DNA of 58,418 nucleotides, filler included, from Sphacelaria rigidula (taxonomy: Eukaryota), in the NCBI GenBank assembly GCA_964200075.2. It is 8 parts of 8 records of this genome, joined end to end, with 100 filler letters (N's around TTAATTAATTAA, not from the genome) between each part and the next. Parts side by side here need not be neighbours in the genome. Positions count along the whole stretch, not along the records: positions 51,205 to 58,418 come from CAXNAA020015934.1; 7 more parts are not named here. One strand, 5' to 3'. A program made the translations under genes and the position numbers. Each line of letters starts with the position of its first letter. The stretch's first letter is position 1. A model generated the notes under the pieces. It made no database searches, was not told the origin of the DNA, and saw only the letters and a list, made by a program, of their open reading frames with translations. Below are positions 1 through 58,418 of the stretch, one piece after another.

Positions 1-1037
1 CTTGGGGGGTGTTATTCATCATTGAGTTTACCCACATCTGACCCTCTGGATCCCGACGAGAAGAACGTGCCACACGCCAGTTGAGGGGGGTGTATGAGAG
101 ATCAAGCACTTGTAGAAACCTTTTTGACATGCGGAGTGAAAAAAAATACGTATGGTGCGGTGACCTAACTGTTGCTAGTGTGGCGCATAGGAGTCCGTCC
201 ATGCTGCAATCTTGACCACACGCTGGTTGCGTGAACACCTAGCTCGGTACAGTACGAGTAGCTTCCCAGAACTATTCCGTGAGGTCATGCATTAGAAGCT
301 GGGACGAGAATGCTCTACGATTAACCACTTGTCGTTGGATTTGAGACCCACGCCATCAACCGCCGACAGCAAAGGTCTTATGGCTTCCACGCAACGCTGT
401 CGGTAGTACGGCAGTCAAACCCCATCATAGCTAGCTTCCGTTGCTACGGTACTTCCTCCCGACCGAAGTTCGCAACGGGTATGAAAGCTGAACAATTGAT
501 TTTTCTCAACTTCATCCACCCAATTCAAACGACTCTCAAGACCTGAGGGAGGGCGGCTTCCCTGTCCCCCCGCCAGGTATTAATGAAGGACAGTGGAGGT
601 TTTACGACCGCATAGAACACTTATGGGGGTACGGAGAGTTTCTTCTCCATGAAAATGCGTGTCTTCCAACCTGCAAAGCGTTTCATGTGCATTGTTTTCT
701 GATACGAACTGTAATTTGTCGATTTATGTTCCGTTCTCCACGGACTGGCTGATGACAATCACAGAAAAGTTGGGTATTGCTGTCCGACGGTTTCTTCGCG
801 TGTTTAGCCGGCCCCGAGGCGGCCATTGTTTATTGTAGTTTCAGCCCCTCGAAGTGTAGGATCGATGAAAATTTCGCGTCAAAACCATAGGTTGCCGCTC
901 TCGTTTTGATTGCATCAAGTACTTCGCGATCACTCTTGTCATATCAAGTACCATTACAACTGAAGCGATAACATTGCGAACGCGCCGACTTTCTCGCCTT
1001 ACACTAAGTCACAGATTCGATACTGATGACGACACTG

Positions 1038-1287
1038 TCTACGATAGCCCCCCCCCCCCAAAAAAAAAAGAAAGAGTGCCTGGTTTGGGGACGCAAAATC
1101 TTCACGTGATTGACATGGAAAAAGCCGAGCACAACGAGCAGGTGGGGATTCCAACGCGTGGATTCATTTGTTCTCGCCAATGTCGCCCATACGAGGCGCT
1201 TCATGCAACCTGAACCCAAACATCAGGCGCTGTATGACCACTTTTTTCGTGACACTCTTGAGCTGGTTTTTCGGGGAGGCTACCGTA
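1038..1287. mobile_element. ~250-bp MITE-like repeat (family F), copy 1
   Basis: Core ...GCCAATGTCGCCCATACGAGGCGCTTCATGCA... recurs at ~23879, ~25275 and ~28833; ends tctacgatagcccc / gggaggctaccgta are imperfect inverted repeats. Confidence 0.7.
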
Positions 1288-1789
1288 AAATTATCTGACG
1301 TTAACTTCGAGTCGATCTTCTGCGGAGTGGTGCCGCACTGCACATAATATGCTGCCCGTTGCGCGAGCCGTAGAATACATCATGTCTCTGTTGTGTGCAA
1401 CTGTCATCACTCATGACTGGACGAGCTACCGACTGTTGTACGAGCTGCGCCAGCCTGAAGACAGACTTGAGCTGTCAAGGCCATGTCTCATCGACGCAGA
1501 CGATTTGGGCCGTAATCTGCAGATGAGATATACCCCCACCTTGACCTACTTCGTGATCGTTTGAGAGATGTCTGCCGCGCATAAGATACCACATTAAACT
1601 TGGCATATTACGAGGAATGGCTAAAATGTTTGAACGTAGCGGCCTAGTTCCGGGCGCTGTGCATCAAAAGTTTTTGGTGTGGAGGATCGCAAGTGTAGAA
1701 TGGAAGGTATAGATGCGGCACATGAGGATTTGTTCCCGTGAAAAAAGAAAAAAAAAATGAACCCAATATCCATGGAAAACAAAATCTCA

Positions 1790-2180
1790 ATGTGTCGCAT
1801 CTATTTTGAGCTTCTACCCTTGCGATGCTCCACACCAAATTTCGAAGCAAAATTGGTGAGCGTGCAGCGAGAAGCCCAGATATCGTGCTTGATTCGTTTT
1901 TAGGCCGGCCCAGCTCGTACACGTGCAACGTTCGAGGGTCTTGTACTCGCTCACTCGCTTCGTTGAGACGAGATGCTTCTCTTCCCACCGTGTGGCCTGC
2001 GCGGCCACACCTGAAACGATCAGGACCTGATATCGTCTTGGAATCTGTCATTCTGCATCGGCCCCCTATGCGCCCGACATTTTCATGCGCAGTCGTTTCG
2101 ACAGACTCGAGCAGAGGTCCGTATCCATTTCGAACCATGATTGTTGTGTTGGTCGGGTCACAGGCATCGTCGTTCATTAC
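1790..2180 (-). mobile_element. Possible decayed Ty1/copia gag relic
   Basis: Minus frame ...GPDRF...RLNEASERVQDPRTL.VYELG resembles the UBN2-type gag DPD.F...RL.E.GE.V.D....L.GL pattern. Weak, and it overlaps an alternative 42-bp exon candidate at 1955-1996. Confidence 0.25.
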
Positions 2181-2529
2181 CTCGATTCCATCTGATCCGG
2201 AGTCACGACGTGGAGAGTTCAGTAGAACGTACTCAAAAATCGTGCATCGGTTACGTGTCTCGCCATTCTACCAGGGAAATCCTTCAGCGCATCTAGCTAT
2301 GAGATTATAATAGCATAGGCAGCTCTGTCTTCTATTCTTGGACAGCTGGTCATCTTCTCATCAGAATCCAACGTCTGTGCATGCTGGAACCATGGCACTT
2401 CCTAGTCGGCGAATAAGGGAGCTCTAGAAAACCGAAAGCACGCCGCAAAAAAAAATAAACCAGGAACTTACTGAGGGAAACGAGAGAAACGATTCTCGAC
2501 ATCAGCATCACAGCACTTCCCGGACCTAA

Positions 2530-2626
2530 CCCCTACACCGCGAGGGAATTGGTCCATCTGGATTATAGTTCTCTCGAGTAGAATTGACGCCGATTCAACA
2601 GATGACCTAATTTCGCCGTGTAAGGG
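2530..2626. mobile_element. ~100-bp piggyBac-type MITE (family H)
   Basis: CCC...AGGG termini with inverted ends, flanked by CTAA/TTAA; homologous to copies at 38491, 45887-46192 and 14631. Confidence 0.75.
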
Positions 2627-2946
2627 TTAAGGACGAGCGAGCCACAAGGGGGAAATATGCGAGTGACGGACTGTGAGAAGTCGCTCTCTTTGACGACGGA
2701 ACAAGTACCAACGGGCAGCGAATCAGTACGACATGAACACTAGAATACTCCGAGTGTGACCAGGACAGAATGGGAACCGTGGCTCGAGACACCCGCCTTT
2801 ATTACCGTCGATCAAAAACAATCATTACGTTAGTTGGGCAAAATTCACCCACGGTTGCTGAGTAAAAATAAAAACGCGGAGTGTTCCGCGTGTGGCAAAG
2901 AATACAACATGATCAGAGCTGGAGGAAGCAGTATAGAGAGCGCAAG

Positions 2947-2949
<3 letters not shown>

Positions 2950-2980
<31 letters not shown>
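2950..2980. repeat. (CA)n microsatellite
   Basis: Direct reading. Confidence 0.95.
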
Positions 2981-2981
<1 letters not shown>

Positions 2982-3249
2982 GATTCTTCATGTGCACACG
3001 AGTCTACCAATATTCTGAAAACCGGCGTGGGTCGCTCTCCACAAGTAGCGCCACCCCTCATAACGTAAAACAAGGGGGCACACTGGGTGCGAAGTAGTGG
3101 GCGAACAGTTCTCCTATTTACTCTGTGTTGGCTGTAGTGCACCTGGGTAATTGCTATCGCCGCAATTCTTAGGCAAACGACGCAAAAAATGCGGAATGAC
3201 CACGGGCTACAAGCGGGTACTCGTAGTCGGGAGGGGATATAGAACGCAC

Positions 3250-3336
3250 CTGGTAGGTCATTTGCAACACCTGACGCTGCTCTCTCGCTGATTTTGCGTT
3301 CACCTTTCGCAGCTTCTCCAAGTTGGCCTTGGTTGA
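3250..3336 (-). CDS. Coiled-coil protein, internal exon (STKANLEKLRKVNAKSAREQRQVLQMTYQ)
   Basis: ctgcag acceptor, gtgcgt donor, 87 bp phase 0; joins in frame with exon 4285-4431. Confidence 0.75.
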
Positions 3337-3439
3337 CTGCAGGATGATAAATGATTCGCAACGGCGATGTTAATGTCCGTGATGGAAACGAGAGCCAGCG
3401 GTAGCACAAAGTAGCACGTCACTTATACTTTTTTTTTCT

Positions 3440-3729
3440 CACACATCGAACCCCTCCCCTTCCTCGGGATGCGTCCGTGGTCTCAAGGGATCCACCCATC
3501 TCTCCCCCGGTACGTGCCTTTCATTTTGATCTCGAGGATTGCATCAGCACTCCCGCACCGCGTCAACTCACGTCACACAAACACAGTCGACAACTTTGTT
3601 TACTCACGTTCTCACGTTTCCACGGTGGAAATCATACATTACGAAGAAAAACCCAACGCATTGGGAATCGAACCCCCGTTCTCTCTACCCTAATGGCGAC
3701 AGTCGGACCATTATTCCACCGGGGCGCGG
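3440..3729 (-). mobile_element. tRNA-derived SINE (family A), copy 1
   Basis: Minus-strand head gccccggtggaataatggtcc...ggttcgattccc has Pol III A and B boxes; four homologous ~290-bp copies in the window. Confidence 0.8.
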
Positions 3730-3909
3730 TCATTAGCTGTATTTATGCACGTTATGTCCTGAAATCGACCAGTTGGAGAGTTTGAAAACTTGCGCAGCCC
3801 TTGGCATCACATGGCCGATATCTAGCATGTGGCCTATCACGTCTCTCGTTTTCGCAGCCCCCAATCATACATAGCGCACTGGCGTGAGCCCTGAGGCTAC
3901 CGGCAACAA

Positions 3910-4125
3910 GAAAGAGTTTTGGAAGCCGTTTTATTCCGTTCTCATTCCAGAGTGCATATATCTCAGGATCAGAGAGTAACGAAGAATTATCTCCCTCTCC
4001 GTCATATGAGGTATCCCCGTAACTTTTTTCAATGAGGTGTTTGTTTTTACATTCTGCACTCTGCCTGAGATATAAATTGCACGATGAAATGACAAAAAAG
4101 CCATTTTCTCGAAACAATTGTATAA
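3910..4125. mobile_element. Degraded copy of palindromic MITE family I
   Basis: Inverted homology to 27902-28114 (cagagtgca..tctcaggatcagag motifs). Confidence 0.55.
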
Positions 4126-4284
4126 CAACGTAGGGCTTTCTATGCATGTTTGAGCGTATCCTGATGTATCCACACCCTCTATATATGCAAGCGCGCACAT
4201 TACGAAAGCAGTGACCAACGTTTCCAGGTGTCGTGTCGTCTCAGTATCCTGCCCGTGATCCGTTACTGTGCCAGGAACCCTAAC

Positions 4285-4431
4285 CTGCAAGTCCTGGTAC
4301 TGTTTGGTTTTCCGTTCTGCCACCGCTCGTTCGTGATCAACCGCATGTTTATCCTGTGCACGGGCGTTGTTTTCCCGGGTCCGCGCAAGGTCTTGGTTTT
4401 GCTTTTTTAGACGCGTGATCTCCAGAGCGCG
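4285..4431 (-). CDS. Coiled-coil protein, internal exon (RALEITRLKKQNQDLARTRE...QYQDLQ)
   Basis: gaccag acceptor, gttagg donor, 147 bp phase 0, no stop; continues KKTEETKQ|RALEI. Confidence 0.82.
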
Positions 4432-4936
4432 CTGGTCATCGAGAACGTGTGGATATACATGGTGCGGACGGGTTGGTCGAAATCTCCACCGCAGGTGTTT
4501 CTACAAGTTCCATCAATGCCATTGTGTTGAATATATGGCGTGGCGCTATGGAGCGCGTATGGATCTCGGGAGTTGCCTTTGACGAGTTGTTGTAAATTGA
4601 AAATGCTGTCCACGTGTACTTCCCGCCGACGCTCCGTGGTTGACCCCAGAAGACTACCATTGAATTCGCTTATTTCCTGACTGCGTCGAGTACTGATATA
4701 GTTGCGACTCTCGAAACGACGTGCGCTTCATTGTGTGCTATAGTTTGGTGATCGTCAGATGTCGGGGGCATTTCTACGATAACGTGAATGTAGCGATCGC
4801 ATACACACGCTGTGTAACCCTCTTAAGCAGCTATACAAAGCGTTACGAGGTAGGTGCCGATCGGCACTCGGTGGCAGAAGGGGGGTGTCCAAGCCGATTC
4901 AAGTTTACTTCAGGGGCAGGAACGCCGATTACTCAC

Positions 4937-5032
4937 TTGTTTTGTTTCTTCTGTTTTCTTCCTCGCCTTCTCCTCCTCTGCCTGAAGATGCGCCAATCGA
5001 TTCGCCAACAAATGCACGTCAGCTTCCGCCCT
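4937..5032 (-). CDS. Coiled-coil protein, internal exon (RAEADVHLLANRLAHLQAEEEKARKKTEETKQ)
   Basis: gagcag acceptor, gtgagt donor, 96 bp phase 0; resembles a protist coiled-coil motif D..LLANR...L..EE.KA.KK...T..RA.EI (by eye). Confidence 0.85.
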
Positions 5033-5309
5033 CTGCTCGAGACAACACAGAACGGCACAGCTTTTTACTGTGCAACAGTTGTTGTTTGCGAGTCAGGTCG
5101 TTTTGTGAAAGCCAGGGCTACTGCACATCTCTATGGCGAGGTAGGTCTCAACAGCGCACGTCAGTAGAGTGTCAAAAACTTTACCAATGGTGCCTGAGAG
5201 CACATGAACAGAATTTCAAGGTAACCCCTGGCATTGTATATTCTGTGTGACAGAGAAATGACTGATACTCTGCTGTTTCTGCACGGGTGAGCTACGGAGT
5301 TTCAGTGAC

Positions 5310-5660
5310 ATATACCACAGTCGGTAACCTCGAAACCTTCTGACGGTTCTGTTGTGGGATCGAATCTCGGAGCGATCTAGGATTTTTTCTCACACAATGC
5401 CCAACAGTGGAGAGCGACTATAATATGTCGTGGGTACACAAGATTCCACTTGACAGTCGACGAGGGAAAAGGACTGCTGAACCCCTCATTGCGACAAAAA
5501 AAAAGGCAAGCACCGCAGAATGAAGGTGGGGTACTAAAAACAAACAAATAAGAAAAAATAACTCCTTTGTTGACCTTCCTCCTGTGTGATCCCGGCTGGT
5601 GTGCCCACATATATCGAAAGGTGTAGACCGGCGTCCAGAATAGATGAGACGACAACACAC
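5310..5660 (+). mobile_element. SINE-like repeat (family D)
   Basis: Body homologous to 30983-31198 (reverse) and 19110-19245; degenerate B-box-like gggatcgaatc near the 5' end; CA-rich tail. Confidence 0.65.
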
Positions 5661-5862
5661 TACAGCAGGAGCCTAGCCAGCGCCGGGATTTCCTCTAAGC
5701 TTCGACAGACAACAGTGCAACATCTGTATCAGGCGCCGAGTACACCGTGCTTAGCGATCTCATGGAGCGTTCCGCTTCGCCATAGCAACATAATGTATAT
5801 ACGATTCACACGTAGTGATCCAACGCATATGCAGATACACTCATATCGTCTCGCTCATTCAC

Positions 5863-5949
5863 CTTGCGAACGTTCTTGGCTTCGAGCATCTCATTCGCCG
5901 CAGCACGCGCCGACATCGACCCTGTTGATGGTCGCTTTGGCCCCATTCC
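5863..5949 (-). CDS. Coiled-coil protein, upstream exon (GMGPKRPSTGSMSARAAANEMLEAKNVRK)
   Basis: gtctag acceptor, gtgaat donor, 87 bp phase 0; splices in frame to RAEAD. Confidence 0.78.
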
Positions 5950-7063
5950 CTAGACGGGGGCAAGCACAGGAAAGGGTTCGTTGTTTGTTACGCTGGTTGG
6001 CTGCAACCCAGGAACCACTTGACTGGAGTTTAATTGCTTGGGGTCAGAGGTTTTGCAACTATATTGCAATCGCGTAACCGTCGTTATTCGGCACGTGTGT
6101 CGGTTCACGCGGGGTTGCCTTGCCCAGTCACCACAAGGACGATTAACCACCGGTCGTGAAAAGTGAAGATGTGCTGCTTGCACAGAATGAACCGATGTTT
6201 TGCACCTTTGCCCCATCTATGTAGCGATCGAAAAAACAAAAACTCGCTCAACATTCCCTGTGATGAATCGCCGTCACTGCTGTTGGAGTGAGAGGTTTTA
6301 TGTTCACCAGACTATTCGTCGCCGAGATCATTTTTCCATCATCGTGCACGAGGAGAAACGATGGAGAATCGCCGCCGTCTGAAAAAGCCTTTCGCGGCGG
6401 TGCGAACATTTCCGCTGCAGTTCAAACCACAACCAGTCGAATGGCGACGACGGGCGTTCATGCAGGTGCTCGACGGATGTTTGTGTTTGATTTGGTGTGA
6501 GGAAATGGAGGAAGTGAATGTGCTGTTTTTCACGGCCGACCTGGATGTTCATTAGTATTACAAAACACGGCTCTGTGGGCAGTGGGTGTACAGCCGTGCA
6601 ACGAAAGAGGTTGTTTCTCGTTCTGCGGTAATAATATTTGTTATACGCAAGGGTATTCAGAAACGAAGGATATAAAGAGACACTATTTCTTACCCCCCCC
6701 CCTCACCTCTAGACTTTTGGGTTGGCGTCGAGTGGCAACGGCGCTGTAAAACAAGCCACGAAAACGTGGACAAATGTACAAACTGTCACCGTACACATAC
6801 CGGGGACCGCCACTTTACAGAGAAAGTCCCGGACTGACGGACACAACATGAAAACATTTAAACAACCCAATGCTTTCCCCCCAGAAACACACAATATGGA
6901 TATTGACATGATATACCGAAGATGGGCTATTTTCCCTAAGATTGTTACTTCCTTTTCCCTAGCCATTCTGTTTTTCCTTCATTTGTAGTATTTTCCTTCT
7001 TCTCTTTCTCTACATGTCTCTCTTTTCCGTTTTTAACTTCCTGATTTTTTTTGCTTTTTCCAC

Positions 7064-7215
7064 CTCCTATAACACAGCCCGGATACAGACATGAGATAGA
7101 GAAGCTGATCCTTCCTTTTCCTTAACCTACCATAACACAGCCCGGACATAGACATGAAATAGAGAAGCTAACCCTCCTTTTTCTTTAACCTACCATAACA
7201 CAGCCCGGACATGGA
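7064..7215. repeat. 63-bp tandem repeat (about 2.4 units, cut by contig end)
   Basis: aacacagcccgga recurs at 7071, 7134 and 7197. Confidence 0.9.
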
Positions 7216-7315
7216 NNNNNNNNNNNNNNNNNNNNNNNNNNNNNNNNNNNNNNNNNNNNTTAATTAATTAANNNNNNNNNNNNNNNNNNNNNNNNNNNNN
7301 NNNNNNNNNNNNNNN
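7216..7315. other. Artificial contig linker (N44-TTAATTAATTAA-N44)
   Basis: Exactly 100 bp, with stops in all six frames; same linker recurs every 7315/7314 bp. Confidence 0.98.
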
Positions 7316-7356
7316 GGGCGTACTCATTTGTTGCTTGCCTTAGTCGTTTGACCATT
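7316..7356 (-). mobile_element. 3' terminal fragment of LINE family C
   Basis: Reverse complement of tggtcaaacgactaaggcaagcaacaaatgagtacgccc. Confidence 0.85.
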
Positions 7357-7988
7357 AGGGTAGGGGGGGAGGGGGGGGGGGAGTGTTCGTCAACCATGTG
7401 TTTTTGTAAGTTTCATGCGAAAAATCTTAAACCAGGTCCGAGACCCAATAAGAGTGGGGCGACCACTTTGATAGTTGTGTGGTCAGAATAATCACTTTAT
7501 TCCTTTTCAGATGAACTACAGCTGACGTACTTAGCAGCGAAGCAGTACTTGACCGTGTGGGAAATTACTCGAACGTGACAAAACATCGGCATATGGCGTG
7601 CTTTTTACTCTGCTCCTAGTCTTGGCCGCATGTCTGGCCCCTTTTGGGGTCTGCAGCATAACGTCACGCTTTCTGTGTTGTTGACTGAAAAACTAAGCTG
7701 AATCATGATAAACCAACCAATCGAGTAGAGATGACAACAGCATGCAGTGGATTGTGCTCCGTAGAGAGCGATGGCACGCTGACTGCTTTATATCGTTGTA
7801 TTCAGCCGCTGATGAGAAAAATTCGAATGTATACGTAGTACAGAAAAGCAGCATTCGTAGTGAACAGGGAGGTACAGTTGAGATTATGTGACATGCGTGC
7901 AGGATCAAGACTTACTCGAGCTGTGCCAACCCTGCTCCGGTAGTACCCGGACTGCTGCAGAAGATAGGAGGGGATAATAGTGATTTCC

Positions 7989-7991
<3 letters not shown>

Positions 7992-8020
<29 letters not shown>
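7992..8020. repeat. (TA)n microsatellite
   Basis: Direct reading. Confidence 0.95.
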
Positions 8021-8022
<2 letters not shown>

Positions 8023-8339
8023 CAGCAGTGGCGGCTGCCAGCGTGCGCCGTTCGCAAACCATGAGAGCATGCTGTTGTCCTCACATCAAACACCATTCCG
8101 GTATCTACACAGACAGTACTTCTATTTCCGTCCGGTGCACCTGATGCGGATGACTTCCATGATCAAAGGCTTACTAACCACGCATTACGAAAACTGAAGA
8201 CAGCTCAACGAAGATATACATACTGACTTGGGATGTACTTGACATGTAGTTTAAAAGCGGTTGGGGGTTTTCCGGGACTATTCCACACCCTGGACAATAG
8301 ACGGCATTTATTGCAATAGCAATAGAATCTGCTGCAGTC

Positions 8340-10200
8340 GATGCCAATATTGTCGTCCGTAATGGCCTTGGATCGGCAAGTTCCTCTTTTTATATTGTCG
8401 TCGGCAATGTCTATCGATGGACACGTTTCCCACACTTTCGTCCGGGCAGCAGTCTTATGTGGTCCTACACCGAGATCTATTGCGGCCGACCAAACGTATC
8501 GATCGACAATTATTGATGACGGCAATGGCTATCGATAGACCATGTGCCAATCTATTCATGATGACGATGGCTATTGAGATTGCATACAAAATCTATGTAT
8601 GACGGCAATGGATACCAATGGATACATACCAGAATCTACTGTGGTATACAATGCCTACCGATAGATTTTTTCTCTCGTGTATTGCCACACACCTACATCG
8701 CAATATACGACGCATATTGTACTCTGTCAAGGTACGGTAGAGAAGCTGCAGGTGGACATGCAGTGGGTATATGATGGTACTACTTGTGAATATATGACGT
8801 CACGTTTCTACAATTTTGGAACGCCTGTATTTTGTGGGAACCCGCAATATGTTTGGACAACAGTTTACAACTTTTGTTGTTGGTGTGGTGTTGGTACTTG
8901 TAGTTGTCCCTCTGAAGGACGTGAGCGCCTACAGTACTTTTGTGTGTGGGTGAGATGTGCTAATACCCTGGACAATAGACTATGTAATAGAACATTGGCG
9001 CTGCAATAGCCCCGAAAATCTGACTGTAAATGTCCATTGTCAGTCATAATCGACTGGCGTCAATGTCTATCGATAGCTTTTGTGGGCGACAAAAGATTCG
9101 GGACAAGGGACAAAATGTATCGTTGCCGTGACAATGGAGGGGCCAAGTTGTCTATCGATATATTTTATTCGTTGCGATAGGTTTTGGATTGCGGCCATCA
9201 ATGTCTATTGCTAATCACAATAGGATCTAAGTTGCGCCCACCAATTTCTGTTGAGCGTCACAATATCATCTGAATCGCGGCCACCAATATCTATTGCTGA
9301 CCACAAAAAGTAGCTGAATAGCGTCGATCACTAGCGTTATGTATGCACATTTTTCGATGTATGTTTTTACCATATTCCATAGAAGCTATGGCCAGCTATC
9401 GCCTCAGGTATCAATAGTTGCGTGTTCATGTGTGAGGGGTATCGCCGTTGATGTCACACGACCACTGCAGTGAGCAATATATATTTCAAAACCCATCGTT
9501 GGCGTTACTGGTTATTGATGGGTGTTCCCGATAACATTCGATTGATGACGACACTGGCCACATCGATAGATACCCCAAAATGTGTTGTTGGCGGCAGAGG
9601 CCACCGGTGGACGGCTCACCAAATCTTTTGATGATGGTATTTGGTTTTGAAAGGAGGCTCACTTGATCTATTGATGACGGCAATTCTTATCGATGGATGA
9701 CTCACCAAACCTATTGATTACGGCAATGGCTATCGATCACACGTCGGACAGATCATGATCTGTCTGAAAATGACTTCTTCTCAGTATACTGATCCGGATC
9801 ATGATCCGTATCATCTGACCCTACTTTTCCATGTCTACTCCTTACGGTGCCGGACGCTGAGCATGCCGAGTAGTGCAAAGGTTGCGCTTTGGCTTTACTG
9901 ACTCCGCTGTCACATATTTTGTATGTTTGGACCAACGGACTCGAGAGTCTTCTTTCATTAGTTGTTTCAGACGGATCATGATCTGTCCGACGTATGCTAT
10001 CGATATACACATCCCAGAATCGATTGCGGTACACGATTTCCATCGATGGCGAGTGATCTTTATCTACTGTATTTGCCATAGGGATCGATCGACTAATATA
10101 TTGCAACATTTGTTGTTCCTTGCAACACATATCAATACATGTGTTTCACCATCTACTGTGATCGACTAAATATATCGATAGGTTTTCCCCCGAGTCTATT
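8340..10200. repeat. Degenerate ~40-43-bp repeat array (consensus about TCTATTGATGACGGCAATGGCTATCGATAGA + ~10 variable nt), patchy
   Basis: Units visible at ~8390-8670, ~9190-9320 and ~9620-9740. Confidence 0.65.
9741..9993. mobile_element. ~250-bp MITE with ~30-bp TIRs inserted in the repeat array
   Basis: acgtcggacagatcatgatctgtctgaaa versus tttcagacggatcatgatctgtccgacgt. Confidence 0.75.
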
Positions 10201-11869
10201 GCTGGAGCAATGGACTATTATTGTGTCCATTGTCCAGAGTGTGGACTATTTCTCACCAGGTGAAAATGTGCCCAACATTTACGTACTCACGAGAGAAGGC
10301 GTTCTGTTTTTGAAAAATCAGCTGCTGTTTTGTAACCCAAGTGTAGCATAGGTTATTCGAGGTCACCTGCGGAGGGTTTGCAGTTCAAGGGTCGAGCATT
10401 TTACAGCAGCTGTGATTGCGCCAACAGTAGTGTGGCGAATGCATGTGGTTGACCAACACAACTGTGTGCTGCTGGGAAGTATGAGAGGGTGGCGTATCGG
10501 GGGGTGTCCAAACCGAAGGAGGCGCTTGCAGGTACTGTTGGGGTCTGTGGTTTGGTTTTGGGTCGGAGGTGTAGGGAAAACCCGTCCACCCCCAATAGAC
10601 GAAGGAGCCGACCAACACACGTTGACACCTAGGGCAACACATATGGAACTGCAGCGGTGCCCTTGTTCCCTTCGAGACTCCTGCGATTGCGTGTTGCTGA
10701 GGTTTCGGCAGACACGGCCTACAATGATACATCTTAGGCTGCAATCCTAATCCTATATGTGGTTTTGTCACGCAAAATAACACCTGTAGAGTGCCTGGAC
10801 GCGCGGCCGTCTCGGCCGAGAGCATTACGCCATCTTCCAAGAATCGGTGGGATTGTCATATCTACAACTTGGTTCCGGGCGCTACAAGGGCTTACCAAGC
10901 ACAGAAACAAAACTCTGAGCGTAAATAGCCGTGGGACATGCGTGGACCTCACCCCTGCCTCGCCGCGCCCCTAATCTTCTCGCCAAGTACATGCCGAATT
11001 GGAACGAAACTGTTGTGCACCACGTCAAGACATAATTAGCACGGTGCTGAGTGCTGTCAATACTTTCAACACGCACGATTCTTGGTGCGCAAAACCCATG
11101 ACTGCAAGGGGCCGGAACGCCAAGTCGAGAGACCATCGAGAGACAGCCAGGATACGGCTTTTGGTCGGCAGTAGCTTGACCTGTGCCATACCGACGATGG
11201 CGAACTGTCTGTACTGGATACTGTTACTGTTGTAGGTGACAGGGTGTGCATGGGTTAGGGTCAGGTTCACGGTTTGGGCTGACCATGCGGAGTGGGTAAA
11301 TTGCCAAGGTTTGGTCCACAGACCGTTTGATGACGACCATCGCGTAGTTCCACTTCACACGAGCATGGACATTAAAGTCGACCTATCGGAGAATGATAAA
11401 CTGCTAGGCTGTTCATATGGGGGCCCTAGTCTGAGCAACCTCTTGCATGCCACATGTTCGCGACAGTTGGCAGCTCAAGTGTGAGTTGCCGTACTATTTT
11501 ATAACTGAACACGGTCGAGGGCCAATGTTGTCTCCATGGATGGTGAAAACGACACTTGATGTACTATGTTAAATATTTTCCTGTTACACCCACCTTCCTA
11601 CTCATGCAGATACTACAAGGCCCGACGACGAGGCAGTTCCCCTCGGCGTCCATTTTGCGTTGCTGTACTCAGTGTAGATCGACAGGCGAAACCTCTTATT
11701 TCAAGCTCACGGGTGAACCGTCAAACACCCCTCAAAATCTTGTTTTTATCGTAATGTTTACCTGTTGTCGCAGACCCGCGGTGGTAACTTCGAAGATGTG
11801 CAGTTACAGTGCTACTGTTGTCATAGATATAGAGTACTCGGAAGTGATTTTTCACACGCTATATTTCGA

Positions 11870-12195
11870 GATACCAGTACTTACCGTACCCATCCAATTG
11901 GATAGTTTGTCAAATGTCATACCTACGATACCTACGATACCTACGATACCTACGATACCACGGTATTTCGGGATACCAGCACCTACCGTACCCGCTCAAT
12001 CAGGTATTTTCAAGACGCATACAGCACCTACGATTACCTACTATACCACGATAGCTCGAACTTTCAGTGCCTACCGTACCCGCTCATCAATCAGGTAGTT
12101 TCAAAACTCATACCTACTATACCCGCCACGCATACCACTTGGTATGGGATATCCCGGTAAATACCGGGGGTACGCTCGGTACGATACCTTACCTA
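11870..12195. repeat. TACC/GATACC-rich repeat region including (ATACCTACG)x4 at 11919-11958
   Basis: 9-bp tandem plus recurring taccgtacccg/taccgtacccatc units. Confidence 0.75.
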
Positions 12196-14530
12196 CATTC
12201 CCGTGGAGGAATATTTTTTTCCCGCCGCACGGGGAGAGACGCGCGGGGGGGAGGGGGGTCATCAGCCGCGCGCCCCATATTCCTCATGTCATGCATGCTG
12301 GGGCATCTTGATTTGAACTCTCCCAGTCCGTTTCACTATTATTATTCTCATTTTAACCCTTATCCTGTAGGAAGGTGTTTTACAAATCAATGTCCCTGGC
12401 ACATTGAATACAGTACGCAGTCGAGTACATCGGGTGAAAAATGAATGGGTAGCAAAAGTAACTGTTCACGGTTAGGACAAATCATCACGACTCAAAATCA
12501 CCAAATTCACGGTTTCTTTGACCTGATTGCCAAAACGAGACAAAAAAGTTGATCGCTGGTCCAAGGGGTATCCACTCAAATTTTGCCCCGTTCCACACGT
12601 CTGGGCTGCGTGTACCTGAGTTGCAACGCTCACATAAAGCCTAGGGATTGATTCGTCACGAGTCGACTCATCATACTAAAACCAAGTAATTTTCAGATGA
12701 ATCATTATTTATTTGTCCGATCCCTGTAACTGTTGGTGAGAGCATCTTCACACAGCGGTGAGTGTACCATGTGTACAGTAATGGTATACAAACGGGCACG
12801 TCCTTCCGCTACTGTACTGCTGAGTTGCGATCGATGCACTTCAATATTGCCGGGCATATGTAATTCTAGTGTAGTGCTACCGACATGCAGTTACGATGAA
12901 AGCATCGGGGAGGACAAAGCTATCCGGTTGTTGACGTGCAGGACGGAAAATGACATGATTACGTGTGTGTGGATCGCCCCGAGGACCAACAGGACTTGCT
13001 CGAGATTCGCAAACTAATGTGAACAATCGTGATCAACCCATAGCCTTCGCCTTCCAGCACGGCCAATGCAGTGCTTTACAGTACAGTGCAGTACAGAAGT
13101 GCAGCAGCACGGATTTGTTGCGACTGTGTGTGGTATTCTTGCTGTGCACATAGTGAGCCCCTTGCACAATTTTCAGGAGTATGCGGAATGGACAAGAAAC
13201 TCTTTCGTCTACGAGTACAGCGATGCTGCTATTTGCCAGCTTTTTCATTTTTTCACTGCATTACTGCTGCGACGCAGTTCAAGCGTTCGTTGTAAGAGTA
13301 AAGTCAGGCGGCCTTCCCTACCGCCACACGGTTAATGTTGCTGTATTTGATGATACTCGCTCCATACCACGTCGAGCACAGAGGCCATCGCGTGCAGTGT
13401 CGTGTCGGCGGGCCCAGGGGACGGCAGACAGCGAGGACGACCAGCGAGTGTTCTGGGATGTCGTCGTCAAGGTCGGTGTTGTGTTGTAGGAACGGTATCC
13501 TGACTGCAGTCAGTACCACCGCCCTCGTATCTTTGTATCTCACCGACATGTCGTATCCGGTCGATCTGCAACGGTTCATTCCCAGACAGTGCAGAGACAA
13601 AATGATCATGTAAGCTGTGCACCACACGTAATCATTTTCATTGCGAATACATTGCATTCTGTGTACGATCAAAACTGCACAGCAGCCAAGAAGCGAGCAA
13701 TGCATTCCACGGCCGGTGACGCTAGCAAAATCTATCTCGCTTCATCCTGTTTCATGAATGAATATATACGCGACGTACCGTTATTTGGGCGCGGCGTGCT
13801 CATCTGTTCCGCATCGCCTGCATGATACAGAGGTGACATAAGCTTACGCTCGTTGACGTAGTGCGAGAAAAATGCAAGGCCTGCCTCAGGGCTTGATGTG
13901 AGCGTAGATGTGCGCATGGATTTCGATTTTGCAGAGACTTGCGTAGCAAGCAAGGGTGGCATGTCTTCTGGTTCCGGCACCACACTGAAATTGTTTCTGT
14001 GCGCCCAAATTTGACCGGGGGCAAGAGATGGGGGAGGCGGGAGGGGCGGGGGGTGCTCAAGTAAAAAGGATGATGTACATATTCACACTTGTGGAAATGA
14101 GGTCGGTTCACGTCATGAAAGTTTGTGACTGGAGACGAAGCTCGGACTTGAGTCGTTTTGGAGACTGGTACGAGTTGACCTCGAGTCAGAGAGGTTGAAC
14201 TGATGTGATGGTTACAAAGCACCAGTGAGGCGGCTGGGTTTGGGGGTTTCCTGGAGACCATGTCTCACTATGATGGAAGGTGCCAGAAAACATGAGCTCG
14301 CCGAACCAGTTGCTCGTGTGCGTTGAGACAATCCTGTAGCTATGAGCCGCTTGCGGGGGTCTCCATACTGCTGTCACAGTGTTTTTTGGACAGAGTGTAA
14401 AATGTTGTCATAGCCAAAAAAATTGGAGAATGAGAGGGGGGGGGGGGGGGGCCCCTTTTTTTGCTTGCCTTGGCCTTTTTCCCGCTTCCCACGCTCCCAT
14501 TTTGTGAAAAAGAACCATTCCTACCCCTAA

Positions 14531-14630
14531 NNNNNNNNNNNNNNNNNNNNNNNNNNNNNNNNNNNNNNNNNNNNTTAATTAATTAANNNNNNNNNNNNNN
14601 NNNNNNNNNNNNNNNNNNNNNNNNNNNNNN
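14531..14630. other. Artificial contig linker
   Basis: Same N44-TTAATTAATTAA-N44 structure. Confidence 0.98.
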
Positions 14631-14646
14631 TCTCGCGGTCTAAGGG
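14631..14646. mobile_element. End of a piggyBac-type MITE (family H) inserted at a TTAA inside a LINE
   Basis: tctcgcggtctaaggg followed by TTAA; the uninterrupted LINE at ~57572-57590 reads atgtactcacTTAAaacg. Confidence 0.75.
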
Positions 14647-14650
14647 TTAA

Positions 14651-15065
14651 GTGAGTACATTCGCAACTTTGCTCTCAAAGCTGTATTACTCGTCGTTTTC
14701 GAGCATCCAAGTATCTTCTTAGCTGCTGCCATCTGTACTGTCTCCAACCTCTTCACCAACTTCACGTTCCCCTCCCCTACTTCTCCTGCACATTCCAGCT
14801 TTGGTACGATCACGTTCACCAGGATGCATCTCTTAATCCTAGTGTCTAGGTTCGGGTCTCTGAAGATCACGTCCAACCAGCCTATCTGTGCCTTACCCTT
14901 TTCCATTAGTTTGTTTATGTGTGCATCCCCAGAACAGTTTTTCGAGATCTCCACGCCAAGGTATGTATAGTATACTGGTCCACGATAGGCAATTCTTTTT
15001 CTCCCCACTTCCATTTGAACTCTACCTGGTTTTTCTTATCTTCGTTACAGACGAGTACCGCGCAT
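14651..15065 (-). mobile_element. LINE family C fragment, RT C-terminal/thumb region
   Basis: YTYLGVEIS...WLDVIFRD...LETVQMAAAKKILG; homologous to 57195-57585. Confidence 0.88.
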
Positions 15066-15340
15066 AGCAAACGGTGGGGGGGGGGGTTAAAGTGGAGCTA
15101 CAAACGCTGTGCATTGTATTGCACTGTGATACTTAGCTTATGACAGTATGCATCAGTAAACATCAGCACGATACTGTATCCGTAAGAGATTATGGCGGTG
15201 AGGGAGCGAAGGTGTGGGCAAATACGATGCGGTGCGTTACTCTGGTCGGGTGAGAGGGAGCGGTCTCACTCAGCCGAAGATAGTGAGCACAAAAGATCAG
15301 CTAATATCAGTAGATAGTACACCGCCTGAACTAAGCTCAC

Positions 15341-15516
15341 TTGCTGGCCGTTCTTTGCACCATAAGCATCGTGGGAAGCATCATACTGGCGTTTGAACCC
15401 CTGGCGCCGGTGCTCGATCCAGGCTCTGACGCCGGTTCAGCCTTGTGCTGCTGCTGCTGCTGCTGTTGCGGGGAGAATGGCAGGCCCGTCATCTTCCGCT
15501 GCGAAGTAGTCACCAT
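15341..15516 (-). CDS. Probable first coding exon of an unknown poly-Q protein (MVTTSQRKMTGLPFSPQQQQQQQHK...)
   Basis: ATG at 15516, open frame, gtgagc donor; CAG repeat encodes poly-Q; no family recognised. Confidence 0.45.
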
Positions 15517-17316
15517 GCTCAACGACAGTCGATTGATCCTCTGGTCTATGTTTATTCGCGGTGTAGAAACTCAAGAACACAATGGCATGTTCAGCCATTC
15601 AGGTATCTTACGGCGTTCTCGAAACATGCGCGCCGCGCGCCCTCCTTGCTCCTGAAAATCCGCCGCATCTGTTGCATCATGTGACGGTTTCAGGAGAAAA
15701 TATGCAGTACATTTTTCAAATCATGACGGACTACCCCACTGAAAAGTGGAACCCCACTTCTTGTGCAGGGTGGGGCAAACACTTTCAGATACGGTAGGTC
15801 ACACTTGTGCGAGCCAATTGAGTTGAGTGGAAGTTACTGAAAATGGTAGCCATGGAGAGGACCGATAGTAAGTGCATAAGCAGCTGCGTGTTAAGCCTAT
15901 TTCTCCATCGAGCTCGTGCATCCTACGCCTCGCGTCTACTACTGTTGTTGTTGTGGCGAAGGTGGAAACGCTTCCAAGACTACCTGTACATGAATATGAG
16001 TCAACAGACGTTACACGACAACAGTGAAGACACGGTAAACGTTGGTACAAACGGCTGCTATACAGGTGTCCACCACTGCTACTGTTGTGCTGTCTGCCTT
16101 CTGTCTTCTATCTTCGTACCGTAAGGAACGCTTCACAGATACGTCGCAAATGCACACAGTATGGTATGTACGTACGAGAGTACTACAATATTACTGTACG
16201 TCCTGCAGAAACGAAGGTGGCATGAAAAATTGTTCTCAGGCCCTCTCACCTGTACTACTGACTACCATCTCTTGTGAAATACTGTCGACTGTATACACTC
16301 CCCACATCGGCCCATCTACGCATCGTGTGTACGTATGTATGTATGTGCACGCCCTGCTGCTCGTACAAAGAAAGCTCGCCCATGTACTGTAGAGGTCAGA
16401 TAAGCAAATACTCGGGTAAAGGAATATGGAGGGTACTGTTGTACTACTGTAGACAAAAGGGATCGATTACAGGACATAGAACTCGTTATAATGTTGAAGA
16501 TTTGACGGTCGAACAGTTGTTGCGTCTGTTGCAGTTTGCACTAACGGTTGGGGGTTGAGGGTGCAGGGATGACGTCACCTGTGATGGTCCGTACCCGAAC
16601 CGTCCCCATGATTCAGTAGAGTAACGCAGCATGACCTGGGATGGACTTGGTTTTCCGTTTCATTGCTATTTATTGCACTACCAATGTAGCTACAACTGCG
16701 TGTTATTACTCTATGCTGCACTGCTGTACCATATTGCACTGCTGCTCTTCGTCTGACTGCTGTGCTCCGTTATACTTGCTGTCATTTCTGGATGTTGCGC
16801 CGTCCTTCGAGTGGTTCATTTCAAATTTTAAAGCAGCTCACTAAAATTCAACGAACCTCCAAATTCCGAACTTTCCAACTTTCATGGGGCTCGTCACGAC
16901 GCCAAACGTAAGAAAAATTAAAATTTCAAAATTTCAAAGCTTTATTTATTTTCTGGTCCTTCTACACACGTGTTGTGGGAAAACAATGAGAGAATTCCGG
17001 GACCGATCCAGAAAGAAGAAATCTCGAACTATAATCTTGTACTGTCTGTACTTTCGCCCCACGCTCGGCACACGGGAGGTGCCGCAGCGAATACAGCTCG
17101 GGAACACACGTCGTCTTGCCGTGTGACTCGTGTCAATCCAGTGTGACGAACGCGTGAAGTCCCATCTTCGTGACGTTGCGGCACTGCTACTGCCGGTACT
17201 CGCCTGTCCCGCACCGTTTCACTGCGGCATCGAGAGGCAGAGGGGGTAGAACACAACCGTTTTCCCAGTAAAACAAATTGGTTCGCAAATTCATTGGGGA
17301 TTGACAACAGAACCCG

Positions 17317-18092
17317 ATGATGACAGACTATTCTTCGCAGATCAGCATGATCAAGCAACTGTCGCCGTCCCGCCGAAAAGCAGGAGCAGCAACAGCAGCA
17401 GGAGCAATGTCTCCTGATGCTGTGCGACAACATTGCGACCCACCTTCATCAGCAGCAGCATCGTCCTCCAAGCTACCTATATTTATTTCAGCCCTGACGC
17501 TGCTACTGTCCAACAGCAAAATGGTAGCCAGGGCGGCAGATCTCTCGGTCAACACCCCGAGTGGATCCGACGTCGCCTCTGGCGATACCATGACGGTCGA
17601 GTGGACGTACCTACCCACCACTTCAGCTGACGATACAAAAGTGCCAACCCTGACCACTGGAGACCTTACTGCCTTCACCATCGAGCTAACAACTTGCGGG
17701 GACGAGGGTAATGACTGCAGCGAAAGCAGTGGGACAGAGGGATCCTGCGGCGATTCCTATGCTTCCTTGTGCACGAACGATGAAGGTCTATGTTTCGACT
17801 CGGATGGGCAGTACGATGTCATCATTCCTGCAGACACCTCAGCTGGCCAGTATGGTATCAAGGTGGCGTTGGCATCAGACCCCACCGTTGTGTTTGCCTG
17901 CTCTGGTTCTTTCGAGGTTGCGGATGGGGGGTTCGTCGCTGGAAAGCCCAGTCTTGAGGTTGTGACTCCTGATCCGCTCGAGTTGGGCGCTGCGTTTACC
18001 GCACAGTGGGCCTACTATGATACTAGCGGAGCTCCTGCTGCGGGGACATTCAAGATCGACCTGTACGCTTGCGAGGATGACGACTGCGAAGG
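17317..18092 (+). CDS. First exon of a secreted/surface Cys-rich protein with tandem Ig-like (Kre9/KNH, Ser-Thr-rich GPI family-like) modules
   Basis: 259-aa ORF with a hydrophobic stretch LPIFISALTLLLS. Module V.TP...GDT.TVEW...F.I.L..C...G.YDV.IP...G.Y.I.V...CS..F.V is followed by the start of a second module; gtgagt donor at 18093. True start Met uncertain. Confidence 0.85.
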
Positions 18093-19109
18093 GTGAGTGG
18101 TCCTGGTTGGGGGACGGGACGGGAGTTGTTTGACTACATTTGTACTAGCGTTGCGAGTCGGGTGGCTGGCGGGGGGGAGGGGGGGTTGGCTACAGATGCG
18201 CCACAGGAGCGCGCTGGGCGGGGGGGGGGGGGGGGGCGAGAGCGGACAGGTGACAAAAAAAATAGTTGTCATCGTATCTATGGATTGTTCTGTTGCAGTC
18301 CTATCTGTACTACAGTAAGAGCAGTCACAGACGACCCAACTGTGTACAGTTGGGTTTGGCGCACACCAGGCAACAGGTGAGGGTGGTGATTCTGAGAGCA
18401 CGCCCCACTTGCCGGAACGAATCCTTGCTGTGAATAATAGACAAAAGAGAAGAAGAATTTGGGGTGGAAGGGGTCAGGAAGTTGTTCCTGACAAAGTATT
18501 GGCGCTGCATGATGCGAACTGTTCTCGCGTACACTGCCCCCGATGCGAATCTACGGTAGAAGTAAGTTCTGCTGCTTGCTTCTACGGTGTCGGTCGCTTG
18601 TATTGATTGATCGAGTGATTGTCGCATAGTAACTGATCCCCGAGCGTTTATCTGCAGCAGGCGCACAGGCCGCGCGCCGCGGGCTCAGATGGATTGCCGG
18701 CTGAAAACATGTGAAGCCCTGTAGGGCCGTATAGACAGTCAGTACCGAAGTCTAAGATGACATCAGCGTTTCCGAGGCATGTTTTACACGTCGCCGTTCC
18801 TGTGGATGATGTACACAGAGCTCGGCAGCAGCATCTCCACCACAGGACCGGCGTTTCACAAATACAGTATCGATCATACATGTACTATCGTGTGTATGAG
18901 TGCTTTTGCACAAGCTGAGTAGGCGGCGGAGTAGTGTGAAGATGGCCTCCGTCAAGGTTGTTCTCTCGGTGTTGAATACAGTAGTTGATCCCCCCCCCTC
19001 CCCACGCCCCCCAATCGTCCGTCGCACGGCGGTGTACAAGTATTGCGGCTTTTTTCAGCAGGTTTTGAGATTGTTTGGTACGTTAACCCATCGAAGACCG
19101 CAAACGTGA

Positions 19110-19245
19110 GGTGGAGTATTGATACACGATTAGAAGAAAAAAAACGTGTCGGCCTTCCTTCTGTGTGACCCCGGCTAATGCGCCCACATGTACCGAAAAG
19201 TGTTGACTGACGTCCAAAATAAATGGGATTACAACACATAACGAC
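19110..19245 (+). mobile_element. Family D 3' portion
   Basis: Homologous to 5525-5660. Confidence 0.6.
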
Positions 19246-19601
19246 ACGCACATCGAATAATATGTTGTGAGGATCCTACTGGACTAGATGAATACTCACA
19301 CCACGAGTCAAACAAGGCGGATCTTCCCAGTGTAGGATTAGTTACCATCACCACTGACGCTGTCCCTGTCCCTTCGTGAGAATGCAACCCTTGGGACAAC
19401 CACAATGCAACAGTTTGTTATGGATATTAAAAAAAAATGCGTCAGCCTTCTCCCTGTCAGATACTCGCCTTGGTTGGAACGGGCTGCTGCTTCCTCTGGA
19501 ATTATCGAGAACTTTGCACAGTCGTCGTACAAACACGGGTGCGGTAAATCTCATGAAAATCAATCTATGTCACGGCTGAAAACTGCCTTATCAATACATG
19601 G

Positions 19602-19830
19602 CTGATTGATCGATTGATTGATTATACCACTTGAACTGACCCCCAGGGATCCAGTCGTGGTCACATGATATGACGTACCCCAAGACAAAACAAGATTGAA
19701 ACACTTGCTGAAGAAAAAAGAAGGAACAGAAACGGTCGGACGGTATGACATTCAACAGTAGTGGACCAAGACGTGAAGAAAATATACATGAATGAAAAAC
19801 AAGTAAAGCAAAGCACCGGAAGAAATGGTG
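19602..19830 (-). mobile_element. Retroposon 3' end with (AATC)n tail (family B)
   Basis: gaccacgactggatccctgggggtcagttcaagt + (aatc)n on the minus strand; homologues at 40340, 43270 and 52540. Confidence 0.75.
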
Positions 19831-20419
19831 CGGTTGAAAACCTCTTTCTACCTTGGCCCACCCTGTTGCCCTCCCGCCAACGTGGAAATATCGTATTGCG
19901 CAAGAGGGTACGCAAGTTTCCTCCTGGGAGTAATCCCCATCTTTTGTGGGATGAGGGATACGAGAGGACTCAGGAGAACCCCTCGCAGATTGTGTTTTCG
20001 GGCAACATGTGAAGACTACTGTATCCTAGTCCAAACTTCCAAACACTTCTGGATGATGGTATGTAGCCGTATTTAGTCTTTATCCTTGGGCTACGAGCTT
20101 TGTCTCGGAACAGTTTCACCGGCTCACAGTCCAGGGACACGCGGGGGTTTCTAGCGGGCAGGAACGTTTTTTTTTCGCGGGGGGGGGGGGGGAAGAGAGG
20201 TTCCTAGATTAACCGGGAACTACAACACCATTTTAATCATCACTTGTGTGTGGGACTTTCCGTACGAAAATTTCAAGCAAGGGTGGAGCGTTTTTATGGT
20301 GCTCACTGGTCAATCTTGGTCACTCTGTTCCCACAGAAGATGCAACCTGTTGTGTTCCCATGGAGGATACGATCTATTGAGCAGTGTAACCGTATTCGAT
20401 CATCTGGGTGACAAACGAC

Positions 20420-21320
20420 CATTCAAAGATGGAGAAAAGCCAGCCAATGATGTGCTATGTTGCTCCGTGCATGGTTTTTACGCACTGCCTGGCCCCTTCC
20501 TCTTGTCTTGTTAGATTGCTGCACAGAGTCCACTTGCAATAAAACTGTTGAGCAGTGGAGAGCTATGGCACGCTGATCGTTTTTATACTGTTGTGCCCAA
20601 CCCCCGATGTACAGTATAACGTCCACGTGTGCGACATGGTAGAGCACCAGCACCAGTCATATGGGGGGTGAAAAATATCGGTTTGGGTTGAGATGATGGT
20701 TTCATGCGGTCGATCAAACCTGCCCGCGGCGTGTGCCAGCACTGTCTCGAAAGTCCCGAACACTGGAAAAATCATACTACGTACAGTACAAAGACAGCAT
20801 GTATGCTGTCTGCGTATAATATTTGCGCCAGTACTCATGTGAATGCTAGCGCACTGTACCACCACTTCCAAAGCACTAACGTATTTGTCCCACAAGAAAG
20901 ACAGGATACGTATTGTACAAGATGCGCACTTGATTCGTGGATAAAAACAAACGGTCAGCGGCTCTCGTGTACTCATTTCTCGACAAATAGGTCCACATCC
21001 ACGTGTCCATACGAACAGGCGTTTCGTCCTTTAAAAGAACAACATCTTCTGAAACCCAGAAGGTGTCTTAAATGTTCTGAGGTGACCCGTGGGGAGTTGC
21101 AGGTTGCAGCCTGGGTTGAAGATACAGGCGGATTCCTCACATGTTTCAGGCTGAAAACGGATATTCCACAGCTGTTTCCAGCCCGATGTGGGTTTATCAC
21201 AATCCAGGCACCGCCCGTTGAAGGCAACATCGCCACTTTTTTCGGGTGAAGCACGGAGTTCTCGGTTTCGGCGAAGCCAGGAATAGATTTCGCCCACCCC
21301 AGGCAGCGCCGAGGCATGAG
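20420..21320 (-). mobile_element. Decayed Ty1/copia reverse transcriptase relic
   Basis: Broken frames give PGFAET (GxDFxET-like), ...FGTFETVL...G, and VAHVDVILYIG (YVDD-like) in the expected order. Confidence 0.45.
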
Positions 21321-21377
21321 TTTTCTTTTGCTTTTGGGTATGATGTCACCATTGTGCGTACGTAGGTCCCTCCCCCC

Positions 21378-21845
21378 TGATGGAAATAAGGGGAAAAGGA
21401 ACGCTCAGACGCAAAAGTAGACGAGGAAGAACACCTGGAGTACGCAGCGAAAAATATGAAACTGCCATTTTGGGTGGGAGACGTAGACCTGCCAGAAAGG
21501 AGAAAAATATATACCAGTCGTCGAAAGGATAGGGAAGTAGATGGACAGGACTGCCTGTGTGGCGAGAAAATCGAGAGCAGAAGTCATATAGTGGCAGAAT
21601 GTGAACTATACAAGAAGGAACGGGACGTGCTAGAGGGGGAAGTGCGGGACGTGAACGAAAGTGGGATGGAATCGTTTGATGGCTATACTAGGAGATAGAT
21701 GGTGGCCAAAAACGGCGAAACAGGACGGGGATGAGACACGCAATTATTATTGTGCAATGTATGGAAGGAAAGTAATGAGCGCCGGAATGTTGGAGGTGTC
21801 TCTATTAGGAGTAGGAACGGTGCTCCGTCTCGAAAGGGATGCGTG
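21378..21845 (+). mobile_element. LINE family C 3' fragment with Zn-knuckle (CLCGEKIESRSHIVAEC)
   Basis: CCHC-type motif typical of non-LTR ORF2 C-termini; colinear with 57820-58380. Confidence 0.88.
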
Positions 21846-21945
21846 NNNNNNNNNNNNNNNNNNNNNNNNNNNNNNNNNNNNNNNNNNNNTTAATTAATTA
21901 ANNNNNNNNNNNNNNNNNNNNNNNNNNNNNNNNNNNNNNNNNNNN
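21846..21945. other. Artificial contig linker
   Basis: Same structure. Confidence 0.98.
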
Positions 21946-21949
21946 CTAC

Positions 21950-22013
21950 CCCGTCTCGAAAGGGATGCGTGGTCAATGGTCAAACGACTAAGGCAAGCAA
22001 CAAATGAGTACGC
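21950..22013 (+). mobile_element. LINE family C 3' terminus
   Basis: ccgtctcgaaagggatgcgtggtcaatggtcaaacgactaaggcaagcaacaaatgagtacgccc. Confidence 0.88.
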
Positions 22014-22084
22014 CCCCCTCCCTACCCCATACGCTGGAGGTAAGTAGTGCTGTGACTACGGGAGGAACCGCCCTTCCCCCCTCT

Positions 22085-22467
22085 TGAGGGCTGGCATCAC
22101 TTGCACACGGTGCTGTAGAACACGCCACTCACTGCGTAATCTAGGCAACCAGGTAACCGGGGTTTTCTGGCGGTCAAGATGATGGTGTTCGGGCTAGACC
22201 ATTTTGTGCGGGGCGGAGGACCCGAACTCCGCTCAAAGGGGATGATCGCACTACGTGGTATTTATATGATGGGCCATCCATGAGGCAGTGTAAAAGCCGT
22301 GCCTGTCTTTGCAAGTGGCGGCTCGCTGAACCCATCACGGTGCTTCGCTCTATGTGATTGATCGCGAGCCTGATCCGGCGAAAACCCGGCGTGCTCCGTC
22401 CCGGCTTTGTAGGGATCCGAGGTTAATGGTCTTATGGCTACGGCATGAAAGATCATGAGTACACCCC
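22085..22467 (+). mobile_element. Retroposon family G; 3' end related to LINE family C
   Basis: Homologous to 36665-37215, 35505-35835 (reverse) and 43735-43790; ends aatggtcttatggctacggc...atgagtacaccc. Confidence 0.7.
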
Positions 22468-22795
22468 TCGGTCCACCGGCCTCGTTTTGTTCTCGTTGCC
22501 TGTAGGCAGCAGCACACAGATATTACATGAATGTTATTCGCGATATACCGTCTTTTCTTTACACAGTTGAAATACTCTCGTGGTGAGCATTGGCATCCAG
22601 GCACCTACTGTACCTCTCCGTCGTTTCATTTTCGGTCATTGTTTTTGTTCTGAAATTGTTCGGCCTGTGAAAAAGCTGAAAACTTGGTCACACCCCTGCC
22701 CCTGTCCAACTCTTGCCTTGCTCCCCTCCCTTCCCCCCCTCCTTCTCCCTCCAACGCACCCATACGCATCCAAACATCGATTTGTGACGCAACAG

Positions 22796-22966
22796 CCGTG
22801 GCTATGGGATGCCAAAACAGGACACGTGTGCAGTCGTTTCCCCGCACACCGCAGACCGGTTCTGGACGTCGCCGCGTTCCAGGAAAGTTCTTCTGCCCGA
22901 GGCTTGTTCGCGGCCGTAAGCCAGACCGAGCTTCGCTTGTATCGAACAACGATCACCCCGCGTTGA
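22796..22966 (+). CDS. RFWD3: Terminal exon of an RFWD3-like WD40 (RING E3 ligase) protein
   Basis: caacag acceptor; PWLWDAKTGHVCSRFPAHRRPVLDVAAF...GLFAAVSQTELRLY* matches the RFWD3 C-terminal pattern WDA..G......PVLD....F....LA.L....IY (by eye). Confidence 0.65.
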   Translation, partial: PWLWDAKTGHVCSRFPAHRRPVLDVAAFQESSSARGLFAAVSQTELRLYRTTITPR

Positions 22967-23878
22967 TGATAATCACCGCCAAGGACCGCTCATGGGCAGA
23001 GCGGTGTGGTGGTGGGGGGCGGGGGGGGACTGTTTGCGTTGCTCTCATGGCAAGGTAGCCTATTGCGAGCGATTTCCACTTTCTTTGGCTTTTTGATGAG
23101 CTTTTTTCCGACCGAGTGCTGTGCTTGAACCATTGCAATCCGCCACTATTAGTGTGTAAGGTGTGCAAATAGTGACTGGAGACACCGCTGGGGAAAAGCG
23201 CACATGTGCCGGTTTAGGAGCGCGGGTGTTTGGTTTCCTGTATAAAATGTTTCGTCGAGGGATATACTGAGCGCGAGAAGAATATTTTCCTACTCACGTG
23301 AAAGCGTGTTATATGAATAGGTTAGACCACAAGTTTTGTCCACAGATGTGGTATCTTGCCAGAAAGCGCATATATCCCCTAGCTGCTTACTTTTGAGGTA
23401 AATGGACGGCTGAACAGGAAAAGGCGCACTGTTTTCCCATCACGTCCACGAGGCTTCGCTGCTCGCCTCCTTGGGGAAGTTACATATGATCCTGCTGGAG
23501 TATGATTTTGGGGAAACGGAATCTCAAGGGTCCTGCGCTCTTTCCTCTTCTCCCTGCCCAGCGTCGGACGACATTTTCGGATCTTGACTGCATGAGCGGG
23601 GGGGGGGCGGCGTGGCGTGGCGTTTGTCACCGAGTGGTGCTCCGGAATGGGCGCACAAATTCCATCTGCGGTTCGAAGAATGGTACGAGTCCTCTATCTC
23701 ATCCAAAAAGCGAATTATGGAATATGTGAAAGCGCGCCCATTTTCCGGGAGAGGGCGCTGTGATGCCACCTGTCTTTGGTGCCGTACAGAGCATCCTTCA
23801 GCGCTTGGGAGAGTCAGCGTGCGTGTTCATCCAGCTACACCACACACAGCCACAAGAAGGGAAATAGAGCTGTCGAGT

Positions 23879-24131
23879 GATGCTGCGATAGCCGCCCCCC
23901 ACCCCCACCCCCACCCAGGCAGGTTTCAGGAGGTGAAATCTACACACGAATCAAATTGACAAGAGCTGAGCAGCTGGAAAGTTACATGTTTGGGGTCGTT
24001 TTCGCCAATGTCGCCCATGCGAGGCACTTCATGCACGCTGAAACCAGCTGTCGTGCGCTGTATACCTACTTTCTTCGTGATCGTTTTGGGGCTGATTTGG
24101 GGGGGGAGGGGGGGGGGTCTATCGCGGCGTT
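23879..24131. mobile_element. MITE family F, copy 2
   Basis: Inverted ends gatgctgcgatagcc / gtctatcgcggcgtt; core shared with three other copies. Confidence 0.75.
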
Positions 24132-25271
24132 ATTACTCTGTCAGCAAGTATGCCGCTTTCCATTCGCCTACTATAGTGCAATCGACTTCGAAGGGGGATG
24201 GCAAATCGATAATCCATTCCAATTTTCAAATTGGTTGTTGTGTCAGGCTATTCCAGATTCGGCATTCGATTTCTGTGACAGAAAACACTCGTTTTTTCGG
24301 ATTACTTTTAAAAAAAACGAGAACCTTTTGAAAAAACGAGAAGTTTTCGACAAACTGCTCGAACCATGACGCCATTATATGGAGTACAGGGCAGTACATT
24401 GAAAACAAGATAACTGTGCAGTGGTGTATGGAGTGCAGAGTACTACACAGAATACGAGACAACATGGCAGTTCTGCGGTGTTTTTTTGTTTTGGAACCTG
24501 AAGACGGACTGTATACAGTATGCATCAACTTCATTTGTTGCTAAATTAATCTTGCCGTGGCCGCGAGCGCTGGCGCCGATGCCAACGGCAGCAGCCGTCA
24601 TGCTGACGGGTGCAAGCAGTACCCTGGCGGGGCAGCATATCCGCACAGTGCTGTGCATCGCTCCTTTCATTGGAGCATGGGGTCTGGCCCAGCCGGTCGA
24701 GCGGTGTATACTGGTGCTGGTTGCGTGCCTTTACCCAGAAGTGCTCGGTATCGCGCAAGTGATGGGTCCGGGTGACATGAAATTTTGAATTGTAAACAGT
24801 CAAGTGTGTAGACAGCACTGTGTCCTGACTGATACCATATGTTACAGCTTGGTTACAGAGAGACGAACACAACAATACAGTACATCAAGCAATCTCAGCG
24901 GAGACCAAACCGTCTTCGCAAGGTCTAAACACACTCTAGAACAGTGATAGCTACAGCGCATAAGAGCGGAAGTAAGTGTGTTTGTGCTGCATGGCTACAT
25001 AAGGACGTCCTGAAAAACAAACATGATACTTTGTCGTCTCGTGAAAACCGAGACGGTGAAAACGCAGCGAGAGCTCCACTACCGATGAGTCAAAGTTGGC
25101 AGACCACCAAAATATTCCGAGTCAAAAAGCCAGTCACCACCTGAGTGAGAGTTCATACTTGTAGCAGAGCACAGCACCAACCGCCTTCGCGGCTGTCCGG
25201 CTGCCATGATGACGTCTTCTCCAAAAGCTCTGGTACTGCCTGTAAGAAGACCTTCCCCTCTACCCAGGAAA

Positions 25272-25497
25272 CTTTTTACAATACCGCACCACGCAAAAAG
25301 TGGCTGGTTTGGGGAGGCATAATCTGCACATAAATCGAAATAAAAAAGCCGCGCACAACGAGCAGCTGGAAATTCGAACGCTCGGGTTCGTTTTCAACTA
25401 TGTCGCCCTTCTTACGAGGCGCCGCATCGCCATTTTCTTCGTCACAGTTTTGGGCATTTTTTTTTCTCGGGGGGGGCGGGGGGTATCGTAGAAAGTG
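25272..25497. mobile_element. MITE family F, copy 3
   Basis: Core homology; right end ggggtatcgtagaaag. Confidence 0.6.
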
Positions 25498-26518
25498 AGT
25501 GTCCCAGGTCGCTGTGCAAAGGTCCTTCCTTGGCAGGGGACACACTTCGAACCGACACAGTCACTCATCCAGCTATCGCGTGACATGGCGTGCGGAAACA
25601 TGAAGAACTCAGCAACCTCAAGTCATAGGGCGAGGCCTGGAACGTGCTTGTTGTTAACTGTGCAACTTCGATCGTGCACCCATTAACGGGCAAAGTTTAC
25701 GAGACAGCTGGCAAGATTCTGCTGTTTTTGTTGCCTCCGTACCGGTTCCCTACAATACCTTCCTCTCTATAATCGTGTATAAGACAATGAATACGAAAAA
25801 GAGAGGAAGACAAGGGCGCCATGCGTGTTATAAAAAGCGGTCCAACCAACACAGCGCCCGAAACGAGTTATACCACCGACACGGTCGCTTCAATCAATAC
25901 CAGCCTACTCCGGCATCGAGTAAGAACATGTGCTGGAAGTTCCAGCTTCATCAAGTGTCACATGCTTGGCTTCTCAATATCATCAACACCTCGTACCGGT
26001 TTTTATTTTCTTCAAGGCGCTTCAGAGCACAACACCGAATCGCACACATTCATACATGTATTATAGTTTTTCACGAAAGGAGACACCCGCTACAACAGCA
26101 CTCAAAAAATACGCCAATGTTAGTTTTAATCCAGCATTAATACTCATGTGAGTCAGCTCCGTCCTGTGTACCGAACCTTGCAAGTTCTGAGCTTGTGTTC
26201 CAGCAGACAAGAATACTGAAACGGAGCAGGAACTACGCACATGAACATACATACAAACAAAGAAAAACATTATGTATAGGTCAGATTTAAGTAAGGAGAG
26301 TGAGTGCCTCCAGCACCATAAACATTCCAGCTTTCCTGCCCACTTCATGCCGTTGAGTTTCAGTACACCAGAAAAAAAACACACAAATAAAGAACAAAAA
26401 ACAAACGGCAACAGCAACAGCAGCAGTAGCACCTAAAAAAGAGTACACACAGACACACACACAGAGACACACACACAGACTCGAACAACACAACGGCAAT
26501 ATTCTCGTCCTGAAATCT

Positions 26519-26773
26519 TCATGACGAGTTGAGTTTATCGTGAAGCTCTCGGGCGAGCTCTCCGTCTGTCTTCTTCCCCGCTTCACTCGCGGACGCCTCC
26601 TTGTCACTACCCTCAGCAGGAGTAGTCTTCGTTCCCGTTCCCTTGAAGGAGAGCAGACCCGTCGGTGCCGCCTCTTCCTGAGAAGGTATGACTTTCATCA
26701 TAACCACGGGTTCAGGCAAAGGCTCCAACGTGTCCGGCGCTGGAACGAGCTCGTAGTAGATCGAGTTATTGTC
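26519..26773 (-). CDS. Terminal exon of a BRO1-domain (ALIX/Brox-like) protein
   Basis: attcag acceptor; DNNSIYYELVP...LEPLP...MKVIP matches the BRO1 C-terminal DN..IY.E.VP motif; 85 codons ending in TGA. Confidence 0.78.
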   Translation of the reverse strand, partial: DNNSIYYELVPAPDTLEPLPEPVVMMKVIPSQEEAAPTGLLSFKGTGTKTTPAEGSDKEASASEAGKKTDGELARELHDKLNSS

Positions 26774-27057
26774 CTGAATTTTCGTAGCGTCCGTACAGCA
26801 GGGCCAGGGGGCCATGACACATCACGCCATGAGTGCATGTTTATATTTATGCTGTTCTTTCACGAGACAAATGGACATGTACAGCAGAAAAGAAAGAAAG
26901 AAAGAAAATATATATATATATATATATATACCCTGCAATACTAAATACTTAGTCATGAGTGAATTGGTGGGGAGGGGTTTTTTACCGCTGTGACTGAATA
27001 AAAACGCTGCGGTATGAAGCGTTCATACTCCGGACAATATGTGGTCAACAGTTGCTT

Positions 27058-27388
27058 TTTGTTTGTTTGTTTGTTTGTTTGTTTGTCGCACTTTGAACCC
27101 CTCCGCTTCCTCGGGACGAGTCCGTGGTCTCAAGGGATCAACCCCTTTCTTCCCGGTACACGCCTTGCATTTTGGTCTCGCGGATTGGGTCATGACTATC
27201 AGCACTCCCGCACCGTGTCAACTCACGTCCAATAAACTCAGTCGACTACTTTGTTTACTCACGTTCTCACGCTTTCCACGGCGGACATCAGATATTACGA
27301 AGAAAAAACCCCAATGCATCGGGAATCGACCCCTCGTTTTCTCCACCCTAGTGGCGACAGTCGGACCATTACACCACCAGGGCGCGGC
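27058..27388 (-). mobile_element. tRNA-derived SINE (family A), copy 2, with (AAAC)n tail
   Basis: Head gccctggtggtgtaatggtcc...ggtcgattcccg; tail aaagtgcgac(aaac)n. Confidence 0.85.
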
Positions 27389-27554
27389 GAAAGAAAAAGT
27401 TGTAGTGCGTAATGTGTGGGCCTATTGCAACTACTGCGACAACAGTTGCAATAATAGGCCTATAATTTTCATGCAATACTTTTTCTTTTTTATATTGCTA
27501 ATATTGACCACCTGCTGTCCCCGTTGTAGAAGCTTTTGAGTTAGCGGAAATAAT

Positions 27555-27807
27555 ACACGTGGGACAGCTCATGAGCACACCGAGCATCTAACTAATCGAA
27601 GAGAACGCTTAGATCCGTTGCACCGAAAAAATCGACTACTACGCGACAGCGGAGTCCGAGAAGTAAAGGCGTTATATTTCCGCTACTCGGCGTCCAGCGC
27701 TGCAGGCAGCAAATACGGAAAAGGAGGCAAAGTGAGCTAGCCCATGATCCGGATCGGTACATGAACATGAAGAAATACTCAGGTGGCTCATGAGCTGTTC
27801 AACGTGT
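27555..27807. mobile_element. ~250-bp MITE-like element with ~26-bp TIRs
   Basis: acacgtgggacagctcatgagc versus gctcatgagctgttcaacgtgt. Confidence 0.65.
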
Positions 27808-27901
27808 GCAAAAATGTGTATATACTGTGTGGAGATTTTCACAGTGATCACTGAGCCACACTCAGTCAGCGTCGCTGACTGAGTAACAACTCATGGTTAT
27901 T

Positions 27902-28114
27902 AGAGAGTTTCAGAAAACGTTTTTTTTTGGACATTTCAGAGTGCAAATACCTCAGGATCAGAGTGCAAAATAACAAAAAAACACCTCATGGAAAGAAAAA
28001 AAAAAGGTGAGGTGATACCACATTTGACGGAGGGAGAAAACCATTTTTCATCACACTCTGATCCTGAGATATTTCCAATCTGAAATAACAAAAAAGCGTT
28101 CTTAAAAACTCTCT
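27902..28114. mobile_element. Palindromic MITE (family I), ~65-bp TIRs, AGAGAG termini, ATT flanks
   Basis: ATT at 27899-27901 and 28115-28117 flank inverted arms containing ctcaggatcagagtg / cactctgatcctgag. Confidence 0.75.
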
Positions 28115-28832
28115 ATTAAAACGTCTTGACAAAATTAATCCCGGCGTCCGTCCAACCTGTTGAGCCCATAGATCGACAAGCCGTCAAGCACGGAAATACA
28201 GGGTACTCGGGGGGCGCGGTATCCTACCCTCATGACCTCTTTGACAACTATGCCCGCTGGAAGGCTTCGCACTTTGTCACCCATTACAGTGCTCGACACC
28301 ATCATATGCTTAGGCCACGGACACACGGATCACACAGGTGGACTCGCTATAAATTCAAAAGATCCGGGTAGCTGGCGAGAGCCAAAAAACGGTGACGCTT
28401 CTCACAAGTCCGCTTGCAACGCTGCCCAAGCTGGCCAGCCCTTAATCCGTTGACAGCCAGGGTATACCATGTGGGTTTTGCAGTCATTTTCTCACGTGGA
28501 AGTGATGCCTATTTTACAGGTGACCCGCCCTGGTGGTCGCGGGGTGACCTTTGACCACTCATGCTATGCAATGTATCTAGATAACGATGGGATACAGTCG
28601 GAACGGACAACATGTAGTAAATGACGCTGTTATTTTGTACTGGTGAATGTATGGCAAAAGGAGTGTCATCTATTTTTGCTCACGCCAAGTAGCACTATTA
28701 TATACGAAATGTATATATATACATATACGATGTATCCATGTATCCATAAGTGTGCACTGTTCTAGACCGTAGAAGCAGAGAAACTTTCGCCTAAGAGAAA
28801 TGTCATACTCCAGCTATCTCCTTAGAAGGAAT

Positions 28833-29070
28833 GATGCCGCGATAGCCCTTCGCCCCCCCCCCAAGAGTGACTGGTTTAAGGAGGCCAAGTCTACATACGA
28901 ATCAAAATGACAAAGGCTGAGCACAGCGAGCAGCTAGCTGGAAACTCGCACGCTTGGGATCGTCTTCGCCAACGTCGCTCATACGAGGCGCTTCATGCAA
29001 TCTGACACCAGCTATCATGCGCTGTGCACCCATTTTCTTCGTGACGCTTTTGGGGCTGGTTTGGGGGTAA
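28833..29070. mobile_element. MITE family F, copy 4
   Basis: Starts gatgccgcgatagccc; core homology. Confidence 0.7.
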
Positions 29071-29160
29071 GGGGGGGGGGGGGGGGGGGGGGGCGCTTGT
29101 TCCTTGCCTTAGGGGTTGGACCTTGGAGCCCGAACCCCTCCGCGGAAGAGCGAGAGAGGG

Positions 29161-29260
29161 NNNNNNNNNNNNNNNNNNNNNNNNNNNNNNNNNNNNNNNN
29201 NNNNTTAATTAATTAANNNNNNNNNNNNNNNNNNNNNNNNNNNNNNNNNNNNNNNNNNNN
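29161..29260. other. Artificial contig linker
   Basis: Same structure. Confidence 0.98.
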
Positions 29261-30243
29261 CTGTTCTCGGATAGAGGTTCCTGGGTGTTTTGGATCGGGG
29301 TGCGGGGGAGGGGGATAATGGAGGGGGGGGGGGGGGGTGTCTCTCTGCGGAGCATCGGAGAAGCTCACAGAGTTTACCATGTGTGTTTGGAAGTTTCTCA
29401 CGGAACATTATGAGCCGTGCACGAGGCCCGAGAGGGGCGGCATGAGCACTCTGACCAATCACAGTCGTCAAAATGAGCACTTCTGTTCTGGTAGAGCTGG
29501 ACACCTGGTAGACACATTCGCCGTCTACCCTCAAATCTCATTTTGATCATCGCAAATCAACCGTAGATTATATGCACCCAAAAATCAGGTGTTTGAGCAC
29601 CTTCGGTATTGTTCACTGTGTCTGTTAAGAACTGCCTGAACGTCCTACTAGCTCCACACCCCCATCTGGTATATGGCGTCATGGCGCAACACGCGAGCGG
29701 CGGCCACGAGTATCCTACACACGTAGATGTAGACAGGTACTTCAACGGTGAGGCGACCGCCGTCGCCGAGCAATTGCTCTACGAAAGTCAGGGGCGTTGA
29801 CGGCGGTAGTCGTGGTGCGATACCCAAACGCACGCTGCGTACACTCGGCATGTCCAACACTGTAAGATCCAGTACGCTGCAGACTGCATGTGCAGCCGCG
29901 GCACGATACACTACAGACTGGACAGCAAAAATATGAGGCGTGATGACTAGGTGGTTGACAACCACACCACCGTCTGTCTCATGACTCTCACAACTATGTG
30001 CCTCTTACGCACACCCGGTCCCTTCCGCCGTAGAGTAGGCGTTTTGAGTCGTGACAACGGAATGATTCTGAACCCAAAAAGTGGAGTGTCTACCTCAGTC
30101 TACCAGCGGGGGGGTCGCTGTGCAAGGGTTAAAGCTCAACACTCCATCACTTACACATGTACAGGGTTTTCATCATCTGCGTTCACTTATGTATGTTGAA
30201 GAGTGTATTACACTTTGAAAGGAACCCTTGAGTCAGCGCTCAC

Positions 30244-30358
30244 CTATTTGCCTGGTGATCTCGTATCCAATTCCAGACCCTCCACCCGTGATGAGAGCTA
30301 CCTTTCCTTTCAGGCAATCTGATCGAAACGGAGACGCCAGAGCTAACGACGACTCCAT
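30244..30358 (-). CDS. DECR2: First coding exon of a peroxisomal 2,4-dienoyl-CoA reductase-like SDR
   Basis: MESSLALASPFRSDCLKGKVALITGGGSGIGYEITRQI(G): SPF..D.L.GKVALITGGGSGIG Rossmann N-terminus; gtgagc donor; upstream acceptor at 30401. Not in the ORF track in this frame. Confidence 0.82.
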
Positions 30359-30982
30359 CCTTCCCTTCTACCTGTGGATCGTCTATCTCACTTGAGGGCA
30401 CCTGTGTAGCACACGCGACAGAATGACCAACCACATTGGACCAGCAGACCAACTACATCAGACCAGAGGCGCTCTGTCTAAGGATGCGGCATAATCTCAT
30501 ACGAGAGTGGTTGCACCGCACGTGCTTCTCGCACAGCTCTTCCGTGAAGTTTGCCCACGCGTTTCACAAGCAGTGCACAAAGGCATTGCAGTAGTGCTCG
30601 GGTGCTGCATTTTGTTGGTGTACTGGAACAGCGGTTGAAGCAGTGATTTTTATGGGGTTTGGGGACTTATAACATATAACACTGTGTTGTGTTTTTTGAC
30701 ATCTCAGTACGCATCTGACGATCAGAGCCGCGTGCACGAACGAGATGGCTGCGCATGGTCAGACTGCTGTTGCAAGCGAAGACGTGAACGTCAAACACCT
30801 CATGAAGAAGGTGAGATGCCCGCAGTATCTCGTTGTCGCTTGATCTTCTTCGTAATTAGATCTTAGTTGAAGCTAGCGTGTTCTACCTGCGCTAGATGTA
30901 CACTACTACTGTAACGGAAAGTTTAGGTAGCACCTTTCCTGATCGTGGGTCCTTGACGTGCAACACTGCAGTCAGTACTGTT

Positions 30983-31198
30983 GTGTGTGTTTGTGTTGTC
31001 CGATTTATTCTGGACGCCGGGCCACACCTTTCGGTACATATGGGCGCACCAGCAGGTTTCACACAGGAGGAACATCAACACAGGAGTTTTTATTTCTTTG
31101 TTATATTTTGGTACTCCACCTTCCTTCTGCGGTGCTTGCCTTTTATTTTTATCGCGAGAGGGGTTCAGCAGTCCCTTTCCCTCGTCGACCGTCAAGTC
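30983..31198 (-). mobile_element. Family D repeat copy
   Basis: Reverse complement of 5448-5660. Confidence 0.75.
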
Positions 31199-31726
31199 TG
31201 TGACGCCAGCTTGAAGAAGGGCTGGCGGATCACTGCTGTTGAGGGACTCCCCAGTCTTACTGGCCTCAGTTTCAGCTGTCAGCCCTTACAAAATCCTCGT
31301 TATTCAGGAGTGCCGTTCCAAGACACCCTCCTAGACACGCCAGGGTACCAACCTAGTGTCCCCGGTCATTATCTAGATCATCACTACCAACTCAACGTAA
31401 CCCAAGGAGTCACACATCGGGAAATCACGGCACCACCCCTCCCCCCCCCGAAGGGGTCGAGAATGAGGAAATGACCACATCAGCTGTGCTAAAACCTTAT
31501 TCTTCCCGTTTCTCAACAAATATACGGAATTAAACGATCAATCGCATCACGTAAGGTCCTCCTCGACATGAGCAGCGCGAAACCGAGGAGTTTTGGTGGG
31601 TCAGTTGTTCTTGTGGCCGTAGGGGAGCAAATTCGCTGGCTGGATAATGACTTTGAATTCACGATGATCGCTGGACAATGGGTATTGAGTGCGCGAGCTT
31701 CGGCGAGACCGGCGGTCACCGACTTA

Positions 31727-32540
31727 GGGCCTGTCTTATTAATAGCACTTTTTCTTCGATCGAAAAAGTGCGGTCGATTTGTTTTTCGCCGATCTGATAC
31801 GTCCACCGCATTCACGTTCCTTGAAGGCTTCAACTCAAAATCATCATTAGCGGCGCGCGGAGAAGAATGCAACGAGGTAGAAAACAATCGTTTTCAATCG
31901 AAAACATGCGGTCGAGAGGCACGAAGCGGCACTTGACTCCTATCTTATAGACCACCAAGCCAAATAACACCTGCTCACAGGACCATGCGAACTGCATCCA
32001 ACTCACTCTTAGCTACCACGGCGACCCTGCAGCATAGAGCACGAGTTGTGCACAGGGATAGATACACTGCAGCAGTCGGGTGTGCTTTGTTTATTTTTTG
32101 TTGGCGAAAACTTGCACATCCTCTCTCATGGTAGTGATCAGCGACGGAACTGCGTGGTACGGTGGGCAACCGAGTTGCGTGCACTCTCATGGACAATGCA
32201 GGCAGTACAAAGCTGCACGTTGCTGAAGTCCTTTTCACATCGCATTGTAAGCAGAGAGAAATTATGGTCCTAGGCTGCCTGCACTGCGCGTTGCCCGCTT
32301 GTCTTTTCTATCTTCCTGCACTCAACACACACACGCACTCCACACACCCTGCTTGCAAGCAGTGCAGACAGTACACACTGTACTGTACACGAGTGATCAT
32401 GTGCCGTTTCACGCTTTTCCCTGTATTTTTTTAATCGAAAGCTTGAAAATCCATCTGCACCCAACTGCATCAAAACGGAACATTTCCGCTCAGATCGATT
32501 CCACCGCCGCATTTTTTCGATCAAAACGAAAAGTGCGAAG
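31727..32540. mobile_element. PIF/Harbinger-type MITE (family E), right TIR truncated
   Basis: TTA then GGGCCTGTCTT...; inverted homologue of 39423-40243 over ~800 bp. Confidence 0.85.
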
Positions 32541-32845
32541 GCGTGTCTTGGCACTTTTTTTTCTCGATCGAAAAAGTGCGATCGCAAAAAAAATTGTCCT
32601 ATCTGATAGGTCCACCGCATTTATGTTCCTCCAAGGCTTCAACTCAAAATTATAATTAACGGCGCGCGGAGAAGAATGCAACGAATGGAACAAGATTTTT
32701 TTTCGATCGAAAACATGCAGTCGAAAGGCACGAAACGTAACTTATGTGGTCGGGTAATGACCACGTCGCCATTGTCCAATTGAGCACACATGCATGCGGA
32801 CCCCAACGAATTCATCCACAGCTACCACGGCAACCCTGCAGCGAA
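32540..32845 (+). mobile_element. Left terminus of a longer family-E Harbinger element
   Basis: ggcgtgtcttggcacttttt TIR plus ~300 bp subterminal homology to 31727-32040, running directly into the ORF at 32913. Confidence 0.7.
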
Positions 32846-32912
32846 ATCAAAAGTCGGGCTGGGCCCTCGGATTCACACACTGCGGTGTAGTAGGGAAGAA
32901 CCACGGCGCTAG

Positions 32913-34204
32913 ATGTCAAGCGATGCCCCCGCCTCTGGAGCACGGCCGGCTGGCGTGACAGCGGCGGCTGCTGGGAGCACCCCTCTTCCTCCAGGGGCAG
33001 CAGCGCGCCCGTGCCATACCGCAGGGGGGTTGTCAAGTCTCCACGGCGAACCCGCCGTGATTTCTCCGCAATATCCCTTGGCGGCAACGGATCCTGGCCA
33101 GCACGGACAAGCGCCGGGCGTTGCGCAGGGCGGCAACGCCGGGTGGCAACGACCGCAGATGCTCCCGTTGCTGCAATACAACTCCGGGCGGACTGTGTAC
33201 AGCTCAGGCGTGGTCGGGCCGCCTGCTGCATACAACGCACTGCCGGGCACGGCAGCATACCATCATGCACAGCTCGCGTCACCACCCGCAGTGATGGCAG
33301 GGGTTGGATCGGGGTTCGGTACGCCACCAGCAGCGCAGGCGCCGGCGGGTTTATCTCTGGTCAGGAACGCAGCAGCTGCGACCCCCGCCCCCACGCCCGC
33401 ACCAGATGTGTCCCCCCCGGTTGCTACCGCTCTATTTACAAGCCCCGTGGGCGCGGCAGCAGCGCAAACTTCATCACCTGTCAGTACAGGTGGAGGTGCA
33501 GGCGCAGGCCCTGCGGCGGCCGCAGGCGACGGACGTGGCAGCGACGACAAAACGGAGGAAATAGTAGAAACACCGCCGAAGAGGCGGCGAGGGAGTAGAC
33601 CCATCTACCATGACTGGTCTAACCCAGACGTGAGAGCCGAAATCCGCAGGCGCTCAGGAAAAACGTCAGGGTTAGTAAAGTTCGGTTCCGGGGAGGACGA
33701 TGTCACCAAGACCCTGTCCACGGCGAGGCGCGAAGAGTTGCTGAACATTCTGGAGAAGATGGACAAGTGGGACGTCGATGAAGGGAGGGGACCCGCGTGG
33801 GCGGATGCGCCGGCGTACACACCGCCGGCAAAGCGGGAGAAACGGAAGCGCGAGGGGCAGGACACTGAGGTCGACAGCAAGAAAGCCGGTAAAGAAAGGG
33901 CCAACGACGCCACGCCAGCCGACAGCGCCAGGCTTATCGCTGTCTGTTTCTCGGAGGAGTTCTATGAAGACGTTTGTCGAAGTCGCCAGACGTCGAAGGA
34001 CAGAAATGATCACGATCTGAAGCGCGTGGGAAACAAGAGTTCACCGTGGGTCCGGATCGCGCGCGCGTTCGTGGGTAAAGATTTCAAGATGGACGACGGG
34101 GGGACGCCGTCAAATTCTGTGTCCCACGCCGCTTCCACAGCGCCAGGGGTCCCGGAGATGTGGGAGAGGCTGCAAGCTCTGGACTACATAGCTCCGGCCA
34201 TACG
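32913..34204 (+). CDS. Large exon encoding an Ala/Pro/Gly-rich N-terminus, basic NLS-like motifs and a Myb/SANT-like helical region; probable Harbinger ORF1
   Basis: 431 open codons; PPKRRR and KREKRKR; D.ARLIAV.F.EEF...R.D.D...G...PW..IA.AF; gtgagt donor at 34205. Confidence 0.7.
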
Positions 34205-35504
34205 GTGAGTGTGTCCGCGACAAGTTTTTTTTTTCCAGCCCTCGGCCGTGCATGCGCGATCCTCGTCGCTCTTTGCCTCATTATAAATTTTGGTATTAAG
34301 GTGGCAACCGGGCGTGCAGTAATAGCACGCCGTCGTATACGTCGGCGGCCAACCTTTTATTTGCGGGACGGGGGGGGGTTGTGCTGACGTGTGTGCTAAC
34401 CGCGGGGGTATTTGTCAACATTCAAAATTGTGGCCTGTTGTTGCCACCATGCTAGTGTGCGCATGTGGTTCGCTGCTGCTCCCGGGCGCTTACATAACTT
34501 TTCCGTAGTTCTTGGCTGGAAAAATTCTCTGAACAAACTCATGTTAGACGACTTTTCCCAGACACTTTTTGCGGAGGAAGGGGTGTCAAAACCCCACCGT
34601 TATAGTATATAAGCAGACGGGGAATTCGCACGTGTACACCCGAGTGCGTCATCTGCCCAGCGTGCAGACGGTGGTCGTGGTCGTAATTTGCATTTTGTGC
34701 TTGTGCCACCTGCGGCAAACCAACAAAAATCCAACACGTGAAAAATCCCGTCGAGGTGCAGGATAGATGGGATGGCAACACACACATACACACACACGCG
34801 CGCGCGCGCGGGACCCACTGCAATATTAGGGTTCGAACTGATCGGCGTATCAGCCCTTATTTGATCCGATCGCCGCTTCGTACGGTAGTCCTGTCGCAAG
34901 CCGTGCAATGAGTGCATTACGATACCGCACGCAATAAATTCACTTGTCAGTCAGTAGTGTGGTAAAAACCGTATCAGTATACATAATCCTACAGAGGCCG
35001 CAATCGGTGGCGGGAACGACGGGCACGAAACAGTACGAGCAGTCAACACAGCCAGGAGGGGCGACATCGTGCTATTTTGCGGTTCTAATACTGCCGGCAA
35101 AAATGCACTGTATTGTCTGTACTATATGCCCCTGGCCTTACAGTCATGAAGACCATGCCCGGAGTGTTGCGGAAGCTATCCTGTTGACACGGGACTGTAC
35201 GTGCAACATGGACAGCTCCTTTTGCACTGACTGTGCGATTGCGGGTGCGGTGTGCGAATAATGTGTGATGGAACGACGATTCCCAGGCAGAAAAAGTCTC
35301 CGAGTATCGATATCTTCGCGCAGAGAGGTTTGGGAAAATCCCGCTGCCTGCAATTTTTTGCCAAATTCCCTTGAATTTCCACAGGCGTTTTCCATGAAAA
35401 ATGCCTCTTACGCAATCTGAAGACAAAATTCCGGGAAGCGACCAAAACGAGTTTTCTATGCAACTGTTTACGGTCTAGAATCCCGGATATTACAGCACCC
35501 GAAT

Positions 35505-35835
35505 GTTTGGCTCACAAGTTGTTCACTCTCGGGACGTTTGAGCCACGTTTTGACTCCCAAACAGGGAAAACCGTCAACACACGTCTTGGACACTTTGCGT
35601 CACGCCACAGAGAGGAGCCTAGCCCACTTTCCAGATTCGCTTGGCTCCAGGGTTTCGAGAGTGGTCGCTTCAAAAAAATCGTGTGCAAACATCTGTGCTT
35701 GCCGACCCCCGCCAGTTGCCCAATAATCTGTGGAGGTCGTCGTATATTTCGTTTCACACGGATCTTTATGCTGCTTTATTTTCGAGTATCGCCACTTCCA
35801 GAGACAGCCACGGTTTATCCACTGCCTCATGGGTG
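35505..35835 (-). mobile_element. Retroposon family G fragment
   Basis: Contains the reverse complement of catgaggcagtg...ccgtggctgtctctggaagtggcgatac; lower boundary approximate. Confidence 0.45.
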
Positions 35836-36475
35836 CCTAACAAACTGTCTCTCGATCGGTAACGAGAGGAGCACGGGGGGGGACCGGCGGCCTGTTGTCC
35901 TCTGGTTTATTGTCGCGATGTATTGGCGGATGCAGCCAGCGGCCATGTGCAGAGATGGTTCGAATGGAGACCGTGGAGGTGACGGATACATCGCCCCTCC
36001 AAGCTCGGTCACCTACCGTGATTTCATTTATGGGACTATGATCCAGTTCGTGTGCCTGCACTACCGACCACTAGTATTCCGGGCAAATGTGGTGATGCGT
36101 GAGATATTGCTGCTACTTCGGCTACAGGCTGTTGCTGCCATGCACTCGTCGATGGTACAAAGATGTGTGTAAGCGTTGCCGGCATCCGAGGTGATGGGGA
36201 CAGGGCGGGCAAGGAGTACAGGCGAATGAATGTACGAATCTCGCAAAGCCCGCCAGCGTGTTCGTTGTTTTGTCGATGTTGAATAAATAGTTTGAACCAG
36301 AAATTCTCCCCCCCAAAACAAGAAATCACGAGACGACATACGAAAACGATGACAATTAAAACAAAATGCCCTCCCGGAGGGATGGGGGCGGCGGGGGGGG
36401 GGGGGGGGGGGGGGGGGGGTCGGGTGCGGTGAAAACTATTTTAACTTACACTTCCGCGCGCCCGTGGTTGGGGGG

Positions 36476-36575
36476 NNNNNNNNNNNNNNNNNNNNNNNNN
36501 NNNNNNNNNNNNNNNNNNNTTAATTAATTAANNNNNNNNNNNNNNNNNNNNNNNNNNNNNNNNNNNNNNNNNNNN
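36476..36575. other. Artificial contig linker
   Basis: Same structure. Confidence 0.98.
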
Positions 36576-36664
36576 TAGTTCAGCGGCCGCCTCCCGCGCC
36601 AACCCCCCTCCGCCCCCCCCCGCCCCGCCGCCCCCCCCCCCCCCCCCCCCGTGTACCTCCTTCA

Positions 36665-37215
36665 CGGCGAAAACCTGTCGTGCTCCGTCCCGGCTTTGCA
36701 GGGGAGGAGCCCCTATAGAGTTGGCGTCGGTTGGCGATGACGCTGGAAAACACGCCACTCAATGCGTAAGCTAGGCAACCAGGTCACCGATTTTTTTTGC
36801 GTGCTTGCGTTTTTTCGGGGTAACCGTAATGGTAGTCGAGCTCGATCATGTTGTGCGGGGTGGGAGAGCCTCATCTTCGCGCACAGGAGATGATCGTACT
36901 ACGTTGAAATTCATTGGTAAGACACCCAGGAGGCAGTGTATAAGCTGTGACTGTCTCTGGAGGTGGCGATACCAGAAAATGAAGCAACTCTTTGGAGGCT
37001 GTCATCCGAATGCAAGATGATCAGTGCGCTTCGGGCCGAGCATGCTTAGTAGGATGCAGCTCACCCTTCATGGTTCGCCGAGCACATCACGGCGCTTCGC
37101 GCTTGGTGAATGATTGCGAGCGTGGTCCGACGGAAACCCGGCGTGCTACGTCCCGGCTTTGTGCTTATGCGAGGTCAATGGTCTTATGACTATGGCGTGC
37201 AATATCATGAGCTCA
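36665..37215 (+). mobile_element. Retroposon family G copy, flanked by poly-C
   Basis: Homologous to 22085-22467; ends aatggtcttatgactatggcgtgcaatatcatgagctcacccc. Confidence 0.7.
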
Positions 37216-37920
37216 CCCCCCCCGCCCCCCCCCCCCCCCCCCCCCCCCCCCCCGCTGGTGACAGAATTTATGANNNNNNNNNNCGTGCTACGCCCCGGCT
37301 TTGGGCTTATGAGGGGTCAATGGTCTGAGAACTATGGCGGGCAAAATCATTAGACCCCCCCCCCCCCCCCCCCCTTCACGTCTACACCGTTGTGAGATAT
37401 AGATACTGTAATGACATTTTTCTCCAAAAATAGAAAGAAATATAAGAGACAAGGGGAATAATCAGAATTAACAAAAAGTAGCCGGCCCCTGCAGCATGAC
37501 TTCAGGTGAACTACAGAAGACCGTGCGAGAAACACAGAAAAAGAAAAAGAAAAAATGCGGAAGAATCTGTGTGAGAGCTACACCGTCCACATTGGGTTTC
37601 CTCCCTCCGTCAAGGAAAACAAAAAAACGCTGGATAATGGCAATATATCATAACTCCGTATGTTTTCAAAAAGGGTACTGTACTGTGTACAATATCGACT
37701 ATTGCGTCTGTTGCGATAGGCAAAATATATATTCCATACTGTACGTAGTACACGTTTCGACAAGGTATTCTAGTCAATGCCCAGCGTGTGCATTGTCTTG
37801 TCGAGTTTGAGGTCTTCGGGCCATGGCTCGTGAGGAAGCCGGACACGACACCCCATGATGGATCAATCAGTGATATATTGTATTTTATTGCATTGTATTG
37901 TATCGATATTATTGTAGCCG

Positions 37921-38236
37921 CCGCGCCCCCGGTGGTGTAAATTAGAATTGTCCGACTGTCAGCACTCGGGTGGAGAGAACGTGGGTTCGATTCCCGATAC
38001 GTTGGGTTTTGCTTTATTTGCCTACCTGGTTTTCACCGTCGAAAGGGTGAGTACGTGAGTTAACAAGAAGCAGTCGACTGAGTTTGTTTGACGGGAGTTG
38101 ACGCGGTGCGGGAGTGTTGGTCATGATCCAATCCTCGATATCGAAGTGCAAGGCGTGTGCCGGGGGAGAGATGGGTTCATACCCTGAGAACACGGACTCG
38201 TCTCGAGGAAGGGGAGGGGTGTTATTCAAAATGCAA
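37921..38236 (+). mobile_element. tRNA-derived SINE (family A), copy 3
   Basis: ggtggtgtaa (A box) and ggttcgattccc (B box), followed by the family body. Confidence 0.8.
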
Positions 38237-38490
38237 CAAAATTGAAAATTACAGAGATGTGGTACACAGGATATGAGTCATAACGAGCTGCTTCAAGTCT
38301 TGGCGCCTGTTGTGTTATCCCTGTGCTCATGCACGCCGTGCGCAGACAATGAAACCGCAGCAAAAAGTTGAACTCAACCCAGGGACGATGTTTTAATGTT
38401 TTAACCAAAATTCCATGTCATCTTACCTTGGGGCAGATGTATTTTGTGCACCCGGCTGAGCTCGCGCGGTAAGTTGCGGGGTACTTCATG

Positions 38491-38594
38491 CCCCTTGGCC
38501 GCGAGGGTAGCCTATCTGTGTCATGCGTACTCGTACGTATTTCACGTGAACTTGAAGCCGATTCAACGGACGACCTATGTTCGCCGTAAAAGGG
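38491..38594. mobile_element. piggyBac-type MITE (family H)
   Basis: ccccttggccgcgaggg...aaaggg followed by TTAA. Confidence 0.7.
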
Positions 38595-38596
38595 TT

Positions 38597-38842
38597 AACC
38601 AACCAACCAACCAACCAACCAACCAACCGACTAACCGATCGGCTAACCAACCAACCAAACTACAAAACAATCGACCGACCGACCGATCAGCCAACCAACG
38701 GCCAACCAACCAACCAACCGACCGACCAGCCAACTAACTGATCGGCTAAGCAACCAACCGACCAACCAACGATCAACCAGTCAACCAACCGACTAACCAG
38801 CCACAACCATTGAAACGATGGACCAATCAACTAATCAATCAA
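38597..38842. repeat. Degenerate (AACC/GACC)n microsatellite ending at a splice acceptor
   Basis: Direct reading. Confidence 0.9.
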
Positions 38843-38848
38843 AAACAG

Positions 38849-39004
38849 GTGTTCCAACCGGCTTACGCGCCTCAGCCGGAGTACGCCTTCAAAGGAGACT
38901 GGCTTGGCACGTACGTGTCGGAGATGCTTCTTTTCCTGGGGAGTCTCAGTCTGTTCAGCGTGTTCATCCTCATCGCCATCTACTGGGCCGATCTGCTCAT
39001 GAAG
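38849..39004 (+). CDS. Internal exon of a THH1/TOM1/TOM3 (GPR137-like) multi-pass membrane protein
   Basis: aaacag acceptor, gtcagg donor, 156 bp phase 0; LLFLGSLSLFSVFILIAIYWADLL resembles the L...F.S....L...WA motif. Confidence 0.75.
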
Positions 39005-39354
39005 GTCAGGGGTATAGGGGGGCTAGCTACCACAGTAGGCAGGGTTTAAGCGGGAAGAGATGGAGGGGACTCAAGGCAGGGGTGTGGGCGGGAGGAAGAA
39101 AGTGTTTCAATGGCATGTCGGGTAGGTATACTCGATTTTGTGGTATTTTGAAAAATGGGGGATCCGACCCCATACCCACAGCAGCAGTCAGCCCAGTACT
39201 GTTGTCCCCCCCCTCTAAAGCCTATACATGGTCATTATGGCTGTCGCAGGCAGGTGATGTGCTATTTTTTAGCAACCCAAAATATCGGATATGCCGTACC
39301 TAGCACGCCCTTGAGGTGTTGACTGGTGATACAGTAATACAGGCAAAGTAGTGC

Positions 39355-40408
39355 TTTTCTTTTCTTCTTTTCTTTTCTCTTTTTTTCTTTATATTAGTTT
39401 GTTTTCTTTTTTTCATGTCTTAGGGCCTGTCTTAGCACTTTTCTTTTCTATCGAAAAAATGAGGGTGGAATCGATCTGAGCGAAAACTTTTCCTTTTGAT
39501 GCAGTTGGGTGGGGATGCGTTTTCAAGCTTTCGATCGAAAAAAGACAAAAAAAATCGTGAAACGGCACATGATTACTCGTGTATAGTACAGGCAGTCTGG
39601 ACCGTCTGGATTGCTTGCAAGCAGGGTGTGTTGAGTGCGCATGTGCGTGTTTCGTGCAGGAGGATAGAAAGGAGAAACGGGCAACGTGCAGTGCAGATAG
39701 CGCAGGACTTTCAGTTCTCTCTGCTTACAATGCGACGTGAAAGGAACTTCAGCAACGTGCAGCTTTGTAATGCCTGCACTGCCCATGAGCGTGCACGCAA
39801 CTCGGTTTCCCACCGTACCACGCAGTTCCGTCGCTGATCCCTACCATGAGAGAAGATGTGCAACTTTTCGCCGACAAAAAATCAACAAAGCACACTCGAC
39901 TACTGCAGTGTATCTATCCCTGTGCTCAACTCGTGCTCTATGCTGCAGGATTGCGGTGGCAGCTGAGAATGAGTTGGATGGAGTTTGCATGGTCCTGTTC
40001 ACAGGTGTTATCTGGCGTGGTGGTCTGTATGATAGGAGTCAAGTGCCGCTTCGTGCCTTTCGGCCGTATGTTTTCGATCGAAAACGATTGTTTTTTACCT
40101 CGTTGCATTGTTCTCCGCGCGCCGTTAGTTATAATTTTGGGTTGAAGCCTTCAAGGAACATAAAATGCGGTGGACGTATGAGATCGGCCAAAAAAAAATC
40201 TATCGCACTTTTTCGATCGAAAAAAAAGTGCCAAGACAAGCCCTTAGTCTACTGTGTTGTTCTGTTCAACTTTCTCTGTTTCTTCTTTTTCTTCAGAGAG
40301 TGTTGAAGTTTTTTTTGTCTAGGAGGGTACGTCTATCACGTTAATAATGACCACGACTGGATCCGTGGGGGGTCAGTGAAAGTGCGACGATCAGTCAATC
40401 AATCAAAT
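39355..40408 (+). mobile_element. Family B retroposon 3' end interrupted by a Harbinger MITE
   Basis: Flanks rejoin as catgtcTTAgtctact, matching the uninterrupted copy (cgtcttggtctact, reverse of ~43442-43455); AATC-type tail at ~40390-40406. Confidence 0.7.
39423..40243. mobile_element. Complete PIF/Harbinger-type (Tourist-like) MITE, 821 bp, TTA target-site duplication
   Basis: TTA|GGGCCTGTCTTAGCACTTTT ... AAAAGTGCCAAGACAAGCCC|TTA. Confidence 0.9.
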
Positions 40409-41068
40409 AATGTATCGCTTGGGCTTGACAGTTGTTTTTTTTCAATCTTTTGCGTGTTGGTAGTATAGTGGCTTCTTTTTCCTTTGCAAAATCATACTAC
40501 TCAGGGGCACACGTCGAAAAGTGGAGATGAAGTTTGTGCCGTAGGGTGGTCGAAAATGAAAAAATAAAGCAGCGGCTTACGTGGGGTAATTGGCACCAGT
40601 ATATAAAATAAAAAATAAAACGAGCACATACATGTACATCCATTACACGTTGTTAGAGTACCCTGGGGCACACATAAATGTGGAAGAAATGTACTATGAA
40701 GATATTTCTCGTGCATCCCTCTAATGCTCCCTTTTTTTGTTTTGGGAAAATCTACTAGAGTCAGTTTGCGTTTCACAATATTTTGCGCGTGCACATGTTA
40801 CACTGTGTAGTAGTAGCTTCTCGCACAAGTTTTACCTTGACTTCGCCATTCCCCTCCTTCTCCCACGAGTCTTGTCAGTGCATCACGACCCTGCTTCATT
40901 TCACCACTCTCGTACCTACCCAGCTATACCTTTGTACCCCTTATCCCGTAACGGACAAGGAAGAATGTCGTGTCGTCAATAGCTCGAGTGTGTTGGGTGT
41001 TGGTGAGGCTGAGGTCAGGTGTTCGGGTACTGTGCTCATTAGGGCTCGGAAATAGTACCAGTTATAAC

Positions 41069-41069
<1 letters not shown>

Positions 41070-41113
<44 letters not shown>
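41070..41113. repeat. (GTT)n microsatellite
   Basis: Direct reading. Confidence 0.95.
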
Positions 41114-42805
41114 CTTCACATTCAAAACCGTCCCGATATCTGCGCGGTACATGCTGGCCATTATTATTATAACGGTAGTAATGGTAATGGTTGTATGAAA
41201 AAATTGGATAACGGTTTCAAACCATTACTTGCGGTTGCCGACTTTACAAGCCGTTACCGGCTACGTATGCTACATACAGCCCTTTAAAGTTGGCCCAAAT
41301 TTCACGTATTTTTTAGATATAGTGAAGCAAAATCGCGCAAAACCGTGCCTCCGGCACGGTGTCTCCAGAGGGGCCCTTCGGGGGCGCCTCCGGCGGGCTC
41401 CCTCTGCTGAGGGGGGGCATTTTGGCTCGCGGCTGCGCCGCTCGATGACCAAACCATGATTTACCATTCAGCTGGTTTATGGTTTGACAAACCATTCCCG
41501 AGCTCTAGTGCTCATGCTTTTGGGATTGGGGGTTGAGGCTAGGGATAGATCTTGAGTGTGCTATCGATATTTTTCCAGGGTTATGCATAGGACCTACGGC
41601 TACTATAGGTGTTTTGGTGCTCCGGTCATTCTCCACGATGGGTTTAGGTAGTGGACGTTTTTGGGTGTCGGCAGCATACGCATATGTAATTGATTGATTG
41701 ATCGATTGATCGATTGATCGATTGATTGATTGCCGCCTGTGGCACAAAAAGCGATGCGCTATGGATGTAGCCGTGGTTACATACGGGATAGACGTACTGG
41801 AAGTGAATGAGCAGAAACACTCGCTAAAGGATTGAGACCCCGGGAAAAGGGGGTGGGGGGTGGGGGAGGAATGAAGGGATGAAAATGGAAATAATGAAAA
41901 GGGGAAAAATATTCGAACATGGAGAATGACCAAATATGGGATAACGAGAAGAGAGGAAAACAAGAATGCCGCCAGGGGAAGAACACGTGTAAATGTATGT
42001 GGAGAGAGAAATAGATAGAGATATCCATAACTCCTTTTGCCGGGGAAAGGTTTTCAAGAGTGCGTTAGATTCTATCCATTATGAAAGTGCGTGCATGATG
42101 CTTCATTGCTCATCATCAACCAGCACATTTTTACATACATATTCCGTCTGTTCCAAATGTCTGCTTGCTTGTAAGTATTTGGCCGTTCGGGTACAATGAT
42201 TTCAGCAACATTGCCATAGTCGGGTTTGTTTGAAATATGTGGCGCGGATGATGCTATTAATAGTCTAAGAAAAAAAGAGCTAATTTTACGTGCGTAAAAC
42301 ATGAAATGAGTCAATTTATCCCCAAGTTTGACCTTTTCGAGATTTTTTCTCAGGAAGTCGTGGAGAATTGTTTCAAGATTGTTCTGAGTTTTTTTTTCTC
42401 GTTTTTTTTTTATTTATATTTTTTCTCGATTTTCTACTTCAAACTCCAGTGACGTTGAAGATGAAGACAACCTTTTAACTTTCTCGACGTATTTTGCCCG
42501 TCAAAACAGGAGGCGAGAAACGGCCAATTCCGGACCGACTGATTTTTCGTGGCCGTTCGACCCGCGCCTGGGCAAGCGGCAACTGTTGGGCAAAAAAAAA
42601 GGACACCGTCAAGAAAACAATAGGAAAAAATTCGGACAACCGTTAAGGGCCCGCCCGAATGTAACCAAGCAAACATTTGGGACGCGAAAACAATGCGGAA
42701 CGATAAAAGTATGTGCAGCAACCGCCGCAGTCTCTGTGCGCGTGAAAGAGTCGGCTATTCTTGTGTGTCGTGTACCGTGTACCCCACCCCTTGGAAAACC
42801 GGCAG

Positions 42806-42948
42806 ATTTTCAAGGATAGCGTCCGACCCTCACGGCCGATGGCATCGTTCAAGACGGTGGCGGCATGCTTGGTGGCGGCGCAAGGTCTGAACTCTTGCCT
42901 GTTCTTAGCTCGAGTGTACAGCAGCCAGGGGATGATCTTGTTCGACAG
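42806..42948 (+). CDS. Probable next exon of the same membrane protein (IFKDSVRPSRPMASFKTVAACLVAAQGLNSCLFLARVYSSQGMILFD)
   Basis: cggcag acceptor in phase 0, hydrophobic helix, cag|gt donor. Confidence 0.65.
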
Positions 42949-42980
42949 GTAAAAAGCCAACACCACCATCACCTTCTTCT

Positions 42981-43033
<53 letters not shown>

Positions 43034-43267
43034 GTATTCTTTTCAAAAAACATACCTTACACTTAAATGGGTAGGAACAGGCCCAAGATTTTANNNNNNN
43101 NNNCAGGTTAGAGGCCTTCCCCCCCCTCTCCTTCTTCTTTTTTTTTCTCTTTTTTTTTTTTTCTCTTTTTGTTCTTCTTGTCTGTCATAGGTATGCTTTT
43201 CAAAAACCATACCTACCACTTAATCGGGTCGGAACAGGCCCATGATCTGAAGGGATCAACTCGTGAG

Positions 43268-43560
43268 TGATTGATTGGTTGATTGACTTACTGACTAATT
43301 AGTTATTGCACCTTGATGGACCCCCCAGGATCCAGCCGTGGTCACATGCTAGACGTACGTACCCAAGACGAGACAAAACAAAACTGAAACGTTCGCTGAG
43401 GAAAAAAGACGGAACAGAAAAAAAATCGAAAATAACGACAAAGTAGACCAAGACGTTAAAAAAAACGAAATAGATAAAAAAAGTCGGAAAAAGGAAAGCA
43501 CAGAAAGAAATGGCTGGTCAAAAACAAAAACAAAAAGGAAAGTAGAAAGAAAACAACAAA
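43268..43560 (-). mobile_element. Family B retroposon 3' end
   Basis: gaccacggctggatcctgggggg...caagg + (aatc)n on the minus strand. Confidence 0.7.
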
Positions 43561-43790
43561 TAAGGAGATAAAAGAGCATAGAAGACGAAAAGAAGGAAGA
43601 AGCCCAAGGGATTCAGGGCAGAATATGTATGTATATGTATGCGTATATATCTATCTCCCCAGGTATAGTAGTTTCGTACCCAGTCGGCCTTGGTCATTTT
43701 TTGTTTTGCGCATTCTACTCTCATTCTCTGGTTAGACACCCAGGAGGCAGTGTAAAACCGTGGCTGTCTCTGGAAGTGGCGATACCACAG

Positions 43791-43890
43791 NNNNNNNNNN
43801 NNNNNNNNNNNNNNNNNNNNNNNNNNNNNNNNNNTTAATTAATTAANNNNNNNNNNNNNNNNNNNNNNNNNNNNNNNNNNNNNNNNNNNN
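43791..43890. other. Artificial contig linker
   Basis: Same structure. Confidence 0.98.
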
Positions 43891-44099
43891 AAAAAAACCG
43901 ACCGCGAAACCCAAACCCCGCGGGGCGCGGGCCCGGACGCGCGGGCCCCCTCCCCCCCCCCCCCCCCCCCCCCCCCCTCCCCTCCCCTCGATCTCACACA
44001 CATTGCATACATAAGAGATTTTTTCGTGTGACGTGAAAGGCGGGAAGGAGGAAAGCCACTGGCTGCAGTAGGGGTGCGGCACCGGCAGCACCAGCAGCA

Positions 44100-45440
44100 A
44101 TGGGGAATCTCTGTACGGGGCCAAGCTCCACGGAGCGGCAACGAAAGCGAGAAGCGCGAAGAGGTGGATCCGGTTCCACAACCGGGTTCTCTCCCACGGA
44201 GGATCCGCACACTGTTCAAGATGGAACCGGTCCAGATGTTTTGCCAGGCGACGGAGCCACGCGGACATTCGGGCTTTCTTCCTCCTCGGCACAAAATCAA
44301 CAACAGCGCAGCCGAGAGAACTCATACGGGGGTATCACACCGAACGGGGTCTCGGGGGGTCGTGGTTCGCCAGCCGCCCCAGATGATGTGGACCTTCAGG
44401 AAAAACTGTATTCAGAACGAGAGCGGGAAAGACAGCAGCAGTTGCAGGAAGAGCAAGAGCAACAGCGGCAACAAACACGTCTGGATCACAGCCGACGCAG
44501 CGACCGGAGCAACACGCGCTCAGGGGAAGATGAATATGATGGGGATCACCAGCAGCTGCACAGCTCTTCCGACCCGCCTCTCAATCGCTCCCACCGCCGG
44601 GAGTCAAGTCGCGACCGAGCCTCGGCGGGAGCGGGGGCACAACACGAGGGTAGTCGAGGAGATGGGGGAGTGCCATCGGGGGATGAGCAGCGCAGCGAAA
44701 GGGGAGCGGAGCACCGGGAGCGGCGGCACCGTAGCGAACGGCGGGACGGAGAAAGCGGGCGCCGAAAGTCGAAGCGTTCGTCGGGGTCCGGAGGCGATAA
44801 GGCGGACGGCAGCAGCAGCAAGAGCAGCAAGAAGGAGGGGGAAGCCGGAGAGCAGCGATCGAACTCCACGCGCAGCAGCCGGAAGGGATCTTCTCGCCGC
44901 AGCAGCGGCGACCAGAGCGGCCGCCGGCCGCGCAGCGAGCGGTCGGAGGAGGAGATTGCGAAACGCAAAGCGAGGCGTGAACGTGACAAGGCCGCCCGCG
45001 CGAACGGAAAGCCGGAAAGCGAAGAGGGTAAGCGCGAGCGGCAAGAGAGAAAAGAGCGAAGAGAACAGAAGAAGGCAAAGGAGGCGGCGGCAGCTGCCGC
45101 TGCTTCGGGTGGGGCAGCGTTGTCGGAGGCGGCGGGTGGCGGTGGCGGGAGGGGCAGCGGCACGACGGCTTCAGAACCCGCCGCGTCGTTCCAGGGCAGC
45201 TCGGAGAGTAAGCGCGAGCACAAAAAGAGTCGCCGAAAGGCGGAGGCGGCTGCTGCTGCCGCGTCTGCGGCGGGTGGAGTGGGGAGTGCTGAGGGGGATG
45301 GGCAACTTCAGAAAGTGAACGATGAGGAGAGGCTGGGGTTGGCTGGGAGCGGCGGTGCAGGGGCTGGAGAGGGTGTGGCGGTTGATGCCGCGCAAGCGAA
45401 CGGACATAACAAGAAAAAGGGGTCATCTTCATTCAGAAAG
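44100..45440 (+). CDS. First exon (447 codons) of a predicted N-myristoylated/palmitoylated R/S/E/K-rich low-complexity protein
   Basis: MGNLCTG start, long open frame, aag|gtgagt donor at 45441; function unknown. Confidence 0.82.
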
Positions 45441-45886
45441 GTGAGTGTGTGTGACGCGTGTGTTGTGTGTTGTCCGTATTTGGTTGCTGTCTGTGTCTTG
45501 TTTCCGTTTCGAGCGAAAGATGAGAAGGAGCAAGCAGGAGAGACCAGAGAGGAAGGGACGATGTTGCGGTTGCTGTTTTGAACGAAGCATGTTTGTTGGA
45601 AATAAATGCATGATACGGGGTCTGTACAGTAGCTTCACGATCAAGATCCAATGCAATCACTGCAACGTGCTCTTTGCAGGCTGTGAAGCGCAGCTTGATG
45701 GGCGTGGCACAAGAGATGGCCCGTCGTCTATTATATGGTCTGTGGTGCATGTCTGTGTTTCGACGCGTGCGATATGTATGGGGTCTGCCGAGGTTGCGAA
45801 ACGCGGAGTATTTTTGGTTTATTCCGGCGCTGGAGACATGGTCGCGATAGTCAAAATACCGTTTACCAGTCTTGCGTTGTACTTGA

Positions 45887-46192
45887 CCCTTGGACCGCGG
45901 TGCGGGTAGTCCATCTGGACCACGGGTACTTTTTTCAAGTAAATATTGATGCCGATTCCGCAGATGACCTGCCCTAGCTGTCTGAGGGTTGACCCTTAAT
46001 CCGCGAGATTAGTCTTTCTGGATCATGCATACTTTTTTTCACTTGAAATTGATGCCGATTCAACAGACGTCTAACGTCGCGGTCTAAGGCTTAATCCTTT
46101 GACCGCGAGGGTAGGTTGCTGCTGAATCGGCATCAATATTTACTTGGAAAAAGTATGCATGATCTACCTAGATTACCCTCGCGGTCTAAGGG
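45887..46192. mobile_element. Three abutting piggyBac-type MITEs (45887-45988, 45993-46090, 46095-46192 inverted)
   Basis: Junctions TTGA, TTGA, TTAA, TTAA; CCCT...AGGG-type termini; shared gatgccgattc core. Confidence 0.85.
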
Positions 46193-46990
46193 TTAACTGC
46201 ATTGTAATCCAGCTCTCCCTGCACCATGATACAACTCACATATTTTCATGTGTCGGTTTCTAGTCTGACCAATCTCTGTATGCGTGGCGATCGGGCATAC
46301 ACATGTTCAGACTTGAGCTTGACACACCCAAAATGGACACATCCGTTCGCAATTGATTCTGGGATTCAAGCAACTTGCCCAGAGCAGTTTGCTCTCTCCT
46401 ATCTTGTTTGCTTCCATGCCTTCGATGTCGTTCAGTCTCCCATGCTCCTCTCTTCGAGTATTCACCCAATCACTCCTGCGCTCCCCTTCCCTCTCCGAAC
46501 ACCACAAAATACGAACCTCCTTTGTGCTGCTGCGGTGGCATCACGCGTTCGTCGTTCGTTGGGATGAGATACCTCTTCATGTCCTGAATGTGGCCGTTTC
46601 TCACTCAGGCACAGTATGTATGACGTTGATGCCGTCTGTATGTAAGCCAGCTATGTATCTCCCGAGAAATAAACCTCAGGGTGATGGCTTCGATGACTTT
46701 GATCACCCAAGTGTATGACGCTGTATATGCGGTAAGGTGTACCCGGCGCATTAGATCTTCGTTGTTATGTTTTAGTCGGTGAATCGGATATTGTGCCAAC
46801 ATTTGGAGATATTTTTTTCCAGGATTGTGGGGGGGTTGGGAGGAGGGCAAAGTATCCCCCTCGCCGAGTGGTGAAATCTGGTCACCAACGTCAGTTCAGC
46901 GCTGCAGAGAAGGAATTCCAACACGATGTGACTTCTTCAGCAACCTGCACTCTTGATACTAGGGTCTGGACCCGTACCCGCAGTTACTCC

Positions 46991-47220
46991 TATACCCTGA
47001 TGAAGAGGGATGAGGGAGACTTGAATTCCACCCCCAGTAATTGCACATTTGTAGTAACGTGAAAAGGGTTGTGAGGGAGGGGGGAGGGGAGAGGGGGCCT
47101 ATGTATCCCGATGAAGAGGGATGAAAGAGGGGGAGGAAATTGGGTGCTTGAATTCCACCCCCAGTAGGTGCTCATTTGTAGTAGCGTTTAAAAGATTGTG
47201 GGGGAGGAGGGAGGGGGGAG
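46991..47220. repeat. Imperfect direct duplication of a ~110-bp unit
   Basis: gatgaagagggatga...ttgaattccacccccagta...atttgtagta occurs twice. Confidence 0.8.
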
Positions 47221-47225
47221 GCGAG

Positions 47226-47416
47226 GGCGTACTCATTTGTTGCTTGCCTTAGTCGCTCGATCATTGACTATGCATCCCTTTCGAGACGGAGCACCGCGGG
47301 GGGGGGGCAGGGGGTGGGGCGTTCTCATTTGTTGCTTGCCTTAGTCGTTTGGCCATTGCCCACGCATCCCTTTTGAGATGGAGCACCGTTCCTACTTCTA
47401 ATAGAGACACCTCCAG
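47226..47416 (-). mobile_element. Two short tandem 3' fragments of LINE family C separated by a G run
   Basis: ctcatttgttgcttgccttagtcg occurs at ~47232 and ~47324. Confidence 0.85.
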
Positions 47417-49390
47417 GGGGAGGGGGGGGGGGAGGGCTGGAAGGTAGTGGAGTGTGTCCGCGATGGTGTCGGGCAGACTATGGTCTGTGCTTGGACCCTC
47501 TCCTCTCAAACGTTTCACCGTGTGCATGATCCTCGTAACGCCCCCTCCCCCCTCGTTTCAAGAATGTAGATGTACCCCCACTCTTTTCATTAACCCCTGC
47601 CCCCATTTTTTCTTCTCCCCTCATTCGTGTGTGGTGGGTGTTTCGGGCAAGGAAGATGAAAACACTACTTCTCCCTGAAGACATGCACCCACACAGCGCC
47701 CATAACGGTGCCTTCCTTGCCTGTTACGTTATCATGCGTACGGGCGGTCTGGATGACGAGGATCCAGAGACTGGATGACGAAGATCCAGAGAGCGTTTTT
47801 GCCCCTTGTTTTCTCAACTGTCGCCAAGACCTGTTTGTACGGTAGCTCCCACGGAACTTGAGCCTGGCGCATGGCATCCAGTTGTGGGATCCGTTGTGCA
47901 TGTTCCGAAGTCAGCGGATGCAGTGTAGATTCACCGCCTTGCAGTTCAACCATTCTGGATCGTCTCGGTCTATTCACAGAGTCAAGGGGCTTGGCTACAG
48001 GGACGGGGAAAGGGGGGGGGGGGGCAGGGATGATATGAACGGAGGGCGTGTCCTTGTGATGTTTGTAGGGTTTCGTAATTCCTGTCCCCTAGACAAGGAC
48101 TACGACAATCATTTCCCACGATCAGCAGCTTGCCTTCTGAGTCTAGTGCCCCTTTCAACGGGCTTACACCACGGAGGATCGTCAACCTGGCTTTGCTCCA
48201 TTCTCCATGGAACATCCACGAACCTACTCTACAACCAGTTGCAGGGCAATGACGCAGTCAGTGCCTGCGGTGGTGAATCTTTCTTGGGAGCGTGGGAGCA
48301 CAGTGTCCTCCGTGTGAAAGTGTATTCGTACTGTACTGCAGCGTTTGTTTTTACCAGCCCTCCGTGCGCGATGCTGTAGCGAACTTTTTCGGAATAATGA
48401 TCATCCTGCGCCGGATGTTAAGGTGCGGCGGGACGCGCACTTCTCCCAAGAATTGCATGCATGTACGAGCTGGACCAGCTTATGGTGTTTCTTATCCGTA
48501 CTCGAGTAACGCGATTGTTAATTCGAAGCGTCAGTGGCTGAAATTGTGACACTCGAAAAAAAGAAAATCTCAGCACGCGCAACAATTCTCGGGATGCCAA
48601 GAAAAAAGAGCAGATAAGCTAGAGCGATTTGGAAATCAGCAAAGGCTGGAAAATGTCATAACTACGTGAGGAGATGAAAACGGCATCCACAAAAGTGTTG
48701 TACGTACTTGCGCGTAGGAGATCCTGGTAAAATTTCCGCCTTGGAAAAAGTCCTGATACTGGGTCGAGCGTGACACTTTTTTTTTTTTTGTGATGCCGCT
48801 GCGCCCCAGTGGTTCAAGTGATGTACGAGTTCCGACACGAGCAGTTTCCCCCCCATAATCTGGCAGATTCCATTTTTCCAACTTGAAGAAAAAATGATCA
48901 CTATCGGGGATGTACTTGATCGAGGGAAAGCAGTGCAGCCCAGTCTCAGTTGGATACTTGTGCCCGTGCCCGTTGTATGTGATGATCGGCTCGAATGTCG
49001 TCTCCCATGGTGAAGCTGCCCACGAGCTTGATGCTATTTCGCAGCTTTCCCAGTGCACTCTCGATTACTGTGCGTAACAAAGTTGTCACACGTAATTCCT
49101 CCGCGTTTCCTACAACGAAATACTTGAGAAACATGCTCTCACGCCGCGGAATGAGACGTGCCCGGTACTCGATGCAGTACGATGACGTCATCTCCATTAC
49201 TGCGCCAATCGACCAGCGGCGGAGCCGTGCGTTACCATGTTGGTCTGCAGTTCACAGCGACATGCTTGAGTCGGGCTGATTTGGGAGACTTGAGAAGTTG
49301 TCAGATGACATGCGTCTGTACGTTTCACGGCTGGCCCAGCTTGTACTTGTTTTTGCCTCACGTATTTTATTTATTATTTATTATTTTTTT

Positions 49391-49669
49391 GTCGCACTTT
49401 GAACCCCTCCCCTTCCTCGGGATGAGTCCGTAATCTTGAGGGATTAACCCATCTCTACCCCGGTACACGCCCTGCATCTTGGTCTGACGAATTGGGTCAG
49501 CACTCCCGCACCGCGTCAACTCACGTCCAATAAAGTCAGTCGACAAGTTTGTCTCCTCACGTTCTCACGCTTCGTACTGTGGAAATCAGACATTCCGAAG
49601 AAAACAATCAACCCATCGGGAATCGAATCCTCGTTCTCTCCACCCTAATGGCGACAGTCGGACTATTAC
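49391..49669 (-). mobile_element. tRNA-derived SINE (family A), copy 4
   Basis: Colinear with 27084-27375. Confidence 0.8.
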
Positions 49670-51036
49670 GTATACGAGATACCTGTTGCGACATGTGTGG
49701 TGACAGTGGTGTGCCAACACGTCCATGTTATGTCAACAAGATGTGAGAAAAAAATCCCACATGCCCAAACCATGTGTGCACCATACGTACGCCGAACACT
49801 CGAAGGGTTGGGTTAGGCCATGGTTTAATCGTCAATCACTCGGCAACTCGTGATCCCCCCGTCGTGGGGATATGAACCACGAACGCTGGGACTGTAACAT
49901 ATTTTGAGTTTTTTTGGGGTTGTGCGTCGGGGGGCTGGTTCTGTGCAGTTGCCCCCCCCCCCCCCCCCCCCTTCACTTAAGGGGTAAGGTACGAGAGCAG
50001 TGAAATGAACCAGGGTCATGATCCAAATCAGGGTCTCGTAGAGGACGAGGTTGGTGAAGTTTCCCCATCCCCCATCCCCCCGCGCGCATCTGGTAGTGTA
50101 TTTTTGTCTGAGGGCTGGCGCTGTACACACGGGGGACGTGACGTAAAATGAAGCTCTTGTGGTGCACGTTTATTTTTCGTGTCTTTTTAATTTTGTAGTA
50201 TTACGACTCTTTGGGGGTCGGTGGGTGAATGTCTGCATTCTCGGACGGAAGAGGTGTTGTCGCTCGGGCGTGCATAGAAAGCACAGTAGCGCACCCTTCG
50301 CTCTTTCGGCAAAAATGGATGGATCGCGAAACGTCGCCCCAATAGTTGACGACGCGCGATTCGTCTTCCGGCAAAGGTGAAGAAGTCTCCACAAGTTGAA
50401 GGAGACGGGCGATGTGCACAATTAATGCACCCTCCGTGGTAGTGCTGCTGTTATCTTCCGCATTTCTATGTACGGACCGAATGTCGATGCCACAACGTGC
50501 GCAATCGATTGAGAGCCCCTAAGCGGCATGGCATTATACTGTTGCATTGTCGACGAGAGGCTGGATTAACTCCTGCGGGTTCGTGTTTCTTGTGCATATT
50601 CGTCTGATCTCGTGACCCAGACCAACATGTAGCCCACGTTCTCCTATCGACCTCGATAATTCGGTAGCCATAGAGACCGCCTAGCTGGCGCACCAACAGC
50701 GCCTGGCACAAACTTCTTGCCGACCCTCTGCTGAAGAACGTGTGAACATCGCCAGTTGGAGTCCAGCCTTCCGGTATACGGAGGTCCCTAGCCGTCATCA
50801 GCAGAAGCCGGAAACGCCTTTTTTGCAACGACCACCCTACATCCCACCGTGAGAGTGTTTCTAGTGAGAGCTACGCTGTTCACAATAGTACATCGTCAGA
50901 ATATGTGTCGTATACCACGCACCCTTTCTCACATACGGCCGCGCTCCGGTGGTGGTCCCAAGTGCTGAAAAGGTTCGATTTGCGGCAGACACAGAAACTC
51001 TACTGTGGAAACAACATCTCTCCCGCCCCCCAACCA

Positions 51037-51099
51037 ATGCTCCGTCTCGAAAGGGATGCGTGGTCAATGGTCAAACGACTAAGGCAAGCAACAAATGAG
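51037..51099 (+). mobile_element. LINE family C 3' fragment
   Basis: Same terminal sequence as other copies. Confidence 0.85.
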
Positions 51100-51104
51100 A
51101 AAGC

Positions 51105-51204
51105 NNNNNNNNNNNNNNNNNNNNNNNNNNNNNNNNNNNNNNNNNNNNTTAATTAATTAANNNNNNNNNNNNNNNNNNNNNNNNNNNNNNNNNNNNNNNN
51201 NNNN
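51105..51204. other. Artificial contig linker
   Basis: Same structure. Confidence 0.98.
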
Positions 51205-51266
51205 GCTCACATTTTGCCACTAGATGACTTCTGCTCTCTATTGCTTTGCCACAGAGGCAATTCTGT
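51205..51266 (-). mobile_element. LINE family C Zn-knuckle fragment (NCLCGKAIESRSHLVAKCE)
   Basis: Matches ~21545-21605. Confidence 0.8.
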
Positions 51267-52479
51267 ACCCGAGTGGGGGGGGGGGTGGAAACCACAAATT
51301 TTACTGCAATGACCCGGCCAACCGTTCCAGACATACATGATGCACAATCCATTTCAAAGTGAAAATGTCACTGAAGCTGAAGTAGATCACACGCTGATCG
51401 CTGATGCTTTTCGGAGCTATAACCGTACTGCAGTCGCGGGCCACAGAAGGCCAGCGAAAACATGCGTGATGGACTGCACATCGAGAAAAATTTTGTGCTG
51501 TATAGTATGCGGTGTATAATTTGACCTGTACCTAGCCACCGCAAGAGTATCTTTGTTTCAACACAGGGCATGAATAGAATGCCATCAAACCCTTGGCAAA
51601 AACACAATATTTCATGGTCTGTGGACCACTTGCATACGTGTTTCGTTCGAATAGATGGGTTGATCCCTTGAGAGTGCGGACATGCTGGCGGGAAAGGGGT
51701 GGGCTGCAAGTGTGTACGAAAAAACAGACTTGATATCGTCAGAGATTTCTCCGGCTGATGTCAGCACAGCGCCATCAAGCACCTAGTTGCCTACGCACAG
51801 TGTCTTGCAATACCATGGTTCTGGGCCTTTTTTTCGGCCGGTCATCGAACCTATTCAACCAGGGTGGTCAGATGACGTTTTCATTGAAATCGCGAAACCC
51901 CCCGCAATGCCATGCCGATGATCTTGAGGCAACAGCAATGGGGCTGGTCCACGCTGAGGGTGGTTAAAACGAAAGCACCGACAGACGCCGCATTTTTTCC
52001 TCGTCCCACGCCACCTTCTTTTGCCCTGACACGCCCTTTGTGCCTCGCTCGTGACAAACTGTCACGCATTTTCTTTGTGCACACAAATGGCCGTACTCGA
52101 TGCGTGCTGCAGTTGTCTCGAAACACATGAGGGTCACGTGTGCAGTGTCCAGCGCAAGAACTCACCATAATCGTCATCACCTACGAAAATGCGCGGGCGT
52201 TCAAGGCGTTGCAAAGAAGACTTGATGGCTGACGAAACACTGAGCCTCTGACAGCTTCGCCAGTTTCTGGAACACGACACAGTATAAGCGGAAGTAGTCA
52301 TGGTACCACTGGTGTGTCCGTCCCCCGTCCCCGTCCCCGCCCCTTATTTTGAAGAGCTAAGAAAACTGCTGTTTGCCTTGCTTCAGCAGTCCTGGTATTT
52401 TTCGAGGCAGCATTGGCGCACCTTGTCCATGTTCTGATGTTACATTTTGTCACGACTTAGTCTACTCTGTCGTTCTGTT

Positions 52480-52603
52480 TGACCCTTTTTTATTTTTTCT
52501 CAGAGCGTGTTTCAGTTTCGTTTTTCTTGGCTACGTCTATCATGAGACCACGGCTGGACCCCTGGGGGGTCGGTTTAAGTGTGACAATCAATCAATCGAT
52601 CAA
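52480..52603 (+). mobile_element. Family B retroposon 3' end
   Basis: gagaccacggctggacccctgggggg...aagtgtgac(aatc)n. Confidence 0.75.
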
Positions 52604-53429
52604 CTACATGCCACATCATGTCAGCCGCACGCTGTGGGATGGCGACGCACGTACACCCAACACTGATGAAGCTGGGATTTTTTTTTTTCACTCCATGAGG
52701 AGAATGTTCCGACCTCAGTTTGGGAATGTGTCATGTGAAATCTGCTGCAGGGGTCCATCGGCCGACCTTATTCACGTCCCTTTGGACCGTGGGGAGTGCA
52801 TGAGCGCGTTCGTGTGAGTGTGTTCTGTGTGTGTGAGTGTGACGGGCGTTGTTTGTCTTGCCCCAGTCTGATTTTGGCCGACCAGGAAAATACGAATCAC
52901 TTTCAGTAGTGTTCACCATTTGGTCGATGGAAACCTTTCCGGAGTTTCATTACTTGATTTGAGTGTGAACATTTATACTCGGATCTTTCTTGTGCTGACG
53001 GCCCCAATTTCCCCTAGCCTGCGCAGGACGTGTAATGTCAAAATGGCTATCCAACCTATCAATCGATTGTACAGTCCCACGCGGCAACCCTAGCGCCATC
53101 CCACCTTCGTGGGCACTCGACACGAGTCACCCAGACGACGCACAACCGCCACTGTCTGCAGCCCCTCTGGTAGCAGACGTGGTAGAAGACGACTCCGGCT
53201 GGGAGGCGATCGCAGAGGCGGGCACGGCGGCTTTTTGTTTACCGTTGCCGCCCGTCCCTGCCCCGGAGGTCGTCCTGACGGCCTGTCGGTCAGAGCCATG
53301 AAGTAGCTGAAAATGAAAACCTTCAGAAACACTACAAACGCACGAGCTACAGCAGCGGTTCGAGATGCTGTTACTCGCTGATAGTCGCGACGCCCGTCTC
53401 CTTTAACTCACACCTCGAGCTTACTCCAC

Positions 53430-55950
53430 ACCCCACTACTGTCGCCTTGTCATGCTTGCACTTGCCCTTCTACCTCGGTTGCTTCCAACATACTGTGACG
53501 CCCAACTGACTCACTCGGGATAAGGACAGGAGGGGCGGGAGCGCATAATTTAACAAAATTTGAAAGCAGCTGCAAAAACACAAGAAATATTTCCATTGGA
53601 TACGATTGAAGCCACCTGGTGGACCTGGACTCTCTGGACACGTCCCGACTTTACCGCCGCCTTTTTTGGTTTGACATTATTCGTCGTCAACAGCAGCTTG
53701 AACGTTTGTTGTCCTTGTGCGAGGTTGTCCTTATCTGACACGCATCCCGCACCCTCCACTGCCCTTGTCGTTCCCTTCGCGGGCAGTTTCTTAGCTTCTT
53801 GCTCAAGGTTAGAAGCGTCTGCACTCGGCTCGCGTTTTTTCTCGAGGTTCGCTCATTCGTTGTTGCCCAGCGTCTCAGATGGTCCGGTGATTCAATCCTG
53901 TTCACGGCCATGTCCGCTTGAGAAGGCGCGATCCTCTTGTCCAACCTGCAGCTCCTTTCTTGTCTACGGTGCCTCCGTCTCTGGGCCTTCGGAGCGCTCA
54001 ACCGCGCTTGGAATCGCGTAGGTCACAGGCGCCGCCGATGACACCCGTGGTCCCAGCGGTTCACCGGCTTCTCGGCTCTGAGGCTCGTCGTCCTTCCGTT
54101 GGATTTCCTTTTCCATTGCCGCTTTCCATCTGTCAACATTGGGTCCCGCCAGGGCTTCTCCCGCTGTCGACAATTCCTGTGGTCCAGCGGCGATTCCGTC
54201 CCCGAGCATGCACAACGCGCCTTTGTCCTGATCTTGTAGAAGGACGGCGAAGGAATGTCAAAACTTCTGAAGCGTTGTGTCTTGTTCCCCCGATACCGTC
54301 GCGTTAGTCGACTGGACCTGCGCAGTTCACTATCCGGAGAAAAGCGCTTCAATGATGTCGGATCCTGTGGTGTCTGTCCACCCGGGTTACCATCACCGTC
54401 GATTGGTGCTGCTTTCTATTCTTCTGAGGATTCGTCCTCACCGTCACTCAGTTCGACAGCCTTCAACACCCCACGATGTCTAGGACTTCAGCGTCTGATT
54501 CGAACGTGATCTGTCAACGCTTCACGAGCTTGGATTCCTGTGTTGGCCATACATACCAGCAGAGCTAGTGCCGATCGTGCCCCCCCCCCCAAGATGCCCC
54601 GCCTCGCATGTGGGTGGAACTTTGCGGCGATGCCGTGCTGCTGCTGTGCTGGTGCACGAAGCACTCGGACCCCTGAGTACGAAGCCGGTCGAAGCTTGAA
54701 GGCTTCCCTGTCAGCCCCTCCTTTTGGGTCTCACCCCCGAGGTACTCGTGTGGCATCCCTGTGGTCTTGAATGCCTCGTCTGCCACAGCAAAAAAACAGT
54801 AGTCCTCTCCGCGTACCGCGTTCACCAGCTGGCTGCGTCCTATCCTCATCAGTTGTTGAATTGCGCGTTAAGCACTTCCATTACTTTGAGGTGTCCTTGG
54901 CGGTGAGCAGCGCCACCTAATGCCGCGATTGGTCAGCATGCGTTGAAATTTGACTGACCGTTCGAGTTCCCCAGCGCCGTCTCCGCTGACGCATTTGATG
55001 GCCACGCCCTCACGGGCAATGTGGACGATGTCGGCTCCCGTGTCGTCAGTGGTGGTACTTCGTGTCCAGTCCAACAACGTGCTTGTCTTGACTGGCCTCG
55101 TCCACAAAAACCTGAAAGTATTTCATACCCGCGACATGGGCGTGGAAAGGCCCTTCAAGGTTAGGGTGCACGACTTCACCTGGTGCTCGGGTACTCCTGC
55201 CGCCGCGGCCAAAGCTGAGCGCCTCGTTGCATTCCTTGCAGACGCTGCAACGCATCTCGGACGCCACCGTGATTTCGGATACGTCGACCAGCCCACGCTT
55301 TTCGAGGCGTTTCATGGCCGCCGGATCGACGTATCCGGAGGTGTTGTGCTACTGCTTCAATGTGAGGCGTTGCTTCTTATTTCCGAACGAAGCGTGAGCC
55401 GACGCCGCACGTTTGCCATCCACCTACACGGATGCCGACAGGATCAGGAACCCTTCATTCCCGATCCTTTCTGAATCGAAGGTAGTTCATCTTCCGACCG
55501 GAGTCCACGAATCCTGCTCCGTCACGCCGAATTGTTCCGGTACTCAGCCCACAAGGTAGTCCAGGAACCTAAAGTACGCCCTTCAGTCTGACCCTTGCTG
55601 GGTCCTCCTTGCCCCGAACGCTCACGTGTAACGGGGTCTCTTCCATTGCCAGCGTCTGCAGCTGCCCCTTGTTGCCAAACACAAATGTCACCCGATTGTG
55701 TACAGCTCTATCTGAATCTCTTCTCTTGAAAACCCAACCTGAAACCGAAACTGTGGAACTTATAATATGAAGCGACCGAGCCACTCTGTCTCGGCTTGAG
55801 ACTGGCAACAGTACTGGAACCGGCCTTAACTCCCTCACCCCCCACCCCCCACCCCGTCCGCAACTTGGCGCATCGCAACTCGTAACTCACGTGTTGTCTT
55901 GTCCGGAAGGCCCAGCCCGAAGCGAGGAATATCCAAGAATATTCATCCAA
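53430..55950 (-). mobile_element. Decayed Ty1/copia-like LTR retrotransposon internal region (protease-like, pre-integrase Zn finger, integrase core, start of RT)
   Basis: CSVC..RSTRAPGEVVH...GP...KYFQVFVDEAS; IKCVSGDGAGE...GIRW..SPPRTPQSNG; RWKAAMEKEI; frameshifted. Confidence 0.85.
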
Positions 55951-57106
55951 AGATGACGGGGCCTACAATGCTTATGCGATCAGCTGTAGTGGTGTCTGCC
56001 CGGGCCGCCACGCCAGGTCGCGCAACCGCACAAAGCGCCTGGGCCGCGCTCGCCTCTCGCCGAGGCATGACGACCTTCAGTGAAAAGTGAGTGTTTTCCT
56101 GCCTTGTTGTGCTTAGTTTCTGTCCTGTAAGTTTTGCTGGAAGAATACGAAGGTGTCGTTCCATTCCTTATTGCGTGCGAACAAGAGTTGTTTATGAGCG
56201 TGCGTATATGTTTCAAGTGTTCGCGCATTCGCCTTTTTTGCTTCACACGCCACGGGTGATGTGATTACTTTTTTTTACTCCCTGGACGGTAGATCACATG
56301 TCCGAAAAATGTACCGCGTACAGTATCGACCATTGCGTCTATCACGGGAAAAAATATTCCCCACGGTATGTAGTACAGTTTCGTGAAACGTAATGTTTCG
56401 TTCAGGGGGTGTTGGATTTTTAATCTTTCGGTCGTGGAGATGAGGTTCCTTGGTGCATGGGGTTCCGTCCCGTATCCGTGATCCCCCTTTTACGTAGTAT
56501 GCAGGCTACATCAAGGGTTCTCAACATGGTGCGGTGGCCGGGCAGCTTCCCATCTGACGTAGTCCACAATGAGAGGACTGACTCTTGACTCTTGGCGACA
56601 CTCAATCACTGCAAATCTGTTGTCTGCTCCGTCCAGCGTCCACTAAGTTAAAGTCATTGAGTAGGTGATAAGCTACTTTTTGAAAGGCCCGGGTGTGTGT
56701 GTGTGTGTGTTTTTTTTCAAGATCGTCTTTCTGTAGTGTGGGGGCGGCGGCATCTTCTCGTCGTGGTAGCTTCGTTTTTCCAAAAGCGCAGAGGGTTGGA
56801 GACTTGCTGTGAGACGAACAATCGGAGCCAACTTACTAGGGTGTGGCGGATCCCATTGGAAAGCTGATTAAAGCTATGAGACAGTGCTGTGCGACGTGGC
56901 TTGGCGCAAAGAATCACCTCTGACCACAGGCAATGAAATCGAGGAGCACGCCCCGAAGCATGTTGTCCGCTTCCCCCCCCCCTCCCCCCCCCCCTCTCCC
57001 CCCTCAAATATTTTGAAACCTATGAGTAAAACGAGAGCAACTGGGGGCAGCCTGTGTAGTCCTCTATGCGATATGAAGACGACCCTCCCCCCACACCCTT
57101 GGTCTT

Positions 57107-58415
57107 GTGGGGATTTCGTAAACACCAGAAGGATTACAGACAGATGGACGAGGCTCTAGAATACACGAGGAAGTGGAGAGTGACAGCGAATTTCAACAAG
57201 TGCGCGATACTCGTCTGTAACGAAGATATGAAGTGGGCAGAAAAGGAACTGCTGATCGTAGACTAGAATACATACCTTGGCGTAGAGATCTAAGAAACTG
57301 TTCGTGGGATGCACACAAGAATCAAGCAGTAGAAAAGGGTAAGGCACGGATGGCCAAGTTGGACGTGATCCTCAGAGACGCGCAGCTAGACACCAGGAGT
57401 ACGAGATGTATCCTGGTCAGTGTGATGGTATCAAAGCTGGGATATGTAGAAGAAACATGGGAGGGGAACGTGCAGTTGGAGAAGAAATTGGAATCAATAC
57501 AGATGGCAGCAGCTAAGAAGATAATTGGATGCTCGGAAGCGACGGGTAATACAGGTTGAGAGCAGAGTTGGAATGTACTCACTTAAAACGAACAGAAACA
57601 TGGGGAAACTGCAATGGCAATGTAGCTTGAAGCACATGCGGAGGAAGATATTGTCAGCTCTAGTTGATAGAGCTGTATGGAAGGAGTACGAAACGGAAGG
57701 CTGGAATTAGGTGGGATAAAGAGGTCGAGCGAGTATCGAAAGAGATGAGAGGAAACGAAGACAACATGCTGTCTATAGGTGGAGGCGCGGGGGTACAAGA
57801 CACAAAGTCAGAGATATGATGGAAAGAAGAAACGGGGAGTGCTCAAACGCTAAGTAGTCGATGAAGAACACCTGGGGATATGCGGGTGGTTACGAGAGGG
57901 GATAGGGATGAAAGCATATCTGCATGGCCCAACGAACGCGGCGAGAAATCTGAGGCTGCGATTTCGGGTGAGGGACCTGGACCAGTGACAGAAAAGAAGG
58001 AGATGTGCCACAAAGAGATTCACCGGTAGGCGTGTGGAAGAGGAAGTAGATGGACAGAACTGCCTCTGTATAAAAGGAAAAGAGGGAAGTCGTACAATGG
58101 CAAAATGTGAACTTTACGAGGAGGAACGGAACGTGCCGAAGGGGGACATTTGGGACGTGAACGAAGATAGCATGAGATCGTGTTATGCATCAGACAGTAG
58201 GAAGGAAACGATGGCTATACAAGGAGATGGATGGTGGCCACACACGGGCGAACAGGACTGGGGTAAGACATGTAGGCGGTTTTTGTGTAATGTATGAAGA
58301 AGAACCCATGAGCGGCGGGATGTTGGAGGTGTCTCTATTGGGAGTAGGAACGATGTTCCGTCTCGAAAGGGGTGCGTGGTCAATGGCCAAACGACTGAGG
58401 CAAGCAACAAATGAT
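57107..58415 (+). mobile_element. 5'-truncated, decayed LINE family C (RT C-terminal half, thumb, Zn-knuckle, 3' end)
   Basis: KWRVTANFNKCA...TYLGVEI...LESIQMAAAKKIIG...NCLC...GDGWWP, with stops and frameshifts; ends in the family terminus. Confidence 0.9.
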
Positions 58416-58418
58416 TAT

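Follow-up and report, generated by a model that had tools for sequence, protein, structure and literature searches.

Target-primed reverse transcription (TPRT) is the established mechanism of LINE integration. In mammalian L1, the homopolymer tail pairs with a nicked complementary run, and the target-site duplication (TSD), of about 7–20 bp, begins with the base of the tail. The closest described elements are those of Ectocarpus sp. 7, where RTEX-1_Ec32 is annotated with a "single EN-RT ORF; (C)n 3'" and a "C-rich" TSD (PMC12477816, supplement MOESM3), RTEX-2_Ec32 with "(C)n termini/TSD", both at a length of 5.5–5.9 kb, and RTEX-N1_Ec32, a 607-bp sequence sometimes found in tandem, with a 60-bp 3' end in common and weak homology to the LINE 5' end (PMC12477816). 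The main-text passages and readable supplements of that work hold no junction statistics, mechanism or truncation peak that we could find. According to the available passages of PMC8557442 and PMC9977147, Chlamys Penelope-like elements (PLEs) target (C)n repeats, and active Chlamys-9/N4 gives very short 5'-truncated inserts with a median of 128 bp. Passages of PMC6007223 describe RTE-clade LINEs and SINEs with (GTT)n/(CAA)n-type ends and a T stretch one turn upstream, and propose that the RNA 3' repeat sets the first TSD base, either by guiding cleavage or by pairing. Those of PMC3747384 give green-algal RTEX ends as (CA)n, (CAA)n, (CCAT)n and others, while those of PMC4421812 and PMC5753468 mention RTEX without target data.

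Here we analyse a LINE family of Sphacelaria rigidula (GCA_964200075.2; 244 Mb in 27,214 contigs) seen in a window of 58,418 nucleotides, which consists of eight separate contigs of about 7.2 kb (C15927 first, C15934 last) joined by N spacers, neighbouring contigs being unrelated. Like RTEX-1/2_Ec32, the LINE has a single EN-RT ORF with an N-terminal APE domain, a length in the 5.5–5.9 kb range, a (C)n 3' end (52 of 58 copies) and C-rich TSDs (a TSD in 19 of 58), and, as with RTEX-N1_Ec32, it has a partner of the ~600-bp class that shares the 3' ~60 bp. Unlike RTEX-1/2_Ec32, it resides in another genome, and its long copies are 77–86% alike and broken. The likeness is one of annotated features, not of direct sequence identity, and the RTEX label would rest on best-blastp notes in the accessible parts of PMC12477816 and on the Ectocarpus members of the closest protein clusters. 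The initial annotation had proposed that the family inserts into C/G homopolymers and knew of no such described target. The targeting is real and was rightly read as a preference, but its kind is already annotated in Ectocarpus, in the parts of PMC12477816 available, and (C)n targeting is also on record for Chlamys PLEs (available passages of PMC8557442).

Other known systems differ in instructive respects. Chlamys PLEs carry a GIY-YIG endonuclease and a PLE-type RT, whereas the LINE has an APE endonuclease and a LINE-type RT. With mammalian L1 it shares a TSD that starts with the tail base and, as we propose, a homopolymer tail that pairs with a complementary run; unlike L1, it uses C/G rather than A/T, has no visible ORF1, matches the L1 RT distantly, and lacks the poly(A) tail and A-rich TSD start (a run of at least five A in 0 of 58 copies, with C-rich 3' ends). 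The structured 3' end that it has in common with its partner is a sign of stringent RNA recognition, also unlike L1. As described for RTE-clade LINEs and SINEs in the passages of PMC6007223, the first TSD base follows the RNA 3' repeat and the 3' end is common to the LINE and its SINE-like partner; in contrast to that clade, the run lies inside the TSD, and the (C)n end sets the element apart from the green-algal RTEX ends listed in the passages of PMC3747384.

Copies of the family in the window

In the last contig, a 5'-truncated LINE copy of about 1.3 kb (57102..58418, plus strand), which codes for the end of the RT, the thumb and a C-terminal CCHC-like motif (tblastn of P0001, residues 931–1360), stands behind a C-rich target run at 57084..57099 (plus strand), presumably the 5' copy of the TSD; homology begins at 57102–57105. 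This copy has many stops and frameshifts, its stop codon lies at about 58412–58414, and the contig ends 4 nt past the stop, reading TGATTAT. An intact LINE 5' end with its leader (6703..7215, plus strand; blastn to L140 and L151, TRF on the L140 leader) directly follows C10 at 6693..6702 (plus strand) and runs into the 63-bp array (7055–7215), where it is cut by the contig end. Two further plus-strand copies are also cut by contig ends: one at 21368..21845, in which the C-rich run 21368–21377 precedes a truncated copy at 21379–21845, and one at 51022..51104, in which a C-rich run precedes a copy of about 63 nt belonging to the 55–67-nt hotspot class considered below. A copy of about 58 nt with an intact 3' end (21949–22012, within 21946..22030, plus strand) carries CTACCCC on both sides, probably the end of a TSD.

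On the minus strand, a 3' fragment of about 33 nt to the stop lies at 7316..7381 with its target run visible as a G run at 7358–7381 on the plus strand, the contig beginning in its C tail; an RT-region fragment (14649–15065) adjoins a G11 target run at 15076–15086 (14649..15086), and a fragment at 51207–51266 adjoins another G11 at 51275–51285 (51205..51285). Two tandem 3' fragments of about 91 and 64 nt to the stop occupy 47225..47432, with a target run at 47416–47432, and the shorter follows the C tail of the longer. The partner is present as a nearly full copy (36665–37211) between C20 and a tail of C8+C29 (36631..37253, plus strand; 80.5% over 550 nt to the L030 copy) and as an internally deleted copy (22112–22463) after a C-rich run (22112..22467, plus strand).

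All eight runs to which the initial annotation tied the truncations lie where it placed them, on the sense strand of the element, with homology beginning 0–11 bp away (at 21379, 51037–39, 57102–05, 7356, 15065, 47296, 47415 and 51266); one of them, at 47298–47307, is the tail of the neighbouring copy and not an independent target. The exact 3' end ATGAGTACG is found at 22004 (plus), 7319 (minus) and 47228 (minus), each followed by C-rich sequence, as had been claimed. The 5' end at ~6703–7215, the copy at 21949–22012 and the partner copies at 36665–37211 and 22112–22463 are additions to that annotation. That the runs are sequence internal to the element was rejected, and so was the view that the family left most of the C/G runs behind as relics, 11 of 47 runs of at least 7 lying beside a mapped fragment, with two later finds. 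Two other dispersed repeat families, unrelated to the LINE, occur at 31721–32842 and 39431–40409, and at 3431–3729, 27075–27389, 37919–38241 and 49381–49669; long stop-free frames resembling host exons lie on the plus strand at 32913–34208, 44037–45581 and 17305–18096 (431, 514 and 263 aa).

C runs at junctions across the genome

A 21-mer from the 3' end of the element has 3,596 exact matches in the genome (1,800 and 1,796 on the two strands), and a control has 0. The first 30 matches and 40 of the other 70 listed, picked away from contig ends, gave 70 loci with 73 copies, of which 58 were usable, 15 being dropped for short or N-containing flanks; sampling from the longest contigs with an exact 21-mer favours short, young copies. 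A run of at least five C within 25 bp upstream of the 5' junction was found in 40 of the 58 copies, compared with 2.2% of 4,137 background windows taken from the same loci, while runs of at least five of the other bases were found in 2 (G), 0 (A) and 1 (T) of the 58. C frequency reached its maximum, 0.72, 10 bases upstream of the junction. Enrichment grew with run length, from 3.8-fold for C4–5 through 40-fold for C6–8 to 83-fold for runs of at least nine C, a trend that slippage after insertion may have inflated by lengthening the runs. Six of the 58 copies stand behind the tail of another family copy; when these are excluded, 34 of 52 retain at least five C upstream. All eight intact 5' ends found, one of them at window position 6703, are directly preceded by C-rich sequence, short in L061 and L147. 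The claim that every truncation lies at a C-rich run thus holds for the window and not for the genome, where 13 of 58 junctions lack any run of at least four C upstream.

Within 25 nt after the stop codon, at least five C in a row occur in 52 of 58 copies and at least five G in none, and GTACG directly follows the stop codon in 45 of 58.

Target-site duplications and empty sites

When a TSD had to span 10 bp or more and include no fewer than 4 non-C matches, duplications were detected in 19 of 58 copies, as against 34 of 1,500 mismatched pairs. They are 10–22 bp long (median 16, slightly inflated by microhomology), and 18 of the 19 start with C-rich sequence. The run ends a median of 6.5 bp from the junction; the offset of "within about 10 bp" in the initial annotation is the non-C remainder of the TSD. 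Of the 19 TSD copies, 10 have the longer C tract at the 3' side and 6 at the 5' side, with no difference in 3, and the 3' run is partly an element-derived tail, exceeding the target copy in those 10. Several C tails are broken by a single A, T or G. In the remaining 39 of 58 copies no TSD reached this threshold, a lack for which age and all-C TSDs may account in part; in the full-length copies L140 and L151 no non-C portion of a TSD is visible. The same short flank follows the C tail of unrelated copies at L033, L038, L089, L160 and L170, either a host-repeat target or 3' transduction.

The copies at L096 and L116 sit in a host repeat, of which 172 empty copies were found with a search pattern that left the middle unspecified and so did not demand C. 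All 100 of these that were listed hold a C-rich stretch, as judged by eye. Since the empty copies keep the C run, the target existed before insertion, and the initial proposal of insertion into C/G runs is upheld both by TSDs that begin with the run and by empty paralogous sites that carry it. Orthologous sites were compared over a 5.5-kb stretch with three insertions, using contigs from four runs (at most four samples from two studies, X1 possibly being the source); X1 and X4 contigs enter a LINE copy, and no contig skips an insertion among the 15 joints listed, beyond which there are 1,142 more.

Structure and relatives of the LINE

The element is a single-ORF APE-RT LINE of about 5.8 kb, of RTE-X type. 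Natural full-length copies measure 5.3–5.8 kb (L151 about 5.8 kb; L140, which is internally deleted, 5.3 kb) and consist of a leader of about 2 kb, carrying a 63-bp tandem array (12.3 copies in L140 by TRF), followed by an apparent single ORF for an APE endonuclease, an RT (RVT_1) and a C-terminal Cys/His motif. P0001 (1,360 aa) aligns in order along L140 over residues 1–684 and 938–1360. In a Pfam scan of seven fragments, PF03372 (APE) matched the L141 ORF at E 1.8e-8 and RVT_1 was also matched, and the catalytic-type residues E203, Y282, G318, D319 and N321 are invariant. These two observations assign the endonuclease, for which the initial annotation had left a choice between APE and REL, to the APE class; a REL endonuclease of the R2 or CRE type was rejected, the APE domain being N-terminal, and so was a GIY-YIG endonuclease, none appearing in the scan of the seven fragments. 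In L071, at ~2950–4000, another sequence lies nested within the copy's RT, and its first translated residues resemble a different LINE.

Intact relatives are P0001, 62% identical to L151, and P0003, in whose cluster Ectocarpus proteins fall; the Ectocarpus-named proteins P0169 and P0184 are 54% and 42% identical to the broken copy L151. Those homologues of the LINE protein that carry a name are from Ectocarpus, which points to a brown alga as host. Five metagenome loci carry relatives; four of them extend as far as the stop, and all four finish with the same motif and a C run. A PDB search returned only distant L1 and R2 RTs (L1 ORF2p RT at E 7e-21), and a search of a representative protein library gave unnamed matches with no clade label. 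The Ectocarpus gene models P0006, P0007 and P0011 join the RT to Gypsy/NADAR, ABC-transporter or other domains and are probably annotation chimeras.

A truncation peak close to the stop codon

Truncation points fall at differing positions, as first noted, but are unevenly spread: a junction can be seen in all but 9 of the 73 copies, and of these 64, 40 are cut 55–67 nt from the stop, 2 at 42–54 and 0 at 68–80, in a sample from the long contigs of a short-read assembly, which under-represent long copies. For the partner, 0 of 23 junctions fall at 55–67 nt (Fisher p 3e-8 versus the LINE). From −61 through −1, short and long copies agree in their majority base throughout, and at one position the frequencies differ, T standing in 15 of 40 short copies as against 4 of 51 long ones.

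A 6-bp stem capped by GAAA follows just 3' of the peak, and each of its positions is paired in 47–49 of 51 copies. In this first stem the partner has C-G where the LINE has U-G, together with a longer loop, and in a second stem one U-A/A-U swap separates the two; RNAalifold recovered the second hairpin only, the first loop being misaligned. From these alignments a two-hairpin module, common to LINE and partner, is suggested at the edge of the truncation peak. The structure is suggested rather than proven because the compensatory evidence amounts to one or two events, namely one LINE–partner pair plus one-sided changes. Such stem-loops mark stringent LINEs, according to passages of PMC3747384. 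The last ~20 residues of P0001, P0003, P0169 and P0184 are conserved although the proteins are 52–75% identical, and their coding sequence is the RNA module where truncations peak. No comparable junction analysis or structure-defined truncation peak was found in the literature searched, Repbase Reports and subscription papers lying outside its scope.

The non-autonomous partner

The partner is about 550 nt long and has 1,979 exact genome matches. It shares with the LINE its final ~62 nt as well as a portion of the 5' end, and at least five C stand upstream of 19 of 23 usable copies (of 30), at least five G upstream of none. A module of about 45 nt at its 5' start is repeated about 95 nt from the 3' end (L030:1029–1576; window 36665–37211), and several copies start at the inner module (lengths 90–103), which has no Rfam match. 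In Rfam searches, four loci with full-length and partner copies yielded three chance microRNA matches and neither a ribozyme nor a tRNA head. By eye, the partner head could not be fitted to an HDV-like fold.

Proposed mechanism and alternatives

We propose that this RTE-X-type single-ORF APE-RT LINE very probably integrates by TPRT into pre-existing poly(dC):poly(dG) runs. The endonuclease would nick the G-rich strand, in the G run or at its end, and the freed G-ended 3'-OH would pair with the RNA's C-rich 3' end, made up of the stop codon, GTACG and a C run. A second nick about 7 bp past the run would place the truncated 5' end a few bases after the C run. The C tail of the RNA would be copied from the donor's own C-rich flank without a poly(C) polymerase, a templated origin suggested by the frequent interruption of the tails, and the protein would bind the two-hairpin module that lies within the final ~60 nt of the ORF, with synthesis often halting just beyond it. 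A fuller scheme for specificity without a poly(C) polymerase is offered more tentatively, as a possibility: the donor may transcribe its own C-rich TSD as tail, with annealing at a C-rich 5' end giving the all-C TSDs of full-length copies; insertions may duplicate C runs and so create new targets; and the RT may let go just after the bound two-hairpin module. Where both sides are C, the position of the nick and the shares of endonuclease and priming cannot be read from sequence, and both guided cleavage and pairing, the two causes offered for RTE elements in the passages of PMC6007223, fit the data, which by themselves cannot separate them.

The endonuclease might instead be unspecific and the bias arise from priming alone, if only G-ended nicks can pair with a C tail. 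The correlation of 3' repeats with TSD starts in RTE elements, for which the passages of PMC6007223 offer priming as one cause, and three TSDs that begin with only CCC (L055, L086, L087) are in keeping with such selection; the rise in enrichment from 3.8-fold to 83-fold with run length, however, goes beyond the need of a 3–4 bp primer, and the target run reaches beyond the duplicated part in 6 of 19 copies. We regard this account as doubtful in its pure form, and it and the main TPRT model are not mutually exclusive. A different question is whether the 5' C runs were produced during insertion, by untemplated or slipped synthesis. C's were indeed added at the 3' side, where the tail exceeds the target in 10 of 19 copies, but the 5' runs pass without a break into unique TSD sequence that recurs on either side, and the empty paralogous sites, which have the run, contradict an origin at insertion; we consider it highly unlikely.

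Still less credible is that the runs are Illumina poly-G or assembly artefacts, a reading which the initial annotation had itself named as one that would undo its proposal. At two contig ends the sequence is degraded beyond a long G run, and 8 of 11 runs of at least 14 are no more than 100 bp from an end or gap, so that run lengths there are unreliable; yet the runs are interrupted, strand-specific and embedded in TSDs with unique flanks, they recur in independent metagenome assemblies, and they are annotated in a near-gapless Ectocarpus assembly (available parts of PMC12477816). The ~61-nt copies, finally, could be something other than LINE truncations, either a tiny non-autonomous family in its own right or a processed RNA. 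The sharpness of the peak and the excess of T at one position in short copies speak for this, while the agreement of the majority base with long copies from −61 to −1, the want of a head of their own, and junctions scattered over several bases with microhomology or 1–2 extra bases make it unlikely.

Contig breaks

The initial annotation had also linked the family to breaks between contigs, a link that is borne out in part. By our own reading of the mappings, 12 of the 16 contig ends in the window lie in or beside a family copy, and the zone within 100 bp of an end or gap, in which the 8 of 11 C/G runs of at least 14 cluster, makes up 3.4% of the window. At 14436..14530 (minus strand), beyond a G16 tail the LINE 3' end is read through in degraded form up to the contig end (14448–14530; score 89 against 33±5 for shuffles, maximum 47), probably reflecting sequencing dephasing, and at 29071..29160 (minus strand) G23 stands before a LINE 3' end that is likewise degraded and lies at a contig end (29090–29160; score 44 against 23±4.5, maximum 40); a third contig end, 36416–36475, gave no match to the LINE 3' end. 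Among LINE matches, those within 100 bp of a contig start number 8 of 54 on the plus strand, with the break inside the element, and 5 of 46 on the minus strand, with the break on the tail side. Breaks thus also fall inside the repeat itself, and repetition and G runs both contribute. A degraded second copy of 37142–37235 lies at 37284–37374, across a 10-N gap, and is probably one locus assembled twice after a G run.

Implications

The target has been on record only as notes in a table, and the counts given here quantify it. Many of the contig breaks and degraded ends in short-read assemblies of brown algae can be put down to the family and its G runs. As a natural C/G mirror of L1 priming, the LINE makes the question of endonuclease versus tail–target pairing testable. 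The parts most worth following up are the truncation peak, which we have not found in print, and the inherited-tail model. The 61-nt peak points to an RNA element held by the protein and to the origin of parasitic partners; if the scheme of inherited tails and release at the module is true, about 2,000 minimal mobilisable units of ~61 nt would remain in the genome, ready-made 3' ends for new SINE-like partners.
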